Source: Acidobacteriota bacterium (GTDB lineage: Bacteria; Acidobacteriota; Vicinamibacteria; Vicinamibacterales; UBA2999). From it: DNA of 64,000 nucleotides. The DNA is taken from positions 1,115 through 65,114 of the forward strand of contig VFZN01000016.1 of NCBI GenBank assembly GCA_016871195.1, read 5' to 3'. Below the pieces are notes generated by a model that was not told the origin of the DNA, ran no database searches, and worked only from the letters and a program-made list of their open reading frames with translations. The first letter of the stretch is position 1; each line of letters opens with the position of its first letter. The position numbers and the translations under genes were made by a program. Positions 1 to 64,000 of the stretch are shown here, piece by piece.

Positions 1-317
1 ACGGCGCGCAGTTCAACCTCGGCAAGCTCTTGCAGAAGGAAGGCCGGCTGGCCGATGCCACGAGCCGGTTCCGGGCCGCCGTCGACGCACGGCCGGAGTT
101 TGCGGAGGGTTACCTGTACCTCGCCAAGGCTCTGCTCGACGCCGGCAACCTGGCGGGCGCCGAACAGGCGGCGCGCAACGGCCTCGACCGGCGGCCCGAG
201 ACCGGCATTGCACCGCTCGGCCACTACGTACTGGCAGACGTCTACTCGCGGCTGGGCCGTGAGAACGAGGCAGCGCGTCAGGTGGCGCTGGCCCGTCGCC
301 TGGAGCAGCGCCGATGA
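1..317 (+). CDS. TPR-repeat protein, C-terminal fragment (gene begins upstream of window)
   Basis: The frame is open from the window edge to TGA at 315-317. It shows TPR-like helical repeats (AEGYLYLAKALLDAGNLAGAEQAARNGL). The stop overlaps the next start (ATGA at 314-317). Confidence 0.6.
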   Translation, partial: GAQFNLGKLLQKEGRLADATSRFRAAVDARPEFAEGYLYLAKALLDAGNLAGAEQAARNGLDRRPETGIAPLGHYVLADVYSRLGRENEAARQVALARRLEQRR

Positions 318-2446
318 CGGCAGGCGCGCTCAAGGGCGCGGCCGCGGCCCTTGCCCTCGCGGCCCTCGCCGGCTGCGGACGCGAGTCAGCGGCGCCTCCC
401 GTCACGGCCGCCACGGCGCGGCATCTCGTGATTGTCACGCTGGATACCCTGCGCGCCGACCGCCTCGGCGCCTACGGCAGCACCACCGTGCCCACGCCCC
501 ACTTCGACCGGCTGGCCCGCGAAGGGGTGCGCGCCCTCGACGCCACGACCCATGTGCCGATTACGCGGCCATCACACACGACGATGTTCACGGCACGGTA
601 CCCGGCAGAACACGGCGTCCGCGACAACATCTCGCTGCCGCTCGCCGGTGACGTGCCCACACTCGCCGCGTCGCTGAAGGCGGCCGGCTTCACCACCGCG
701 GCATTCGTGTCGAGCTTCGTGCTGGCCTCGTCATCGGGCCTCGATCGCGGCTTCGACCACTACGACGACGACGTCGACGTGGCCGGCGCCAACGGCACAC
801 CCTCGATCGCCCAGGCGCAACGCCGCGGCGACCTCACACTGAGCCGGCTCGAACAGTGGCTCGATGCGCGCTCCGCCGCCGCGCAGGCATCGCGCACAGC
901 CCTCTGGGTGCATCTCTACGATCCGCATGATCCGTACGATCCGCCGGAGCCATTCGCGTCCCAGTACGCGGATCGCCCCTACGACGGCGAGGTCGCGTGG
1001 ACCGATACCCTGCTCGGGCGACTGCGCAGCAGTCTGGAAGCCCGCGGACTGTGGAACGACGCCCTGGTGCTCATCACGGCCGATCACGGCGAGGCACTGG
1101 GCGAGCACGGGGAAACGGGCCACGGCTTCTTTGCCTACGAAACCACGCTGCGCGTGCCGCTCGTGGTGCGCGGCCCGGGTGTTGGGGCTGGTCAGACGCT
1201 GGCGCCCACCTTCCGCCTCGTCGATGTCACGCCCACGGTGCTGGAACTGCTGGGACTGCCGGGTATGGCCGGCGTCACCGGCCGCAGCCTGGCGGCGGCT
1301 CTCACGCAAGGAACGGCGCCGGCACCAGCCACGACCTACGCCGAGTCGCTCACGCCGCTCGTGCATTACCAGTGGAGCGACCTGCGCGTCCTGCGCGATG
1401 GCCCGTGGAAATACATCCTGGCGCCGCGGCCCGAACTCTACGACCTTGGCTCCGACCCCGGCGAGACGCGGGATCTCTCCACCAGTAACACCGCCACGGC
1501 CCGGCGTCTCAGGGCCTCGCTCGAGGGCCTGCTCAAGGCCGAACGGGAGCGCACCATCGACCCCGCCAGCCGGCCCGCGGTGTCGGCCGAGACGTTGCAG
1601 AAGCTCGGCGCGCTCGGGTATGTGAGCCCCGGCGCGCCGAAGGACTCGGTGGCGCAGGGCGCCGATCCGAAGGACAAGATCGCGGAGTTCAGCCTGCTGA
1701 GCGGCCTGATGCGCGAAGGCCTGACGCTGCTGCAGGAAAAGCGGTTTGCCGAGAGCGCGGCGCGCTTCCAGCGCCTGCGCCAGGAAGGCGCCGACTCCTT
1801 CCAGCTCCACTTCTATCTCGGCGAGGCCCTCGCCGGCCTCGGCCGGCAGCGGGAGGCCGAAGCCAGCTTCAGCCGCAGCCTGGCGATCATGCCGGCCTTC
1901 ACCGCCGCGCACGTGAGCCTGGCCAACGCGCGGATCGCGCGCAAGGACCTCCCCGGGGCAATCGCCGCGCTCCAGCAGGGACAGAAGGATGCCCCCAACG
2001 AGCCCCTGCTCTACGACCGCGAAGGACAGGTGTGGCAGACACTCGGGGACGCGACGCGCGCGATGGCGGCGTTCGAACGTGTCGCGGCCCTTGCACCCGC
2101 CGACGCGCTCGTGCGCTGGCGGATGGGCGAGTTGCTGATCACGGCCGGCCAGCCCGACGCCGCGCTCGGCCGCTTCCGCGAGGCGACCACGCTCGATCCG
2201 AGCGTGGCCGACTTCTGGAACTCACTCGGCATGGTGCTTGGCGGCGGCGGGCAGAACGGCGAAGCCGCGCAGGCCTTTCGTGAAGCGGTGAAACGGGACG
2301 CGGCCAACGCCCGCTACACCTACAACCTCGGGCTCGTGCTGCAACGCAGCGGACAGTCGGAGGCGGCCGAGTGGTTCCGCCGCACGCTCACGCTGGATCC
2401 CGCCTTCCGGCCCGCCCGCGACAGGCTGGCCGAGCTCGCCCGATGA
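314..2446 (+). CDS. Sulfatase-like (alkaline-phosphatase superfamily) lipoprotein with C-terminal TPR repeats
   Basis: 710-aa ORF with a lipobox-like signal (ALAALAGCG). Motifs: VTLDTLRADRLGAYG, PITRPSHTTMFTARYP (Thr where FGly-sulfatases carry Cys/Ser) and ITADHGEALGEHGETGHG. The C-terminal third consists of TPR repeats. Confidence 0.75.
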   Translation: MTAGALKGAAAALALAALAGCGRESAAPPVTAATARHLVIVTLDTLRADRLGAYGSTTVPTPHFDRLAREGVRALDATTHVPITRPSHTTMFTARYPAEHGVRDNISLPLAGDVPTLAASLKAAGFTTAAFVSSFVLASSSGLDRGFDHYDDDVDVAGANGTPSIAQAQRRGDLTLSRLEQWLDARSAAAQASRTALWVHLYDPHDPYDPPEPFASQYADRPYDGEVAWTDTLLGRLRSSLEARGLWNDALVLITADHGEALGEHGETGHGFFAYETTLRVPLVVRGPGVGAGQTLAPTFRLVDVTPTVLELLGLPGMAGVTGRSLAAALTQGTAPAPATTYAESLTPLVHYQWSDLRVLRDGPWKYILAPRPELYDLGSDPGETRDLSTSNTATARRLRASLEGLLKAERERTIDPASRPAVSAETLQKLGALGYVSPGAPKDSVAQGADPKDKIAEFSLLSGLMREGLTLLQEKRFAESAARFQRLRQEGADSFQLHFYLGEALAGLGRQREAEASFSRSLAIMPAFTAAHVSLANARIARKDLPGAIAALQQGQKDAPNEPLLYDREGQVWQTLGDATRAMAAFERVAALAPADALVRWRMGELLITAGQPDAALGRFREATTLDPSVADFWNSLGMVLGGGGQNGEAAQAFREAVKRDAANARYTYNLGLVLQRSGQSEAAEWFRRTLTLDPAFRPARDRLAELAR

Positions 2447-4362
2447 CGCGAGCGTTTGCGCTCGTCGTCGTGGTGGCGGCCACCGTCGTCACGTTCCAGT
2501 CAGTAACGGGATTCGGGTTCCTCAACTGGGACGATCACGACGCGCTCGCCAGCAATCAGGCGCTGGCGGCGTCATGGCCCGAGGTGGTGCGCTGGGCGTT
2601 CACGACCACGCACATGGACCACTACCAGCCGCTGTCATGGCTGGCCTTCAGGGCCACCGGCGTGCCGCTGGCGGCGAGCCGCGTGCACGCGCTGGCGCTC
2701 GTCCTGCACGCGCTCAACGCCGGCTTCCTGTTGTGGGTGACGGCCCGGCTGATCCATGCCGAGCGCGACCGCGATCGCTGGTGGCTCGCCGCGGCCACGA
2801 CGCTGCTCTTCGCCGTCCATCCCCTGCGGGTCGAACCCGTGGCCTGGGCCAGCGCACTTCCCTACCTGCTCTCGTACGGGCCGCTCATCGTGGCCGTCGG
2901 CTGCTGGCTGCGGTGGGTACGCGAAGGCGACGAACACCAACGCTGGCTCGCCGTCGGCTTGTATGCCGTGTCGCAGTTGGCGCGCCCGACGGCGCCGCTC
3001 CTCCCGATCGTGTTGGGTGTCGTAGCGCTCGCTGAGCGCCGCGCGCCGCCGCGCCACCCGGCGGAGGTCTGGCGGGCCACGTGGCCGTTTGCCGCGATCG
3101 CGCTGCCCCTGGCCGCGATCGAAGCCTCGGCGCGCCAGGCCGAGACACTCGCCGATATCGGCCTGGCACCGAGACTGGCCTGGACCCTCACGCACCCCGC
3201 GCTCTATCTCTGGCGCTCGATCGCACCGGCTGCCGCGTCTCCGCTCGACGTGCTGCCGCGCGTGGCTGAGGCCAACTGGGGCGTGGCGCTCGTGGCCGCG
3301 ATTGCCGCGGCCGTTGTCGTCACCGCCACCGGCACCCTGTGGTCTCGGCGTGTGTCGGTGGCCGTGTGGGGCAGCTATCTCGCCCTGCTGATGCCGGTCG
3401 TGGGCCTGCTGCCGTCGGGCCTGCAGGTCACGGCCGACCGCTATACCTACGGCCCGGCCCTGGTGCTGTCGATGGGTCTGGCCGCCGCCCTCGCCCCCTC
3501 CGGACCACTCGTGCGGCGCTGGGCGTTCGTGGCCGCCGGCGGCGCGGCCGTGTTCTTCGCCCAGGCGAGTATGCTCCGCGCCGGCGACTGGCGCGATTCG
3601 CTCACGCTGTGGTCAACGGCGGTCAGGTTCGACGCCGGTAACGACGTGGCGCTCTACAACCTCGCGTTGGCGCGAATCGAGGCCGGCCAGCCGGAGGCCG
3701 CCATTCCGGAGTTGGAACGCCTGCTCGTGCTCGTGCCGGATCACGGCCCCGGCCGCGCCCGGCACAATGCGATCGTCGCCGATCGCGAGGAAGCCGCAGG
3801 CAACGCCGCCGCCGGCGAGCGGCGCCTCTTTTCGGCCATAGCGGCCTACTCGCGCGCGCTCGAGTCAGATGCCACACGAGTCCGAGTCCGTCGCAAGCGC
3901 GGCATGGCGCTCATGGAAACCGGACGGCTGGACGAGGCCGCCGCGGATCTCGCCGCGGCCCGGGCGGCCGGGGACCGCGATCCGGCGGTGGCCGGCGCGC
4001 TGGCCTACGCCTGGAGCAGCCAGGGCCAACACGCCGCCGCACTGGTTCTCCTGCGTGAGAGTCTGCGCCTCGCCCCCGGCGATCTCGCGCTCACGGGGAA
4101 TCTGGCGCGGCTGCTCGTCACCGCCGAGCCTGCCACGCTCCGCAACCCCGAGGAGGCACTCGCCCTGGCCGCCCAGTTGAACGATCGCACGGGCGGAGGT
4201 GATGTGCGGGTGCTCGACACACTGGCGCTGGCGCTGGCCGCGACCGGACGCACGCGTGACGCGGCCGAGGCACTCGGCGTCGCCGCCACGCTCGCCCGCG
4301 ACGGCGGTGATGCGGCGCTGGCCGCGGCCTTCGAGCAACGCCGCGCCGCACTGCGGCGCTGA
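2443..4362 (+). CDS. Polytopic membrane protein of the TMTC/PMT-like (GT-C) type with C-terminal TPR domain
   Basis: Start is set at MTRAFALVVVV (ATGA overlap with the upstream stop at 2443-2446). It carries an FLNWDDHDALASNQ motif typical of TMTC-like proteins, about 10 hydrophobic segments and a TPR-rich C-terminus. Confidence 0.65.
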   Translation: MTRAFALVVVVAATVVTFQSVTGFGFLNWDDHDALASNQALAASWPEVVRWAFTTTHMDHYQPLSWLAFRATGVPLAASRVHALALVLHALNAGFLLWVTARLIHAERDRDRWWLAAATTLLFAVHPLRVEPVAWASALPYLLSYGPLIVAVGCWLRWVREGDEHQRWLAVGLYAVSQLARPTAPLLPIVLGVVALAERRAPPRHPAEVWRATWPFAAIALPLAAIEASARQAETLADIGLAPRLAWTLTHPALYLWRSIAPAAASPLDVLPRVAEANWGVALVAAIAAAVVVTATGTLWSRRVSVAVWGSYLALLMPVVGLLPSGLQVTADRYTYGPALVLSMGLAAALAPSGPLVRRWAFVAAGGAAVFFAQASMLRAGDWRDSLTLWSTAVRFDAGNDVALYNLALARIEAGQPEAAIPELERLLVLVPDHGPGRARHNAIVADREEAAGNAAAGERRLFSAIAAYSRALESDATRVRVRRKRGMALMETGRLDEAAADLAAARAAGDRDPAVAGALAYAWSSQGQHAAALVLLRESLRLAPGDLALTGNLARLLVTAEPATLRNPEEALALAAQLNDRTGGGDVRVLDTLALALAATGRTRDAAEALGVAATLARDGGDAALAAAFEQRRAALRR

Positions 4363-4423
4363 GCGCCGGCGCACCGCGACGCCTGGCAGCGTTGGGCCAC
4401 TCGTCAAACGCGCTCGTACGCAC

Positions 4424-4453
4424 GATGGGGCGGCTCACACGAGCCGCCCCATC
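4424..4453. terminator. Perfect 13-bp stem / 4-nt loop hairpin between convergent genes (possible bidirectional terminator)
   Basis: The sequence is GATGGGGCGGCTC-acac-GAGCCGCCCCATC. It lies between the stop at 4362 (+) and the stop at 4506 (-). No clean U-run follows. Confidence 0.45.
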
Positions 4454-4505
4454 GCACAAATACCGTATTGGCCGGGACCCGAGCCCCGGATCCCGAGTCC
4501 CGGTG

Positions 4506-7253
4506 CTAGAAGCGGAACTTCGCGCCGAGCATCAGGCGGCGCGGCAGCACGAACGCCGAGCCGAAACCGAAGTTGGCGCTGGTCGAACGGCGGTCGAGCA
4601 CGCTCTGCGCCGCGTCGTTGTTGAACACGTTCAGCAGGTCACCAAAGACGGCCCCTTCGACCTTGCCGCCAGAGAAGCTGAGCGCCTTCTCGAGCCGCAG
4701 ATCCAGCTGGTTGAGGGGATCGACGCGGCGGTCACCACTGAGCGGCTCATACAGCACACGAGTGGCACCAGGCACGAGGCCCGTGAACCTGATTTCGCGG
4801 CCCCACGGGCGGCCCGACTGGAAGCCGTAGTTGCCGGCGATGGTCGTCCCCCACCCGATCTCGTAGACACCGCTGGCCTTGAAGACGACCGGGCGGTCGC
4901 CGAGCAGCAGGCCGTCAGAGTTGACGTAGTCGTTCGGATTCTGACCGAATGTCCCCGCCGTGCTGTTGGCATTGGTCGTCGCCGAGCTGCGCGCGTTGGT
5001 CGAGCCGAGCCGGCCTTCGCTGCGCGAGAGCGTGACGCCGACCGTCGCCTGCCACCGGTTCGACATGCGCTTGTTCACCTGGAAGTGCACGCCGCGATAG
5101 GTGCTCGACATGTCGCCCGGATTGGTGAGCTGGAAGATACGGCTGGCACCGCCGCTCGTGAGCTGCTGAAGGTCGAACGTCTTGCCTTCGGCCGTGCGCT
5201 GCACTCGCGCGTAGGTGCCGCCGATGTCACGCCACCCCGACTGGTTGTCGCTGTTCTTGTAGACGCCACTCACGGCCACACCGACCCGGCTCGTCAGCTG
5301 ATGTTCGAAGCTGACGATGAACTGGTCGGTGTAGGGGTTCTCGAAGCCCGGGTCGATCCGGAGGTTCGAGTTGTCGCTGACGAGCGTTTGCCCGAGCGGC
5401 ACGCCCGCCGCCGAGTACAAGCCACTGAACTCGAAGCGCGGCGAGACGGACGGCGTGGCGTTGTCGAACTCGCTCGTGACGACGCCGCGGTAGTAGCGCC
5501 CCACACTGCCCTTGAGCAGGGTCCTGCCATCGTCGTTGAGCTTGATCGTGGCGCCCACCCGCGGCGAGATCACGTTCCAGTCGAACAGCTTGTCAACGGC
5601 CTGCGAGCGGCCGATCTTGTTCTCGTTGCGATCGAGCAGGTCGAAGGCATTGAAGTAGCCCTTGTTGTAGTCGTAACGCACGCCGAGGTTCAGCGTCAGA
5701 CGTCCCACCCGGACGGTGTCATCGACGTAGACGCCCAGTCCGCGCATGCGGCCGCCCTGCCAGTAGGGGTTCTGCGTGTAGCCGTAGGCCGGCGTGCTCC
5801 CGTAGGTGTAGATGTAGTCGTTCGGGCCGTTGAGGTTCTCGCCTCCGCCGCTGTTGTATTGCACGCCCACCTTGAAGTCGTGCTGGGCGCCCAGGAAGTT
5901 GTCGGCATATTTGGTGACCTTGCCGGCAAACGCCGTCTTGAAGCTGTTACCCTCATACCAGTAGGAAATGCCGCCGGTGATGTTCCCGGTGTCGAGGTCC
6001 TGGAAGCGCCGGGCAATCTTCGGCCCGCCGTTGAGAGGCAGCGTGTCGGCGGTGCCGTAGAAGCCGGAGTAGCGGGCTTCGAAGACCGTCGTGGGATTGA
6101 GGACGGCGGTGTAGAGCACGCCGGGCGAGGGGTTGTGGCCGCTGTTGAGCGCGATCGAGCTCGGCGCGCTCCGCCCGGTCGCTCGCTCCGGAATCTCATA
6201 GAAGTCGTCGTGCGTCTGCACCTGCAGGCGGTGGTTCTGGTTGATGCTGTAGTTCAGCTTCCAGAAGTAGCGCTTGGCGTTCGACTTGGCCGGGAACTCC
6301 TTGGGCGTGCCGGGCTGGGATTCCCAGTCTTCCTGGTACTGGAACGAGCCGAAGAACCACAGTTTGTCCTGCAGGATGGGGCCACCGAGCTGCGTCGTGG
6401 AATCGCCGAACCGAGCGCGGTTGTAGGGCGACTTATCTGTCTGCGACGCCGGGAAACTCTTGTCGTTGGTATTGATCCCGGTCAGGCCCGAATTCTGGTA
6501 GTAGAAGTTCGTGTCGCCGTGGAACTGGTTGCTGCCCTGGCGCGTGACGATGTTGAAGACCGCGCCCGCCACGTTGCCGTACTCGGCACTGGCGCCGAGC
6601 GACAGCACCTGCACTTCTTCGATGGCGTCGGTGTTGGGCCAGGGCCAGGCAGCGCCGGTGTAGGGCGCGGTGAAGTCGGTGCCGTCGAGCAGGTAGAGAT
6701 TCTCGTTGGCGGCCGAGCCGAAGGCCTGCGACCGCGAACTGGTCTGCGTGGACTGCGACACGCCGGGCGAGGCGTTGATGAGGTCGAAGAACGTGAAGCG
6801 GCGGACCGGGATGTTCTCGACCCACTCGCGCGTGTAGTTGGTCGCCACCTGCGTAGAAGCCGAGTCGACCACGGGTGCTTCCGCCGTGACCGTGATGGTT
6901 TCCTGCTGGGTGCTGACGGACATCTGCACCGGCACCTCCTGCGTGGCCCCGAGCGCGACGGGAATACCCGTCTGCGTCTTGGTCGCGAAGCCGGCGAGCT
7001 CTGCGGTGACTTCATAGGTGCCCGGGGCGAGGTTCGGGAAGCGGTAGACACCCGACTCGTTTGTGACCGCGATTGGCGTGCCCTGCACGGACGCGCCGCG
7101 CAGGGTCACGGTGACGCCCGGCAGGACAGCACCGGATGCGTCGGTGACGACCCCGCGGATGTCACCTGTGGTGCGCTGCGCCGCGGCGTCGGACACGCCG
7201 ACTGCCACGAGACACGCCACCGCCACTGCCACTGCCCACCAGATTCGTCGCAT
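4506..7253 (-). CDS. TonB-dependent outer-membrane receptor with N-terminal carboxypeptidase-regulatory-like domain
   Basis: Signal peptide MRRIWWAVAVAVACLVAVGVSDAAAQ, then TGDIRGVVTDASGAVLPGVTVTLRG (CarboxypepD_reg-like). The body is a long beta-barrel ending in the aromatic terminus GAKFRF. ATG at 7253 is preferred over GTG at 7265 because GGAGG lies 5 nt upstream. Confidence 0.85.
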   Translation of the reverse strand: MRRIWWAVAVAVACLVAVGVSDAAAQRTTGDIRGVVTDASGAVLPGVTVTLRGASVQGTPIAVTNESGVYRFPNLAPGTYEVTAELAGFATKTQTGIPVALGATQEVPVQMSVSTQQETITVTAEAPVVDSASTQVATNYTREWVENIPVRRFTFFDLINASPGVSQSTQTSSRSQAFGSAANENLYLLDGTDFTAPYTGAAWPWPNTDAIEEVQVLSLGASAEYGNVAGAVFNIVTRQGSNQFHGDTNFYYQNSGLTGINTNDKSFPASQTDKSPYNRARFGDSTTQLGGPILQDKLWFFGSFQYQEDWESQPGTPKEFPAKSNAKRYFWKLNYSINQNHRLQVQTHDDFYEIPERATGRSAPSSIALNSGHNPSPGVLYTAVLNPTTVFEARYSGFYGTADTLPLNGGPKIARRFQDLDTGNITGGISYWYEGNSFKTAFAGKVTKYADNFLGAQHDFKVGVQYNSGGGENLNGPNDYIYTYGSTPAYGYTQNPYWQGGRMRGLGVYVDDTVRVGRLTLNLGVRYDYNKGYFNAFDLLDRNENKIGRSQAVDKLFDWNVISPRVGATIKLNDDGRTLLKGSVGRYYRGVVTSEFDNATPSVSPRFEFSGLYSAAGVPLGQTLVSDNSNLRIDPGFENPYTDQFIVSFEHQLTSRVGVAVSGVYKNSDNQSGWRDIGGTYARVQRTAEGKTFDLQQLTSGGASRIFQLTNPGDMSSTYRGVHFQVNKRMSNRWQATVGVTLSRSEGRLGSTNARSSATTNANSTAGTFGQNPNDYVNSDGLLLGDRPVVFKASGVYEIGWGTTIAGNYGFQSGRPWGREIRFTGLVPGATRVLYEPLSGDRRVDPLNQLDLRLEKALSFSGGKVEGAVFGDLLNVFNNDAAQSVLDRRSTSANFGFGSAFVLPRRLMLGAKFRF

Positions 7254-7347
7254 GCTCACCTCCACGGTGGCGCTTCACTGCCGTTGTGACTTCCGGAAAA
7301 CACCGGCACGCCCGGACGCCCCGGGATGGTGCGCCAGTTGCGGCGGG

Positions 7348-7377
7348 ATTATGAGATGCAAGTCACGCTGCTGTCAA
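7348..7377 (-). promoter_or_regulatory. Sigma70-like promoter for the TonB-dependent receptor (TTGACA-18 nt-CATAAT on minus strand)
   Basis: The plus strand reads attatg (7348-7353) and tgtcaa (7372-7377). The -35 element overlaps the permease stop codon. Confidence 0.45.
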
Positions 7378-8741
7378 TGCCGATCTTCCGATGCGTGCCC
7401 CGCCGGCTGCCGGTGGAAGAGCCACAGACCCAGCCCCAGCATGCCGCCGACACCGCCCAGCATCTTGAGTTCGAACACCACGACGTTGCCCACGTCACCC
7501 GTCGGCAGGAACACCGCCGCAATGCCACAGACGGTCACCACCAGCCCGACGGCGGCCGACACACGCACCGGCGCAGACAGATCGCGCAGCTGCAGCACCG
7601 CAAGAAACACGTAGACGAAGGGCACGAGATTGATGACGACCGCAGCACGCAGCAGCACCTGATACGCCTCGGCCACCGTGGAGCCGGCCAGCGAGATGAC
7701 CGTCAACACCGCCGACACCACGGCACACACCAGCAGTGCCACATAGGGCGAACCCCAGCGCGGATGCTGGCGGCCCAGCACCTCGGGCAAGGCGTGATCG
7801 AGACCGGCGACGAAGGGAATGCGGGCCGGGCCGGCAAACCATGCCGAGGCTGATCCGGCGACGGCGATCGCCATCAGCACCGCCACTGGCGCCACGACCC
7901 AGGGCAGGCCGGCCAGCGTCGCACCCTGTTCGATGGCCTGCATCACTCCCTGCAGGCTGCCCATCTCGCCGGAGGGCACCATGACCAGCAAGGCATCGGC
8001 CACCAGCAGATATGCCACCAGCGCCGTGAGTCCCGTCAGCGCCACGGCTCTCGGCACATCGCGTGCGGGATGCCTGATCTCATCGGCCATCGTGCTGGCC
8101 AACTCGATCCCGATAAAGGCGAAGCACATCACCCCCAGGGCCCCCAGCATGTCGGTCGGGGTGCCCGTCGCCGTCGGCACCTCGACCGCCACACCCCGGC
8201 GTCGTGCCTCGGCGGCCACGGCCGCCACCACCAGCACGGTCGCCAGACCGCCGATGCCTCCGATGTTGTTGAGCCACTTGCCCACCGACAGGCCGCGGAT
8301 GTTGGCGACGGTGATGCAGGCCAGCCACGTCATCGACACGCCACCGATGAACACACGGCTGTCGATCAGGGCCCGCATGGCGGGACCGCCGGCGTAGGTC
8401 AGCACACCGGCCACATAGACAAGCAGCACCGGCACGTAGAGCAGGCTGTTGGTCCAGTAGCACCATCCGGCGATGAATCCCTGCCTCGCCCCGAAGTGGG
8501 CGCGGCACCAGCGATAGACGCCGCCCTCCCCGGGATAGCGCCGCGACAGTACGAGCACCGCGATCGCTTCGGGAACAAAGAAGGCCAGCCACGCCAGCAG
8601 CCACAGGCCGAGTGTCGCCCGGCCGAACCCGCTGACCGGGGGCACGACGTTGACATTGACGATGGCCACCGTGCCGAGCAGCACCAGATCCGTCAGGCCG
8701 AGCGTGCGCCGGGGGCCCCCGACGCCGTCAGGTGCACTCAT
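7374..8741 (-). CDS. APC-superfamily amino acid/polyamine permease
   Basis: Start is set at MSAPDGVGGPRRTLGLTDLVLLG. The protein has about 12 hydrophobic helices and an N-terminal region typical of APC carriers (GFGRATLGLWLLAWLAFFVPEAIAVLVLSRRYPGEGGVYRW). Confidence 0.8.
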   Translation of the reverse strand: MSAPDGVGGPRRTLGLTDLVLLGTVAIVNVNVVPPVSGFGRATLGLWLLAWLAFFVPEAIAVLVLSRRYPGEGGVYRWCRAHFGARQGFIAGWCYWTNSLLYVPVLLVYVAGVLTYAGGPAMRALIDSRVFIGGVSMTWLACITVANIRGLSVGKWLNNIGGIGGLATVLVVAAVAAEARRRGVAVEVPTATGTPTDMLGALGVMCFAFIGIELASTMADEIRHPARDVPRAVALTGLTALVAYLLVADALLVMVPSGEMGSLQGVMQAIEQGATLAGLPWVVAPVAVLMAIAVAGSASAWFAGPARIPFVAGLDHALPEVLGRQHPRWGSPYVALLVCAVVSAVLTVISLAGSTVAEAYQVLLRAAVVINLVPFVYVFLAVLQLRDLSAPVRVSAAVGLVVTVCGIAAVFLPTGDVGNVVVFELKMLGGVGGMLGLGLWLFHRQPAGHASEDRH

Positions 8742-8778
8742 GCCGCACGTTCCCCGTCGACCGCGAGGCGCCGCCGCG

Positions 8779-10704
8779 TCACGCCCGCGCCAGCAGGTCG
8801 CGCACGGCGCGGCGTCCGTGGTCGATGGCGGCGTCGGTGTACGCGTATGCCGCCGCATCGGAGTTGGCAACGGCGATGCGGCCATGCGGCTGCCGCGCCC
8901 GCACACAGGGCGGTTCGGTGCCCTTCAGCCAGAACTCGTCATCGAGCGAGTTGTACTGGTAGGCGTAGCCGTGCGGCCAGCGGTTGACGGTGATGCCCAG
9001 CACATCGCGCGCTGACTCGAATCCGCCCGGACCCAGCACGCGCTGCAGCTGATCGCGGATGTCACGCTCGATCGTGTCGAACGGGGTCGCCAGCAGTTCG
9101 CGTCGACCGGCCCGGTGCTGCTCGCGTACGCCCAGCCCCGGCTGACAGGCGGCACGCGTCATGTGCAGCACGATGGGCTGCGCCGGATCGGTCTGGTGAC
9201 GATACGTGCCGATGCTCACGGGGAAGTCGAGATTCACCGATCGATGCCAGAACCGCGGACTGGTGAAGCGTTGCACGCCCAGCGCACGGAATGCCGTCCA
9301 CTGCCGAATCAGCACGCTCGTGTAGGCCAGGGGCACCTTGATGGCGTAGTCGAGCGCCTCTTTCTGCGCCGCCGGCAGTTCGGGGCAGATCGCCGGGATC
9401 ACCGAGTGCCAGCAGGCCAGCACGACCGCCCGGGCCCGCACCGTCGACAGCGCGAGGCCCCGCGCCGACCCGGCACCTGCGGGAGCATAGGTGACCTCCA
9501 CACGCTGGTCACCTCCGGCCGGCCCGGTGTGCCGCACACGCAGCACCGCGCTGTTCAGCCGCAGGCGGCACGGGCGACCGGCGACGTCGAGCTGCGCGTA
9601 GTCCGCGCGGGCCGTCACACAGTCTTCCACGGTCGTCCCGGGCAGGACCTGCGGCATGAGCCGGCGCACCATCAGCCGCGCGAGCGTGGCATTGCCATCG
9701 GGGAAATGGAAGTAGTAGTCGTCGGCCTCGGGATACCGGATGGCATCGTGGTTCTGCCCCGGACCCGCTGCCGGGTCGAGCCCCATCCCCTGGAACCCGG
9801 GCAGGCCAAGACCGAACGCATCCTGCGCAGGGACCGCATCGAGGCCAACCCCGAAGAGTCCGTGCGTGCGGGTCTGGAACGGCCACAGCACGCCAGCGTC
9901 CAGCTTCCAGTGATCCGTCAGGAACTGCAGATATGTCATGCGCGCCAGCCGAGCCTTCTTCTCGGCCGACGACAGCCCCGGCATCGGATCGGGCGTCTCG
10001 GTATAGAGCCGGCCCAGGTCACGCCTGACGGCGGGTGAGAAGGGCGCGGCCTCGCGGAACGCCGGATCACGCACATCGCCAATGACCAGCTGATCCTTCC
10101 CGAAGGTCTCGCGGTCGAAGAACATGCCGCCGCGCAGGCCCATCGACGAGTAGAGCGTGCTGTCGAGGGCACGGCGATAGCTCGACACGTCCACACCAAG
10201 CCCGGCCACAAAGGCCTTCGCCTCGGCGCTGTAGGGCGCCGGGCTGTCAATCGACTGCGTGCCGCCGTAGCCGATGATGCGTCGACCGCCGACGGTGAAT
10301 TCGTTGCGCCGCGCGTGGCCGCCGAAGTCGTCGTGATTCTCAATCAGCAGAATGCGCGCATCCGGCCGCGCCTCGCGGTAGGTGACGGCCGCTGTCAGCC
10401 CGCTGAGGCCCGCACCCACGATCACGAGGTCGTACTCTTCGCCCGTGGACACCGGCGTGCCGGCGGCCTCCCAGAAGCGTCCGTCGCGCAGCGCATGCAG
10501 TGTCTCGAACGAGCCGGCGTGAGAGCCCCGCAGCCCGGTGCGCGCGGGCGGGTACGGCGCATCCTGCGCCAGCAGGTCGGCCATGCCGGGCGGCAGCGAG
10601 AGCGACGCCGCCGTCGCCCCGACGCCAACCGCCATGCCATTGATGAAGTCGCGACGTGTCACGGGCACGTGCATGCCGAGTCGGCGATCGTCGGAGGTGG
10701 CCAT
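8779..10704 (-). CDS. Tat-exported FAD/NAD(P)-binding amine oxidoreductase, spermidine dehydrogenase (SpdH)-like
   Basis: Start is set at MATSDDRRLGMHVPVTRRDFINGMAVGVGATAAS (twin-arginine motif). A Rossmann motif (YDLVIVGAGLSGLTAA) and ENHDDFGGHARRNEF are present. The specific substrate is inferred, not shown. Confidence 0.7.
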   Translation of the reverse strand: MATSDDRRLGMHVPVTRRDFINGMAVGVGATAASLSLPPGMADLLAQDAPYPPARTGLRGSHAGSFETLHALRDGRFWEAAGTPVSTGEEYDLVIVGAGLSGLTAAVTYREARPDARILLIENHDDFGGHARRNEFTVGGRRIIGYGGTQSIDSPAPYSAEAKAFVAGLGVDVSSYRRALDSTLYSSMGLRGGMFFDRETFGKDQLVIGDVRDPAFREAAPFSPAVRRDLGRLYTETPDPMPGLSSAEKKARLARMTYLQFLTDHWKLDAGVLWPFQTRTHGLFGVGLDAVPAQDAFGLGLPGFQGMGLDPAAGPGQNHDAIRYPEADDYYFHFPDGNATLARLMVRRLMPQVLPGTTVEDCVTARADYAQLDVAGRPCRLRLNSAVLRVRHTGPAGGDQRVEVTYAPAGAGSARGLALSTVRARAVVLACWHSVIPAICPELPAAQKEALDYAIKVPLAYTSVLIRQWTAFRALGVQRFTSPRFWHRSVNLDFPVSIGTYRHQTDPAQPIVLHMTRAACQPGLGVREQHRAGRRELLATPFDTIERDIRDQLQRVLGPGGFESARDVLGITVNRWPHGYAYQYNSLDDEFWLKGTEPPCVRARQPHGRIAVANSDAAAYAYTDAAIDHGRRAVRDLLARA

Positions 10705-10742
10705 GGCCGGAAGTATAGACCGCGCAGCGACTCCGATGGCAA
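10705..10742 (-). promoter_or_regulatory. Candidate internal promoter (TTGCCA-19 nt-TATACT) ending 7 nt before the ATG at 10704
   Basis: The plus strand reads agtata at 10712-10717 and tggcaa at 10737-10742. No SD precedes the ATG, which suggests a near-leaderless transcript. The spacer length is suboptimal. Confidence 0.3.
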
Positions 10743-10751
10743 CCGGTCGGG

Positions 10752-12185
10752 TCAGAGCGACCCGATCGACACCAGCTTGGTCTCGAGATACTCGGACAGG
10801 CCCTCGGCCCCGCTCTCGTGCCCCAGTCCGCTCTGCTTCCATCCGCCAAACGGGGCCTCGGTCGCATGCGGCGCCCATTCGTTGACGCCGACGATGCCGA
10901 ATTCGAGCCGTTCCGAGAGCAGCGTCGCGTGCCGCAGATCGCGCGTCCACACGTAGGCGGCCAGCCCATACGGCGTCGCATTGGCGAGAGCCAGGGCTTC
11001 GTCGACCTCGTCGAACACGGTCAGGGGCAGCACCGGGCCGAAAATCTCCTCGCCGAACGCGGGCGTGCCGGGGCGGACGTTCCAGAGCACCGTGGGCTCG
11101 AAAAAGAACCCGCGATCGCGGTCGGCAGGACGATGACCGCCGGTCAGCACCTCGGCCCCTGCCGACGTCGATGCCCGCACGAGGGTGTCCACGCGGTCTC
11201 GCTGCTGGGCATTGATGAGCGGGCCGACCTGCACGTCGGGCTCGAGGCCATCGCCGAGACGCAGGGCCCGCGCGCGCTGTGCCAGCTGCGCGGCGAGGGC
11301 GTCGGCGACCGATCGATGCACGAGAAACCGCTGCGGGGCGACACACACCTGTCCGTTGTTCCGGAACTTGCTGGTGATGGCCCCGGCGGCCACCGCCTCG
11401 AGGTCGACATCAGGCATCACGATGACCGGCGCGTTGCCGCCCAGTTCCAGCGACAGCCGTGTCACCGTGCGCGAGGCACCGTCCATCAGCAGCTTGCCCA
11501 CCCGCACGCTGCCCGTGAAGTGCATCTTCCGCACGGCAGGGGCATCGAGCATGGCCTGCCCCATCGGGCCGGGGTCGCCGTTGACGAGGTTGAGGACACC
11601 GGCCGGCAGGCCAGCCTCGTGCAGCAGGCCCGCCATGGCCATCGCCGTCAGCGGCGTGTACTCGGATGGACGCGCCACCACCGTGCAGCCGGCCGCGAGC
11701 GCCGCCGCCCACGCGCGCGCCGGGTTGTAGGCGGGAAAGTTCCAGGCCGTAATCACACCCACGACACCGACGGGCTGGCGCAGCACGGTCATCCGCTTGC
11801 CCGGCACCCGCGAGGGAATCGTGCGCCCGTACGCGCGCTTGCCCTCTTCCGCAAACCACTCGAAGAGGTCGGCCGACACGAGCCACTCGCCTCGCGCCTG
11901 CGCCAGCGGTTTACCCGATTCGGCGACCGTGAGGCGCGCGAGGGCCTCGGCATCGGCGCGCATGCGGTCGGCCGCTCGCTTCAGCAGCGCGCCGCGCTCA
12001 TACGGCGTCAGTCGTGCCCACGGGTCCCCCGCGGTCGTCGCCGCCGCAATCGCCGCCTCGGCATCGGCGCGTCCCCCGAAAGGCACGCGCGCCACGATCG
12101 CTTCGGTCGCCGGGTTCATCACGTCCCAGGTCGCGCCGCCGATCGCGTCCGTCCAGACCCCATCCACCAGCTGTCGGTACGTCAC
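10752..12185 (-). CDS. NAD(P)-dependent aldehyde dehydrogenase, succinate-semialdehyde/aminobutyraldehyde dehydrogenase-like
   Basis: GTG start at 12185 (VTYRQLVDGVW) follows GAGCAGGA. ALDH motifs are WNFP, FTGSVRVG, LELGGNAP and the catalytic Cys in NNGQVCVAPQR. Confidence 0.85.
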   Translation of the reverse strand: MTYRQLVDGVWTDAIGGATWDVMNPATEAIVARVPFGGRADAEAAIAAATTAGDPWARLTPYERGALLKRAADRMRADAEALARLTVAESGKPLAQARGEWLVSADLFEWFAEEGKRAYGRTIPSRVPGKRMTVLRQPVGVVGVITAWNFPAYNPARAWAAALAAGCTVVARPSEYTPLTAMAMAGLLHEAGLPAGVLNLVNGDPGPMGQAMLDAPAVRKMHFTGSVRVGKLLMDGASRTVTRLSLELGGNAPVIVMPDVDLEAVAAGAITSKFRNNGQVCVAPQRFLVHRSVADALAAQLAQRARALRLGDGLEPDVQVGPLINAQQRDRVDTLVRASTSAGAEVLTGGHRPADRDRGFFFEPTVLWNVRPGTPAFGEEIFGPVLPLTVFDEVDEALALANATPYGLAAYVWTRDLRHATLLSERLEFGIVGVNEWAPHATEAPFGGWKQSGLGHESGAEGLSEYLETKLVSIGSL

Positions 12186-12219
12186 GATGTCCTGCTCTCT
12201 TCGGAATGGCGTGGAGGGG

Positions 12220-13794
12220 TCACGCGGCGAACACGCAGCGGCCACCCACCCAGGTCTGCCGGATGCGATACGACTCGAGGGTCGTCGTGTCCCAGCGGGT
12301 CGCATCTCCTTCGACGAGCACCAGGTCAGCCCGCCAGCCTTCGCGCAGCTGGCCCTGCTCGTGCGCATCGCCTGAGGCCATCGCACCGCCGTGGGTATAG
12401 GCCACGAGGGCCTCGTCGAGCGTCACCGCCTCCGGAGGCGTCAGCACGACGCCGTCGGCATCACACCGCCCGATCGCCGCCTGCATGCCGGCCAGCGGGG
12501 CATCGTTGACGACCACCGGAGCATCGGATGACAGCGCCACGGTGAGCCCGGCGTCCATCATGCTGCGCACCGGATAGGTGCGTGGCAGAAAGTCGTCCGG
12601 CAGATACTGTCGGAAGTTGCGACCGAGTTCATGCAGGAAAATCGTCTGCGGCACGACGATGATGCCGAGCCGTGCCGCGTCGCGCAGCTGCGCGGGCCCC
12701 GGCAGGCCGAAGTGCTCGATACGATGGCGCACCGGCCCCGGCCCCAGCGAGGCGTACACGCGCAGCACCTGATCGATGGCCACGTCCCCGATGGCGTGTG
12801 TTGCCAGGCGCAGGCCGGCCGCGTGCGCCTCGTGCGCCAGTGTCAGGAACTCGTCATCCGTCATCCGCAGGACGCCGTGGGACGGCGCATGCCGATACGG
12901 CTGACTCAGCGCCGCCGTGGCGCTGCTCAGCCCGCCATCGGCAAAGAACTTGACCGTGTCGATGCGCAGGCACTCGGTCCGGCAGATGTCGGGCAGCGGA
13001 GCCACGCCCTCGCCCTCGACAGTGCGCAGGGCCATCACGTTGACCCGCAGTGGCAACCGTCCCTGGGCGTCGAGCCGACGATAGACGGTCAGCAGGTCAG
13101 GGGCGACGCCGGCATCCGACGTCGATGTGATGCCACGTGATGCCTGATGCGCCAGCGCCGCCACAATCATGGCTTCGTAGTCGGCGCCGGTCGGTGCGGG
13201 CATCTTCGTCAGCACCAGACCCAGGGCACGCTCCGACAGCACGCCGGTCAGTCGTCCCTGTGCATCGCGCCCGATCTCACCCCCGGGCGGGTCGGGCGTC
13301 GTGTCGTCGAGGCCGGCCCGCTGCAGGGCCAGGCTGTTGCACACGATGATGTGGGCGCACGTGCGCATCAGGACCACGGGACGATCGGACGCCACCGCAT
13401 CGAGGTCGTCGCGCGTGGGGACACGGCGATCCGGAAACCGGGTCTCGTTGAACCCGCGGCCATACAGCCAGGTGCCCTCGCCGAGCACGTCCGCGCGCAT
13501 CCGCACGCGCACGCCGAGATCGTCGACGCTCGAGGCCTCGCGCAGGTCGAGCAGCGTGGTCAGCAGGTGCCCGATTTTCCAGATGTGCGCATGCGCATCG
13601 ACGAAGCCCGGCAGCAGCGTCGCCCCGTCGGCCCGCACGACCTCCGTCTGCGGCCCCCGCAGCGCCGCCACTTCATCGTCGGTGCCGATGGCACTGATGC
13701 GACCGCCCGTCACGGCGAGGGCGGTCGCCCCTCGCGACTCCGGCGTGCCGGTCCAGAGAGTGGCGCCGAGAAACAGCGTATCGGCAGGTCGCAT
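12220..13794 (-). CDS. Amidohydrolase-3 family metal-dependent hydrolase (YtcJ-like)
   Basis: Start is at MRPADTLFLGATLWTG. The HxH metal motif GFVDAHAHIW is present, and the length of about 524 aa is typical of the family. Confidence 0.8.
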   Translation of the reverse strand: MRPADTLFLGATLWTGTPESRGATALAVTGGRISAIGTDDEVAALRGPQTEVVRADGATLLPGFVDAHAHIWKIGHLLTTLLDLREASSVDDLGVRVRMRADVLGEGTWLYGRGFNETRFPDRRVPTRDDLDAVASDRPVVLMRTCAHIIVCNSLALQRAGLDDTTPDPPGGEIGRDAQGRLTGVLSERALGLVLTKMPAPTGADYEAMIVAALAHQASRGITSTSDAGVAPDLLTVYRRLDAQGRLPLRVNVMALRTVEGEGVAPLPDICRTECLRIDTVKFFADGGLSSATAALSQPYRHAPSHGVLRMTDDEFLTLAHEAHAAGLRLATHAIGDVAIDQVLRVYASLGPGPVRHRIEHFGLPGPAQLRDAARLGIIVVPQTIFLHELGRNFRQYLPDDFLPRTYPVRSMMDAGLTVALSSDAPVVVNDAPLAGMQAAIGRCDADGVVLTPPEAVTLDEALVAYTHGGAMASGDAHEQGQLREGWRADLVLVEGDATRWDTTTLESYRIRQTWVGGRCVFAA

Positions 13795-13848
13795 GCGATG
13801 CCTCACACACGCGGGGGCACACGGCACAGGCACCGGTGCCCGTGCGCC

Positions 13849-15945
13849 TCAGGCCGGCTGCAGACTGAGTCCGGCACGTGCTTCCACCTCGGTCAGGGCC
13901 GCTTCGATCACCGCCAGCCCCTCGGCCAGCTGATCATCGGTGATCGTCAGAGGCGGCAGGAAGCGGATGCCGTTGGTGAACAGGCCCGCACGCATCGCGA
14001 TGACGCCGCGCTGGCAGGCACCGCGGATGATGGCCAGCGTTTCGTCCGGGGCAGGCTCGCGCGTCTGCCGGTCCTTCACCAGTTCGATGAGCATCATCGA
14101 CCCGAGGCCGCGCACGTCACCGATCAGCGGATGCCGCGACTGCCACTCGGTGAGAGTGGCGCGCAGGTGCGCCCCGATCTCGGTCGCCCGCGCGAGGAAG
14201 GCCGGCTGCCGCATCATCTCGATGGCCACAATCGCCGCCTCGCAGGTGAGCGGATTACCGCCGTAGGTGCCGCCCATGCCACCCGTATGCGTGGCGTCCA
14301 TGATGTCGGCCCGGCCCGTCGTGGCACTGATCGGCATGCCCGCGCCGAGCGACTTGGCCGTGACAATGATGTCGGCCTCGATGCCGTAGTGCTCGAGCGC
14401 GAACAGGCGTCCCGTCCGGGCGAATCCGCACTGCACCTCGTCGGCAATCATGACGATGCCGTGCGCCGTGCAGAGCTCGCGGATGCGCTGCAGGAACCGC
14501 GGAGGCACCGGCACAAACCCGCCTTCGCCCTGCACCGGCTCGATGATGATGGCGGCAACTTCACTCGCATCGACCTGCGCGGTAAACGCCTGTTCGAGTT
14601 GCATCAGCCCGAATTCGAGGGCCTGCTCGGCGGTCATGCCCGCCGGCCGGCGGTACGCATTCGGCATCGGCAGCCGGTACACATCCGAGGCGAACGGCCC
14701 CATCGTCTTCTTGAAAAGGCTGTACTTACTGCTCAGCGTCAGCGTGAGCAGCGTACGCCCGTGATAGCCGCCCTCGAAGCAGATCACGCCCGGCCGCCGT
14801 GTGAAGGCCCGCGCGGCCTTGACCGCATTTTCGATGGCTTCCGCCCCGGTGTTGGCCAGCAGGGTCTTCTTGGGGAAGGTGCCGGGGGTGACCTCGTTCA
14901 GCAGCTCGCACAGGCGCACATACGAGTCGTAGGTGCCGACGAGCGACCCGAGATGGATCAGCGACGCCGCCTGCCGCTGGATCGCCTCGACGACCGGCGT
15001 CGGGCAGTGGCCCACCGCCAGGGTCCCGATGCCGCCGACAAAATCGATGAAGGTGTTGCCGTCGAGGTCGTGCACCAGAGCGCCTTCCGCACGTGCGGCG
15101 ACGACGTCGGTGGCGCGGCCGAGGCCACTTGGAACCGCCGCGGCGCGGCGGGCCAGCCACTCCTGGCTGCGGGGCCCGGGCACCGGGCTCACAAGGCGAA
15201 TGGAACCCATGACGTCGCTCCTCCAGTAATCAGGTGCGCTGCCCGGCCGCACCGCCCCGGACACCGGGGTGGACGCATCGAGGACGATCAGCACACTGTA
15301 GTTGTCGCAGACCGGATCGTTCAGGTAATCCTTGAGCAGTCCCCTGAACTCGAATCCGACGCTGCGCTGCATCGACAGGGTCGGATCCGTGAGGCGCCCT
15401 GCACACAGCTCCTCATAATACTGCTCGGCCGACATCCGGTGCCGCACGGCCCCATAGCCGCTGAGCATCCCGGCGGTCACCTGCCCCCGCAGACCGAGTC
15501 GCCACACCAGCTCCTGCCGCGCCGCATACAGCGCCTGGGCCAGACCGCGGCGGCGGTAGGACGGATGCACGCCGAGGTCGGCCCCGTAAAGCCACGTCCC
15601 CTCGGGCTCGTGAGACGTGAGCCACCCGCCCTGAATGATGTCGGAAAAGGTGTGCGTGACGTGCGCAAAGTCGAACGTGAGGCGGATGGTGGCCGTGGCC
15701 GCGACGACACGGTCGCCGTCGAGCACCACCAGCTGTCCTTCCGGGAACAGCTCAAGATGCCCGCGATAGTGACGCGCCTTGAAGCGTTCCTCGTCTGCTA
15801 GGGTCGGAAACACCACGCACTGCAGGGCCTCGAGGGCGGGCGCGTGTTCGGGTCGGGCACTGGTCACGATGAGCCCGTCTGCAAGCACGCGCCGATACAC
15901 GGCCCTAGCCGCTGGTATCACTCCTGTCGTCATGTGCGCGGGCAT
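13849..15945 (-). CDS. Fusion protein: N-terminal GNAT acetyltransferase-like domain + class-III (GabT-like) PLP aminotransferase
   Basis: The 698-codon frame is uninterrupted. The N-terminal ~225 aa read as GNAT-like (GADLGVHPSYRRRGLAQALYAARQ). From M246 (15210) the sequence is GabT-like (SPVPGPRSQEWLARR, DEVQCGFARTG, PLP-Lys in TAKSLGAGMP). Confidence 0.8.
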   Translation of the reverse strand: MPAHMTTGVIPAARAVYRRVLADGLIVTSARPEHAPALEALQCVVFPTLADEERFKARHYRGHLELFPEGQLVVLDGDRVVAATATIRLTFDFAHVTHTFSDIIQGGWLTSHEPEGTWLYGADLGVHPSYRRRGLAQALYAARQELVWRLGLRGQVTAGMLSGYGAVRHRMSAEQYYEELCAGRLTDPTLSMQRSVGFEFRGLLKDYLNDPVCDNYSVLIVLDASTPVSGAVRPGSAPDYWRSDVMGSIRLVSPVPGPRSQEWLARRAAAVPSGLGRATDVVAARAEGALVHDLDGNTFIDFVGGIGTLAVGHCPTPVVEAIQRQAASLIHLGSLVGTYDSYVRLCELLNEVTPGTFPKKTLLANTGAEAIENAVKAARAFTRRPGVICFEGGYHGRTLLTLTLSSKYSLFKKTMGPFASDVYRLPMPNAYRRPAGMTAEQALEFGLMQLEQAFTAQVDASEVAAIIIEPVQGEGGFVPVPPRFLQRIRELCTAHGIVMIADEVQCGFARTGRLFALEHYGIEADIIVTAKSLGAGMPISATTGRADIMDATHTGGMGGTYGGNPLTCEAAIVAIEMMRQPAFLARATEIGAHLRATLTEWQSRHPLIGDVRGLGSMMLIELVKDRQTREPAPDETLAIIRGACQRGVIAMRAGLFTNGIRFLPPLTITDDQLAEGLAVIEAALTEVEARAGLSLQPA

Positions 15946-16017
15946 TGTAATGCACGCCCTCGGCGCCTCGGGTTCGGGCTAGCATAGGGCGCTCGCCGGG
16001 GAGGAGGCCCCCAGCAC

Positions 16018-17745
16018 ATGACCCGCACACACCTGACCCCCACCCGTCATCTCGTCCGCCGGCTGACCACGGCGCTGGCCGGCGTGGTGGCACTGAGCGC
16101 CTGCACCCCTGCACCGCCAGCCGAGCCACCGGCCGACCTGCTGATCATCAATGGCCGGGTGTTCACCGGTGATGCCGACCGCGGCCCGTCCACGGCCGTC
16201 GCAGTGCGGGGCAGCACGATCGCCGCGGTGGGCCCGACCGCCGAGCTCAGCCGCCTGCAAGGCCCGGCCACTACGGTCATTGATGCCCGCGGCGGTGTCG
16301 TGGCTCCGGGCTTCAACGATGCGCACCTCCATCTGCTGTCGGGCGGCTTCACACTCGGGCAGGTCGACTTGGCCAGCCTGGCCAGTCTCGAGGCGATTCA
16401 GCAGAGCATCCGTACATTCGCCGCCGCACATCCCGACGCACCGTGGGTCGAGGGATTCGGTTGGCCGTATGCGCCGTTTCCTGACAGTTCGCCCACAGCT
16501 GCGCAGCTCGACGCCGCCGTGGCCGACCGGCCCGCCGTGATGAACTGCTACGACGGCCACAGCCTGTGGGTCAACACCCGTGCGCTCGAGGCCGCCGGCA
16601 TCACGGCACAGACTCCCAATCCTCCCAATGGGGAAATCGTGCGCGACCCGCGCACGGGTCGACCGACAGGTCACCTCAAGGAAGCTGCCGCCGACCTGGT
16701 GCGACGGGCCATGCCGCCGCCGACTGACGACCAGCGCCGGGCTGCCCTCCGGGCCGCTGTCACCCACGCACACCGGCTGGGTGTGACCAGCGTGCAGAAC
16801 GCCGGTACGTCGCTCAGCGATATGGCGCTTCTCGAAGCCACCCGCGACAGCGGCGACCTCGCGCTGCGGACGTATGCAGCGTTCCGCGCGAATGGTGCCA
16901 CCACCGAGGCGGATGCCGACGCCATGGTCGCGACCTGGCAGCGGATCGGCGACGAGCGGCCCACGCTGAAAACAGGGATTGTGAAGATGTTCGCCGATGG
17001 CGTCATTGAGAGCCGCACCGCTGCCCTGATCGATCCGTATCCGGGTTCGGGCGATCGCGGTACTCCGCAGCTGTCCCCCGACGACCTGACTCGCGTCGTC
17101 GCGCTGCTCGATCGACGGGGCCTGCAGGTGCAGATTCATGCGACGGGCGACCGCGGGGTGCAGATGGCCCTTGATGCCTTTGCCCATGCCGCTCAGGTCA
17201 ACCCTGCACCGGCGCGCGGACGTCGCCACCGCATCGAGCACGTCGAAACCATCAGTGAGCCTGACATTGCGCGCTTCCAGACCCTGGGCGTCGTCGCCTC
17301 GATGCAGCCGATGCACGTGGTGCTGGGCGACATGAACAGCCCGACACCATCCGGGCCGTGGCCCGACAACGTCGGCCCCGAGCGGCAGCAGAGGGCGTGG
17401 GCCTGGCGGCGTATCGCCCGGCTGGGCGCGCGCGTCGTGTTCGGCAGCGACTGGCCCGTGGCGACACTCGACCCGGGTCCCGCGCTCTGGCTCGCCACGA
17501 CCCGCACCGGAACAGCCGGCGATGTGCCCCAGGCGATGCCGATGGCCGACGTGCTCCGTGCCTACACGTCCGAGGCCGCATGGGCATCGTTCGATGAGAG
17601 CCGCAAGGGCCGCCTCGCCCCCGGGCAGCTGGCCGATGTGGTCGTGCTGACCAGTGATGTGCTCTCCACGCCGCCGGCCACAGCTGATGCCGTCTCCGTC
17701 GCGGCCACAGTCTTCGACGGCCGCGTCGTTTTCAGAAAGCCTTAG
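16018..17745 (+). CDS. Secreted/lipoprotein amidohydrolase-3 family hydrolase (paralogue of 12220-13794)
   Basis: Signal with lipobox (VVALSACTP), the HxH motif GFNDAHLHLLSGG, and IHATGDRGV. The SD GGAGGAGG lies upstream of the ATG. Confidence 0.8.
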   Translation: MTRTHLTPTRHLVRRLTTALAGVVALSACTPAPPAEPPADLLIINGRVFTGDADRGPSTAVAVRGSTIAAVGPTAELSRLQGPATTVIDARGGVVAPGFNDAHLHLLSGGFTLGQVDLASLASLEAIQQSIRTFAAAHPDAPWVEGFGWPYAPFPDSSPTAAQLDAAVADRPAVMNCYDGHSLWVNTRALEAAGITAQTPNPPNGEIVRDPRTGRPTGHLKEAAADLVRRAMPPPTDDQRRAALRAAVTHAHRLGVTSVQNAGTSLSDMALLEATRDSGDLALRTYAAFRANGATTEADADAMVATWQRIGDERPTLKTGIVKMFADGVIESRTAALIDPYPGSGDRGTPQLSPDDLTRVVALLDRRGLQVQIHATGDRGVQMALDAFAHAAQVNPAPARGRRHRIEHVETISEPDIARFQTLGVVASMQPMHVVLGDMNSPTPSGPWPDNVGPERQQRAWAWRRIARLGARVVFGSDWPVATLDPGPALWLATTRTGTAGDVPQAMPMADVLRAYTSEAAWASFDESRKGRLAPGQLADVVVLTSDVLSTPPATADAVSVAATVFDGRVVFRKP

Positions 17746-17772
17746 CGTGCCGGAAGGCCCGGAGGATGCCTG

Positions 17773-18402
17773 CTATTTCTTCTTCCGGGCCGTCATCCGA
17801 CCGGCATCACCGGCGGTGACGCGCACCTGCACCAGCGTGCCGACCGCCCCGAGCGCCAGAAACGCCCACAGCACCCACGATTCCCCCGGGGCAGGATTCA
17901 TCGGATAGGCCACCCAGACATCGCCCTCGGCTGCCGCCTTCATCGCTTCGGGGGCTCCGCGCAGGGCCGCCGCGCCCACGACCATCGTCCATGCGCCTCC
18001 GAGCGCCGTGCTGATGATGATCACGTAGCGCTGCAGCCACGTGGCGAGCAGCGCTCCTCCCACTGCGGCCAGCACCACGAGAAACGGGTGCGGATCGCCG
18101 GGCAGTTGCGAGTAGATCAGGTGCACCGCGCCGGCTCCGAGTCCCGCCCCGACCAGCGCCACGCCCACAAAGTAGGCCGCCAGCATGATGAGGGCCCCGA
18201 CCACGGCACCACCAATGGCGGCACCGACCATGAGGGCCGGCGTGCTTTCGCCGATGAGCGACGATGCGGCGAGGCCGCCGAGGATCGCTCCGAACACCGC
18301 CAGCACCGCCTTGAACAGGCGATAGCCGGCCAGACACGCCAGCGCGCCGCCGGCCAGCAGCACACCCGCCGCGATGGTCTGATACGACGCAGGCAGCATC
18401 AC
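17773..18402 (-). CDS. Small polytopic membrane protein (DUF4203/TMEM198-like, tentative)
   Basis: 209 aa with 6-7 Gly/Ala-rich hydrophobic helices and a basic C-terminal tail (ARKKK). Confidence 0.5.
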   Translation of the reverse strand: MMLPASYQTIAAGVLLAGGALACLAGYRLFKAVLAVFGAILGGLAASSLIGESTPALMVGAAIGGAVVGALIMLAAYFVGVALVGAGLGAGAVHLIYSQLPGDPHPFLVVLAAVGGALLATWLQRYVIIISTALGGAWTMVVGAAALRGAPEAMKAAAEGDVWVAYPMNPAPGESWVLWAFLALGAVGTLVQVRVTAGDAGRMTARKKK

Positions 18403-18434
18403 AGGGACACGCAGAGGCGAGTCAGTCGCATCGG

Positions 18435-19028
18435 CTACAGCTCGCGGCGCCCTTCCAGTGCGCGTGACATGGTGAGGTCGTCGGCATACTCGAGGTCGCT
18501 GCCGACCGGAATGCCCATGGCAATGCGCGTCACTCTGACGCCCAGCGGCTTGAGCAGCCGCGCGAGATAGATGGCCGTGGCCTCGCCCTCGACAGTGGGG
18601 TTGGTGGCGAGAATCACTTCCTCGACGCCCCCGGCCTCGATGCGCGCCAGCAGGCCCCTGATTTTGAGGTCATCAGGCCCGATACCCGACAGCGGTGAAA
18701 TGGCCCCCATCAGCACGTGATAGAGCCCGCGGTGCCCGCCGGTCTTCTCGATCACCTGCACGTTCGGCGGTTCTTCCACCACGCAGATGCGCCGGCGATC
18801 GCGCGTGTGATCGGCACAGATGGCACACGGGTTGGTGTCGGTGAAGTTGTGGCACACCGTGCAGTACGTCACGCGATCCTTCACCTGACGAATCGCCTCG
18901 CACAGCCGCTCGGCATCCTCGCGCGGCGATCGCAGCACATGGAACGCCAGGCGCTGGGCACTCTTGCCCCCGATACCGGGCAGGCGCCGGAACTGTTCAA
19001 TCAACTGCTGTAACGTCTCGGGCAGCAT
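18435..19028 (-). CDS. recR: Recombination protein RecR
   Basis: Shows [15 protein letters not shown] (HhH), a C4 zinc finger ([18 protein letters not shown]) and a Toprim region. It lies immediately downstream of dnaX. Confidence 0.95.
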
Positions 19029-19039
19029 CGTCGTGTCGT

Positions 19040-20809
19040 CTAGGAACCGGCGTCGATTCGCGTCTTCTCGACGGGAAACATCTCGAGGATCGACTTGACG
19101 GTGTCGTGTTCAAGCGGCGACGGAGCGGGGGCCCCTGCGCCCGGGGCGCTTGTCGTGAGTGCGCCGCTCGACGCGGCGGGTGTCGGCGCCGCTGAGGCAG
19201 GTGCCGCCGCCTGCGCGGCATCGGCCACCACCACCGTCACGGCAAGCCGTCGGCCTGTCAGCCGCTCAACCAGGTCCTGCACCCACGCGCGATTGTCCTC
19301 GGCCTGCTGCCGGGGCACCTTCTGGTTCGGCTGGAACGTGAAGGTCACGCCGTCAGCCGTCGCATCGATGCGGAACGCCTGTGCCACCACGAGGTTGTAG
19401 AAGATGGGCTTGGCCGACTTAATCTCGGCCAGCAGCGCATCGCGATACTGGTCGGCCCCCGCGACACCCGCCTGACCACCCGTGGGCATCGCCGATGAGG
19501 CGGACGGAGAGGCCGCCGCCTGTGCGGCAGCGCGCGGACCGGGTACCGACGCCCTGGGCGGCACGGCCCGCGATGGTCCGCTGCTCTGCGCCGACGCCGC
19601 GGCGGGACCCGACATCGTGGCCCGCGGCGGGGCCTGAGGCAGGCGCCCGCCCGCCAGCAGATCGGTCAGCGGCACCAGCTTGCGCAGGTGCATCAGGCGC
19701 AGCAGCGCCATTTCCATGCTGAACCGCGGCTGCTCCGACTGCCTGATTTCCTGTTCGGCGCGCGTCAGCAGATCGAATCCACGCAGCAGGTCTTCGCGCG
19801 ACCACTGATCGACCAGGGCCACCAGCCGATCGCGATCGGCCTCACCCGCGATATCGGGGTCGGAGGCGCGCCCGGGATCGACCGACAGGATCAGCAGATC
19901 GCGCAGGGCTCGTGACAGCTCGCGGCACAGCAGACGCAGATCGTAGCCGCGCGCCATGGCCACCTCGGTCAGCGTGAAGGCCGCCGGTGCGTTTTCGGCG
20001 ACCACGGCCTCGAGCATCTCGAGCACCAGGTCGCGCGCAATCAGCCCGAGCACGGCCGCGACGTCGTCAGCCCTGACTTTCTCACCGGCAAACGCCAGCA
20101 CCTGATCGAAGGCGCTCAGCGAATCGCGCATGCTGCCCTCGCCGGCGCGCGCCAGCATCATGAGGGCATCATCATCGACGTCAATCGCCTCGGCCGTCGC
20201 AATGTGGCGCAGGCGATCGGCCACGGTGCGCGCGGGAATCGTGCGGAACTCGTACACCTGCGACCGCGACAGCACGGTGTCGGGAATCTTGTGCAGCTCG
20301 GTCGTCGCCATCATGAACACGACATGCGGCGGCGGTTCCTCGATCGACTTGAGCAGGGCGTTGAAGGACGACGCCGACAGCATGTGCACTTCGTCGATCA
20401 GAAACACCTTGTAGCGGTTGCGGACCGGAGTAATCGACAGCCCCTCGATGATGACCTCGCGCACATTGTCGACGCCGGTGTGGGTCGCCGCGTCGATTTC
20501 AAGCATGTCCATGTCGCGGCCGGCCGCGATTTCGAGGCACGGCGCGCACTGCCCGCAGGGTTGTGTGGTCGGCGCCGTCAGCGGTTCGTCGGCGATGCCG
20601 AGGCAGTTGAGGGCGCGCGCGAGGATGCGGGCACTGGTGGTCTTGCCGCAGCCGCGGGGACCGGCGAATACAAACGACTGCGCCAGGCGCTTGCGGCTCT
20701 TCAACGCATTGAGCAGCGTGCGGGTCACCGCCTGCTGACCCAGCACATCGTCGAAGGTCTGGGGACGGTATTTGCGGGCGAGTACGCGGTGCTGGCTCTG
20801 GTCGGCCAT
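19040..20809 (-). CDS. dnaX: DNA polymerase III subunit gamma/tau
   Basis: Start is set at [25 protein letters not shown]. Walker A is GPRGCGKTT, followed by IDEVHML. The ORF-track N-terminal extension (to 20992) runs through the SRP RNA gene and is rejected. Confidence 0.9.
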
Positions 20810-20833
20810 GAGGTCGTCGGGGTAGAGGTGCGC

Positions 20834-20960
20834 ACGGGCCCCACCGCGACCTGGGATGACTGCACACATCGCAGAGACGTCTGAGCGCTGCTGCCTTCCG
20901 GCCCTGACGCGGTTCGTCGTCCCGGTGATTGCACAGGTCCCAGGCCGCGGTGCGGCCCGC
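20834..20960 (-). ncRNA. ffs: Signal recognition particle RNA (4.5S, small bacterial type)
   Basis: The minus strand reads ...GUCAGGGCCGGAAGGCAGCAGC..., which is the conserved domain-IV motif with a GGAA tetraloop. The flanks form a ~21-bp closing helix (GGGCCGCACCGCGGCCUGGGA / UCCCAGGUCGCGGUGGGGCCC). It sits in the classic position upstream of dnaX. The ends are approximate. Confidence 0.85.
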
Positions 20961-21031
20961 CCCCGCCCGGTGAACCCGGACGGGGAGGACACGAGCCCTT
21001 AGTGTAACAGGTGCGCGACCGCCGTGACGCC

Positions 21032-21910
21032 TCAGGGCACCACGATGGAATACGTGGTCGCCGGGACACTCGTGCCGCAGGCATTCACCGCTTGCACGGT
21101 GATGTCGTAGGTGCCGGGCCCAAGGTCTCCACTCACACGCCGCATGCCTCCGGTGGTGCCACTGCCGATGCCGGATGCCGTCACGAGGTAATCGCTCGGC
21201 GCCGGGCCGCCACCGTACTCCCAGAGCACGGTGACGCGTCGACCCGCGACTCCAGCCGCCAGCCACTGAGGCACGGCGGGCGCCGAGACGCACCGGGAGG
21301 CATAGAGCTTTCCGCCGTGCATCGCCAGCGTCCAGACGCTGAGTCCCGACCGATTGGCCGTCCAGGGAAGGAGGACCCCGGTGGTGGCATCAACGGCCGC
21401 GACACCATCGCGCGCCTGTCCACCGACCTGGCTGAACCATCCGCCGAGGAAGATGCGGCTGCCGTCCCGCACGATCGACCAGACCCGTTCATTGGCCTCG
21501 GGAGCCCACGCAGACACGGTGCCGTCCGCCCGAATGTGTGCGGCATTCTTTCGGGGAAACCCTCCGACCCCGGTAAAGTCGCCTCCAATGTAGACACCAC
21601 CGTCACCGTCGGGATAGACCACACGCACGTCACCGTCGACGGTCGGCATCTGGAGATTCAGGACCCCGGTCGAGCGCTCCGCCTGGGCAAATCCGCCAGT
21701 CAAGGTCCCGTATTTGGAGAAGAATCCGGCATATGTGACCCTTTATGAGATCACAATTGAATCGTACACCTCGCCGTCGAGGCCCTGAGTGATCGGCGTG
21801 CGCGTCGGGGCACCAGAGCTGGCCTGTCCATAGACCTGCTGGCTCCACAGGATGGACAATACAACCGCCAGTAAGGCGCTTAGGCAAACTTTATAGAACA
21901 CGAACGCCAC
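21032..21910 (-). pseudogene. Secreted repeat-propeller (YxGGxF-type repeat) protein with C-terminal Ig/FN3-like domain, interrupted by one in-frame TAA
   Basis: The downstream ORF (21032-21703) and an upstream 55-codon segment (21746-21910, GTG start, hydrophobic CLSALLAVVLSILW leader) are in the same frame. They are separated only by TAA at 21743-21745. The repeat pattern continues across the stop (EVYDSIVIS*RVTYAGFFSKYG). Confidence 0.55.
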
Positions 21911-22033
21911 TCAAGACAGTGGAGTGTAAATGAACAACCTCCCTGTCTATCGGGCGAGATCATGCAGGTCTATAGATGCTGTGATGCTTTGTGCAGGAAC
22001 GTCTAATGAACTGACTTACACGTCACATCGCTG

Positions 22034-23080
22034 CTAGTTCGACAGCCACCCATCCGCCTGCATCAGCTCGGCGTTGAGGATGGCGGCGCCCGCGGCGCCA
22101 CGCACCGTGTTGTGCCCCAGCACCACGAAACGGGTCGTCAGCACGCCGCAGGGCCGGATGCGCCCGACGCACACCGTCATGCCCTGGCCCCGCTCGACAT
22201 CGAGCCTCGGCTGCGGGCGGTTCGGTTCATCCATCACCAGCAGGGCAGGGATCGGTGCCGTCGGCAGCCCGAGGACCTGAGGGCGTCCCGAAAATGTCCG
22301 CATCGCCTCGCCGACCTCAGCAGGATCGGGGCGACTGTCGAGCGCCACCGACACCGTCAGCGTATGACCGTCCACGACGGGCACCCGGTTACAGTGGGCG
22401 CTGACGGTGACCCCGTGGGGTGTCCGACCGCCGTCCTCGCCCAGAATCTTCCGGGTCTCCACTTCCATTTTCTCTTCCTCACCCCCGATGAACGGGACCA
22501 GGTTGCCCAGAATATCGAGTGACGGCACCCCCGGATATCCCGCGCCACTCACGGCCTGCATCGTCGAAACGATCACCGAACGCACCCCGAAGCGACGCAG
22601 CGGAGCCAGTGCCATCGCGAGCATGACGGTCGAGCAGTTGGGATTGGTGACAATGGCCCCTGACCAGCCGCGGGCCTGGCGCTGTTCGGCGACGAGGGAC
22701 AGATGGTCGGCGTTCACCTCGGGAATGAGCAGGGGCACCAGCGGATCCATCCGGAAGTTCCGCGCGTTGCTGACGACGATATGCCCCGCAGCGGCGAAGG
22801 CCGCTTCGACATCACCGGCGACAGAGGCGTCGAGCCCGGAAAACACCACCCGCGGCCCACGGCCGGGCACACATGCCTCGACGAGGCGCGAGGCCGCATC
22901 GGCGGGGATGGGCGTCGACAGACGCCACGGGGCGGCGTCGGCATAGCGGCGGCCTTCCGAGCGTTCGCTGGCGGCCAGCCAGGTCAGGGAAAACCAGGGG
23001 TGCGCGGCCAGACGGGCCACAAACTGCTGGCCGACCATGCCGGTGGCACCCAGAACGCCGACGTCGATTTTCGTGTGCAC
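22034..23080 (-). CDS. asd: Aspartate-semialdehyde dehydrogenase
   Basis: GTG start. Motifs are [14 protein letters not shown], the catalytic Cys in TNPNCSTV and the His in SAHCNRVPV. Confidence 0.9.
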
Positions 23081-23166
23081 GTGACTAGGGTAACGGATCG
23101 CCTTCGGGGCTGCGAGCGGTGGCCAGACGCCCGGCCTGAGGCGTGTGGGCGGCGACTCCGAGAATG

Positions 23167-23213
23167 AAAAACCGCTCTGGGAGCAGTCACGGATGCGACC
23201 ACCCCCAGAGCGG
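23167..23213 (-). terminator. Terminator-like hairpin on minus strand (10-bp stem, large loop, followed by UUUUU)
   Basis: The plus strand reads aaaaa-CCGCTCTGGG-(22 nt)-CCCAGAGCGG. On the minus strand the stem is followed by TTTTT. Its position between the tRNA gene and the asd start makes assignment uncertain. Confidence 0.3.
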
Positions 23214-23245
23214 CAATGCTACACTGACGCTCCACACACTCGTGC

Positions 23246-23335
23246 GGAGAGATGGCCGAGTGGTTTAAGGCGCACGCTTGGAAAGCGTGTGTACGGGAAA
23301 CCGTACCGTGGGTTCGAATCCCACTCTCTCCGCCA
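23246..23335 (+). tRNA. tRNA-Ser (anticodon GGA), CCA encoded
   Basis: Starts GGAGAGATGGCCGAGTGG. The anticodon stem-loop is CACGC-TTGGAAA-GCGTG. It has a long variable arm (GTACGGGAAACCGTAC), a T-arm (GTGGGTTCGAATCCCAC) and an acceptor 3' end TCTCTCCGCCA. Confidence 0.95.
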
Positions 23336-23352
23336 CTCCGGCGCGACTCGGC

Positions 23353-23814
23353 CTACTTCGTCCGGCGCAGATACTTCACGTAGGACACACCGGTCATCTT
23401 GCCGGCCTTGTCCACGCGCACGTAGTAGTTGTCGATGGTGTTGTTGTCGGCAGACAGGGTGTTGATGACCACCTGATAGACGACCCCATCGCGCTTGTTG
23501 TAGATGCGGATGCTCTTGTCATTGATGATCTCGACCGCCGTCTCTGACCCGGGCTGGCCGGCCACCGGACGGAACACGCCGTCGAACAGCGTCACATACG
23601 ACCACTCGTCGCCGGGCTTGCTCGGGTTGCTGACCGTGAGCTTGCTGCCGTCTTTCTCGTGGGCCTCGTAGGTCATCACGTTGTTCGGGTTGGTGGCGTT
23701 ATCCCACACGCCAAAGCGGGCGGTGCGGGGATTGGTCTGCGCCGTGCTGGCGGACGCGGACAGGAGCAGAGCCGCCACAACGGCCGACAACACAACACTG
23801 GGTCTGAATCGCAT
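23353..23814 (-). CDS. Secreted hypothetical protein
   Basis: 153 aa with a signal peptide (MRFRPSVVLSAVVAALLLSASASTAQ) and GAGGA upstream of the ATG. Composition is noticeably less GC-rich than the neighbours. I recognise no domain. Confidence 0.6.
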   Translation of the reverse strand: MRFRPSVVLSAVVAALLLSASASTAQTNPRTARFGVWDNATNPNNVMTYEAHEKDGSKLTVSNPSKPGDEWSYVTLFDGVFRPVAGQPGSETAVEIINDKSIRIYNKRDGVVYQVVINTLSADNNTIDNYYVRVDKAGKMTGVSYVKYLRRTK

Positions 23815-23854
23815 GGGTCGTAGTCCTCACAGTGGGCAGAAAGCGCCCGTTCAC

Positions 23855-23885
23855 CGTGGCAGAGCATAACCGATGCCCTGCCACG
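23855..23885 (-). terminator. Hairpin downstream of katG (8-bp stem CGTGGCAG/CTGCCACG, 15-nt loop)
   Basis: An inverted repeat lies between the katG stop (23904) and the next gene start (23814). No adjacent U-run is present. Confidence 0.3.
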
Positions 23886-23903
23886 ATGTCAGGCCTCATC
23901 ATC

Positions 23904-26117
<2,214 letters not shown>

Positions 26118-26167
26118 CTACAGAAGGAAATATCCAACGATTCTACATCGCCGGGGGCGGCCACCTG

Positions 26168-27064
26168 TCAGGGCCGCGCACGCGCGCGGACCAGGGCGAG
26201 CAGCGCGTCGACGGCCCGGGGCGCCTCGCCGGCGCGCCACACCGCCGAAATGGCGATGCTGGCCCGCGGCAAGCTCCTGTACACCACATCCGGCCACGAC
26301 ATCCGCTGCACCGCCACCGGCACAATCGTCACACCGACCCCGGCCCCGACCAGCCCGATCGTGGTCGACACCTCGCGGCTTTCCTGCACCACGCGCGGCG
26401 TGAAACCGGCCTCGCCGCAAAGCCGCAGCACCTGCGCATGCAGCTGCGGGGCGATGGCCCGTGGAAACAGAACCCAGGGCTCGTCGGCCAGGGCCCGCAG
26501 CGGCACCTGGGCCCTCCGCGCCAGTCGGTGATCGCGCGGCAGCGCCATGCGCAGCGGTTCGCGCGCCACCTCTACGCACTCCAGGCGCGGATCGGGGTCG
26601 ACCCCTCGCACAAAGCCGATGTCGAGGTCGTCGCGCAGCAGGGCCGCCACCTGATCCGCTGTCACCATTTCACGCAGATCGACCTTCACACCCGGCGCAC
26701 GCGTCCGGAAGGCCCGCACCACCGGCGCCAGGGTGGACAGCATCATCGTCGGTCCAAAACCCACCCGGAGGGTGCCCCCCTGACCGCGCGCCACGGCCCG
26801 CGCGGCCTCGACCATGAGATCGACGTCGCGCAGCAGACGACGGGCCGACTCGTCGAGCACACGCCCGGCGGCCGTGGTGAGGACAGGGCGGTTATGCCGA
26901 TCGAAGAGCGGCGTGCCGACCAGCCGTTCCAGCTGACGAATCTGGACGCTCAGCGCCGGTTGCGACACCGCCAGGCGCTCGGCCGCCCGGCCAAAGTGCA
27001 GTTCGTCGGCCACCATGACGAAGGCCCGCAGGTGCCGCAGTTCCGGACGATCGTGCTCATTCAT
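26168..27064 (-). CDS. LysR-family transcriptional regulator
   Basis: N-terminal wHTH (LRAFVMVADELHFGRAAERLAVSQPALSVQIRQLE) plus a LysR substrate-binding domain. It is divergent from the homogentisate operon. Confidence 0.9.
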   Translation of the reverse strand: MNEHDRPELRHLRAFVMVADELHFGRAAERLAVSQPALSVQIRQLERLVGTPLFDRHNRPVLTTAAGRVLDESARRLLRDVDLMVEAARAVARGQGGTLRVGFGPTMMLSTLAPVVRAFRTRAPGVKVDLREMVTADQVAALLRDDLDIGFVRGVDPDPRLECVEVAREPLRMALPRDHRLARRAQVPLRALADEPWVLFPRAIAPQLHAQVLRLCGEAGFTPRVVQESREVSTTIGLVGAGVGVTIVPVAVQRMSWPDVVYRSLPRASIAISAVWRAGEAPRAVDALLALVRARARP

Positions 27065-27135
27065 TTGTGTAGTTTATCAATGCACGTCGATGTTTTTATT
27101 GGACGGATGAATCAGCCAGCCATAGTCTGGAAGGC
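27065..27135. promoter_or_regulatory. AT-rich divergent control region (LysR gene / homogentisate operon)
   Basis: GC drops locally. An imperfect dyad ATCAAT-N4-GTCGAT sits at 27076-27091. On the plus strand TTGGAC (27099-27104)-16 nt-CATAGT (27121-27126) ends 9 nt before the ATG at 27136. Confidence 0.4.
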
Positions 27136-28029
27136 ATGGAGCCGCAGGCACCAGCGCAGCCGCACCGCTCGCCGATGGACGGCGTCATCGACTATGCGGG
27201 ACTGTTTCCTCCCGCGGCCCTGCCGATGGCGGCCGCCCTCGACGAATATGCCGCCGCCGCACGCGGCGCCGATGCGCACATGCTGGGCCGGTTTGTCGTG
27301 ACGGCCGCGCACCTGCCCGAACTCGCGGGCCTGCTGCACACCCGCGCCGGACTGCCGACCCCGCTGCCGCTGAGCGTCATCGTCCGCGATCGCTCCATCG
27401 ATGACCACCGGGCAGTCACGACCTTCGACACCTCACCCGTCGCCCAACGGGCCCCCATCGCGTCACTCGAAGCACGCCCCTCGTCGCCCGAGGGAATCGC
27501 GTGGCTGGCACACACCTACGGCGTCGCGCGCGACCTGTATGTGGAAGTCGACCTGACGGCAGATCTCGGGCCGTGGCTCGACGCTATCGCCCGCCACGGG
27601 CTGCGTGCGAAGGTGCGCACCGGGGGCCTCACGCCCGAGGCCTTCCCGGCCCCGGAGGTCCTGCTGCAGGCCCTCGAGGCCTTCGTCACGCGCCGCATGC
27701 CGTTCAAGGCCACGGCCGGACTGCACCACGCCGTGCGGGGCACCTATCCGCTCACCTATGCGCCCGACTCGGCGCGGGCGACCATGTACGGCTACCTCAA
27801 CGTGCTGCTGGCGACAGCGGCCCTGCACGCCGGTCGGCCTCGCGCACAGGCGCTGGCCCTGCTGCTGCAGCCGGATGGCCTGGTCGTCGGCGCCGACGGA
27901 GCCACCTGGGGATCGCTGCACCTGTCGCCCGCCGTCATGGCCGTCACGCGTCGCGATGGCTTTACCAGTTTCGGGTCGTGCTCGTTCCGTGAGCCGGCCG
28001 GCGAGTTCCACACACACGCGGCGCACTGA
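27136..28029 (+). CDS. Conserved-looking hypothetical protein, first gene of the homogentisate operon
   Basis: 297 aa with coding-like GC3 and no signal peptide. Motifs I cannot assign to a family: DYAGLFPPAALPM, KVRTGGLTPEAFP, FKATAGLHHAVRG. An alternative start is M14 (27175). Confidence 0.6.
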   Translation: MEPQAPAQPHRSPMDGVIDYAGLFPPAALPMAAALDEYAAAARGADAHMLGRFVVTAAHLPELAGLLHTRAGLPTPLPLSVIVRDRSIDDHRAVTTFDTSPVAQRAPIASLEARPSSPEGIAWLAHTYGVARDLYVEVDLTADLGPWLDAIARHGLRAKVRTGGLTPEAFPAPEVLLQALEAFVTRRMPFKATAGLHHAVRGTYPLTYAPDSARATMYGYLNVLLATAALHAGRPRAQALALLLQPDGLVVGADGATWGSLHLSPAVMAVTRRDGFTSFGSCSFREPAGEFHTHAAH

Positions 28030-28053
28030 CGCGCCACGATCCGGAGGCCGACC

Positions 28054-29166
28054 ATGGGTCCTTTTCCACACGACGCACCGCCACCCGTCATCAGCCCCGA
28101 CAATCCGATGGGCACTGATGGCTTTGAGTTTGTCGAGTTCTGCCATCCGCAACCCGCCGAGCTCGATGCGCTCTTCCGCCGGGTCGGCTTCCTGCCGGTC
28201 GCGCGGCATCGACGCAAGCAGGTGACGCTGTATCGCCAGGGCAGCATCAACCTCATCCTCAACGCCGAACCGAGCTCGTTTGCCGCGGGCTTCGCCGAGG
28301 CCCACGGCCCCTCGGCTCCGGCCATGGCGTTCCGCGTGGTCGACGCCGACTACGCCTTCCGGCGTGCGGTGTCGCTCGGCGCGCGGCCCATCGAGACGGC
28401 CGCCGGCCCGGGCGAGCTTCCCATTCCCGCCATCGAGGGCATCGGTGGCCTCCACATCTACCTCGTCGACCGCTACGGCGCGCGCGGCAGCATCTACGAC
28501 GTCGACTTCGAGTGGCTGGGCGAGACCAACGCGCAGCCGCAGGGCCACGGCCTCTACTACATCGATCACCTGACCCACAACGTGCACCGGGGCCGTCTCC
28601 ATGCATGGGCCGGCTTCTACGAGACGATGTTCAACTTCCGGCAGATTCGCTACTTTGACATCGAAGGCCGCATGACGGGACTCCACTCGCGCGCGATGAC
28701 CAGCCCCGACGGCAAGATTCGCATTCCCATCAACGAGGACGCCGGGGCGCAGGGCCAGATCGAAGAGTACCTGCAGCAGTATCGCGGCGAGGGCATCCAG
28801 CACATCGCCTTCGGGTCGCACGACCTGCACGCATCCATCGAAGGATTGACCGGCGCTGGCGTGTCGTTCATGCCGCCGCCGAACGCGATCTACTACGAGC
28901 GCATCGAGGCGCGATTGCCCGGGCACGGCGAGGACGTGGCACGACTGCAGCACAACGGCATCCTCATCGACGGCGAAGGCGTGGTCTCCGGCGGCTTCAC
29001 CAAGGTGCTGCTGCAGCGGTTCAGCAACACGGTCATCGGGCCCATCTTCTTCGAGTTCATCCAGCGGAAGGGCGACGAGGGCTTCGGCGAAGGCAACTTC
29101 AAGGCCCTGTTCGAATCGATCGAGGCCGATCAGATCAGGCGCGGCGTGCTGAAGGGCGACGCATGA
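28054..29166 (+). CDS. hppD: 4-hydroxyphenylpyruvate dioxygenase
   Basis: Shows GTDGFEFVEF, GIQHIAFGS and IFFEFIQRKGDEGFGEGNFKALFESIE, a typical bacterial HPPD C-terminus. Confidence 0.9.
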   Translation: MGPFPHDAPPPVISPDNPMGTDGFEFVEFCHPQPAELDALFRRVGFLPVARHRRKQVTLYRQGSINLILNAEPSSFAAGFAEAHGPSAPAMAFRVVDADYAFRRAVSLGARPIETAAGPGELPIPAIEGIGGLHIYLVDRYGARGSIYDVDFEWLGETNAQPQGHGLYYIDHLTHNVHRGRLHAWAGFYETMFNFRQIRYFDIEGRMTGLHSRAMTSPDGKIRIPINEDAGAQGQIEEYLQQYRGEGIQHIAFGSHDLHASIEGLTGAGVSFMPPPNAIYYERIEARLPGHGEDVARLQHNGILIDGEGVVSGGFTKVLLQRFSNTVIGPIFFEFIQRKGDEGFGEGNFKALFESIEADQIRRGVLKGDA

Positions 29167-29229
29167 GCGTCTGCCCGGGCAGACGGCCTGTCATGATGTA
29201 CACCCGAGTGACGGAAGGAGTGTGATCGC

Positions 29230-30540
29230 ATGACGCCCGAACATCTGCACGGCTACATGTCCGGCTTCGGCAACGGGTTTGAAACCGAAGCGCTGCCCGG
29301 CGCGCTGCCCGTGGGTCGCAACTCACCGCAGCGGTGCGCCTATGGGCTCTATGCGGAACAGCTGAGCGGGTCGCCGTTCACCGCCCCGCGCGCCAGCAAC
29401 GAGCGCTCGTGGCTATACCGCATCCGTCCGACGGTCTGCCACTTCGGCGACTTCCGCGCCGCCGACATCGGCCTGTGGCGCACGGCACCGTGCCTCGAAG
29501 TCGACGTGCCCATCGCGCCGATGCGCTGGGGCGCCCTGCCGCTGCCCGAGACGCCGCAGACATTCGTCCAGGGCGTGTACACCGTCACCACGGCCGGCGA
29601 CGCCGGCAGCCAGTCGGGCATGGGCGCGCATGTCTATCTCGTCACGCGCTCGATGGTCGACGAGTACTTCTACAACGCCGACGGCGAACTGCTGTGTGTG
29701 CCCCAGTCGGGCGCCCTGCGCCTCGCCACCGAGTTCGGGCGCATCGACGTCGCCCCCGGCGAGATCGCCGTCATTCCGCGCGGCGTCAAGCTGCGCGTCG
29801 AGCTCATCGACGGCCCGGCACGTGGCTATCTCTGCGAAAACTATGGCGGGGCCTTCACGCTGCCCGAACGCGGGCCGATCGGCGCCAACTGCCTGGCCAA
29901 TCCCCGCGATTTCCTCACGCCGCACGCCGCCTACGAAGACCGCGACACCCCGTCGACCATGTATGTGAAATGGGGCGGTCGCCTGTGGATGGCCGACATC
30001 GGGCACTCACCGCTCGACGTTGTGGCCTGGCACGGCAACTATGCGCCGTACAAATACGACCTGCGGCGCTACTCGGCCGTGGGCCCGGTGCTGTTCGATC
30101 ACGCCGATCCGTCGATCTTCACGGTGCTGACCTCGCCGTCAGACACGCCCGGTACGGCCAACATCGACTTTGTGATTTTCCCCGACCGATGGACGGTGGC
30201 CGAAGACACGTTCCGTCCGCCCTGGTATCACATGAACGTGATGAGCGAGTTCATGGGCCTCATCTACGGGCAGTACGACGCCAAGCCGCACGGCTTTGTG
30301 CCCGGCGGGTTCTCGCTGCACAACATGATGCTGCCGCACGGGCCCGACGTCGACGCGTTTGAACATGCCAGCACCGTGGCGCTGCAGCCGAAAAAGCTGG
30401 AAGGCACGATGGCATTCATGTTTGAAACCCGCTTCCCGCAGCGCGTCACCGCCTTCGCCGCCGGAAGCCCGGCCCTGCAGCGCGAATATGCGCACTACGG
30501 CCGTGCGCTCCGCAAGCACTTCACCCCACACCAGCGCTGA
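29230..30540 (+). CDS. hmgA: Homogentisate 1,2-dioxygenase
   Basis: [43 protein letters not shown] is a hallmark HmgA N-terminus. The SD GGAAGGAG lies upstream. Confidence 0.95.
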
Positions 30541-30561
30541 CCCGGTCTGCACGAGGCACCG

Positions 30562-31893
30562 ATGATCGATCGCACACACGAGGCACGCCGGACAAGCTGG
30601 GTCGCGTCGGCGCAGGGACACGCGGATTTCCCCCTGCAGAACCTGCCGCTCGGCGTCTTCTCGACGCCGCGCGATCGGCGTCCGCGCCCCGGGGTGGCCA
30701 TCGGCGACGAGGTGCTCGACCTGTCGGCCCTGGCCCTCAGCGGTCTGCTCGACACCGCACTGGCCGATGCCGCGCCGCTGCTGACGGCCGACACGCTCAA
30801 TCCGCTGCTGGCCCAGCCTGCCTCCGTGCGCCTTGCGCTGCGTCACGCGCTGTTCGATCTGCTGGCCGACGACGCCCCCCATCGCGCGCGCGTGGCTGAG
30901 ATGCTGTCTGCGGCCTCGCACGTTACCCTGCACCTGCCGGCCCGCATCGGTGATTACACCGATTTCTACGCCGGCATTCACCACGCACTGAATGTCGGGC
31001 GGCAGTTCAGGCCCGATCAGCCGCTGCTGCCCAACTACAAATGGGTGCCCATCGGTTACCACGGTCGCGCCTCCTCCATCGTCGTGTCTGGAACGCCGGT
31101 CGTGCGCCCGAACGGTCAGCGCCGTGCCCCGGGGCAGGACACCGCGGCACCCGATGCCGGACCATCGCGCCGCCTCGACTACGAACTGGAACTCGGCATC
31201 TGGATGGGCCCCGGTTCGTCACTGGGCACGCCGGTGCCCATCGCGCAGGCCGAGGCGCACATCGCCGGGCTGTGTCTGCTGAACGACTGGTCGGCGCGCG
31301 ACCTGCAGGCGTGGGAATATCAGCCCCTGGGGCCGTTTCTGGCCAAGAACTTCGCCACAAGCATTTCTCCGTGGATCGTCACCACCGAGGCACTGGCGCC
31401 CTTCCGCATGCGTCAGCCTGCGCGGCCCGAGGGTGATCCCGCACCGCTGCCCTATCTGTGGGATGCCGACGATCAGGCGCACGGCGCCTTCGATCTGGAA
31501 CTGGATGTGTATCTCTCGACGCCGGCGATGCGTGCGCGCGGGGCGGCGGCCCATCGCCTCGCCCGGGGCCACGCCTCGCATCTCTACTGGACCGTGGCCC
31601 AGCTGCTGGCACATCACACCGTGAACGGCTGCAACCTGCAGGCCGGCGATCTGCTGGGCACCGGCACCATTTCGACCCCCACACCCGAGGGCCTCGGCAG
31701 CCTGCTCGAACTGAGCGAGGGCGGGCGGCGGCCGGTGGATCTCGGTGAGGGCGAGACGCGCACATTTCTCGAAGACGGCGATGAAGTCATCATGCGCGCG
31801 AGGGCGCGCCGCGACGGCTTCGCCAGCATCGGGCTCGGTGAGGTCCGGGGTATCGTCCAACCCGCCCCGAGCCTTCACGTACCCCTCTCATGA
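30562..31893 (+). CDS. fahA: Fumarylacetoacetase
   Basis: Shows FPLQNLPLGVFS, IGDYTDFYAGIHHALNVG and DYELELG. The length of 443 aa fits. Confidence 0.9.
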   Translation: MIDRTHEARRTSWVASAQGHADFPLQNLPLGVFSTPRDRRPRPGVAIGDEVLDLSALALSGLLDTALADAAPLLTADTLNPLLAQPASVRLALRHALFDLLADDAPHRARVAEMLSAASHVTLHLPARIGDYTDFYAGIHHALNVGRQFRPDQPLLPNYKWVPIGYHGRASSIVVSGTPVVRPNGQRRAPGQDTAAPDAGPSRRLDYELELGIWMGPGSSLGTPVPIAQAEAHIAGLCLLNDWSARDLQAWEYQPLGPFLAKNFATSISPWIVTTEALAPFRMRQPARPEGDPAPLPYLWDADDQAHGAFDLELDVYLSTPAMRARGAAAHRLARGHASHLYWTVAQLLAHHTVNGCNLQAGDLLGTGTISTPTPEGLGSLLELSEGGRRPVDLGEGETRTFLEDGDEVIMRARARRDGFASIGLGEVRGIVQPAPSLHVPLS

Positions 31894-32183
31894 CTGCTCT
31901 GTCACTGTCCACACGCGAGCGCGCCGCCCTGAAGGCGCGTGCGCATGCCCTCGATCCCTCACTGTTCCTCGGCAAGGCCGGGCTGTCGCCAGCCGTCATC
32001 GCCGAGGCCGAGCGTGTGCTGACCGCACGCGAGCTCATCAAGGTGAAAATCGCCGACGACGACCGCGAGGCCCGCGAAGCCACGGGCGCCGCGCTGGCCG
32101 AGACGACCGGCGCGGCCATCGTCGCGCGTGTCGGCAAGGTGCTGATTCTGTGGCGCCCGCGACCGGCCGAGCTGGCCGACTGA
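31890..32183 (+). CDS. yhbY: YhbY-like CRM-domain RNA-binding protein
   Basis: 97 aa reading LSTRERAALKARAHALDPSLFLGKAGLSPAVIAEAERVLTARELIKVKI. The start overlaps the fahA stop (ATGA). Confidence 0.8.
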   Translation: MTALSLSTRERAALKARAHALDPSLFLGKAGLSPAVIAEAERVLTARELIKVKIADDDREAREATGAALAETTGAAIVARVGKVLILWRPRPAELAD

Positions 32184-34160
<1,977 letters not shown>

Positions 34161-34166
34161 AGCCCT

Positions 34167-35024
34167 CTACGGTACCACTGACGGGCCTGCGTCGGCGACC
34201 GCCTCGAGCACATGGCGCCTGAGCGCCGCGGCCACGCCGGCCTCGTCCTGACTGCCCGTCTCGGTGAAACCGCGCCCGCGGAGGCCTTGGACGGCATTGC
34301 CCATGATGACCGGCAGCCCGGCGTAGTCGAGCATCGGCAGATCGTTGAGGTTGTCGCCGATGGCCATGACCTCGGCGGCGGTAAGGCCGAGGGCCGATGC
34401 ACGGGCCGCGAGCGCGACGCCCTTGGTGGCCGCCTGGGCCATGACGTCGACCAGCGCGAAATCACGGTGTTCGTATTCGGTCTGGAAGATGCTGACACCC
34501 TCGACGCCCGACACGAGCGCATGCACGGCCCGCATCTCGCTGACCGTGCCGTTGAACATGACCTGCACGGGATCTTCGGTGAGGGCTGTCTCGAGGGGTG
34601 TGGCCCGGGCGATGAGATGCTGCCGGGCGCGCCAGTAGCTCAGCCGCTGCGGGTGGGACCAGTCCATCGACTCGGCCACGACGTGCGCGTGCGTGTCACG
34701 GTCGAAGATGAGGGCGCTGGTCGAGCGGAACCGCTGCGTGTGCTGCAGCACTGCCTGCGCCCGCTCGCGACTCAGCAGCCGCTGGGCGACTCCCACGCCG
34801 TCGAGGGTCCGTTCCACGGCGCCGTTCGAGGCGATGATGGTGACCGACGCCGGCAGCACTCCGGCGACGTCGCGCGCGAACGGATAGCTGCGCCCGGTCA
34901 CCAGCGCCACATGCACGCCGGCGGCGACCACGGCGGCAATGGCGTCCCGGTTGGCTTCGGGCAGACGGCCGCGGCTGTCGACGAGGGTGCCGTCAATGTC
35001 GATGGCGACGAGGCGAACCGGCAT
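34167..35024 (-). CDS. HAD-IIB (Cof-type) phosphatase
   Basis: AIDIDGTL (DxDGT) and GDNLNDLPML motifs. It lies 6 nt upstream of uup on the same strand. Confidence 0.85.
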   Translation of the reverse strand: MPVRLVAIDIDGTLVDSRGRLPEANRDAIAAVVAAGVHVALVTGRSYPFARDVAGVLPASVTIIASNGAVERTLDGVGVAQRLLSRERAQAVLQHTQRFRSTSALIFDRDTHAHVVAESMDWSHPQRLSYWRARQHLIARATPLETALTEDPVQVMFNGTVSEMRAVHALVSGVEGVSIFQTEYEHRDFALVDVMAQAATKGVALAARASALGLTAAEVMAIGDNLNDLPMLDYAGLPVIMGNAVQGLRGRGFTETGSQDEAGVAAALRRHVLEAVADAGPSVVP

Positions 35025-35085
35025 CGGACGATGCTAGCGCACGGCACAGCACGGCGGTCCCGCGCTACCATGGAAGGTCGCTTCC

Positions 35086-36723
35086 ATGATTGCCCTCGCC
35101 AACATCAACAAGCAGTACGGCCGCCAGCTCATCTTCGTCGACGCTTCGTTTCAGCTGAATCCCGGGGACAAAGTCGGCCTCGTGGGTCCGAACGGGGCCG
35201 GCAAGACCACGCTCTTCCGGATGATTGTCGGCGAAGAACAGCCGGATGAGGGCGAGGTGTCGGTGCCGCGCAAGCTCACGGTCGGCTACTTCCGCCAGGA
35301 TGTCGGTGAGATGCGCGGACGGCCGGTGATTGACGAGGCCATCGCCGGCAGCGGACGCGTCGGCGACCTGCACCACGAGCTGTCGTCGCTGCAGGCGGCC
35401 ATGGACGATCCGGCGCAGATGGACGACCTCGACCGCATCCTCGCGCGCTTCGGCGAGGTGCAGGAAGAGTACGAGCATCTCGGCGGCTACACGCTCGAAG
35501 CCCAGGCCCGCGAGGTGCTGCACGGGCTCGGGCTGGCCGACGACCAGATCGACGGCGACGTCGGGGCCCTGTCGGGCGGGTGGAAGATGCGAGTGGCCCT
35601 GGCGCGCGTGCTGCTCGGCAAGCCCGACGTGCTGCTGATGGACGAGCCGACGAACCACCTCGACATCGAGTCGATCATCTGGCTGGAACAGTTCCTCCGT
35701 ACCCTGCCCTCAGCCCTGCTGATGACCTCGCACGACCGCGAGTTCATGAACCGCATCGTCACGAAGATTGCCGAGATCGACAGCGGCGAAATCACGGTCT
35801 ACTCGGGCAACTACGACTTCTACGAACGCGAGCGGGCGATTCGCGAAACCAATCAGCAGGCGGCCTATGCGCGGCAGCAGGCGATGCTGGCCAAAGAGCA
35901 GCGGTTCATCGAGCGCTTCAAGACGCACGCCGCCAAGGCGGCACAGGTGCAGAGCCGCATCAAGGCCCTCGACAAGATCGAGAAGATCGAGCTGCCGAAG
36001 AAGCGCCAGATCGTCAAGTTCGAGTTCCGCACGCCGCCGCGATCGGGCGACCAGGTCGCGGTCATCGAGAACCTTCACAAGCGCTTCGGCCCGCGCATCA
36101 TCTACGACGGGCTCAGCCTCACGATCAGGCGCGGCGAGCGCTGGGCGGTGATGGGCCGCAACGGTGCGGGCAAGACGACGCTGCTGAAGATGCTGGCGGG
36201 CGTGCTGACGCCCGACACCGGTGACGTGCGGCTGGGGGCGAGCCTGCGCATGGGCTACTTTGCGCAGCAGTCGCTGGACGTGCTCGATGCCGACCTGACG
36301 ATCATCGAGCAGCTGCAGCAGGATTTTCCGCAGGACGGCCTCGGCGCGCTGCGCACGCTGGCCGGGGCCTTCCAGTTCTCGGGCGACGATATCGACAAGC
36401 GCATCCGCGCGCTGTCAGGCGGTGAGAAATCGCGGCTGGCCATGGCCCGCATGCTGTACAACCCGCCGAACTTCCTCGTGCTCGACGAACCGACCAACCA
36501 CCTCGACCTGGCGACCAAGGAAATGCTCGTCGATGCGCTGAAGGACTTCGACGGCACGATGATCTTCGTGTCGCACGACCGCATGTTCCTGCGCGGACTC
36601 GGGTCGCGCGTGCTTGAGCTTGGCGGCGACGGCGGCGACAGCCGCGACCCGCTGGTGTATCCCGGCAGCTACGTCGAGTATGTGGAAAAGACCGGCCACG
36701 AGGCGCCGGGCACCCACTCCTGA
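35086..36723 (+). CDS. ABC-F family ATPase (YbiT/YheS-like)
   Basis: Two cassettes (GPNGAGKTT / LSGGWKMR and GRNGAGKTT / LSGGEKSR) and no TM segments. The SD GGAAGG lies upstream. Confidence 0.85.
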   Translation: MIALANINKQYGRQLIFVDASFQLNPGDKVGLVGPNGAGKTTLFRMIVGEEQPDEGEVSVPRKLTVGYFRQDVGEMRGRPVIDEAIAGSGRVGDLHHELSSLQAAMDDPAQMDDLDRILARFGEVQEEYEHLGGYTLEAQAREVLHGLGLADDQIDGDVGALSGGWKMRVALARVLLGKPDVLLMDEPTNHLDIESIIWLEQFLRTLPSALLMTSHDREFMNRIVTKIAEIDSGEITVYSGNYDFYERERAIRETNQQAAYARQQAMLAKEQRFIERFKTHAAKAAQVQSRIKALDKIEKIELPKKRQIVKFEFRTPPRSGDQVAVIENLHKRFGPRIIYDGLSLTIRRGERWAVMGRNGAGKTTLLKMLAGVLTPDTGDVRLGASLRMGYFAQQSLDVLDADLTIIEQLQQDFPQDGLGALRTLAGAFQFSGDDIDKRIRALSGGEKSRLAMARMLYNPPNFLVLDEPTNHLDLATKEMLVDALKDFDGTMIFVSHDRMFLRGLGSRVLELGGDGGDSRDPLVYPGSYVEYVEKTGHEAPGTHS

Positions 36724-36726
36724 GGG

Positions 36727-36762
36727 GGCCCCCTTGGCTGGCCGAGGCCGGGCCGTTTTTTT
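36727..36762 (+). terminator. Rho-independent terminator after the ABC-F gene
   Basis: A GC-rich hairpin spans 36727-36754 (11 bp with a 2-nt bulge and loop CTGG). It is followed by G and T7 (36756-36762). Confidence 0.6.
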
Positions 36763-36868
36763 GCTTGCCTCCCGCCGCAAAAGAGGCCACTCTATCGAGT
36801 CGCATTCGGTTTTCTGAACGTGTCTGCAGTGGCCCCGTCTGCACCGGGGCCCGCCTGAGGAGGCGCCC

Positions 36869-38317
36869 ATGCATCGGCCGCTCGTCGTGTTCACCGCCGC
36901 ACTCATCGTCTTCGCTGCCGCCACCGCCCGCGCGCAGTCTGCGCCGGCGCCAGTGCCGACCTACTCGAAGGATGTCGCTCCCATCCTCAACAAGCACTGC
37001 GTCAGCTGCCATCGCCCCGGCGAAATCGGCCCGATGGCCTTCGAGAGCTATGCGCAGACCCGCCCGTGGGCACGGAGCATCCGCAGCAAGGTCATGCGCC
37101 GCGAGATGCCGCCCTGGGGCGCCGATAATGCCTCAAGCATGAAGATCGGCAACGACCGCACGCTGTCGTCGCACGAGCTCGACACCATCGTGGCGTGGGT
37201 GAACGGTGGCGCGCCCGAAGGCAACCCCGCCGACCTGCCCGCACGGCCCAGCTTCCCGACAGGCTGGCAGCTGGGTGAGCCCGACTTCGTGTTCGAGCAG
37301 CCGGTGGCCTGGACCGTCAAGCCCGACGCGCAGGAACCCTATCTCTACTTCTACGAGAAGATTCCGTTCGCTGAAGATCGCTGGGCCGCAGGCGTTGAAA
37401 TCCGTCCCAGCAACTTCAGCGTCGTCCATCACTCGGGCGTGTACATCATCGACATTCCCGACGGCTACACCGTGAAGGACGGCTACCTGTACGATGCGGC
37501 CGGCACGCAGGTGCCCCCCAGCGTGCCGATGGGCAAGCGCGCCACGCTGGCCGACGGCAGCCTTCTGGCCGGGGCCGACAAGGTGATCAGCTATGTGCCC
37601 GGGCGCGGCTACGAGAAGCATCCCGAGGGTTATGCCAAGCGCATTCCCGCCGGCAAGTACGTGCGCTGGGTAATGCACTACAACCCGACCGGGCAGCCCG
37701 AGACCGACCGCAGCAAGCTCGGCCTCTGGTGGGCCAAGGGCCCGGTCCGTCGCGAGGTGCTCAACCTGCAGGCGGGTGACCCCATCCCCGGCAGCGGCAA
37801 TCGCGGCCTCTACTTTGCCAACGGCAAGGAAGTGCTCTACGAGTCGGATGACACCACGGGCCGCCGCGGCAAGACCCCGACGATTCCCCCGTATGTGGCC
37901 GACTTTAAGATGATGGGGATCACACCGGTCAACGAGGACATCACGCTCTACGCCCTCACCCCGCACATGCACCTGCGCGGCAAGAGCATGAAGTGGTGGG
38001 TGACCTATCCCGATGGCCGAGAGGAAGTCATTCTCAACGTGCCCAACTTCGACTTCAACTGGCAGATCCAGTACGAACTCGCCACGCCGCTCAAGGTGCC
38101 GGCCGGCAGCAAGATTACCAACATCGCCATCTTCGACAATTCGGTGAACAACAAGTGGAATCCGGCGCCCGAGAAGGAAGTCTACTGGTCGGAGCAGAGC
38201 TGGGACGAGATGTACCAGCCCACGACCCAGTTCTCAATCGACCGCCAGGATCTGACGCGGCCCGCCGCACGGGGCACCCGCGAACAGCAGCGCCAGCAGC
38301 AGCACCAGCAGCAGTAA
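36869..38317 (+). CDS. Secreted fusion: N-terminal c-type cytochrome domain + PHM/DBH-like type-II copper monooxygenase
   Basis: Signal peptide, then CVSCH (C44-C47-H48) with a downstream EMPPWG. Then, in PHM order: VVHHSG, VMHYNP, TPHMHLRGK, SWDEMYQ. The SD GAGGAGG lies upstream. The C-terminal tail is Gln-rich. Confidence 0.75.
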   Translation: MHRPLVVFTAALIVFAAATARAQSAPAPVPTYSKDVAPILNKHCVSCHRPGEIGPMAFESYAQTRPWARSIRSKVMRREMPPWGADNASSMKIGNDRTLSSHELDTIVAWVNGGAPEGNPADLPARPSFPTGWQLGEPDFVFEQPVAWTVKPDAQEPYLYFYEKIPFAEDRWAAGVEIRPSNFSVVHHSGVYIIDIPDGYTVKDGYLYDAAGTQVPPSVPMGKRATLADGSLLAGADKVISYVPGRGYEKHPEGYAKRIPAGKYVRWVMHYNPTGQPETDRSKLGLWWAKGPVRREVLNLQAGDPIPGSGNRGLYFANGKEVLYESDDTTGRRGKTPTIPPYVADFKMMGITPVNEDITLYALTPHMHLRGKSMKWWVTYPDGREEVILNVPNFDFNWQIQYELATPLKVPAGSKITNIAIFDNSVNNKWNPAPEKEVYWSEQSWDEMYQPTTQFSIDRQDLTRPAARGTREQQRQQQHQQQ

Positions 38318-38322
38318 CGCCG

Positions 38323-38982
38323 ATGCGGCCGGTTACGTCACCACACGCTCATCGCCGTCGCGCGGCTCGCCGCGCGGCGGTCGCGGTGGCCCTCGCGTTG
38401 CTGGCGGTCGCGGGCACCACCGACACACACGGCTCCGTTCAGGCACAGCAGGAGCGGCCGACCAGTCAGGTGCCGACGCTGGGACGGCCGACACGGCCAG
38501 ACGACCCGGCACCGCTGCTCGACTTCGGCCGCTACTTCAACGGCACGTGGAATGTCAGCTGGGAATATCCGGAAAGCCCCCTCGGGCCGGCCGATGTCGT
38601 CGACGGCACCACCACCTTTCGCCAGGTGGGGCCCTCGACCTTCGAAGCATCGAGTGCGCTGACCAGCGCAGCCGGGGCCTTCACGGTGAAGGAAACCTTC
38701 GAGTATCAGCGGGCCGAGCAGACCATCACACGCACGGTCGTCGACAGCCGGGGCTTCACCTACACACAGACGGGCAGCGTCACCGGTGACCTCGGCGGGC
38801 AGTTCACCATCAGACTCGACGGCAAGCCCTTCACCCATCAGGGACAGACGGTCCGCATCAATGCCGTGATGCGACTGCTGTCGCCCTTCAACTTCCGGGT
38901 GCAGTTCACCCTGTCCACCGGCAACGGCCCGTTCACCAATTTCGGTAATCCCTGGTGGCGGAAGGAGACGGCACCGCGATGA
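38323..38982 (+). CDS. Secreted hypothetical protein (Arg-rich, possibly Tat-type leader)
   Basis: Start is set at MRPVTSPHAHRRRAARRAAVAVALALLAVAG, 6 nt after the upstream stop. The remainder is beta-rich. I recognise no domain. Confidence 0.55.
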   Translation: MRPVTSPHAHRRRAARRAAVAVALALLAVAGTTDTHGSVQAQQERPTSQVPTLGRPTRPDDPAPLLDFGRYFNGTWNVSWEYPESPLGPADVVDGTTTFRQVGPSTFEASSALTSAAGAFTVKETFEYQRAEQTITRTVVDSRGFTYTQTGSVTGDLGGQFTIRLDGKPFTHQGQTVRINAVMRLLSPFNFRVQFTLSTGNGPFTNFGNPWWRKETAPR

Positions 38983-39359
38983 GACGACTGTCCTGCCTTG
39001 TCCTTCTGCTCGCCGGCACCATCGGTGCGGCCGCCGCCCAGGAACCTGCGTCGAGCCGCGTACCCGTCGTGGCCGTGGCGGGGTGTGTCACGCAGCAGGG
39101 CGCCGCCTATGGCCTGCGATCGGCCACCGAGCCCACTCCGAGCATCGCCAACGGACTGCCGACCGGCGACGTCTACAAGGGACCAACCGTCGGCCCGAAC
39201 ACGTTCCAGCTCATCGGCACCTCCGAGTTCGACATGCCCGCGCACGTCGGCCACACCGTGCTGATCAAGGGGCTGCTCATCAAAGCCTCGCCGACCAGCC
39301 GGCTCAATGTCACGTCAGTGAGCCGTCTGTCGACATCGTGTGCCCCGGCGCCGAAGTGA
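38979..39359 (+). CDS. Small secreted hypothetical protein
   Basis: Start is at MRRLSCLVLLLAGTIGAAAAQ and overlaps the upstream stop (ATGA at 38979-38982). 126 aa with two Cys in the mature part. Confidence 0.55.
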   Translation: MRRLSCLVLLLAGTIGAAAAQEPASSRVPVVAVAGCVTQQGAAYGLRSATEPTPSIANGLPTGDVYKGPTVGPNTFQLIGTSEFDMPAHVGHTVLIKGLLIKASPTSRLNVTSVSRLSTSCAPAPK

Positions 39360-40476
39360 CCTGAGCGGCCGGGCCCTGGGCCTGCCGGCGGGCCTGACCC
39401 TGCTGGCGACGCTGGCGACACTGCCCCTCTCGACCGGCCTTCAGGCCCACGACTTCGAGCGGACCACCGTTCATCTCACCATCGCCCGTGACGGGCGCTT
39501 CGAGCTCAGGCTGGCGCACGACCCTCAGTGGCTGCTGCTGCGCATGGACTCGCTCGCAGGCCAGCCCGGCCGCCCCGCCGACTCGGCCGAGGCACGCGAT
39601 GCCCGCCTGACGGCGCTGGCACCCGACGCCATCGATCGGGTCGTGCTCTTCATCGACGGTCGCGAAGTCCGTCCCGAGTCGAGCACCTATGCGCCACCCC
39701 CCGACACCGTCCCGGCTGGTGAATTCGCCCTGGCATCGTACACACTGCGCGGGCAGCTGCCGGCCTCGAGTACAACCCTTCGCTGGTACTACGGGCTCGT
39801 GGCCGATCCGTATCCGTTCACGCTCACCCTCGCGGATGGAACGACCGTGACCGAATGGGTGCAAGGTGATGCCTGGAGCACGGCGCTCGCCCTCGGCACG
39901 GCTCCTCAGCCGACCCTCACCGATGATCTGGTTCGATACGTGTGGCTCGGCATCACGCACATCGTCCCGGGTGGTCTCGATCACATGCTGTTCATTGCAG
40001 GGCTGTTCCTGCTGACGGCGGCATGGCGGTCGCTGCTGTGGCAGGTGTCGGCATTCACGGTGGCGCACACCCTCACGCTGGGCCTGGCACTGACGGGTGT
40101 CATCGCGCTGCCATCGGCCGTGGTCGAGCCGCTCATTGCCCTGTCGATCAGGTATGTGGGCCTCGAGAATGTGCGGACGCGCGAGCTGACGCGCACGCGC
40201 GTGGGGCTGGTGTTCGTCTTCGGCCTGCTGCACGGCCTCGGATTCGCCGGCGTGATGCAGGGCCTGCGCCTGCCGGCGTCGCAGCTGGTCCCCGGACTGC
40301 TGGGCTTCAATCTCGGCGTGGAACTCGGACAGCTGGCCGTGCTGGGCAGCCTCGCGCTGCTCACGTGGCCTCTGAGGCACCGCGTCTGGTATCACCAGCG
40401 GATGGTGACGCCGGCCTCGCTGGGCATCGCCCTCATCGGTCTCTACTGGGCAGTGACCCGACTGATGCAGGGATGA
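39340..40476 (+). CDS. HupE/UreJ-2 family membrane protein with N-terminal periplasmic domain (putative metal permease)
   Basis: GTG start overlaps the upstream gene. The signal is followed by LQA|HDFE, so the predicted mature N-terminus is a His. Motifs include HIVPGGLDHMLFIAGLFLL and GLLHGLGFAGVM across 6 TM helices. Confidence 0.7.
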   Translation: MPRRRSDLSGRALGLPAGLTLLATLATLPLSTGLQAHDFERTTVHLTIARDGRFELRLAHDPQWLLLRMDSLAGQPGRPADSAEARDARLTALAPDAIDRVVLFIDGREVRPESSTYAPPPDTVPAGEFALASYTLRGQLPASSTTLRWYYGLVADPYPFTLTLADGTTVTEWVQGDAWSTALALGTAPQPTLTDDLVRYVWLGITHIVPGGLDHMLFIAGLFLLTAAWRSLLWQVSAFTVAHTLTLGLALTGVIALPSAVVEPLIALSIRYVGLENVRTRELTRTRVGLVFVFGLLHGLGFAGVMQGLRLPASQLVPGLLGFNLGVELGQLAVLGSLALLTWPLRHRVWYHQRMVTPASLGIALIGLYWAVTRLMQG

Positions 40477-40536
40477 CTCCGCCGGCTGCGGCCGGCGGAG
40501 CCTCCCTGTCTGCGTCATGCACGGACGCCGTGTGCC

Positions 40537-41622
40537 TTACCGCGCGCTGCCGGTCGCAGGCACAAACTTCTGGATGCGCTGCCCGTAGGTATCGGCGGCA
40601 TACACCGCGCCTTTCGAGTCGACGACGATGCCGTGAACCCAGTCGAACTGGGAGGGCCCGAGCCCCTGCGAACCCCAGGTGGCGAGCAGCGTGCCGTCTG
40701 CCAGCGAGAACTTGTGCACGCGCTCGCGCAGGTGATCGGCCATGTAGCCGACACCTTCGGTGCCCTTCCGCGAGATGTGCACATCCCACGGATTCCAGTC
40801 GTTCCTGAGCTCGCGCTTGTAGGTCAGGTTGCGGTCGAAAATCTGCAGGCGCTTGTTCTCGCGGTCGATGATGTAGAGGTTCTCCTCGGCATCCACGGCC
40901 AGCTTGTGCGGCAGATGCCACTCGCCGGGGCCAGTACCGCGGTCGGCCGGCCCACCTGCGCCACGCGCCACCTGGCGGATGACCTTGCCCTGGCGGTCGT
41001 AGAGAATCACGCGGTTGTTGCCGTAACCATCGGTGACGACCATGTTGCCGTTCTTCAGGATCGCAATGCCAGACGGCAAATCAAGATGCGTCGCGTCGTT
41101 GCCCTTCTCGAGCGTGGTGCCGATCTGGAGCAGCAGCCGATCCATCGACGGGTTGAGCTTCACGATGCGATGGGCATCGCGCTCGATGATGTAGACGTTG
41201 CCCTCCCAGTCGACACCGCCCGAATGCTGCCAGTCGGAGTTGATCTTCTTCCCGTTGTATTCGCCGTCGCCGCCGGTCTGAATCAGCGTGCCTGCGGTGT
41301 CGAACACCATGACGGGCTTGGGCCCGCGATTGAAGACGAAGATGCGGTCCTGCTGATCGATGGCCAGACCGGAGATGCCGGGCTGATTGGTCGGCGGACC
41401 TGAGGGGCCACTGGCACCGCGGGCACGTCGGGCCGCTGCCTGCGCCTCGCGCTCGGCCGGAGGTGGTGGCGCCTCGCGCAAGCCGAACCACATTCCCGAA
41501 GGCAACGTGGGCCAGTTGGGCACCAGACGATATGCCTCTCCCTGTGCCTCGACGCGTGACGCCGGCCACGCCAGCGCCAGAATCACCGCTGCTGCACACG
41601 CTGCCACTCTGATGGGTCGCAT
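40537..41622 (-). CDS. Secreted NHL-repeat six-bladed propeller, peptidyl-alpha-hydroxyglycine alpha-amidating lyase (PAL)-like, paralogue 1
   Basis: Start is at MRPIRVAACAAAVILALAWPASRVEAQ, with GGGAGAA upstream. Motifs are VTDGYGNNRVILYD, WHLPHKLAVD and IIDRENKRLQIFD. Confidence 0.75.
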   Translation of the reverse strand: MRPIRVAACAAAVILALAWPASRVEAQGEAYRLVPNWPTLPSGMWFGLREAPPPPAEREAQAAARRARGASGPSGPPTNQPGISGLAIDQQDRIFVFNRGPKPVMVFDTAGTLIQTGGDGEYNGKKINSDWQHSGGVDWEGNVYIIERDAHRIVKLNPSMDRLLLQIGTTLEKGNDATHLDLPSGIAILKNGNMVVTDGYGNNRVILYDRQGKVIRQVARGAGGPADRGTGPGEWHLPHKLAVDAEENLYIIDRENKRLQIFDRNLTYKRELRNDWNPWDVHISRKGTEGVGYMADHLRERVHKFSLADGTLLATWGSQGLGPSQFDWVHGIVVDSKGAVYAADTYGQRIQKFVPATGSAR

Positions 41623-41794
41623 TGACGTTCTCCCTGCATCCTCGCAGGCGCGTGGCCTCATCGCCCGTGCCGCCTGGTTGATCCGCCGGCACGCCGCCTG
41701 CCTCGACTCGACGGCGCTGAGTGTAGCGCAGTCGACCTGGTGGCGTGGAGGTCAGGCGCTGAACGCAGCCGTGAACCGTGCTACCGTCTGCGCC

Positions 41795-42784
41795 ATGCGA
41801 CTGCTGCGTCCTGCATCCGCTGCCCTGGCTACGCTGCTGCTGGCCACCTCACTCGCCGCCCAGAACCCTGCCACGCTGCCGCCCGAGGAGCGTGCGGCCT
41901 TCGAGGCGCAGAACCGGGCACTCGACGAGACCGTCCGTTCGGCCCCGCGACTGCCGCTGGTGGCTGCGCCGCTGCCCCTCACCCCCCCGAAGCACCCCGA
42001 CTGGGCGCTCGGCATGGTGTCGTGGGTCGCCGCCGGCGCCGATGGGCTCACCTATCTGCTGCAGCGCGGCGCGCAAGCCGACCCGGTGCTGGTCGTCGAC
42101 CGCGGCGGCCGCATCGTCCGATCGTGGGGACGCGGACTTTATACGATGCCGCACGCCATCCGGGTCGATCCGCAGGGCGCTGTGTGGACCACCGATGCCG
42201 CCAGTTCGAAGGTGTTCAAGTTCAGCCCGACCGGCACACTGCTGATGACCATCGAGGTGGGTGGGCAGCCGTCGCCGTGCGGCGGGTTCTGCAGCACCAC
42301 CGACATTGCCTTTGCGGCCGACGGCCACCTGCTCATCGCCGACGGGTATCGCAACGCACGCATCCTCGAGTACACCGCGGAGGGGCAGAAGGTGCGCGAG
42401 TGGGGACGCGCGGGCACAGGCCCCGGCGAATTCCGCCTGCCGCATTCCATTCAGATTGACGCCCGCGGCACCATCTATGTGGCCGATCGCGAGAACGGCC
42501 GCATCCAGCGCTTCACGCGCGAGGGCACCTTCATCGGCGAGTGGAGGAATCTCGGCAAGACGTTCGGGCTGACGCTGGCCGGACCGACGCTGTGGCTCTC
42601 GACCATCCCCCGCGGTCCCAACACCGCGCCCGGCTGGCTGATGGCGGTCGACCCGGTCACGGGACGCGTCACAGGGCTCGTCGAGTCATCGGGGAATCAC
42701 GGCATGGCGGTGACGCCCGACGGCGACCTGCTGCTCGGCCCCGGGCCCGATCAGATACCGCAGCGGTACTCGCCCCGTCGCTAG
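41795..42784 (+). CDS. Secreted NHL-repeat propeller, PAL-like, paralogue 2
   Basis: Start is at MRLLRPASAALATLLLATSLAAQ. Motifs are MPHAIRVDPQGAVWTTDAASSKVFKF, FCSTTDIAFA, IADGYRNARILEY, FRLPHSIQID, VADRENGRIQRF and NHGMAVTPDG. Confidence 0.8.
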   Translation: MRLLRPASAALATLLLATSLAAQNPATLPPEERAAFEAQNRALDETVRSAPRLPLVAAPLPLTPPKHPDWALGMVSWVAAGADGLTYLLQRGAQADPVLVVDRGGRIVRSWGRGLYTMPHAIRVDPQGAVWTTDAASSKVFKFSPTGTLLMTIEVGGQPSPCGGFCSTTDIAFAADGHLLIADGYRNARILEYTAEGQKVREWGRAGTGPGEFRLPHSIQIDARGTIYVADRENGRIQRFTREGTFIGEWRNLGKTFGLTLAGPTLWLSTIPRGPNTAPGWLMAVDPVTGRVTGLVESSGNHGMAVTPDGDLLLGPGPDQIPQRYSPRR

Positions 42785-44280
42785 GCGGGGGGACGCGGGG
42801 CTGCTGCGAGTGCGCGCAGCACGGCCTCAGCCTCGGGCTGGCCTGCGCGTGCCGGTGCGCGACCCGGCTGGGCCGGGCGGGGCAGCGTCAGCGACAGCGG
42901 CGTCTGCCCCTGCGCATCCTGCGCGTCAATCACTGCGCCTTGAGCCACGAGCGCACGAATCACCCCGACATGACCATCAGCCGCCGCCAGATGCAGCGGC
43001 GTCTGCCCTCCGGGTCCGGCATCGCGGGGAGACGCTCCGGCATCGAGCAGCGCCTGCACCACCGCCTCGACATCGCGGCGGTCGCGGGGAATCAGCGGCG
43101 TGTCGGCGTCGGTGACATTCCATCGCACGAGATCAGACGGACGCGCTTCCCGTTCGACCATGGCACCGGCCGCCATCGTGAGCGGCGTGTGTCCGTCGGC
43201 GAGCCCCAGCGATGGATCAGCGCCTGCCGCGAGCAGCGTACGCACCAGCGTGACTTCGAGATAGGCCACCGCAAGCATGAGCGGGGTGGCCCCGCGCAGC
43301 GTGTGCGACAGGGCCCACTGCGACCCGAAACGCCGCACCGGGCTGCCCTGCCGCAGACGCGCATGCACATTGGCCCCGCGGGCCAGCAGCGCACGCACAG
43401 AGTCGTTATCGCCGCGCAGCACGGCCGCGTGCAGTGCGGTATAGCCGGCCCCATCGGCCTGCACGTCGGCACCGGCCTCGATCAGGCGACGAGCCGCCGT
43501 TCCGTGACCGTCAAACGCGGCCAGCACGAGGGCCGAACGTCCGTCGGCGGCCACATCGTTGGACGGCGCGCCATGCGCCAGCAGCACCTCGAGGGTCGGC
43601 ACATCACCTGACAGGGCCGCAAAGAGCAGCGGTGTCAGGCCGCCGGCGGTGACGCGGTGCGCATCTTGCCCCGACGTCTTCACGCTGCGGCTCGGGCCGC
43701 GGTCGAACATGACCACCAGCGGCCGCGTGAGCGAACGGGCGTGCACGGCGGCTCCCCTGGCGAGCAGGGCCTCGGCGGCTGCGCGGTGTCCACCGGAGGC
43801 CGCCCACATGAGGGCGGTCTGTCCACGCACCGGCTCGGTACGGCGCGGATCGGCACCGGCGTCGAGCAGCGCCCGCACGGCTGCGGCATCGCCGACGCGG
43901 GCGGCTTCCATGAGGGGATCGATGCCGGCCTCCGTCAGGGCGGTCGCCGATGCGCCGGCGTTCAGCAGGGTCTGCACAATCGCCGCATGGCCCGCCGCCG
44001 CGGCCAGGTGCAGCGGCGCCACGCCGAGATCGGTCACCGCACCCGCATCGGCGCCGGCGGCCAGCAGGCGCGAGACGATGGCGGTGTGGCCGGCGTGCGC
44101 GGCCCAGTGCAGCGCGGTGCTGCCGTCGGGCGCGGCAGCGCGCACCGACACGCCCTCGTTGAGCAGGCGCGTCACCGCGGCCGCATCGCCGTCGCGCGCG
44201 GCCGCCATCATCGGCGGCAGCGCAGGCGGTGCCGCGGCCCCGAGACCCACGGCCAGTGTCAGGACCAGAGCCGGCAGCAT
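42781..44280 (-). CDS. Secreted ankyrin-repeat protein (more than 10 ANK repeats)
   Basis: Signal MLPALVLTLAVGLGAAA, then reiterated G-TALHWAA--GH--IV--LL--GA units over the whole length. The start shares one nt with the upstream stop (TGATG). Confidence 0.8.
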   Translation of the reverse strand: MLPALVLTLAVGLGAAAPPALPPMMAAARDGDAAAVTRLLNEGVSVRAAAPDGSTALHWAAHAGHTAIVSRLLAAGADAGAVTDLGVAPLHLAAAAGHAAIVQTLLNAGASATALTEAGIDPLMEAARVGDAAAVRALLDAGADPRRTEPVRGQTALMWAASGGHRAAAEALLARGAAVHARSLTRPLVVMFDRGPSRSVKTSGQDAHRVTAGGLTPLLFAALSGDVPTLEVLLAHGAPSNDVAADGRSALVLAAFDGHGTAARRLIEAGADVQADGAGYTALHAAVLRGDNDSVRALLARGANVHARLRQGSPVRRFGSQWALSHTLRGATPLMLAVAYLEVTLVRTLLAAGADPSLGLADGHTPLTMAAGAMVEREARPSDLVRWNVTDADTPLIPRDRRDVEAVVQALLDAGASPRDAGPGGQTPLHLAAADGHVGVIRALVAQGAVIDAQDAQGQTPLSLTLPRPAQPGRAPARAGQPEAEAVLRALAAAPRPPA

Positions 44281-45596
44281 CAGTCGAACGACAGCGGCCC
44301 GGTGCTGTTGCCGTGTACGTCGATGCGTACGCCGAGGGTATCGAGCAGGCCGAGGTGCATATTGGCGAGCGGTGTGCCCTCGGCGTAGCGGACATGGCGG
44401 CCACCGCGAATCGTGCCGCTGCCCCCGCCCACGAGCAGCAGCGGCAGGTTGCGTGGCACGTGCCCATTGCCCTCGCTCATGCCCGCGCCGTACAGCAGCG
44501 TCACGTGATCGAGCAGCGACCCGTCGCCGTCAGGTGTGTCGCGCAACCGGTTCACATACTCGGCGAAGAGCGACACGTGATAGTGGTTGATGCGCGCGCA
44601 CTTGTCCATGCGCACCGGGTCGCGCTGGTGATGCGAAATGGGATGGTGCGCATCGGGCACGCCGATTTCCGGATAGGTGCGGCCGCTGAACTCGCGCCCC
44701 AGCATGAAGGTCGTCACGCGCGTCACGTCACCCTGGTAGGCCAGCAGCTGCAGGTCGAACATGAGCCGCGCATGCTCGGCAAAGCTCTCGGGCACACCCG
44801 CCGGGCGATCGAATCGCGGCAGTGTGATGTTCTCGGTCATCGTCCGCTGGATGCGGCGCTCGACGTCGCGCACACTGTCGAGATAGGTGCCGAGCGTGAC
44901 GCGATCGGCCGCAGCGACGCGGCTGCGCAGCCCGGAGATCTCGCCCACGAGCGAGTCGAGCAGGCTGCCCTTGAGCTGCAGGCGCGTGGCCTGATCGGCC
45001 GCGCCGTCGCCGAACATGCGCGCAAACACCACGCCGGGGTCTCGCTCCATCGGCAGCGGCGCCGTCGGGCCGGCCCACGCAATCGTGCCGGTGTACACGC
45101 AGCTGCGGCCGAAATCGCACGACATCCCTGAGTCGACCGACTCGAGCGCCAGCTCGAGCGACGGCAGCAGCGCGTCGGCGCTGAGCGTGCGGGCGGCCAC
45201 CTGATCAATCGAGACACCCGCGCGCAGCGTACGGCTCGGGGTGACATCGGTCAGGAACCGCGTGCTGGCGTCGGCGTGATTGTTGAACTGGCGCTCGCCC
45301 GGCGGCGCCGGCGGCAGACTGTCGAGTCCGCTCAACACCAGCAGGCGATCGCGGACCGGCGCCAGGGGCATCAGCGTGGGTGACAGTGTGAAGCTGCTGC
45401 CCGTGTCTGCCGGAAACCACTGTCCCGGAATGACCCCGTTCGGCACATACACCACACCGAAGCGGCGCCGGGGCGAAGCCACCGTCTGCGCCAGCGGGGT
45501 CAATGCCGGCACCATGGCATCGAGCAGCGGCAGCGGCAAGGCGGCCCCGAGGCTGCGCAGCAGCGTGCGACGCGAAAGTGCTTTCTTCATGATCAT
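44280..45596 (-). CDS. DUF1552 (HXXSHH) family protein with Tat-like leader
   Basis: Start is at MIMKKALSRRTLLRSLGAALPLPLL. It carries the HHPISHH motif. The ATGA overlap with the upstream DUF1592 gene is at 45593-45596. Confidence 0.8.
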   Translation of the reverse strand: MIMKKALSRRTLLRSLGAALPLPLLDAMVPALTPLAQTVASPRRRFGVVYVPNGVIPGQWFPADTGSSFTLSPTLMPLAPVRDRLLVLSGLDSLPPAPPGERQFNNHADASTRFLTDVTPSRTLRAGVSIDQVAARTLSADALLPSLELALESVDSGMSCDFGRSCVYTGTIAWAGPTAPLPMERDPGVVFARMFGDGAADQATRLQLKGSLLDSLVGEISGLRSRVAAADRVTLGTYLDSVRDVERRIQRTMTENITLPRFDRPAGVPESFAEHARLMFDLQLLAYQGDVTRVTTFMLGREFSGRTYPEIGVPDAHHPISHHQRDPVRMDKCARINHYHVSLFAEYVNRLRDTPDGDGSLLDHVTLLYGAGMSEGNGHVPRNLPLLLVGGGSGTIRGGRHVRYAEGTPLANMHLGLLDTLGVRIDVHGNSTGPLSFD

Positions 45597-48037
45597 GATG
45601 ACGCCCGGCTCCTCATCTGAAATGGCACGCTGCTCACCACGGCCCGCACCAGGGCCGACCATCGATCGCCCCCGGCGAGCGTGGCCTCGGCAATGGCCCG
45701 CACCGCCGGCTGATCGTGCACCGTCAACTGGCGCCCGATGGCATAGGTCAGCATGCGTGCGGCCAGTGTCATGCGCAGCCCGTCGGCGCGTGACAGCACG
45801 AATCGCCGCAGTCCGACTACGCCGCTGATCGGCGTGCCATCGGCAAACACCGCCGAGGCATCGACCGGCTGCCCCAGCGTGTGCGTGCGCACACGCCCGA
45901 TGGCGTCGAACTGCTCGAGGGAAAACCCGAGCGGATCCATCCGCGCATGACACGACGCACAGGCCGGGTTGCGGCGATGCTGTTCCATCTGCGCCCGCAT
46001 CGTCAGGGGACGTCCGTCCTCGTCGGTCGCCGCCAGATCGGGAATGTCGGGCGGCGGTGGAGGCGGAGGCATGCCGAGCAACGTGTCGAGAATCCAGGTG
46101 CCGCGCAGCACCGGTGTAGTGCGATCGGGATACGACGTCGCCAGCAGCATCGCGCCGAGCCCGAGTACGCCGCCGCGCACCCCGTCGGTGAACGTGTGCC
46201 GGCGATACAGGTCGGTGTGCATGCCGCTGATGCCGTAGTGGTCCGCGAGGCGTGCATTGATGAACGAATAGTCGGCCGACACCAGCTCGGTGACGGGCCG
46301 GTCATCACGCAGCTGGCTGCCGAGGAAGCGCCGGGCTTCCTCGAGCAGCGCCCGTCTGAGGTTTTCGTCGAACTCGGGGAAGACATTCGCATCAGGCAGC
46401 GCGGCCTCGACCTTCCGAAGCCCGAGCCACTGAAATGCAAAGTTGGTGACGAGCGCCTCGGCCTTCGGATCGGCCAGCATCCGCCGCACCTGCGCATCGA
46501 GAGTGGCGGGCGTCGACAGCTGCCCGCGCTCGACGAGCCGCAGCAATGACTCGTCCGGCACGCTGCTCCAGAGGAAGAACGACAGCCGCGAGGCGAGATC
46601 GCCGTCGCTCAGCCGATAAGCGGCGGTTGCCTCGCCGCCGACCGGATCGTGCTCGAGGCGGAAGAGGAAGGGCACGCTCACCAGCAGCCGCTCGAGCGCG
46701 GCCTGCACGCCGGCCTCGAACCCGCCGCGGGTGGCGCCCTGCTCATAGAACGCCAGCAGGGGTGCCAGATCATCGGCGCCCACGCGACGCCGGTATGCGC
46801 GCCGCGCCACCTGCGAAAGAATGCGCTCGGCGCAGGCGCGCGCCGGCAGCGTCGGCGACGGTCGGCACACAAACAGGGTGCGCCGGCTCGGCGTGTCACC
46901 CGCCGGGCCCGGGCGCTGCGGACCAATCACGGTCACGGCATCCACAGCGGCCAGTCCGTCGTACTGCTCGTCAGACCCGCGACCGAAGTCGACGGCCAGC
47001 GGCTGCGCAACGCTGTCAGACACCCACGGCGTGTCGACGAAGGTCACCGACACCTCGTGCGGACCGGCCCCGACTGCCGTGCTCACCGCCAGGTCGCGGT
47101 CGGCGGCGTGCATGTAGAGCTCCCACGGCGTCTCGCCGACAATTTCACCGTTCCACGTCAGCGGACCGGGCAGACCCGGCGCCGCACCACCGACCCGCAG
47201 GCGTCCGACGCGGCGCCTGTCGATGCGCACGTCGAGTGTCTGCGGCGTCCCCAGGCCGATGATGTAGTCGTACACCTGCCGTCGCAGACGCACCGCGATG
47301 CGATAGTCGCCATCCGCGGGAAAATGATGCGTGACCGTCGCTCCTCCGCGCGAGCCAAACGGCTGCGCCGCATCGACGCGGCTGTCCTGCTCGAGCAGCC
47401 TGGGCACGCGATACGACACCGCGGCCGGTGTCGCCGACAGTGATGCATCACCCACCGCCAGGCGGCTGATGTCGCGCGCGGCGGTCAGGTAGCGTTCGAG
47501 ATGTGCGGGCGACAGGGTGAGGCTGGCCGCCACGTTGTCAAAGCCCTCGTCGGCCTCGTCGGGCAGCAGCAGCGCCCGCGTGTCGACCTCGAGGCCGAAC
47601 ACATCGCGCACCGCGTTCGCGTATTCCGCACGATTGAGGCGGTGGGCGCCGGTGCGGCCCGGCCTCGGGTGCTGCCGGGCCTGCGCATCGAGCGCATCGG
47701 TTAGGGTGCGCTGCACCTCGACCGTCCACCCGGCATCGGGCCGCGGGCGTGACGGCGGGGGCATCTGCCCCGTGCGCAGCTTGTGCAGCACGGGTTCCCA
47801 GAGTTCCGGGTGCTGCGCGGCCTCGCTGGCACGCGCGCCGGTCAGGCTGAACCCACCCACGCGGGCGCGATCGTTGTGACACGACAGGCAGTGGTCCTGC
47901 ACATAGCCGTCGGCGGTTCGAGGCGCAGCGGCAGGCAACGGTGGCGTCAGCGCCTGCCCGCGCGTGGCCGCGTGCGTGAGCGACAGCACCAGCCCGACGA
48001 CCAGGGCGCCCGGAATGAGAGAATCGCGGGCTCTCAT
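45593..48037 (-). CDS. DUF1592/DUF1588/DUF1585-type large secreted protein with CxxCH motifs (planctomycete-type PSD/PSCyt architecture)
   Basis: Start is at MRARDSLIPGALVVGLVLSL. CLSCH lies near the N-terminus and NPACASCHARMDPLGF near the C-terminus. The ~814-aa length and pairing with DUF1552 are typical of the family. Confidence 0.75.
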   Translation of the reverse strand: MRARDSLIPGALVVGLVLSLTHAATRGQALTPPLPAAAPRTADGYVQDHCLSCHNDRARVGGFSLTGARASEAAQHPELWEPVLHKLRTGQMPPPSRPRPDAGWTVEVQRTLTDALDAQARQHPRPGRTGAHRLNRAEYANAVRDVFGLEVDTRALLLPDEADEGFDNVAASLTLSPAHLERYLTAARDISRLAVGDASLSATPAAVSYRVPRLLEQDSRVDAAQPFGSRGGATVTHHFPADGDYRIAVRLRRQVYDYIIGLGTPQTLDVRIDRRRVGRLRVGGAAPGLPGPLTWNGEIVGETPWELYMHAADRDLAVSTAVGAGPHEVSVTFVDTPWVSDSVAQPLAVDFGRGSDEQYDGLAAVDAVTVIGPQRPGPAGDTPSRRTLFVCRPSPTLPARACAERILSQVARRAYRRRVGADDLAPLLAFYEQGATRGGFEAGVQAALERLLVSVPFLFRLEHDPVGGEATAAYRLSDGDLASRLSFFLWSSVPDESLLRLVERGQLSTPATLDAQVRRMLADPKAEALVTNFAFQWLGLRKVEAALPDANVFPEFDENLRRALLEEARRFLGSQLRDDRPVTELVSADYSFINARLADHYGISGMHTDLYRRHTFTDGVRGGVLGLGAMLLATSYPDRTTPVLRGTWILDTLLGMPPPPPPPDIPDLAATDEDGRPLTMRAQMEQHRRNPACASCHARMDPLGFSLEQFDAIGRVRTHTLGQPVDASAVFADGTPISGVVGLRRFVLSRADGLRMTLAARMLTYAIGRQLTVHDQPAVRAIAEATLAGGDRWSALVRAVVSSVPFQMRSRASS

Positions 48038-48060
48038 GGGCCGCGAGTGTAGCAGAAGAC

Positions 48061-49326
48061 TCAGGCCGGCAGGCGCGCGACGAGCACCTTGTCGATGCGC
48101 CGGCCATCCATGTCGACCACCTCGAAGCGGTGGCCTTCCCATTCGCAGAGATCCGCTGTGTGCGGCACATGCCCGAGCCGCGCCATGATAAATCCACCGA
48201 GTGTGTGGTACGCGCCGGTTTCATCCTCAGGCAGCGCATCGAGCCCGAGGCGGTCGAGCACCTGTTCGATGGGGGCCGACCCGTCGATGAGCCACGAGCC
48301 GTCGGCGCGCTGCACGAAGAACCCGGCCGCCTCGCTGACGTCGGCCGGCATGTGCCCCACCAGCGCCTCGAGCATGTCGGTCACGGTGACGAGGCCTTCC
48401 ACGGCCCCGAACTCGTCCATCACGAGACCGAGGTGCGTGTGCGACTTGCGGAACGCCTCGAGCAGCTGCACCGCCGGCATCGAGTCGGGCACAAACAGCG
48501 CATCGCGTGTCAGGGCCCGCAGGTTGATGTCTTCGCCCCGCATCGCCCGCGGCAGCAGCTCGGCCGCGCGCACAAACCCGAGCACATTGTCGAGCCCGCC
48601 CTGACAGACGACAAAGTGCGTGTGCGCATGACTCGCCAGAAATGCACGCAGTTCGTCGGACGTGGCGTCAACATCAATCCATTCGATGTCGGGCCGCGGC
48701 GTCATGATGGCCGCCACCCGCTGGTCGCCGAGCTGCAGCACGCGCTGCACAATCGACTCTTCCTCGGCCTCGAGCACGCCGCTTTCAGCCCCCTGGCTGA
48801 TCACAGCCTTGATCTCTTCTTCCGTGAGGTGAGACTCGGCCTGCTCTCTCACGCCAATCAGGCGCAGCACCAGCCGCGTGGTGCCGGTCAGCAGCGAGAC
48901 AAACGGGCCGCCGAGCGTCGCGAGGCCGCCCATGGGCCTCGCCACCCACGACGCGATGGTCTCAGGCCAGGTCAGCGCAATGTTCTTCGGCACCAGCTCG
49001 CCGATGACCAGCGACAGGAAGGCGATGACGGTCACCACCAGCGTCAGCGCGATGCCTTCGGCATAGGGGGCCAGCTGGGGAACCGCGCCGATTTCCAGGG
49101 CAAGGGGCTCGGCCAGCTCGGCGCCGCCGTAGGCACCCGCCAGAATACCCACCAGCGTGATGCCGACCTGCACGGTCGACAGGAACTGCGCCGGATGCGT
49201 CGCCAGCGCCAGCGCGGCTTTCGCACGCGCATCGCCTTCGTCAGCGCGCTGCTGCAGGCGCACCTTGCGCGCCGCGACGACCGCCATCTCGGACATGGCG
49301 AACACCCCGTTGGCGAGGATGAGCAC
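48061..49326 (-). CDS. CNNM/HlyC/CorC-family membrane protein (DUF21 + CBS pair + CorC_HlyC)
   Basis: Shows NGVFAMSEMAVV (DUF21), a central CBS region and a C-terminal CorC-type domain. The start is uncertain: the in-frame upstream codons encode SGIAFELIVILV but contain no ATG/GTG/TTG. Confidence 0.8.
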   Translation of the reverse strand: MLILANGVFAMSEMAVVAARKVRLQQRADEGDARAKAALALATHPAQFLSTVQVGITLVGILAGAYGGAELAEPLALEIGAVPQLAPYAEGIALTLVVTVIAFLSLVIGELVPKNIALTWPETIASWVARPMGGLATLGGPFVSLLTGTTRLVLRLIGVREQAESHLTEEEIKAVISQGAESGVLEAEEESIVQRVLQLGDQRVAAIMTPRPDIEWIDVDATSDELRAFLASHAHTHFVVCQGGLDNVLGFVRAAELLPRAMRGEDINLRALTRDALFVPDSMPAVQLLEAFRKSHTHLGLVMDEFGAVEGLVTVTDMLEALVGHMPADVSEAAGFFVQRADGSWLIDGSAPIEQVLDRLGLDALPEDETGAYHTLGGFIMARLGHVPHTADLCEWEGHRFEVVDMDGRRIDKVLVARLPA

Positions 49327-49391
49327 GAGGATGACGATCAGTTCGAACGCGATGCCCGATTTTACCGCATCGCTCCGCCTATACTGCCGAC

Positions 49392-51485
49392 ATGGTTCGA
49401 GCCCGACTGCTTGCCTGCGTTTTCACACTGGCGTCCGCCTCCGCCCTGCACGCGCAGGCCCTCACGCCGTGGACCTCTGCCGATCACCGCGCCCTGCAGT
49501 CGGTCGCCGACGTCCAGCTCTCGCCCACAGGCACCGAGGTGGCCTACGCGCTCGTCTCGAACGATGCGCCCGGACGTCCCACCAGGCGCACCCTCATCCG
49601 TGACCTCGCCACCGGACAGACACGCACCCTGACCGGGGCCTCCGGCGCACGTTGGTCGCCCGACGGCCAGCAGCTGGCCTATATCGGCCGCACCGACGAA
49701 GGGGCCGGACTCGTCGTGATCGATCGCCTCGGCACCCGGCCGCGCCTGCTGGCACCGGTCGGCGGCACCAACCATCCGCTGCCCTCGTCCGGCGAGCGCC
49801 TGTCGTGGTCGCCCGACGGGCGACGCCTCGTGTTTGTCTCGGCCGTCGACGGTCCCGAGGGCGCAGCGGCACCGGATCAGGATCCGATGGTCATCACGCG
49901 CTATCTCTACAAGCCCACCGCCAGCGAAGGGCTGACGCGCTTCAACGACAACCGCCGCACCCATCTCTTCATCGTCGACGTGGCAACCCGTGCCGTGCGG
50001 CAGATTACCGACGGACCGCACTACGAGCACTCGGTGCAGTGGTCGCCGACCGGCACACGCATTCTGTTTGTGTCGAACCGCGAGCCGGATGCCGATCGGG
50101 TCTTCAACTACGACATCTTCACGGTCGACGCCGACACGGGTGCCACCGAGCGCCTGACGCAGACCAGAAGCGCCGAGTACGCCCCCTCGTGGTCGCCCGA
50201 CGGCACGCGCATCGCATTCTCGGGAACGACGCGCGCGCTCACCTCGTCGGAAACGACGAAGGAAGACACCCATGTGTGGGTGATGCGTGCCGACGGCACA
50301 GAACGCCTCGAACTGGGCCGCGCCATCGACAATCGGCAAGGTGTGCCGCAGTGGTCGCCCGACGGACGCCGGCTGTACTTCACGCTGCAGGAACACGGGC
50401 GCGTGCACCTGATGGCCCTCGATGCCACCGCCACCGCACCGCCCGCCTCGGCCACGATGATCGTACGGGCCGAGGGCACGGTGACCAGCGTGTCGGTGGG
50501 ACGCACGCAACTGCTGCTGGCGATGAGCACCCCGCAGAGCCCGGCCGAACTCTATGCCGCCCCCGTTCCCTCGACGGCGGCGGCCCGTAACACGGCGGCG
50601 TCACCGGCCAGTCAGCAGGCTGACGCCGATCGCCCTCGCGCACTCACCTCGGTCAATGCCGCACTGCTGCAGGCACACCCCCTCGCGCGCGTCGAGTCGC
50701 TGACCTTCATCAACGAGGGTCTGCAGGTGGAAGCCTTCCTGACGCGTCCCGCACAGACCATCGACACCGCACCGGCCAGTGTGCCGCTGGTCGTGATGAT
50801 TCACGGCGGACCGCACGGGCAGCAGGGCCCGGCCTTCAACCACAAGGCACAGGTCTATGCCGCGCAGGGCTGGGCCACGCTGATGGTCAACTATCGCGGA
50901 TCGACGGGCTATGGCCAGGCCTTTGCCGATGCGATCTTCCGTGACCAGAACGGCGCCGAAGCCCGCGACGTGCTGGCCGGCCTCGACGCGGCCCTGGCGC
51001 GGCATCCGTGGCTCGACGCATCGCGGCTGGCCGTCGAAGGCGGCAGCTATGGCGGGCAACTCACCAACTGGCTGGTCACCCAGACCGAGCGCTTCCGTGC
51101 GGCCGTGCCGAGCGCCGGCATCTCGAACCTCGTCACGCAGAACTATCTCGCCTATTACCACGACTATCTTGCAGTCGAGTACGGCGACTTTCCCCACAAG
51201 GACGGCATCATCGACATGCTGTGGGAACGCTCACCGATTCGCCTTGCCCATCGCGTCAAAACGCCGGTGCTTTTCCTGCACGGCGAGTACGACAACGATG
51301 TCCCGATCGAAGAAGCCGAACAGTTCTATATCGCGCTACACGATGTCGGCACGCGCACCGTCATGGTGCGGTACCCGCGCGAGGGGCACGGGCTGCAGGA
51401 AGCCCGCCACATCATTGATGCCCTCGACCGGTCAATCGCGTGGTATCGCGAACACTTCCGGCCCGCCTCGTCTCCACTGCACTAA
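49392..51485 (+). CDS. S9-family serine peptidase with N-terminal PD40/TolB-like propeller
   Basis: Signal peptide, repeated WSPDG motifs, the nucleophile elbow GGSYGG, and the catalytic Asp/His region (GEYDNDVP, REGHGL). Confidence 0.85.
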   Translation: MVRARLLACVFTLASASALHAQALTPWTSADHRALQSVADVQLSPTGTEVAYALVSNDAPGRPTRRTLIRDLATGQTRTLTGASGARWSPDGQQLAYIGRTDEGAGLVVIDRLGTRPRLLAPVGGTNHPLPSSGERLSWSPDGRRLVFVSAVDGPEGAAAPDQDPMVITRYLYKPTASEGLTRFNDNRRTHLFIVDVATRAVRQITDGPHYEHSVQWSPTGTRILFVSNREPDADRVFNYDIFTVDADTGATERLTQTRSAEYAPSWSPDGTRIAFSGTTRALTSSETTKEDTHVWVMRADGTERLELGRAIDNRQGVPQWSPDGRRLYFTLQEHGRVHLMALDATATAPPASATMIVRAEGTVTSVSVGRTQLLLAMSTPQSPAELYAAPVPSTAAARNTAASPASQQADADRPRALTSVNAALLQAHPLARVESLTFINEGLQVEAFLTRPAQTIDTAPASVPLVVMIHGGPHGQQGPAFNHKAQVYAAQGWATLMVNYRGSTGYGQAFADAIFRDQNGAEARDVLAGLDAALARHPWLDASRLAVEGGSYGGQLTNWLVTQTERFRAAVPSAGISNLVTQNYLAYYHDYLAVEYGDFPHKDGIIDMLWERSPIRLAHRVKTPVLFLHGEYDNDVPIEEAEQFYIALHDVGTRTVMVRYPREGHGLQEARHIIDALDRSIAWYREHFRPASSPLH

Positions 51486-51497
51486 ACTCGAACGACG

Positions 51498-52340
51498 ATG
51501 CTGAGGCGACAGCGGGAAGGATCGGTCATCTGCACCTCATGCGGGGTGCTGGTGGGGGTGAACGACGACACCTGCTACGCGTGCGGCCGGTGGAATCCGG
51601 GCTTATGGGGCTATGGTCCCGCCCTCCGGCGTCTGGGGAATGACCTCGGCTTCGTGCCGCTCGTCATCGGCGGCACGGTCACGCTCTACGTAGTGTCTCT
51701 CCTGCTGTCGGGGCTGAACATGCGGGGCATGTTCGCGCCGAGTTCGCAGGTGCTGTTCCTGCTCGGCGCCTCGGGCGCGCTGCCCGTGTTCGAATACGGC
51801 CGCTGGTGGACCGTGCTGACGGCCGGCTGGCTGCACGCCGGCGTGCTGCATGTCTTCTTCAACGTCATGTGGATTCGGCAGCTGGCGCCGGCCATTGCAG
51901 AGCTCTATGGGCCAGGGCGCATGGTGATCATCTACACTGTGTCGGGCGTCACGGGCTTTGTCGCCAGTTCCGTGGCCGGTCTCTATCTGGCCGGTCTGCC
52001 GGTCATCGGCGGGGCGAATTTCTCGGTCGGCGCCTCGGCCCCGATCTTCGGGCTGCTCGGGGCCTTGGTGCACTATGGCCGCGCGACGGGCCACAGCCAT
52101 GCCCGCGACGCGGGCCTGCAGTATGCGCTGTTCATGGGCGTCTTCGGACTCATCTTCCCAGGCATCGACAACTGGGCCCATGCCGGCGGCTTCGCCGGGG
52201 GCTATCTCGCCAGCCTGGGCCTCAATCCCCTGCGGCGCGAACGCATCGACCACCTCGCCATCGGCGCCGTGTGCCTCGCGGCGACCGTCATCGCCCTGCT
52301 GGCCTCGATCGTCACGGCCTGGCCCCTGTTGCGGAACTGA
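51498..52340 (+). CDS. Rhomboid-family intramembrane serine protease with N-terminal zinc-ribbon
   Basis: The sequence CTSCG...CYACG precedes 6 TM helices. The catalytic Ser lies in GASAPIFGLLG and the His in HAGGFAGG. Confidence 0.85.
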   Translation: MLRRQREGSVICTSCGVLVGVNDDTCYACGRWNPGLWGYGPALRRLGNDLGFVPLVIGGTVTLYVVSLLLSGLNMRGMFAPSSQVLFLLGASGALPVFEYGRWWTVLTAGWLHAGVLHVFFNVMWIRQLAPAIAELYGPGRMVIIYTVSGVTGFVASSVAGLYLAGLPVIGGANFSVGASAPIFGLLGALVHYGRATGHSHARDAGLQYALFMGVFGLIFPGIDNWAHAGGFAGGYLASLGLNPLRRERIDHLAIGAVCLAATVIALLASIVTAWPLLRN

Positions 52341-52390
52341 CCGCCGCGGCCAGCGGCCCGCGCCGACCGATTGTCGGGTATAGACTCTGA

Positions 52391-52406
52391 TGTCACACGT
52401 GTGACA
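52391..52406. promoter_or_regulatory. Perfect 16-bp palindrome TGTCACACGTGTGACA (candidate operator) upstream of TonB-dependent receptor
   Basis: The sequence is exactly self-complementary. It is immediately preceded by TATAGACT (52379-52386) and lies 141 nt upstream of the ATG at 52548. Confidence 0.45.
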
Positions 52407-52547
52407 CGTCAGCCCTTCCGACGTCCATTACTACCTTGGCAAGCAGATGCGGGGCGCTCTGGTGGAGAGTGCTCCCGCCTGATGCCTTCCGGCCGTTCGA
52501 CACCGGCCGGGGGTTTCGTGTGCCCGTTCGGGGAGTGGAGGAACTCC

Positions 52548-55496
52548 ATGACAATTCTGTTCAGAACTGCCCTGCTCGCAGCGCTGCTGGCCGTGGGGGC
52601 GGCCAGCGCGTGGGCCCAGCAGCAAACGGGTGAAATCTATGGCCGCGCCACCGACAGTTCGGGGGCCGTGCTTCCTGGGGCCACGGTCACCGTGTCTGGC
52701 CCGACACTGCTGCAGCCCCGCATCTCGGTCACTTCGGAGACCGGGTCGTATCGCGTGCCCGAACTGCCCGTGGGCACCTACGCGGTCACCTTCGAGCTGA
52801 CCGGATTCCGCACCGTGCAGTCGACCGGCGTTCGCATCACGATCGGCTTCTCGGCGCAGGTCAATGCCGAGATGGCGATCTCGACGGTGCAGGAGTCGAT
52901 CACCGTGACGGGGGCCACGCCGCTCATCGACACCAAGGCCGTCGGCACGCGTACCTCGTTCGACCTCGAGACGCTGCAGAACCTGCCGTCGGCGCGCGAC
53001 CCGTGGGTCATGCTCGAGCGCTCGCCTTCGATTGCCATGGACCGCGTGAATGTCGGCGGCAGCCAGTCGGGACAGCAGTCAAACTATGTCGCACGCGGTG
53101 CGGCCACGGGCAACAACAAGTGGTCGATTGACGGTGTCGACATCACCGACATGTCGGCGACAGGCGCTTCGCCCATCTACTACGACTTCGACATGCTCGA
53201 GGAAATGCAGGTCACCACAGGCGGCGCCGACGTCACGCAGCAGACAGGCGGCGTCGGCATCAACCTGGTCACCAAGGGCGGCACCGATCGGCTGCGCGGC
53301 TCGGCCCGCGGCTATCTGACCGACGAGAAGTTCCAGGCCGACAACATCGACGATGAGGTGCGGGCGGCGGGTGCGGGCTCGGGTGCGCCGATCCAGAACA
53401 TCAAAGACTATGGCTTTGAAATCGGCGGTCCCATCCGCAAGGGCAAGGCGTGGTACTGGGGCAGCTATGGAACCCAGGACATCCGGGTCGGTGTCGTCGG
53501 CTTCTACAAGAACACGTCCGCGTGCCGGCCGACGCCGCCCACCGATACGCAGGGCCTGCGCGACTGCCTTGAAAGCGACCTGACCACGCTCAACAACTAC
53601 AACTGGAAGCTCACGTTTGCCCCGTTCAAGGGCAACCGCCTGGGCCTGCAGAACACCTGGGCCGAGAAGGTGCGCAACGTGCGCGATGCGTCCGACACGC
53701 GCCCCATCGAGACAACATACAGGCAGCGGGCCGTCAGCGAAGAGTTCGGCCGCTTCGGCTGGCTGACCGGGCCGTCGCCCTTCTGGAAGCTCAGCGACCA
53801 GCACGTGTTCAGTGATCGCTTCCTCGTCGACGTGCTGGCGGCGCACCTGGGCAACAACTTCGCGCTCGACTTCAACAAGGACGAGCTGACCAGTGTGCAG
53901 CCGCTGCTTGAAACCACGACCGGCGCATATTCGCGCTCGTTCCAGCAGTCGATCTTCCTGCGACCGACCAACAGCGTCGACGTGATGGCCAACTACTTCC
54001 AGCCCAACGTGCTGGGCGGCGACCATGCATTCAAGTTCGGCGGCCGCTGGCGCACGGCCCATTCGATCAGCCGCAATCACGTGGGCGGCAACGCCATCGC
54101 CCGCCTGACCAACGGCGTCGCCAACTCGGTCGACGTCTATCGCGATGGCAACTCGGAATCGCACCTCGACACCTGGGCCGCGTTTGCGCAGGATACCTAC
54201 ACGGCAAAGCGGGTGACGCTCACCGTCGGGTTCCGTATCGACCGCCAGACCGACCGCGCTGAGGCCGCCCTCGTGCCCGCCAGCCCCTTGGCACCCACGC
54301 AGCTGCCGGCCATCGACTTCCCGGGCTTGTCCGCAGGAGTCATCTGGACCAACATCTCGCCCCGCATCGGTCTCAACTATGACCTGTCGGGCAAGGGACG
54401 CACGGTGGCCAAGGTGTCGTACTCGATGTACTTCGGCCAGATGGCCCCGGGCCAGCTGTCGAACCAGCTCACCACCACCGGCGCCACGCTCATCCGCTTT
54501 CCCTGGACCGACACGAACGGCGACCGCTTTGTGCAGACCGGCGAAATCAACTATGCCTCGATTCTCGCGGCCTCCTCGACCTACAACGCTGCCAACCCCA
54601 GTAACTTCCGCTCACCCGGCTCGATCGATCCGAACGTGAAGAACGACCGCACGCAGGAAGCCATCGTCGGGTTCGATCACGAGCTGTTCGAGGGCGTGGG
54701 TGTGAGTGCCAGCTACATCTGGCGCAAGTATGACCAGTTCGCCTGGCAGGACCGCATCGGGCTGACCAGCGCCAACTACTCTCCGGTGAGCTTCACGCCC
54801 ACCAACTGTCCCACCGGGGCGCGCTGCCAGGCCGTCACCTACTTCCAGCCGAACATCCAGCTGGCCGGGCTGCCGTTTGTCTACACCAACGTGCCCGACC
54901 GCTATCGTGACTACAACGGCGTCGAACTGGTCGTCAGCCGCCGCATGGCCAACCGCTGGTCGGCGACGGCGAGCTACGCCTACAACAACGCCGTCGACCA
55001 TTGGGATTCAGTCAACGCCTACGAAGACCCGACCAACATCGACAAGCTCGACGGGTCGCAGTACGCCCCCGAGCAGACGGGCAGCGGCATCTCGGGCATC
55101 TTCACCAACGCCAAGTGGCTGGTGAAGGCGAGCGGCGTGTACCAGATTCCCTTCCTGGAAGCCAACCTGTCGGCGTTCTTCAACGCGCGCCAGGGCTTCC
55201 CCTTCCCCCAGGGCATCCTGTCACCCAACCGCATCAACGGAGCCGGTCAGGCGACCGTGCTGCTCGACCCGCTCGGTGACGTGCGCAACGAACGGCTGCA
55301 GACCGTCGACCTGCGCCTCGACCGGCCCGTCACCCTGGGGCGTGTGCGGCTGATTCCCTCGCTCGAGGCCTTCAACCTCAGCAACATCAACACGGTGCTG
55401 TCTCGCCAGCGCAATCAGGCGGCCGCCAACGCCAACCGCATCAGCGGTATCGTGGCGCCGCGCGTGCTGCGCTTCGGCCTGCGCCTGACGTTCTGA
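52548..55496 (+). CDS. TonB-dependent outer-membrane receptor with carboxypeptidase-regulatory-like domain
   Basis: Start is at MTILFRTALLAALLAVGAASAWAQ with GGAGG upstream. It shows GEIYGRATDSSGAVLPGATVTVSGP and the terminal LRFGLRLTF. It is a paralogue of 4506-7253. Confidence 0.85.
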   Translation: MTILFRTALLAALLAVGAASAWAQQQTGEIYGRATDSSGAVLPGATVTVSGPTLLQPRISVTSETGSYRVPELPVGTYAVTFELTGFRTVQSTGVRITIGFSAQVNAEMAISTVQESITVTGATPLIDTKAVGTRTSFDLETLQNLPSARDPWVMLERSPSIAMDRVNVGGSQSGQQSNYVARGAATGNNKWSIDGVDITDMSATGASPIYYDFDMLEEMQVTTGGADVTQQTGGVGINLVTKGGTDRLRGSARGYLTDEKFQADNIDDEVRAAGAGSGAPIQNIKDYGFEIGGPIRKGKAWYWGSYGTQDIRVGVVGFYKNTSACRPTPPTDTQGLRDCLESDLTTLNNYNWKLTFAPFKGNRLGLQNTWAEKVRNVRDASDTRPIETTYRQRAVSEEFGRFGWLTGPSPFWKLSDQHVFSDRFLVDVLAAHLGNNFALDFNKDELTSVQPLLETTTGAYSRSFQQSIFLRPTNSVDVMANYFQPNVLGGDHAFKFGGRWRTAHSISRNHVGGNAIARLTNGVANSVDVYRDGNSESHLDTWAAFAQDTYTAKRVTLTVGFRIDRQTDRAEAALVPASPLAPTQLPAIDFPGLSAGVIWTNISPRIGLNYDLSGKGRTVAKVSYSMYFGQMAPGQLSNQLTTTGATLIRFPWTDTNGDRFVQTGEINYASILAASSTYNAANPSNFRSPGSIDPNVKNDRTQEAIVGFDHELFEGVGVSASYIWRKYDQFAWQDRIGLTSANYSPVSFTPTNCPTGARCQAVTYFQPNIQLAGLPFVYTNVPDRYRDYNGVELVVSRRMANRWSATASYAYNNAVDHWDSVNAYEDPTNIDKLDGSQYAPEQTGSGISGIFTNAKWLVKASGVYQIPFLEANLSAFFNARQGFPFPQGILSPNRINGAGQATVLLDPLGDVRNERLQTVDLRLDRPVTLGRVRLIPSLEAFNLSNINTVLSRQRNQAAANANRISGIVAPRVLRFGLRLTF

Positions 55497-55508
55497 CGCG
55501 TCATCCGA

Positions 55509-55540
55509 CCGGAGGCGGGCGCATCCCCGCCTGCCTCCGG
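55509..55540 (+). terminator. Hairpin downstream of the receptor gene (about 12-bp stem)
   Basis: The sequence is CCGGAGGCGGGC-(loop)-GCCTGCCTCCGG, starting 13 nt after the stop. No U-run follows. Confidence 0.4.
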
Positions 55541-55582
55541 CGGCTCTCTGCCCTCCACCACGCGGCGCGCCCGCCGCGTGTA

Positions 55583-55660
55583 CCGCTCACCGTACGCCGC
55601 TCACCGCGCGGCACGGGTCTTCCTCACCGCACGCCGCTCACCCCACGCCGGTCACCGTGT
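55583..55660. repeat. Degenerate tandem repeat, five copies of about 12-14 nt (CCGCTCACCnnnCG)
   Basis: Units lie at 55583-55596, 55597-55610, 55622-55633, 55634-55647 and 55648-55660. The last overlaps the glgB stop codon. An 11-nt spacer follows unit 2. Confidence 0.5.
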
Positions 55661-57565
55661 CCCTCGGACGATCGCCTCGGGCTCCAGCAGCAGCATGGCC
55701 AGCGGCGGCACGCGCAACACCAGCCGCTGCGCGAAGCCGTGCATCGCGTGCGGTTCCGTTTCGACGTAGCCGCCATGCCCGACGCCACTGCCGCCGTACT
55801 CGACGGCATCACTGTTCAGGCACTCGCGATAGCGGCCCGCCACCGGCACCCCGATCGCGTATGCGTCACGCACCACGGGTGTGACATTGAGCACCGCCAC
55901 CATCACCGCACCACCCGCCGGGTCACGGCGCATCAGCGCCACCACACCCTGCTCGGCATCGTCACAGGTGATCCACTGGAAACCCTCGGGCCGATCGTCG
56001 GCCGCCCACAGGGCCGTAGAGCCGCGATAGACATGCGTCAGGTCGCGCACCCAACGGTGCAGCCCCCGATGTGCGGCGTCTTCGAGCAGCGCCCAGTCGA
56101 GCGCCCCCTCGTGCGCCCATTCGCGCCGCTGTCCCAGCTCGGCCCCCATGAAGAAGAGCGGGCGCCCCGGGTGCACATACAGCAGCGCCAGCAGCAGGCG
56201 CAGCGAGGCCCGCTGCTGCCACGCATCACCCGGCATGCGGCTCAGCAGCGACCGCTTGCCGTGCACGACCTCGTCGTGCGAGAGCGGCAGCACAAAGCGC
56301 TCGGTGTAGGCATACAGCATCGGAAAGGTCAGCTGCCGGTGATGCCACCGCCGATGCATCGGATCACGCGCCAGATAGTCGAGCACATCGTGCATCCAGC
56401 CCATGTTCCATTTGCACATGAAGCCGAGGCCGCCCTCGTCAACGGTGCGGGTCACGCCCGGCCAGGCGGTCGATTCCTCGGCGCACGTGATCACATCCGG
56501 ATGTTCGTGCTGCAGCACGCGGTGCAGCTGCTGCAGAAAGGCCACCGCCTCGAGGTTCTCGCGGCCACCCTCGCGATTGGGAATCCACTGCCCGGGTGCG
56601 CGCGAGTAATCGAGATAGAGCATCGACGCTACGGCATCGACGCGCAGCCCGTCGATATGAAACTCCTCGATCCAGTAGAGCGCGTTCGAGAGCAGGAACG
56701 ACTGCACCTCCGAGCGGCCATAGTTGAAGATGCGCGTGCCCCAGTCGGGATGCTCGCCCTGCCGCGGATCGGCGTGCTCGTAGAGCGCCGTCCCATCGAA
56801 GCGGGCCAGCGCATGATCGTCCGCAGGAAAATGCGCCGGCACCCAGTCGAGCAGCACCCCCAGCCCCGCCTGATGACACGCATCGATGAAGGCCCGCAGA
56901 TCATCCGGGGCCCCGTAGCGCGCCGTCGGCGCATAGAAGCCGGTGACCTGATAACCCCACGATCCGTAGAAGGGATGCTCCATCACCGGCAGCAGTTCGA
57001 GGTGCGTGACGCCGAGGTCTCGGGCATAGGGCACCAGTTGCTCAGCCAGTTCCCGATACGTCAGCCAGTGTCCATCGACGGTGCGCCGCCAGCTGCCGAG
57101 GTGCACCTCATAAATGCACAGGGGCTGGGGATCCCGGTGCCGCGCCCGGCGAGTCGCCATCCAGGCCGCATCGTTCCAGACATACGGTGCCCGCACGGGC
57201 ACACGCGAGGCAGTGCGAGGCGGCGGTTCGGTCTGCCGCGCCATGGGATCGGCCCTCAGGGTTACCGCTCCGTCGACACCCGTCACGTGGAACTTGTAGG
57301 CCTGGCCCTCACGCACATCCGGGACGACGCCTTCCCAGACACCGCCGTCGTGCATGGCGAGCGGATGCCACGCCGGATTCCAGTCGTTGAAGTCACCGAC
57401 GACCGACACTCCCCGGGCGTTGGGCGCCCACACGGCAAACCGCACCGAGGGCGTCCCGGCGTCCTCGACCCACACCGGGCCCAGGTGTCGCCACGCCCTG
57501 AGCTCGGTGCCGCTGCCCCAGCGGACACGCGCGGCCTCTTCCAGCTGCCACGACGAGGAGGACAT
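55652..57565 (-). CDS. glgB: 1,4-alpha-glucan branching enzyme
   Basis: GH13 motifs are DWVPAHF, GLRVDAVASM, EESTAW and SHDEVVHGK. The N-terminal CBM48-like region reads FAVWAPNARGVSVVGDFNDW. Confidence 0.9.
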   Translation of the reverse strand: MSSSSWQLEEAARVRWGSGTELRAWRHLGPVWVEDAGTPSVRFAVWAPNARGVSVVGDFNDWNPAWHPLAMHDGGVWEGVVPDVREGQAYKFHVTGVDGAVTLRADPMARQTEPPPRTASRVPVRAPYVWNDAAWMATRRARHRDPQPLCIYEVHLGSWRRTVDGHWLTYRELAEQLVPYARDLGVTHLELLPVMEHPFYGSWGYQVTGFYAPTARYGAPDDLRAFIDACHQAGLGVLLDWVPAHFPADDHALARFDGTALYEHADPRQGEHPDWGTRIFNYGRSEVQSFLLSNALYWIEEFHIDGLRVDAVASMLYLDYSRAPGQWIPNREGGRENLEAVAFLQQLHRVLQHEHPDVITCAEESTAWPGVTRTVDEGGLGFMCKWNMGWMHDVLDYLARDPMHRRWHHRQLTFPMLYAYTERFVLPLSHDEVVHGKRSLLSRMPGDAWQQRASLRLLLALLYVHPGRPLFFMGAELGQRREWAHEGALDWALLEDAAHRGLHRWVRDLTHVYRGSTALWAADDRPEGFQWITCDDAEQGVVALMRRDPAGGAVMVAVLNVTPVVRDAYAIGVPVAGRYRECLNSDAVEYGGSGVGHGGYVETEPHAMHGFAQRLVLRVPPLAMLLLEPEAIVRGTR

Positions 57566-57624
57566 GCGCCGATTGTAGCGGCACGGGGCAGACGAACTCT
57601 GCCGGCATCGGGCACAATGAAGGC

Positions 57625-59154
57625 ATGTCTTCCACTGCTGCTCTGCTGACCCGCCTGGGCCTGCGCGACGTGAATGCCGGGGCCTGCACCGGTCCCGACG
57701 GCTGGCTCACCGACCCGGCCAGTCACACCCTGACCTCGTTCAACCCCACCACCGGCGACGCCATCGCCCGCGTGCAGCTGGCGACCCCGGCGCTCTACGA
57801 CCAGGTGGTCTCGGCGGCCGTCTCGGCCTTTGCGGCGTGGCGCCACGTGCCGGCCCCGAAGCGCGGCGACGTGGTGCGCGACCTCGGCCAGGCCCTGCGC
57901 GTTGCACGCGAGCCGCTTGGCGATCTGGTGTCGCTCGAGATGGGCAAGATTCGGGCAGAAGGCCACGGCGAAGTGCAGGAGATGATTGATATCTGCGACT
58001 TCGGCACGGGTCTGTCACGCCAGCTCTACGGCCTGACCATCGCGTCAGAACGGCCCGGCCACCGCATGATGGAACAGTGGCATCCGCTCGGGGCCATCGG
58101 CGTCATCACCGCGTTCAACTTTCCCGTCGCCGTCTGGTCGTGGAACGCCGCTCTGGCCGCAGTGTGCGGCGACACGGTCGTCTGGAAGCCGGCCGAACCC
58201 ACACCGCTCACCGCCGTCGCGGTGCAGCACATCGCCAACCGTGTGATGGCCGATCACTCGCTGTCGGGCATCTTCACGCTGGCCGTCGGCACCGGTCAGC
58301 AGGTCGGGGCCGCGATGGTCGGCGATGCCCGTCTGCCCCTCATCTCGTTCACGGGCTCGACCGCCGTCGGGCGGCAGGTGGCCTCGGCCGTGGCCGGACG
58401 CTTCGGCAAGACCATTCTCGAACTCGGCGGCAACAACGCCATCATCGTCGCGCCCGATGCCAACCTCGACATGGCGGTGCGGGCCATTCTCTTCGGCGCG
58501 GTCGGCACCGCAGGTCAGCGCTGCACCTCGACGCGGCGCATCATCGCGCACCGGTCGATCGTCGACGCCCTGACCGAGCGGCTGGTGCACGCCTACGCGC
58601 AGGTGCGCATCGGCGACCCGCTTGCCGAGGGCACCCTGATGGGCCCGCTGGTCTCGGCGCAGGCCGTGGCGCAGATGGAGGCCGCCATTGCCCAGGCGGT
58701 GGCGCAGGGCGGCACCGTGCTGACCGGGGGCGGACGCCGGCCCGAGTTCGGGCCGCACTTTGTCGAACCGACCATCATCCGCATGCCCGAACAGACCGAT
58801 GTGGTGTGTCACGAAACGTTCGCACCGATTCTCTACGTGCTCGACTATGAACACATGGACGAAGCCATCGCCCTGCACAACGGCGTGCCCCAGGGCCTGT
58901 CGAGTGCCATCTTCACCGAGAGCATGCGCACGGCCGAGGCCTTCCTGTCGGCCGGCGGGTCCGACTGCGGCATCGCGAATGTGAACATCGGCACCTCGGG
59001 TGCCGAAATCGGTGGTGCCTTCGGCGGCGAGAAGGAAACAGGCGGGGGCCGCGAGTCGGGCTCTGACGCCTGGAAGGGCTACATGCGACGCCAGACCAAC
59101 ACCGTCAACTGGTCAACCAGTCTGCCCCTCGCACAGGGCATCACGTTCGGATAG
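57625..59154 (+). CDS. ALDH7 (antiquitin)-type aldehyde dehydrogenase, alpha-aminoadipic/piperideine-6-carboxylate dehydrogenase-like
   Basis: Shows GEVQEMIDICDFGTGLSRQLYG, FNFPVAVWSWN, ELGGNNA and the catalytic Cys in GQRCTSTRR. Confidence 0.8.
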   Translation: MSSTAALLTRLGLRDVNAGACTGPDGWLTDPASHTLTSFNPTTGDAIARVQLATPALYDQVVSAAVSAFAAWRHVPAPKRGDVVRDLGQALRVAREPLGDLVSLEMGKIRAEGHGEVQEMIDICDFGTGLSRQLYGLTIASERPGHRMMEQWHPLGAIGVITAFNFPVAVWSWNAALAAVCGDTVVWKPAEPTPLTAVAVQHIANRVMADHSLSGIFTLAVGTGQQVGAAMVGDARLPLISFTGSTAVGRQVASAVAGRFGKTILELGGNNAIIVAPDANLDMAVRAILFGAVGTAGQRCTSTRRIIAHRSIVDALTERLVHAYAQVRIGDPLAEGTLMGPLVSAQAVAQMEAAIAQAVAQGGTVLTGGGRRPEFGPHFVEPTIIRMPEQTDVVCHETFAPILYVLDYEHMDEAIALHNGVPQGLSSAIFTESMRTAEAFLSAGGSDCGIANVNIGTSGAEIGGAFGGEKETGGGRESGSDAWKGYMRRQTNTVNWSTSLPLAQGITFG

Positions 59155-59193
59155 CGCGGGCGGGAGCGCCGGCAGGCGGGGTAACATGGCCGC

Positions 59194-59703
59194 ATGACTC
59201 ACGCGACCTTTACGACCTCTGCCGGCACCTTCAAAGTGCGGCTGTTCGACGAGCAGGCCCCGAAGACCGTGGCCAATTTTGTTGGACTGGCCACCGGCAC
59301 CAAGGAGTGGAAAGACCCGAAGACCGGCACCATGGTGACGCGTCCGTTTTACGACGGCCTCATCTTCCACCGGGTCATCGACGGTTTCATGATTCAGGGC
59401 GGCTGCCCTGAGGGCAACGGCCGCGGCGGCCCTGGCTATCGCTTCGACGACGAATTCGGACCCGGACTCCGCCATGACCGGCCGGGACTGCTGTCGATGG
59501 CCAATGCGGGCCCCAACACCAACGGCTCGCAGTTCTTCATCACGCTGGCCCCCACCGACTGGCTCGACAATCGCCACGCCATCTTCGGAGAGGTCGTCGA
59601 GGGGATGGACATCATCTCGGCCATCGGTAAGACCCCGACCCGCCCCGGCGACCGTCCCGCCACCGACATCGTCATCGAGAAGGTCGCGATCGAAACCACC
59701 TAG
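59194..59703 (+). CDS. Cyclophilin-type peptidyl-prolyl cis-trans isomerase
   Basis: Shows FHRVIDGFMIQGG and LSMANAGPNTNGSQFFIT. Confidence 0.9.
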   Translation: MTHATFTTSAGTFKVRLFDEQAPKTVANFVGLATGTKEWKDPKTGTMVTRPFYDGLIFHRVIDGFMIQGGCPEGNGRGGPGYRFDDEFGPGLRHDRPGLLSMANAGPNTNGSQFFITLAPTDWLDNRHAIFGEVVEGMDIISAIGKTPTRPGDRPATDIVIEKVAIETT

Positions 59704-59721
59704 GCATGTCTCGGGGGCGAC

Positions 59722-61068
<1,347 letters not shown>

Positions 61069-61094
61069 TCATACGCGACGGCGCCGGGTGTGGC

Positions 61095-61742
61095 TCAGGG
61101 CGCCGACGGACGACGGTCGAGCAGCTGGCCAGTCGAGGCCTCGAGGCTGACGAGCGCCTTCTGATAGTCGGCACGGGCCCGCGCCTCTCGGAGCCGGGCA
61201 TCAGCAGCCGCCAGCTCGCGCAGGTTCACGAGAAACTGGGTCGAATCTCCCAGCTGGAAACGATCGCGCTCGAGTCCCTCGAGTTCCATGGCCACCGCCA
61301 CTTCCTGCTGCAGAAGCACGAGACTGCCACGCGCCGCGTCGACGGCGCTGATCGCGTCCTGCACATCGGCGCTGATCTGGTCGGCGACCCACTGCCACTC
61401 GAGCTGCAGCGTGGTCAGCTTTGCCTCGACCTGCCGGGCCTTGCCGATGGCTTGGCGGCGCTGGAACGGCAGCGAGAAGGTCACGCCGAATTGCGCGTGC
61501 TGGCCCTGTCGACTGGTCGGTCCATCCTCGGTGCCCTGCCACGTCTCCCCGAAGAAATCGAGCGACGCCAGCCGCTGGTTCCGTGCGAGGCGCAGCGCCA
61601 CTTCCTGCTGCGCGCGCTTGGCCTGCACGCTCAGCAGCTCGGGGCGTCGTGTCCCTGCCACATTGATGAGGTCCTGCTCGGTAGCGGTCATGGCGTCTGC
61701 AGCGGAGGGCAGCGGGGGCAACTGATCCGTCGTCGAACGCAC
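61095..61742 (-). pseudogene. Remnant of a TolC-family outer-membrane efflux protein (C-terminal repeat only)
   Basis: The 215-aa ORF reads like one OEP repeat (LQLEWQWVADQISADVQDA..., ARADYQKALVSLEASTG). It has no signal peptide and no first repeat. The upstream sequence is AT-rich non-coding DNA. Confidence 0.45.
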
Positions 61743-61846
61743 GGGTGAGCCATCTCACGTCTGAGAAATAGCGACAGGTCGACCGCGCGTAGCCGACATA
61801 GCCTTCATAATATACGACAATAAAGTCGCGTCAATTTATTCGTGCT

Positions 61847-61881
61847 ATGCAAATCATGATTTTTATGTCTATACTGAGGTC
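61847..61881 (+). promoter_or_regulatory. Candidate promoter with -10 TATACT (61870-61875) ending 6 nt before the ATG at 61882
   Basis: It lies in a strongly AT-rich 140-bp segment. The -35 is weak (ATGCAA). The geometry implies a leaderless or near-leaderless mRNA. Confidence 0.35.
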
Positions 61882-62184
61882 ATGACGTCGTCGAGCGAAC
61901 CCACACGGTGGACGTTCCTCACCAATCACGCGCACGTATTGCTGTGCCTCGCCCGCGAGCCCGAGCTGCGCCTGCGCGATGTCGCCGAGCGCGTCGGTGT
62001 CACCGAGCGCGCTGTGCAGCGCATCGTGGCCGACCTCGAGGAAGGCGGCTACCTGATCCGGCACCGTACAGGCCGGCAGAATGAATACGAGATTGCCGGA
62101 GAAGGCCCCATGCGCCATCCGGTGGAATCGCACCGGACCGTGCAGGCCCTCATCGATCTGGTCAAGCCGACGCGACGCCGCTGA
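61882..62184 (+). CDS. Small winged-helix (ArsR/MarR-like) DNA-binding protein
   Basis: 100 aa reading [43 protein letters not shown]. The 3' end overlaps the convergent epimerase gene by 23 nt. Confidence 0.7.
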
Positions 62185-63205
62185 GCCTCGACCGATACCA
62201 GTCCATCGCCGCGGCGATGCCCTCGGCAACTCGGTGCGTCGGGGCATACCCGAGCAACCGACGTGCCTTGCCGATATCGGCCTGCGAATGACGCACGTCT
62301 CCGGCGCGGAATTCGCGATAGGCGGGTAGACGTCCAGTCAGGGTCGGACGGTGCGGCACCAGCGCATCGCGAATGGCCGCGTAGAGATCGGTGAGCGTCG
62401 TACGGTCACCGAGTGCGATGTTGTAGACTTGGTTGATGGCGGCCGGGTCCTCGGTGGTGGCGGCCAGCAGGTTCGCCTGCACGACGTTGGCCACATAACA
62501 GAAGTCGCGGCTGGTCTCGCCGTCGCCATTCACCCACACCGTGTCACCGCGCAGCAGCGCCGCCGTCCACGCGGGAATCACCGCGGCGTAGGCACCCTGC
62601 GGATCCTGCCGGGGGCCGAAGACGTTGAAATAGCGCAGCCCGATGGCGCGTGTGCCATACGTACGGGCAAAGACTTCGGCATACAGTTCGTCGACCAGCT
62701 TGGTCAGCGCGTAGGGCGACATCGGACGACCGATGGCGTCTTCGACCTTGGGCAGCCCCGGGTGGTCGCCATAGGTGGAACTCGACGCCGCATACACCAC
62801 CTGCCGTACCCCGGCGTCGCGCGCTGCGACCAGCAGATGCAGAAAGCCGGTGATGTTCGACGCGTGGGTCGCCACGGGATCTTCGATGGACCTGGGCACA
62901 CTGCCTAGGGCCGCCTGATGCAGCACATAGTCGACCCCCGCGACGGCCACACGGCAGTCGTCCAGCGCGCAGACGTCGCCGTGCCGCATCGTGAAGCGGG
63001 CCCACTGGGCTGGCGTCACCTGGGCGCACACTTCGTCAAGATTCCGCTGATGGCCCGTGGAAAAATTATCGAGGCCCACCACCCGCTGGTCGAGGCGCAG
63101 CAGGGTTTCCAGCAGATGGCTGCCGATAAAGCCGGCGACCCCGGTCACCAGCCACGTGCGTGGCGCCCCGGGCAGGGCGCGGGTCAGGTCGTCGTAAGCA
63201 CTCAT
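62162..63205 (-). CDS. NAD-dependent sugar-nucleotide epimerase (WbpP/TviC-like SDR)
   Basis: Shows [33 protein letters not shown] and the catalytic YxxxK in SPYALTKLV. Confidence 0.85.
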
Positions 63206-63259
63206 AGGGGGCTTTCAGCGTAACATCGCCGCCCGTCTGGGGCATTTCGTCGCAGGCGG

Positions 63260-63288
63260 CTGACACGCGGCAGGGGTGATCGTAGACT
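63260..63288 (+). promoter_or_regulatory. Sigma70-like promoter cTGACA-17 nt-TAGACT, -10 ends 7 nt before the copC ATG
   Basis: CTGACA lies at 63260-63265 and TAGACT at 63283-63288. The ATG is at 63296 with no SD, so the geometry is leaderless. Confidence 0.45.
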
Positions 63289-63295
63289 AGCCGCC

Positions 63296-63658
63296 ATGAT
63301 GCATCGCCTCGCTGCCGTCACCGTCGCCGTTGCCCTCGCCGGCACGGTCGTGTTCGCCCATCTCGCGGTTCGGAAGAGCCTGCCCGAAAAAGGAGCCTCG
63401 CTGACCTCGAGCCCTTCGTCGATGCAGGTGTGGTTCACGCAGGAACCCGAAATGGAAAAGAGCGGCCTGACCCTGACCGGACCGCAGGGCGCCGTCGCGC
63501 TGGGACCGGTCAAGACCGGCCCCGAACGGTCGCTGGTCGCCAGTGTCTCGGGAAAGCTAGCCGCCGGGGCCTACACCCTCGAGTGGAAGACCGCCGGCGA
63601 CGATGGGCATGTGCTGACGGGGAAGATTCCGTTCAGCGTGGCGGCGACGGCCAAGTAG
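63296..63658 (+). CDS. copC: CopC-domain periplasmic copper-binding protein
   Basis: The signal peptide ends in VFA|HLAV, so the predicted mature N-terminus is a His. The CopC-like beta-sandwich pattern includes LTLTGPQG and YTLEWKTAGDDGHVLTGKIPFSV. Confidence 0.75.
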   Translation: MMHRLAAVTVAVALAGTVVFAHLAVRKSLPEKGASLTSSPSSMQVWFTQEPEMEKSGLTLTGPQGAVALGPVKTGPERSLVASVSGKLAAGAYTLEWKTAGDDGHVLTGKIPFSVAATAK

Positions 63659-63689
63659 CCGTCACCGCACGACGGGCGGGCACCGCTGA

Positions 63690-64000
63690 TTAGCGGCCGC
63701 CCGCCTTCCGCCCGAGGTCGATAGCCTTGAGCCCGGGCTCGCCCCAGCCCATGACAAACACGCTGAAGCCCTGCGTCATGCGCGTCTCGATATCGTTGGC
63801 ACTGGCAGGGTATCCGCACGCCACCTTGAACTCCTTGCACGCGGCCAGTACCTGCTGGATGGCGGCTTCCCAGCCGGCCTCGTCGAACACGCGCTTGCCG
63901 CTGTCATCGGTCGTCGAGAACACCTGCCGCAGCGTGCCAGCGCCGGGCCACAGCACACCGATGCCGGGCACGGCGGCAATCTCCCGCACCCGCGCGAGAC
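63690..64000 (-). CDS. HpcH/HpaI aldolase-family protein, C-terminal fragment (gene continues past window end)
   Basis: The frame is open to the window edge. It shows REIAAVPGIGVLWPGAGTL and ACKEFKVACGYPA, typical of HpcH/HpaI-type aldolases. Confidence 0.6.
   Translation of the reverse strand, partial: LARVREIAAVPGIGVLWPGAGTLRQVFSTTDDSGKRVFDEAGWEAAIQQVLAACKEFKVACGYPASANDIETRMTQGFSVFVMGWGEPGLKAIDLGRKAGGR

Follow-up and report, generated by a model that had tools for sequence, protein, structure and literature searches.

A cluster of genes for secreted proteins in a soil/freshwater acidobacterium, which is kept in related genomes, suggests an ascorbate-independent bacterial version of the two-step amidating chemistry that animals perform with PHM and PAL, the two halves of PAM. 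From the sequences and the predicted structures we propose that the encoded proteins would form a periplasmic system for two-step oxidative N–C(alpha) cleavage, PAM-like in build and wired differently, and we put the probability of this reading at about 45%. The cluster lies in a window of 64,000 nucleotides, the whole stretch of DNA analysed. The ORFs that a first-pass annotation had reported are all present at the coordinates given, and the locus is laid out as follows:

36733..36755, + strand: terminator-like hairpin and T-run, 3' of the upstream ABC-F gene
36869..38317, + strand: secreted cytochrome c/PHM-like copper monooxygenase fusion, 482 aa (signal peptide ~aa 1–23, haem c domain, two-domain PHM/DBH-like core)
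36956..37213, + strand: c-type cytochrome domain, ~aa 30–115 (Pfam Cytochrome_CBB3, CxxCH)
37229..38287, + strand: PHM/DBH-like catalytic core, aa 121–473 (Foldseek, hhalign, copper ligands)
38323..38982, + strand: g2, secreted DUF1579-like protein (Pfam DUF1579, synteny)
38979..39359, + strand: g3, small secreted protein, OB-fold predicted, two Cys invariant (AF2, weak Foldseek OB-fold matches, synteny)
39340..40476, + strand: HupE_UreJ_2 membrane protein, putative metal permease (Pfam PF13795)
40537..41622, − strand: NHL-A, secreted six-bladed PAL-type NHL propeller (phmmer to 3fvz, catalytic residues, synteny)
41819..42784, + strand: NHL-B, second secreted PAL-type NHL propeller (phmmer to 3fvz, catalytic residues)
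42781..44280, − strand: ankyrin-repeat protein with N-terminal hydrophobic segment (Pfam Ank families)

Signal peptides are found on all cluster products in the ORF translations, and the hairpin marks the 5' boundary of the transcription unit. The likely start of g2 (38323) lies 6 nt past the stop codon of the monooxygenase gene, the g2 stop codon and the g3 start (38979) overlap by 4 nt, and the HupE gene, the true start of which falls within 39340–39403, abuts g3 or overlaps it; of the propeller genes, NHL-A, on the minus strand, probably starts at 41622 and NHL-B at 41819. The ankyrin gene occupies the same place in close relatives, and 13 of 81 loci have Ank matches no further than 10 kb away; its relevance to the cluster is uncertain.

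The cytochrome c–copper monooxygenase fusion

By its predicted fold and its copper ligands, the product of 36869–38317 is a PHM/DBH-type two-copper monooxygenase, presumably with the corresponding chemistry. That it carries six copper ligands in canonical order, as first read from the motifs VVHHSG (H187/H188), VMHYNP (H270), TPHMHLRGK (H366/H368) and SWDEMYQ (M448), was borne out by alignment of a profile of its own family with rat PHM (hhalign; 95.1% probability, E 3e-8, 274 columns), which matches them one-to-one to H107, H108, H172, H242, H244 and M314 of rat PHM and thereby assigns H187, H188 and H270 as CuH-type and H366, H368 and M448 as CuM-type ligands. All six are invariant among 20 sequences of 53–82% identity. 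They are near-invariant in an alignment of 142 relatives that takes in 50%-cluster representatives, where they occur in 134–141 of ~141 sequences (CuH ligands in 140–141 of ~142; H366 in 140/141, H368 in 140/142 and M448 in 134/137).

The AF2 model (pLDDT 77.7, pTM 0.77; low around M448, pLDDT ~52–54) has the PHM topology of two consecutive beta-sandwich (jelly-roll) domains. Structure prediction had been suggested as a check on this half, and Foldseek found the PHM/DBH fold in the model: PHM or DBH structures fill the first 31 ranks (E 6e-12 to 5e-9, ~340 columns across both domains), with human DBH 4zel among the top ones (E 1e-10, 15% identity), and the next-best structural class follows at E > 8e-6. 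Sequence identity to PHM is 12–15%, and phmmer and hmmsearch with this protein gave no match among PDB sequences. The profile searches suggested alongside were positive for NHL, in the propellers described below; Cu2_monoox_C remained under its cut-off of 23 in the monooxygenase (19.1 bits, E 1e-3) and Cu2_monooxygen had no match there.

The residues with which PHM binds the carboxylate and backbone of its substrate are not kept in the profile alignment (R240 to T364, Y318 to T452, N316 to Q450), and the position of T364 is itself variable in the family (F/S/M/T/L), but R370, an Arg two residues past the second CuM His, is near-invariant. Since R240 and Y318 are not conserved, the canonical peptidyl-Gly substrate is not supported.

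The initial description of a PHM core was correct as far as it went and overlooked an N-terminal cytochrome c domain. Cytochrome_CBB3 matches aa 38–90 (E 1e-6), nt 36998–37012 encode the haem motif C44-x-x-C47-H48, CxxCH is kept in 134–135 of 135 relatives, and M80, a candidate axial haem ligand, is invariant (140/140). With such a haem c built into the monooxygenase, no ascorbate is expected, and the cytochrome is likely to be the electron donor in its place; to our knowledge, ascorbate is not present in the bacterial periplasm. The PHM-like family comprises 19,480 clusters, so most of its members probably act without a PAL partner. Other fusions occur in the wider family (AhpC/TSA, EF-hand, hydrolases), and none of the ten examined joins the monooxygenase to PAL.

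The PAL-type propellers and the accessory proteins

Both propellers had been taken for the lyase half of the system; the conserved lyase-like partner is NHL-A, whereas NHL-B adjoins the cluster in close relatives only. They are ~30% identical to each other and match Pfam NHL (E 7e-24 and 6e-19) as well as 6-bladed propeller models. In phmmer comparisons with rat PAL (3fvz), NHL-A aligned over one 224-residue stretch (E 3.5e-20) and NHL-B over a single collinear stretch (E 4e-29), and PAL is the best PDB match of the N-terminal half of NHL-B (E 6e-20). A MAFFT alignment with the rat PAL core places equivalents of R533, H585, Y654, H690, R706 and H786 in both propellers. The same six residues recur in 31–33 of 33 NHL-A orthologues (Tyr at Y654 in 33/33, Arg at R706 in 32/33 and at R533 in 31/31), and the Zn ligands H585, H690 and H786, which sit on alternate blades of PAL, are His in NHL-A, NHL-B, 32–33 of the 33 orthologues and the other adjacent NHL proteins. 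Three further NHL subfamilies that adjoin PHM-like genes also keep the PAL catalytic set, and some NHL-A orthologues bear the JGI name 'peptidylamidoglycolate lyase'. Two other PAL residues are not kept: the Ca2+ ligand D787 aligns with Gly, and the active-site M784 is replaced by Trp in NHL-A and by a gap in NHL-B.

The motifs from which a PAL-like core had originally been proposed (IADGYRNARI, VADRENGRIQRF, MPHAIRVD, LPHSIQID and NHGMAVTPDG) all lie in NHL-B (41819–42784). The catalytic residues hold for both propellers, but VADRENGRIQRF and 'LPH...D' are largely generic NHL-repeat consensus and nearer TRIM71 and Thin than PAL. Scored over their whole length, the NHL proteins likewise come out higher against TRIM71 and Thin than against PAL; the TRIM71 and Thin scores, however, are sums of overlapping repeat matches, whereas the PAL match is one long collinear stretch.

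Among the accessory proteins, g2 is probably a calycin-type beta-barrel: the window protein reaches 20–21 bits against PF07617 (DUF1579; gathering cut-off 25.2), and 9 of 12 family members match this profile (E 3e-4 to 4e-6). No Pfam domain is found in any of 101 g3 homologues; the AF2 model of g3 (pLDDT 79) gives weak Foldseek matches to OB-folds (E ≥ 0.01). In one locus (L016), g2 and g3 are joined in a single protein. The permease matches PF13795 at E 8e-44 (149.5 bits, cut-off 24.5) and has an extracytoplasmic N-terminal domain of ~190 aa.

Conservation of the neighbourhood and competing explanations

Neighbours within 10 kb were counted in 80 species-level loci with a PHM-like gene, all of which belong to a single order-level group (Vicinamibacterales and relatives). 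Co-localisation of PHM-like and PAL-like genes in other genomes had been set beforehand as the test by which the idea could be refuted, and it is present: 39 of the 80 loci have a PAL-like gene no more than 10 kb away, in at least three arrangements, while about half of the loci are without one in this range. The two genes are linked by synteny here, not fused, and the NHL proteins adjoining PHM-like genes fall into at least three subfamilies, each of which keeps the PAL catalytic residues. As a control, unrelated flanking genes recur in 0–10 loci only; because the flanks are not conserved, the adjacency of PHM and NHL genes appears to be selected. Fold match, profile match and conserved synteny are far beyond chance.

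The originally described clustering with a HupE/UreJ permease and two secreted proteins stands, with the amendment that g2 and g3, not the lyase, accompany the PHM-like gene most constantly: g3 is found in 62–69 of the 80 loci, g2 in 57–59 and HupE_UreJ_2 in 46, so that the PHM-like gene, g2 and g3 form the tighter core, often accompanied by the permease. The nearest orthologues outside this species group (67–86% identity) have PHM–g2–g3 only, with neither NHL nor HupE nearby, and NHL-A stands alone in locus L082. These observations, together with the loss of R240 and Y318 and the variety of fusions lacking PAL, favour an alternative in which monooxygenase, g2 and g3 alone are the working unit, a haem-c-driven hydroxylase of some other substrate (e.g. 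a small hydrophobic or aromatic compound held in a lipocalin-like g2, cf. DBH and dopamine), and the PAL-type propellers are frequent neighbours with substrates of their own. We judge this rather unlikely, as the NHL adjacency recurs in three or more independent arrangements, involves at least three subfamilies with the full catalytic set, and appears selected, given the unconserved flanks. In one arrangement, that of L073 and L075, the NHL gene sits between g2 and g3 in a same-strand operon with the order PHM–g2–NHL–g3; elsewhere, g2 adjoins the monooxygenase gene in some loci and the lyase gene directly in others, on either strand.

A small beta-barrel fold is common to some periplasmic metallochaperones. 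The cluster might accordingly be a module for periplasmic metal or redox homeostasis, in which the haem–copper protein oxidises Cu(I) or another metal, or detoxifies reactive oxygen species, together with the permease and small metallochaperone-like proteins, and the propellers have structural or binding roles. The frequency of HupE_UreJ_2, the relatives fused to AhpC/TSA peroxiredoxin-like domains and the small secreted beta-barrel of g3, whose metallochaperone likeness is without Foldseek support, would fit such a module. We nevertheless find it improbable, because no His/Met/Cys metal-binding cluster is kept across the subfamilies of g2 and g3, two Cys being all that is invariant in g3, and because conservation extends to the complete sets of CuH and CuM ligands and of PAL catalytic residues, as expected of enzymes. 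It is least probable of all that generic propellers match PAL by repeat consensus within inherited background synteny, a reading to which the TRIM71 and Thin scores, the consensus nature of VADRENGRIQRF and the origin of every locus in one order-level clade might point, and which is largely refuted by the collinear PAL match (the best one for the N-terminal half of NHL-B), the 6/6 catalytic positions kept in each adjacent NHL examined and the synteny control.

Known systems and the proposed two-step chemistry

With PAM of animals and green algae, the bacterial cluster has in common the two-domain PHM fold with H-H...H and H-x-H...M copper ligands, an NHL propeller whose active site combines a Zn-binding His triad with catalytic Tyr and Arg, and the secretion of both proteins. 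The halves are fused in PAM, whereas synteny links them here; in Drosophila, PHM and PAL are in separate genes. The soluble PHM and PAL of planarians are separate genes as well (PMC5461114). Further differences from PAM are the N-terminal haem c of the bacterial monooxygenase, the absence of R240 and Y318 beside a near-invariant R370, the missing D787 and M784 of the propellers and the additional DUF1579-like, OB-fold and HupE-like partners. The copper type II ascorbate-dependent enzymes DBH, tyramine beta-monooxygenase and MOXD1 share the catalytic core of the PHM-like protein, and DBH-class enzymes show that such a core can act on non-peptide substrates; DBH has DOMON and dimerisation domains and relies on ascorbate, whereas the bacterial protein is much shorter and has a cytochrome c domain instead.

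The first-pass annotation knew of no characterised bacterial PHM plus PAL pathway, which must be amended for the PAL half: lyase activity in vitro has already been shown for several bacterial PALs, NHL proteins such as ExiPAL of Exiguobacterium sp. that cleave peptidyl-alpha-hydroxyglycine and whose natural function has been described as unclear (PMC10900485, PMC9155641), and US patent 9,096,843 covers bacterial PAL enzymes with demonstrated activity. The reports on these enzymes give no partner monooxygenase or genomic context (PMC10900485, PMC9155641). The chemical logic we propose is also that of MovX (MNIO) and of PosC and PflC (HEXXH/2-oxoglutarate), which oxidise the alpha-C–H beside an amide nitrogen to a hemiaminal and so produce a C-terminal amide (PMC12636437), although these enzymes have unrelated folds and iron cofactors, are cytoplasmic and act on RiPP precursors that bear a leader and whose genes share their cluster.

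In the two-step system that we favour, the fused haem c would take electrons from the periplasmic respiratory pool and, in place of ascorbate, pass them to the CuH site, and O2 activated at CuM would hydroxylate the C–H beside an amide nitrogen. NHL-A, here together with NHL-B, would then split the resulting carbinolamide with its Zn(His)3 site and Tyr/Arg residues to give an amide along with glyoxylate or a similar 2-oxo compound; for this lyase step, too, the chemistry is deduced from conserved active-site residues. As for the accessory proteins, we infer that the g2 barrel and the disulfide-bonded OB-fold g3, co-transcribed with the monooxygenase, probably bind or present the substrate, and that the permease may handle a metal required by the system. 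Both resemblances behind the original idea of a split bacterial PHM plus PAL system thus hold up in fold, copper ligands and PAL residues; a canonical peptidyl-Gly substrate is not supported. Most likely, the substrate is a glycine-like, carboxylate-bearing N-acyl or peptidyl compound, bound otherwise than PHM binds peptidyl-Gly. The cluster has no precursor-peptide gene, so that the maturation of a dedicated peptide is no likelier a role than the catabolism or scavenging of glycine conjugates.

More speculatively, and with considerable doubt, these proteins may belong to a very large, unrecognised bacterial family of periplasmic PHM-type monooxygenases reduced by a fused cytochrome c. Teamed with PAL-type lyases in Vicinamibacterales, they could represent a genuine prokaryotic counterpart of the animal amidating pathway, to which they might also be related by descent, converting glycine-terminated peptides or N-acylglycines into amides and glyoxylate. 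If true, this would also explain what bacterial PALs do in nature.

Layout of the cluster

The window has a G+C content of about 68%, and its closest relatives are MAGs of the Vicinamibacterales, phylum Acidobacteriota. The gene set at 36.7-44.3 kb, drawn from the ORF list and family scans, is given below, with PHM and PAL denoting the two halves of animal PAM.

Features of the cluster region (window positions)
36733-36755: terminator-like hairpin at the end of the preceding ABC-F gene
36869-38317, + strand: PHM-like secreted protein, 482 aa, a cytochrome c fused to a PHM/DBH-like core
38323-38982, + strand: g2, DUF1579-like secreted protein
38979-39359, + strand: g3, small secreted protein without a family
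39340-40476, + strand: HupE_UreJ_2 membrane protein (E 8e-44)
40537-41622, - strand: NHL-A, NHL propeller
41819-42784, + strand: NHL-B, NHL propeller
42781-44280, - strand: ankyrin-repeat protein

The ATG of g2 lies 6 nt past the stop codon of the PHM-like gene, g3 shares 4 nt with g2, and the HupE gene adjoins g3. These four genes therefore look like a single operon, with NHL-A and NHL-B as separate units. No Rfam elements were found in 36000-44500. A RiPP-type reading was rejected because the three intergenic gaps are too small for a precursor-peptide gene and 41623-41818 holds no free small ORF.

The tyrosine-catabolism genes for homogentisate 1,2-dioxygenase and fumarylacetoacetase (29230-31893) lie about 5 kb upstream of the cluster; a HAD hydrolase gene and two genes for ABC-F ATPases stand in between. 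The tyrosine-catabolism pair is likewise found beside the cluster in one close relative, and this is probably ordinary synteny. A Planctomycete-type pair on the - strand (44280-48142) adjoins the ankyrin gene and comprises a DUF1552/HXXSHH protein (44280-45953) and a large PSCyt/PSD (DUF1592-type) cytochrome-like protein (45593-48142). The trio of PSD, HXXSHH and ankyrin proteins also occurs a few kb from a lone NHL-A orthologue in the related locus L082, and ankyrin matches lie within 10 kb of a PHM-like gene in 13 of 81 loci.

The PHM-like protein and its family

All of the motifs quoted in the first-pass annotation, which had likened the locus to a split PAM, were found in window ORFs. Pfam recognized an N-terminal Cytochrome_CBB3 domain in the PHM-like protein (E 1e-6); Cu2_monoox_C gave no more than a sub-threshold match, at 19.1 bits against a cut-off of 23. 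Among PDB sequences no match was obtained by phmmer or by hmmsearch of a 20-sequence profile, so the relationship to PHM is visible only through fold search and profile alignment. For the AlphaFold model (pLDDT 77.7, pTM 0.77), Foldseek placed 31 structures of PHM and human DBH in the first 31 ranks (E 6e-12 to 5e-9; about 340 columns, 12-15% identity), followed by PNGase F-type proteins as the next class at E > 8e-6. The rat PHM core sequence, checked against 1SDW, was then used as the reference for local hhalign with a 142-sequence family profile, which gave 95.1% probability and E 3e-8; global hhalign of A1, a shallow alignment of PHM-like proteins, did not recover the relationship.

Copper ligands of the PHM-like protein paired with rat PHM by hhalign
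H187 / H188: rat PHM H107 / H108, copper site CuH
H270: rat PHM H172, CuH
H366 / H368: rat PHM H242 / H244, copper site CuM
M448: rat PHM M314, CuM

All six copper ligands proposed from motifs thus find their counterparts in rat PHM and are near-invariant, being kept in 134-141 of about 141 diverse relatives, and the haem motif C44-x-x-C47-H48 and M80 are as conserved (same range). The carboxylate clamp of PHM is not kept, R240 corresponding to T364, a variable position, and Y318 to T452. R370, two residues past the second CuM His, is shared by 135 of 142 relatives and could conceivably replace R240/Y318 in carboxylate binding. By predicted fold and aligned catalytic residues, the protein is a member of the PHM/DBH superfamily that departs from PHM in its substrate-binding residues and falls short of the curated Pfam threshold.

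The family is very large, with more than 5,595 close homologues and 19,480 clusters at 50% identity for E <= 1e-3 (3,909 for E <= 1e-30), and its members are named 'cytochrome c', 'mono/diheme cytochrome c family protein' or 'hypothetical' in the source records. Many relatives have an added N-terminal AhpC/TSA-redoxin domain, and some have EF-hands, a hydrolase or M56. In the distant members P0123, P0127, P0167, P0175 and P0235, the extra domains include N-terminal AhpC/TSA-redoxin (the whole unit sometimes being duplicated), EF-hands, alpha/beta-hydrolase, BlaR1-type M56 peptidase and CBM48, which suggests diverse reductants and substrates. The family has also expanded inside individual genomes: two or three paralogues occur in tandem or less than 10 kb apart in L080, L081, L047, L017, L016, L023, L033 and L043, the sites of clustered paralogues including L084:17893-19293, and separate distant copies are found within single genomes (e.g. 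CAWIBL010000012.1 and CAVPVV010000003.1).

PAL-type propellers and accessory proteins

In whole-protein phmmer searches, the NHL domains of TRIM71 and Thin outscore rat PAL for both NHL-A and NHL-B, but their scores are totals over overlapping repeat matches, whereas PAL matches in a single collinear stretch (E 4e-29 for NHL-B, 3.5e-20 for NHL-A). The top PDB match of the N-terminal half of NHL-B is PAL (E 6e-20), and the C-terminal half, which includes 'VADRENGRIQRF', is closer to the generic NHL repeats of TRIM71, Thin and designed 'Pizza' propellers than to PAL. The earlier view of 'VADRENGRIQRF' as a PAL signature was therefore not borne out, and by itself this motif is not evidence for PAL. 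Since the motifs in this half of NHL-B are generic, we obtained the sequences of rat PAL and PHM and checked the catalytic positions directly, aligning the rat PAL core (100% vs 3FVZ) with NHL-A, NHL-B and 33 NHL-A orthologues from related loci.

Rat PAL positions in NHL-A orthologues and in NHL-B
H585 (Zn ligand): His in 32/32; NHL-B His
H690 (Zn ligand): His in 32/33; NHL-B His
H786 (Zn ligand): His in 33/33; NHL-B His
Y654 (catalytic): Tyr in 33/33; NHL-B Tyr
R706 (catalytic): Arg in 32/33; NHL-B Arg
R533 (active site): Arg in 31/31; NHL-B Arg
D787 (Ca2+ ligand): Gly; NHL-B Gly
M784 (active site): Trp; NHL-B gap

The alignment to rat PAL upholds the proposed PAL-like identity of both proteins, which keep the Zn His triad and the Tyr/Arg set; on structural and catalytic-residue grounds they are assigned to the PAL-type NHL family, and by the same alignment both appear to lack the PAL Ca2+ site. 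Some NHL-A orthologues are named 'peptidylamidoglycolate lyase' by JGI, others 'YncE' or '6-bladed beta-propeller'. PAL activity has been shown for several bacterial PAL-like proteins, notably ExiPAL of Exiguobacterium (PMC10900485, citing US patent 9,096,843; PMC9155641); what these proteins do naturally is called unclear in the same papers.

DUF1579 matches were obtained in 9 of 12 g2 relatives (best E 4e-6), and a profile search of the PDB gave no significant match to a solved relative. The N-terminus of g2, MRPVTSPHAHRRRAARRAAVAVALALLAVAG (38323-38400), has an Arg-rich n-region, and its signal peptide may be of the Tat rather than the Sec type. All 101 homologues of g3 are 'hypothetical'; two Cys are invariant, and no metal-binding motif conserved across the g3 subfamilies was found. 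The g3 model (pLDDT 79) resembles an OB-fold weakly (Foldseek E >= 0.01), and so we assign it no specific function. In L016, a locus from a marine acidobacterial MAG, g2 and g3 form one continuous ORF (L016:10001-12500, g2/g3 region about 11404-12438), a gene fusion which implies joint action of g2 and g3.

Gene linkage and a proposed oxidative cleavage pathway

The best-supported reading of the cluster, at a probability of roughly 0.45, is a PAM-like oxidative cleavage of N-C(alpha) bonds that runs in two steps in the periplasm. The analysis shows the folds, the metal-ligand and catalytic positions, the secretion signals, the operon layout and the synteny, and the chemistry, electron path, coupling and substrate are inferred. 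A PHM-type copper monooxygenase, reduced via its own cytochrome c domain and not by ascorbate, would hydroxylate a C-H adjoining an amide nitrogen, and a PAL-type Zn lyase would then free the amide and glyoxylate or a related product. As partners, g2 and g3 would handle the substrate, and the HupE-like protein would handle a metal. Because R240 and Y318 are absent and there is no precursor gene, we do not commit to peptidyl-Gly as the substrate; no less likely is a glycine conjugate or other carboxylate-bearing amide that is catabolised or scavenged.

Less probable, yet a serious competitor, is that the monooxygenase, g2 and g3 form a unit acting on an unrelated substrate, the lyases being independent neighbours. 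To examine linkage, the neighbour genes of the window were mapped onto 80 loci with PHM-like relatives from species-representative genomes.

Genes found near the PHM-like gene (of 80 loci)
g3: 62-69
g2: 57-59
HupE-like: 46
PAL-type NHL: 39
Other flanking genes of two of these clusters (control): 0-10

The predicted co-localisation of PHM-like and PAL-like genes thus recurs elsewhere and, given how rarely the flanks recur, is not background synteny. Most orthologues of the window protein (67-95% identity) show just PHM-g2-g3. A paralogous group (50-57% identity) has g2 and NHL first, next HupE on the opposite strand, and finally g3 and PHM; whether g2 shares the strand of the NHL gene differs among loci. 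In L073 and L075 a single strand carries PHM-g2-NHL-g3, with an NHL of a different subfamily (41-42% identical to NHL-A), and the PHM-like gene of L021 is followed by more distant PAL-type NHL genes, at least two in number. The adjacent NHL genes keep the PAL catalytic set in all three arrangements. The exact six-gene order of the window plus the ankyrin gene is repeated in close relatives only, and using NHL-B as the query of a metagenome scan brought up just three loci, nearly identical to one another, which provide no independent test of linkage. NHL-A sometimes occurs without a monooxygenase, as in L082, where it lies beside malate synthase. From these varied arrangements, the lone NHL-A of L082 and the g2/g3 counts, we conclude that the monooxygenase-lyase link is real but facultative, and that g2 and g3 are obligate-looking monooxygenase partners.

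The NHL-A orthologue of L082 (L082:7984-11083; 82% identical) is oriented divergently from the adjacent malate synthase gene, whose product consumes glyoxylate, which PAL releases as a by-product; the pairing was seen in this one locus, and the two proteins belong to different cellular compartments. In L084 (567-8852), the gene directly 5' of the PAL-like one encodes a TonB-dependent-receptor-like outer-membrane protein, and the monooxygenase has an amidase gene (PF01425) 8 kb upstream of it, which would fit substrate uptake and amide-product hydrolysis; these two genes recur in just 2-5 of 80 loci. Near-identical Vicinamibacterales-type clusters also appear in MAGs titled Bifidobacteriaceae, Bifidobacterium, Acidimicrobiia, Cyanobacteriota or Clostridia (L018, L043, L040, L051, L065, L081), likely through binning or labelling errors in public records.

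A role in metal or redox homeostasis could be squared with the HupE-like neighbour, and is improbable beside the conserved copper ligands and PAL catalytic residues. Superficial resemblance, for which the higher whole-protein scores of TRIM71 and Thin might speak, is very improbable in view of the collinear PAL matches, the conserved catalytic positions and the flanks that seldom recur.

To our knowledge, PHM/DBH-type enzymes are currently viewed as eukaryotic and ascorbate-dependent, and PAM is held to be the sole route to glycine-derived C-terminal amides. A published comparison sets 'bacterial' PNGase F against 'eukaryotic' PHM (PMC8812541). Split PHM and PAL genes are already known in animals (PMC5461114), as are active PALs in bacteria, whereas we found no paper on bacterial cytochrome-c-fused PHM-like proteins in the searchable literature, which covers few subscription journals. 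As far as that literature shows, the new elements are the haem-c-fused bacterial PHM-like family with its full copper-ligand set, its size, and its conserved association with g2/g3 and PAL-type lyases, to which it is genetically tied in one bacterial order. If the coupling is false, the family still represents an uncharacterised class of periplasmic copper oxygenases. If it is true, it would give a natural function to bacterial PALs, the role of which PMC10900485 calls unclear, and would offer an ascorbate-independent, bacterially expressible PHM for enzymatic peptide amidation, current platforms for which depend on rat PHM (PMC9155641). It would likewise supply a self-contained model of how electrons reach the CuH site over a long range, and would bear on the origin of the amidating enzyme.

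Follow-up and report, generated by a model that had tools for sequence, protein, structure and literature searches.

A predicted fusion of a c-type cytochrome module with a PHM-like copper monooxygenase fold, encoded beside PAL-like propellers in a member of the Vicinamibacterales

The non-coupled dicopper monooxygenases, peptidylglycine alpha-hydroxylating monooxygenase (PHM), dopamine beta-hydroxylase (DBH), and tyramine beta-monooxygenase (TBM), are textbook enzymes that, in the literature that could be searched here, are treated as eukaryotic and ascorbate-dependent. PHM is the N-terminal catalytic domain of eukaryotic PAM (PDB 1PHM, 1OPM, 1SDW), in which its partner peptidylamidoglycolate lyase (PAL, EC 4.3.2.5) is a fused domain. 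Reviews from 2019 and 2025 mention no bacterial homologues, and PAM is discussed as co-occurring with cilia. Our literature search, which did not cover the key evolutionary study of Attenborough et al. 2012, revealed no description of a bacterial cytochrome c-PHM fusion or of a bacterial PHM and PAL pair. Here, we analysed a 64,000-nucleotide stretch of DNA (the window) of an Acidobacteriota soil bacterium of the order Vicinamibacterales (assembly GCA_016871195.1, contig VFZN01000016.1), in which a gene for such a fusion protein lies in a cluster of genes encoding proteins with predicted export signals. The relevant features are as follows.

36733..36762 (+): terminator-like hairpin followed by a T-run, closing the upstream ABC-F gene and marking the 5' boundary of the transcription unit
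36859..36863 (+): Shine-Dalgarno sequence GGAGG, 5 nt upstream of the ATG at 36869
36869..38317 (+): gene for the cytochrome c-PHM-like fusion protein (482 aa plus stop)
36869..36934 (+): putative signal peptide, residues 1-22 (hydrophobic core, A20-R-A22 followed by Q23)
36956..37213 (+): predicted mono-heme cytochrome c module, residues about 30-115, with helices at 32-45, 61-76, and 101-112
36998..37012 (+): CVSCH heme c attachment motif (C44, C47, H48)
37103..37120 (+): EMPPWG motif (residues 79-84), with M80 as the candidate sixth (axial) heme ligand
37286..37768 (+): N-terminal beta-sandwich (CuH domain), residues about 140-300, with ligands H187 and H188 (nt 37427-37432) and H270 (nt 37676-37678)
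37769..38263 (+): C-terminal beta-sandwich (CuM domain), residues about 301-465, with ligands H366-x-H368 (nt 37964-37972) and M448 (nt 38210-38212)
38255..38314 (+): variable polar tail rich in Gln, residues 463-482, modelled with low confidence
38323..38982 (+): p219, an exported 219-aa protein, probably a calycin-type beta-barrel (weak DUF1579 and nitrobindin-like matches), starting 5 nt after the stop of the fusion gene
38979..39359 (+): p134, an exported protein of about 100 aa when mature, of unknown fold, with two invariant Cys, overlapping the p219 stop by 4 nt
39340..40476 (+): HupE/UreJ_2-type membrane permease with an N-terminal exported domain of about 190 aa of unknown type and the motif HIVPGGLDH at residue 207
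40537..41622 (-): NHL1, an exported six-bladed NHL propeller, PAL-like
41795..42784 (+): NHL2, a second exported PAL-like NHL propeller

The original prediction, namely that a single-CxxCH cytochrome c domain is fused directly upstream of a two-domain copper monooxygenase fold, is confirmed by our analysis, and its interpretation of the heme as a plausible built-in electron donor is supported, although the donor role remains an inference. None of the refutation criteria proposed with it that can be tested in silico, concerning the conservation of CxxCH and the order and relationship of the N-terminal region, spoke against it. The label of planctomycete-type cytochrome is not supported, as PSCyt1 (PF07635) is not among the Pfam matches at E <= 1; genuine planctomycete-type PSD/PSCyt3 and DUF1552 genes lie 6-10 kb downstream but are unrelated to this gene. 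Similarly, the Gln-rich tail, pointed out as unusual, is really present (8 Q in the last 20 residues), but it represents only the extreme of a variable, unconserved polar tail, with at least 4 Q in just 26/119 homologues and with pLDDT below 50 for residues 467-476, and it is not supported as a meaningful feature.

In the N-terminal module, Pfam places Cytochrome_CBB3 (PF13442) on residues 38-90 with a score of 29.5 bits (E 9.8e-7), just above its 27-bit cutoff, while PF00034 scores 17 bits against 21.3. Among 57 distant relatives, 24 match PF13442 and 12 match Haem_bd (PF14376). The model of the module alone (pLDDT 82.4) is ordered and has three helices, with CxxCH at the end of helix 1. However, a Foldseek search with the isolated module cannot be counted as a confirmation of the fold: nine of the top eleven hits are cytochromes c6, c551, or SorU, but at non-significant E-values of 3.8-7.3 and TM of 0.3-0.4. 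The cysteines of CVSCH are the only two in the protein, and those of CxxCH are the only ones in 118/120 mature homologues. The CxxCH motif is present in 120/120 close homologues, and in 130/130 full-length representatives at 50% identity clustering it lies about 143 residues upstream of the HH pair, which is far more than chance. M80 lies 36 residues after C44; its M-P-P motif is invariant in three alignments of increasing divergence (A1, A2, and A3), W83 is invariant in A1 and A2 and nearly invariant in A3, whereas M56 is invariant only among close relatives. The assignment of M80 as the ligand is inferred. The N-terminus, as judged by inspection of the sequence, resembles a signal peptide, which implies export, as required for c-type heme attachment.

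The two-domain copper fold was confirmed in two independent ways. The AlphaFold model of the whole protein (pLDDT 74.8, pTM 0.74) gave PHM or DBH as all of its top 31 Foldseek PDB hits (E about 1e-11 to 1e-9, probability 1.0, about 330 aligned columns), with target-normalised TM of 0.52-0.59 for the PHM chains and 0.36 for the longer DBH chains. A search of PDB with the single sequence gave no PHM hit, but the family profiles (A2 and A3) detected both enzymes, and a family profile hit PHM at E 1.5e-11 and DBH at 4.6e-11. In the profile alignment, the CuH ligands H187, H188, and H270 correspond to PHM H107, H108, and H172 (the latter in LQVHY), and the CuM ligands H366, H368, and M448 correspond to H242, H244, and M314, with pHmHlrGk aligned to H242-T-H244-HLGK and dEM to DEM314. 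The invariant columns of the three alignments are essentially CxxCH, MPP, HH, H, HxH, and EM. The window protein nevertheless misses the curated cutoff for Cu2_monoox_C (PF03712, residues 337-426, 19.1 against 23 bits) and shows no PF01082 match; among the 57 distant relatives, 16 match PF03712 and 5 match PF01082 at E <= 1e-3. The substrate anchors of PHM are not conserved: R240 aligns to Leu/Thr/Ser (Leu in the profile, T364 in the window protein), Y318 to Phe/Thr (Phe, T452), and N316 to Ile (Q450). Thus, peptidyl-glycine specificity cannot be inferred from the monooxygenase. Residues 113-139, which link the heme module to the CuH domain, the electron-accepting copper site in PHM, are highly conserved and confidently modelled, and the linker is probably rigid.

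The family comprises 15,842 representative clusters, and the listed close relatives are named in public sources only as cytochrome c or hypothetical. Many distant members contain an additional N-terminal redoxin domain (AhpC/TSA in 35/57). No NCBIfam model exists for the fusion protein, p219, p134, or HupE, and no second PHM-like paralogue was found in the window. Searches for other signals revealed no Rfam family, no sigma-70-like promoter, and no compositional anomaly.

In Vicinamibacterales, the fusion gene lies in a conserved cluster. The gaps between the four consecutive genes are 5, -4, and -20 nt, no terminator-like site is predicted between the hairpin and the end of the HupE gene (Pfam PF13795, E 7.8e-44), and all six cluster proteins have N-terminal signal or hydrophobic leaders. 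Among 83 related loci, p134 is present in 74, p219 in 62, HupE in 48, and NHL1 orthologues (62-79% identity) in 41, whereas the control genes recur far less (ABC-F in 3/83 and HAD in 0/83). Of 59 loci with full flanks, p134 is present in 56 and p219 in 50, as compared to 32 for the lyase. The order of genes is rearranged between loci, yet the genes stay together. The most constant partner, p134, belongs to a family of only 101 clusters, none of which has a Pfam domain or a name other than hypothetical protein. The possibility that p134 or p219 are Gly-extended substrate precursors was rejected, as they are conserved, fold-like proteins with C-termini ending in APK, AAK, or variable residues, and not in Gly.

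Both propellers are matched by Pfam NHL and 6-bladed propeller models and are collinear with PAL (3fvz; E 3.5e-20 and 2.1e-28 for NHL1 and NHL2). In BLASTP comparisons with rat PAL, NHL1 is 25% identical over 311 columns (E 3e-24) and NHL2 33% identical over 224 aa. The Zn ligands H585, H690, and H786, the catalytic Y654, and R533 and R706 are conserved in 36-37 of 37 NHL1-type sequences and in NHL2. They are also conserved in independent NHL subtypes adjacent to the fusion gene at other loci (designated L023, L075, and L077) but lost in loosely placed NHL genes (L045 and L032). In the TRIM-type NHL protein Thin, the equivalents of H690 and H786 are Trp and Arg/Glu. NHL1 hits ScyF only weakly (100 bits against a 350-bit cutoff) and is not a member of that family. 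The naming of such proteins in public sources is inconsistent (peptidylamidoglycolate lyase, as used by JGI for some NHL1 orthologues, YncE, and 6-bladed beta-propeller).

Taken together, in the absence of experimental data for any family member, we favour, with a probability of roughly 0.6, the explanation that the gene encodes an exported, periplasmic three-cofactor oxidoreductase. One c-type heme would be bound covalently through C44 and C47, with H48 and M80 as axial ligands, and the core would contain two separate mononuclear copper sites. As bacteria generally lack ascorbate, the heme would take single electrons from periplasmic respiratory carriers and pass them to the adjacent CuH site and on to CuM, where O2 would be activated and a C-H bond of the substrate hydroxylated. 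PHM appears to be reduced in two one-electron steps at CuH, which fits a one-electron heme donor, although no physiological electron donor is encoded in the cluster. At this locus, the enzyme and the PAL-like zinc lyases would most likely perform a PAM-like two-step oxidative N-C(alpha) cleavage, with hydroxylation followed by lysis to an amide plus an aldehyde or glyoxylate, on an unknown exported substrate. In this view, p134 and p219 are accessory or substrate-handling proteins, and the HupE-type permease is linked to metal supply. The coupling to a lyase is clade-specific and not a property of the family: in the own clade of the window protein (at least 65% identity), PAL-like and HupE genes are nearby in only 1 of 15 loci, and in the distant redoxin-fused branch they are nearby in 0 of 80 loci, with no recurrent neighbour at all (at most 9/80).

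The same cofactors and electron flow could, however, serve an enzyme that is not PAM-like and hydroxylates a small molecule, as DBH and TBM do, or a residue on a partner protein such as p134, with the propellers having a separate or only loosely related role. This alternative is possible, though we consider it less likely. It is consistent with the lack of conservation of the PHM anchors, with DBH scoring almost as well as PHM, with p134 and p219 rather than the lyase being the invariant partners, and with the scarcity of lyase genes in the window's own clade and in the redoxin-fused branch. On the other hand, at least three independent PAL-like subtypes with retained catalytic residues sit directly next to the fusion gene, some inside the same-strand operon, NHL1 orthologues are more conserved than the fusion protein in the same loci, and the C-termini of p134 give no hint of a modification site. 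It is improbable that the protein is not a monooxygenase but a heme-copper electron-transfer, oxidase, or peroxide-handling protein, or a part of a Cu, Ni, or Zn acquisition and homeostasis module. While the frequent HupE/UreJ-type neighbour, the redoxin domains of many distant relatives, which could point to peroxide or thiol redox chemistry, and the lack of a known substrate would be compatible with it, the invariance of the complete His3 and His2Met ligand sets over very large divergence fits O2 activation better than storage or transport. Additionally, the retained catalytic residues of the PAL-like partners imply an enzymatic product hand-off, and the redoxin-fused branch has no HupE neighbour. 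Least likely of all, the N-terminal module may be a degenerate or heme-free relic of purely structural role, with electrons supplied by a small-molecule reductant. The non-significant Foldseek result and the marginal Pfam score leave room for it, but a relic would not hold CxxCH and the MPP methionine, invariant across thousands of sequences, under such strict selection, and the export signal is as heme c attachment requires.

It is tempting, but tentative, to go further and assume that Vicinamibacterales possess a complete, ascorbate-independent counterpart of PAM, converting exported glycine-terminated peptides or N-acylglycines into amides plus glyoxylate. We regard this as unlikely on present evidence. 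Were it true, the wider family, with more than 15,000 sequence clusters, would be a previously unrecognised class of heme-copper monooxygenases and could also represent the prokaryotic lineage from which the eukaryotic PHM/DBH and PAL enzymes derive. The linkage to PAL-like lyases in an abundant soil order suggests an unrecognised extracellular or periplasmic N-C bond-cleaving pathway and raises the question of the origin of eukaryotic PAM. A bacterial family of this type would offer an easily expressed, disulfide-free model of a mechanistically contested enzyme class, a natural system for following defined single-electron delivery into CuH and on to CuM, and a possible route to ascorbate-free peptide amidation, which matters for making therapeutic peptides. 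Thousands of database entries now labelled only cytochrome c or hypothetical could be re-annotated.

Of the described systems, PHM shares with the fusion protein the two-domain beta-sandwich fold and the six copper ligands in register, and a PAL-like partner is encoded nearby, but the identity is only about 12-13%. The cytochrome module is absent from PHM, none of the five disulfides of PHM is present in the fusion protein, which is bacterial and predicted to be periplasmic rather than in the secretory pathway, the presumed reductant is heme rather than ascorbate, and the lyase is encoded by a separate gene. DBH and TBM (PDB 4ZEL; Foldseek E 3e-10) have the same catalytic core and ligand set, and DBH also carries an extra domain ahead of the core, which is, however, a DOMON domain and not a class I-type cytochrome c; the dimerisation domain is missing here. 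The propellers resemble PAL in their six blades and catalytic residues but are separate exported proteins, with the structural Ca ligand D787 replaced by Gly (in 36/37 NHL1-type sequences) and M784 by Trp. Acquired cytochrome domains act as built-in electron mediators in other oxidoreductases (PMC6472588), examples of which probably include cytochrome c-fused copper nitrite reductases, caa3 oxidases, quinohemoprotein dehydrogenases, and cellobiose dehydrogenase feeding LPMO copper. The design logic is the same, but none of these appears to have a PHM/DBH-type catalytic partner, and the analogy is one of mechanism and not of homology of the catalytic domain. In secretory granules of animals, a heme protein, cytochrome b561, likewise seems to supply ultimately the single electrons used by PHM and DBH, but as a separate transmembrane b-type cytochrome acting through soluble ascorbate, whereas here a c-type heme is predicted to be covalently part of the enzyme.

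Analysis of the DNA sequence confirmed the open reading frame and the 482-aa product described in the original prediction. The N-terminus of this protein looks like a Sec signal peptide, with a hydrophobic core followed by A-R-A and then Q23. The motifs C44-V-S-C47-H48 and E79-M-P-P-W-G84 are present, and the two cysteines of the former are the only ones in the whole protein. The elements relevant to the gene and its surroundings are as follows:

32184-34160, minus strand, and 35086-36723, plus strand: two paralogous ABC-F ATPases (38% identical), immediately upstream of the cluster
34167-35024, minus strand: Cof-type HAD hydrolase, flanked by the two ABC-F ATPases
36733-36762: terminator-like hairpin closing the upstream ABC-F gene
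36869-38317, plus strand: gene of the fusion protein, with a perfect GGAGG 5 nt before its ATG
38323-38982: p219, starting 5 nt after the stop of the fusion gene
38979-39359: p134, overlapping p219 by 4 nt
39340-40476: HupE/UreJ_2-type permease, overlapping p134 by 20 nt
40537-41622, minus strand: NHL1, a convergent NHL propeller
41795-42784: NHL2, a divergent second propeller
42781-44280, minus strand: 499-aa protein made almost entirely of ankyrin repeats (Ank_2 E 7.5e-61), directly after NHL2
44280-45953, minus strand, and 45593-48142, minus strand: DUF1552 (HXXSHH) protein next to an 849-aa protein with PSD2, PSD3, PSD4, PSD5 and PSCyt3 domains (the DUF1592 family)
49392-51485, plus strand: S9 prolyl-oligopeptidase-family peptidase with PD40 beta-propeller repeats, about 7 kb downstream of the cluster

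Long antisense and overlapping ORFs, for example one of 279 aa inside the fusion gene (37133-37972, minus strand), appear throughout the region, and we take them to be by-products of the roughly 67% GC content rather than genes. Ankyrin-repeat proteins are uncommon in free-living bacteria, while in the case of the S9 peptidase a link to peptide processing is conceivable.

A search of Pfam placed the cytochrome c model PF13442 on residues 38-90 of the fusion protein at 29.5 bits, above its 27-bit cutoff, and Cu2_monoox_C (PF03712) on residues 337-426 at 19.1 bits, below its 23-bit cutoff. NCBIfam has no model for this protein, and a single-sequence search of PDB sequences found nothing relevant. 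However, an AlphaFold2 model built from 20 homologues (pLDDT 74.8, pTM 0.74) gave exclusively PHM or DBH entries as its top 31 Foldseek hits in the PDB, with E-values from about 6e-12 to 1.5e-9, a probability of 1.0 and about 330 aligned columns, which covers essentially the whole PHM catalytic core. Additionally, a profile of 51 relatives without N-terminal extensions hit PHM at E 1.5e-11 and DBH at 4.6e-11 by sequence alone, with all six copper ligands in register: vHH aligns to H107/H108, LQVHY to H172, pHmHlrGk to H242-T-H244-HLGK, and dEM to DEM314. In the fusion protein encoded in the window, these ligands are H187, H188 and H270 (CuH), and H366, H368 and M448 (CuM). In contrast, the substrate-carboxylate anchors of PHM are not conserved in the same alignment, as R240 aligns to Leu (Thr364 in the window protein) and Y318 to Phe (Thr452), whereas N316 aligns to Ile (Gln450 in this clade). 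None of the disulfides of PHM can exist in this protein, because there are no cysteines to form them. Therefore, the protein has the catalytic metal sites of the PHM/DBH family, but its substrate pocket cannot be read off from PHM.

The CxxCH motif is invariant in three alignments of increasing divergence, which comprise 20 sequences of 53-93% identity to the window protein, 51 sequences down to 33% identity, and 57 long relatives with a mean column identity of 14%. Invariant with it are the Met-Pro-Pro motif 36 residues downstream and the six copper ligands, and in the alignment of 57 long relatives these cofactor residues make up almost the entire list of invariant columns. CxxCH occurs in 120/120 close homologues, of which 118 have no other cysteine in the mature protein, and among the best 150 representatives of 50%-identity clusters all 130 that are full-length have a CxxCH about 143 residues upstream of the HH pair. 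The module modelled on its own is confident (pLDDT 82.4, pTM 0.79) and is predicted to have three helices, with CxxCH at the end of helix 1 and the Met loop before helix 3, an order that fits a class I cytochrome c. While nine of the top eleven Foldseek hits of this domain were cytochromes c6, c-551 and SorU, all of them were at non-significant E-values (3.8-7.3) with TM 0.3-0.4, and the assignment of the module therefore rests on the sequence evidence. The linker between the heme module and the first beta-sandwich (residues 113-139) is highly conserved and confidently modelled, which may suggest a fixed interface with the CuH domain rather than a floppy tether.

Two elements of the original prediction carry no weight. 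One is the Gln-rich C-terminal tail, and the other is the description of the cytochrome module as planctomycete-type, which is not supported, as the PSCyt1 "planctomycete cytochrome" model does not match. The only truly planctomycete-type element nearby is the classic pair of genes encoding the DUF1552 and DUF1592 family proteins, present here in an acidobacterial context and unrelated to the fusion gene.

A word-indexed search for homologs of the fusion protein found 5,595 relatives among 8,000 scored candidates, and all of the top 120 are full-length proteins of about 470-490 aa, named at most "cytochrome c" or "mono/diheme cytochrome c family protein". An exhaustive HMMER scan of 1.84 billion representatives found 15,842 clusters at E <= 1e-3 and 2,252 at E <= 1e-30. 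Among 57 longer representatives, 35 carry an N-terminal AhpC/TSA (redoxin) domain ahead of the cytochrome module, a few have EF-hands (C-terminal in some members) or other additions, such as a glycogen-binding CBM or ankyrin repeats, and two are tandem duplications. One of the latter (P0122, 1251 aa) has two CxxCH, two HH, two HxHxxG and two EM sets at the usual spacing, and redoxin/thioredoxin-like matches in both halves, while the other (P0124, 1064 aa) has two CxxCH and two HH pairs but a single HxHxxG. The closest relatives in species-representative genomes are almost all encoded by Vicinamibacterales and other Acidobacteriota MAGs, whereas the neighbour genes of the redoxin-fused branch look planctomycete-like. 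Certain loci (L020, L045, L083, L067, L042, and L053) come from MAGs labelled Bifidobacteriaceae, Bifidobacterium, Clostridia, Cyanobacteriota or Acidimicrobiia. Those of them with enough flank (L042, L045, L053, and L067) have the layout typical of the Vicinamibacterales-type loci of ~53% identity, and L020 and L083 carry the fusion gene with p219 (and p134 in L020) downstream. These labels probably represent binning or taxonomic-assignment errors in the public records. The architecture is thus abundant in databases, although in the literature searched, including a 2025 review of PHM chemistry, a 2019 review of PAM phylogeny and a review of acquired cytochrome domains in other oxidoreductases (PMC6472588), we found no description of a bacterial PHM homologue or of this fusion.

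The main addition to the original prediction concerns the genomic context of the fusion gene. No terminator-like site is predicted between the fusion gene, p219, p134 and the permease gene, and all six proteins from the fusion protein to NHL2 begin with signal-like leaders. A tblastn search with these neighbours against 83 loci that encode relatives indicated that the partner genes recur far more often than the upstream ABC-F and HAD genes used as controls.

Table. Loci with a homologue of a given neighbour gene (of 83)
p134: 74
p219: 62
HupE: 48
NHL1 (62-79% identity): 41
ABC-F (control): 3
HAD (control): 0

The gene order differs between loci while the genes stay together, the layouts seen being PHM-p219-p134, p219-NHL1-(HupE)-p134-PHM, and PHM-p219-NHL-p134, which argues for functional linkage and against inherited synteny alone. 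When the comparison was restricted to the 59 loci with at least 4 kb on both sides, a clear split by clade became apparent.

Table. Partner genes in the 59 loci with at least 4 kb on both sides, by clade (identity to the window protein)
At least 65% (the clade of the window protein), n = 15: p134, 15; p219, 12; NHL1, 1; HupE, 1
About 53%, n = 44: p134, 41; p219, 38; NHL1, 31; HupE, 34

Several genomes carry one cluster of each type. In six pairs of loci (L012/L062, L006/L063, L050/L081, L017/L065, L005/L069, and L016/L039), single genomes or single contigs carry two paralogous fusion genes, one of the clade at about 73-86% identity to the window protein, with p134 downstream and p219 as well in four of the six, and the other of the clade at about 53% identity, usually with HupE and often with the PAL-like gene. 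This suggests two specialised systems per organism. The window is unusual in combining both gene sets. In the distant redoxin-fused branch, none of 80 metagenome loci has any of these partners, and that branch has no recurrent neighbour at all.

Both propellers encoded in the window hit rat PAL (3fvz), at E 3.5e-20 and 2.1e-28, although TRIM-type NHL domains score similarly. The PAL sequence was confirmed against the PDB entry and aligned with NHL1, NHL2 and 36 NHL1 orthologues. The Zn ligands H585, H690 and H786, the catalytic Y654, and R533 and R706 are conserved in 36-37 of 37 sequences, and also in NHL2, while the Ca-site residue D787 is Gly and M784 is Trp. In a BLASTP comparison, NHL1 is collinear with PAL across all blades, with each catalytic residue in register (25% identity over 311 columns, E 3e-24), and NHL2 is 33% identical over 224 residues (E 3e-32). 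Independent NHL subtypes that sit directly beside the fusion gene in loci L023, L075 and L077 also keep all six residues, and those of L075 and L077 are 30-31% identical to PAL (E about 1e-40). Two loosely placed NHL genes, which served as an internal negative control and may encode non-catalytic propeller paralogues, have lost one or two of these residues: Y654H and H786E in locus L045 (11472-13283, minus strand), and R533L in locus L032 (761-2038, plus strand). In the TRIM-type protein Thin, the H690 and H786 equivalents are Trp and Arg/Glu. The signature is therefore not generic to NHL repeats. The resemblance to PAL already exists in databases as an inconsistent automatic label, since some orthologues are named "peptidylamidoglycolate lyase" by the JGI pipeline, while others are called "YncE" or "6-bladed beta-propeller".

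Of the remaining partners, p134 belongs to a small family of 101 clusters with no Pfam domain and no name other than "hypothetical protein". It has two invariant cysteines near the ends of the mature protein, and its C-termini end in Lys, not Gly, so it is not an obvious Gly-extended substrate. The p219 protein gives repeated sub-threshold matches to DUF1579 and one to the nitrobindin-type beta-barrel family, and is probably a calycin-like binding protein, although this assignment is weak. The permease carries the motif HIVPGGLDH at the start of its membrane domain. Its N-terminal exported domain of about 190 aa (39340-39936, plus strand) matches no Pfam family, and some orthologues appear to lack it, because their tblastn matches cover only about 150-185 aa.

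Taken as a whole, the architecture, the invariant cofactor ligands, the predicted PHM/DBH fold, the signal-like leaders, the operon-like packing, and the conserved linkage to p134, p219 and, in one clade, to PAL-like lyases and a HupE-type permease lead us to infer that heme c is attached in the periplasm, accepts single electrons from respiratory carriers, and reduces the adjacent CuH site and then CuM. PHM is apparently reduced in two one-electron steps, so a one-electron heme donor fits. We further infer that O2 is activated at the His2Met copper, that a C-H bond is hydroxylated, and that at loci like this one the carbinol product is then cleaved by the PAL-like Zn lyase. We assign a probability of about 0.6 to the core model of a heme-fed PHM-type monooxygenase, whereas the full PAM-like pathway is tentative and less likely than not. 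The main alternative, which is possible but less likely than the core model, keeps the same cofactors but assumes a different substrate, with the lyase being peripheral. Non-catalytic or metal-handling roles are unlikely and a heme-free relic module is very unlikely, and both fit the invariance data poorly.

The interpretation of the cytochrome module as a built-in electron donor is supported as far as sequence analysis can take it, the electron-donor role itself being inferred. The fusion protein belongs to a very large but uncharacterised bacterial family, and at this locus its gene is embedded in a conserved cluster that includes PAL-like lyases, which makes a bacterial, ascorbate-independent PAM-like system a concrete and testable hypothesis. 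In relation to known systems, the protein can be described as the PHM/DBH copper monooxygenase type with a built-in, predicted c-type heme, and it is this heme module that is new in comparison with PHM and DBH.
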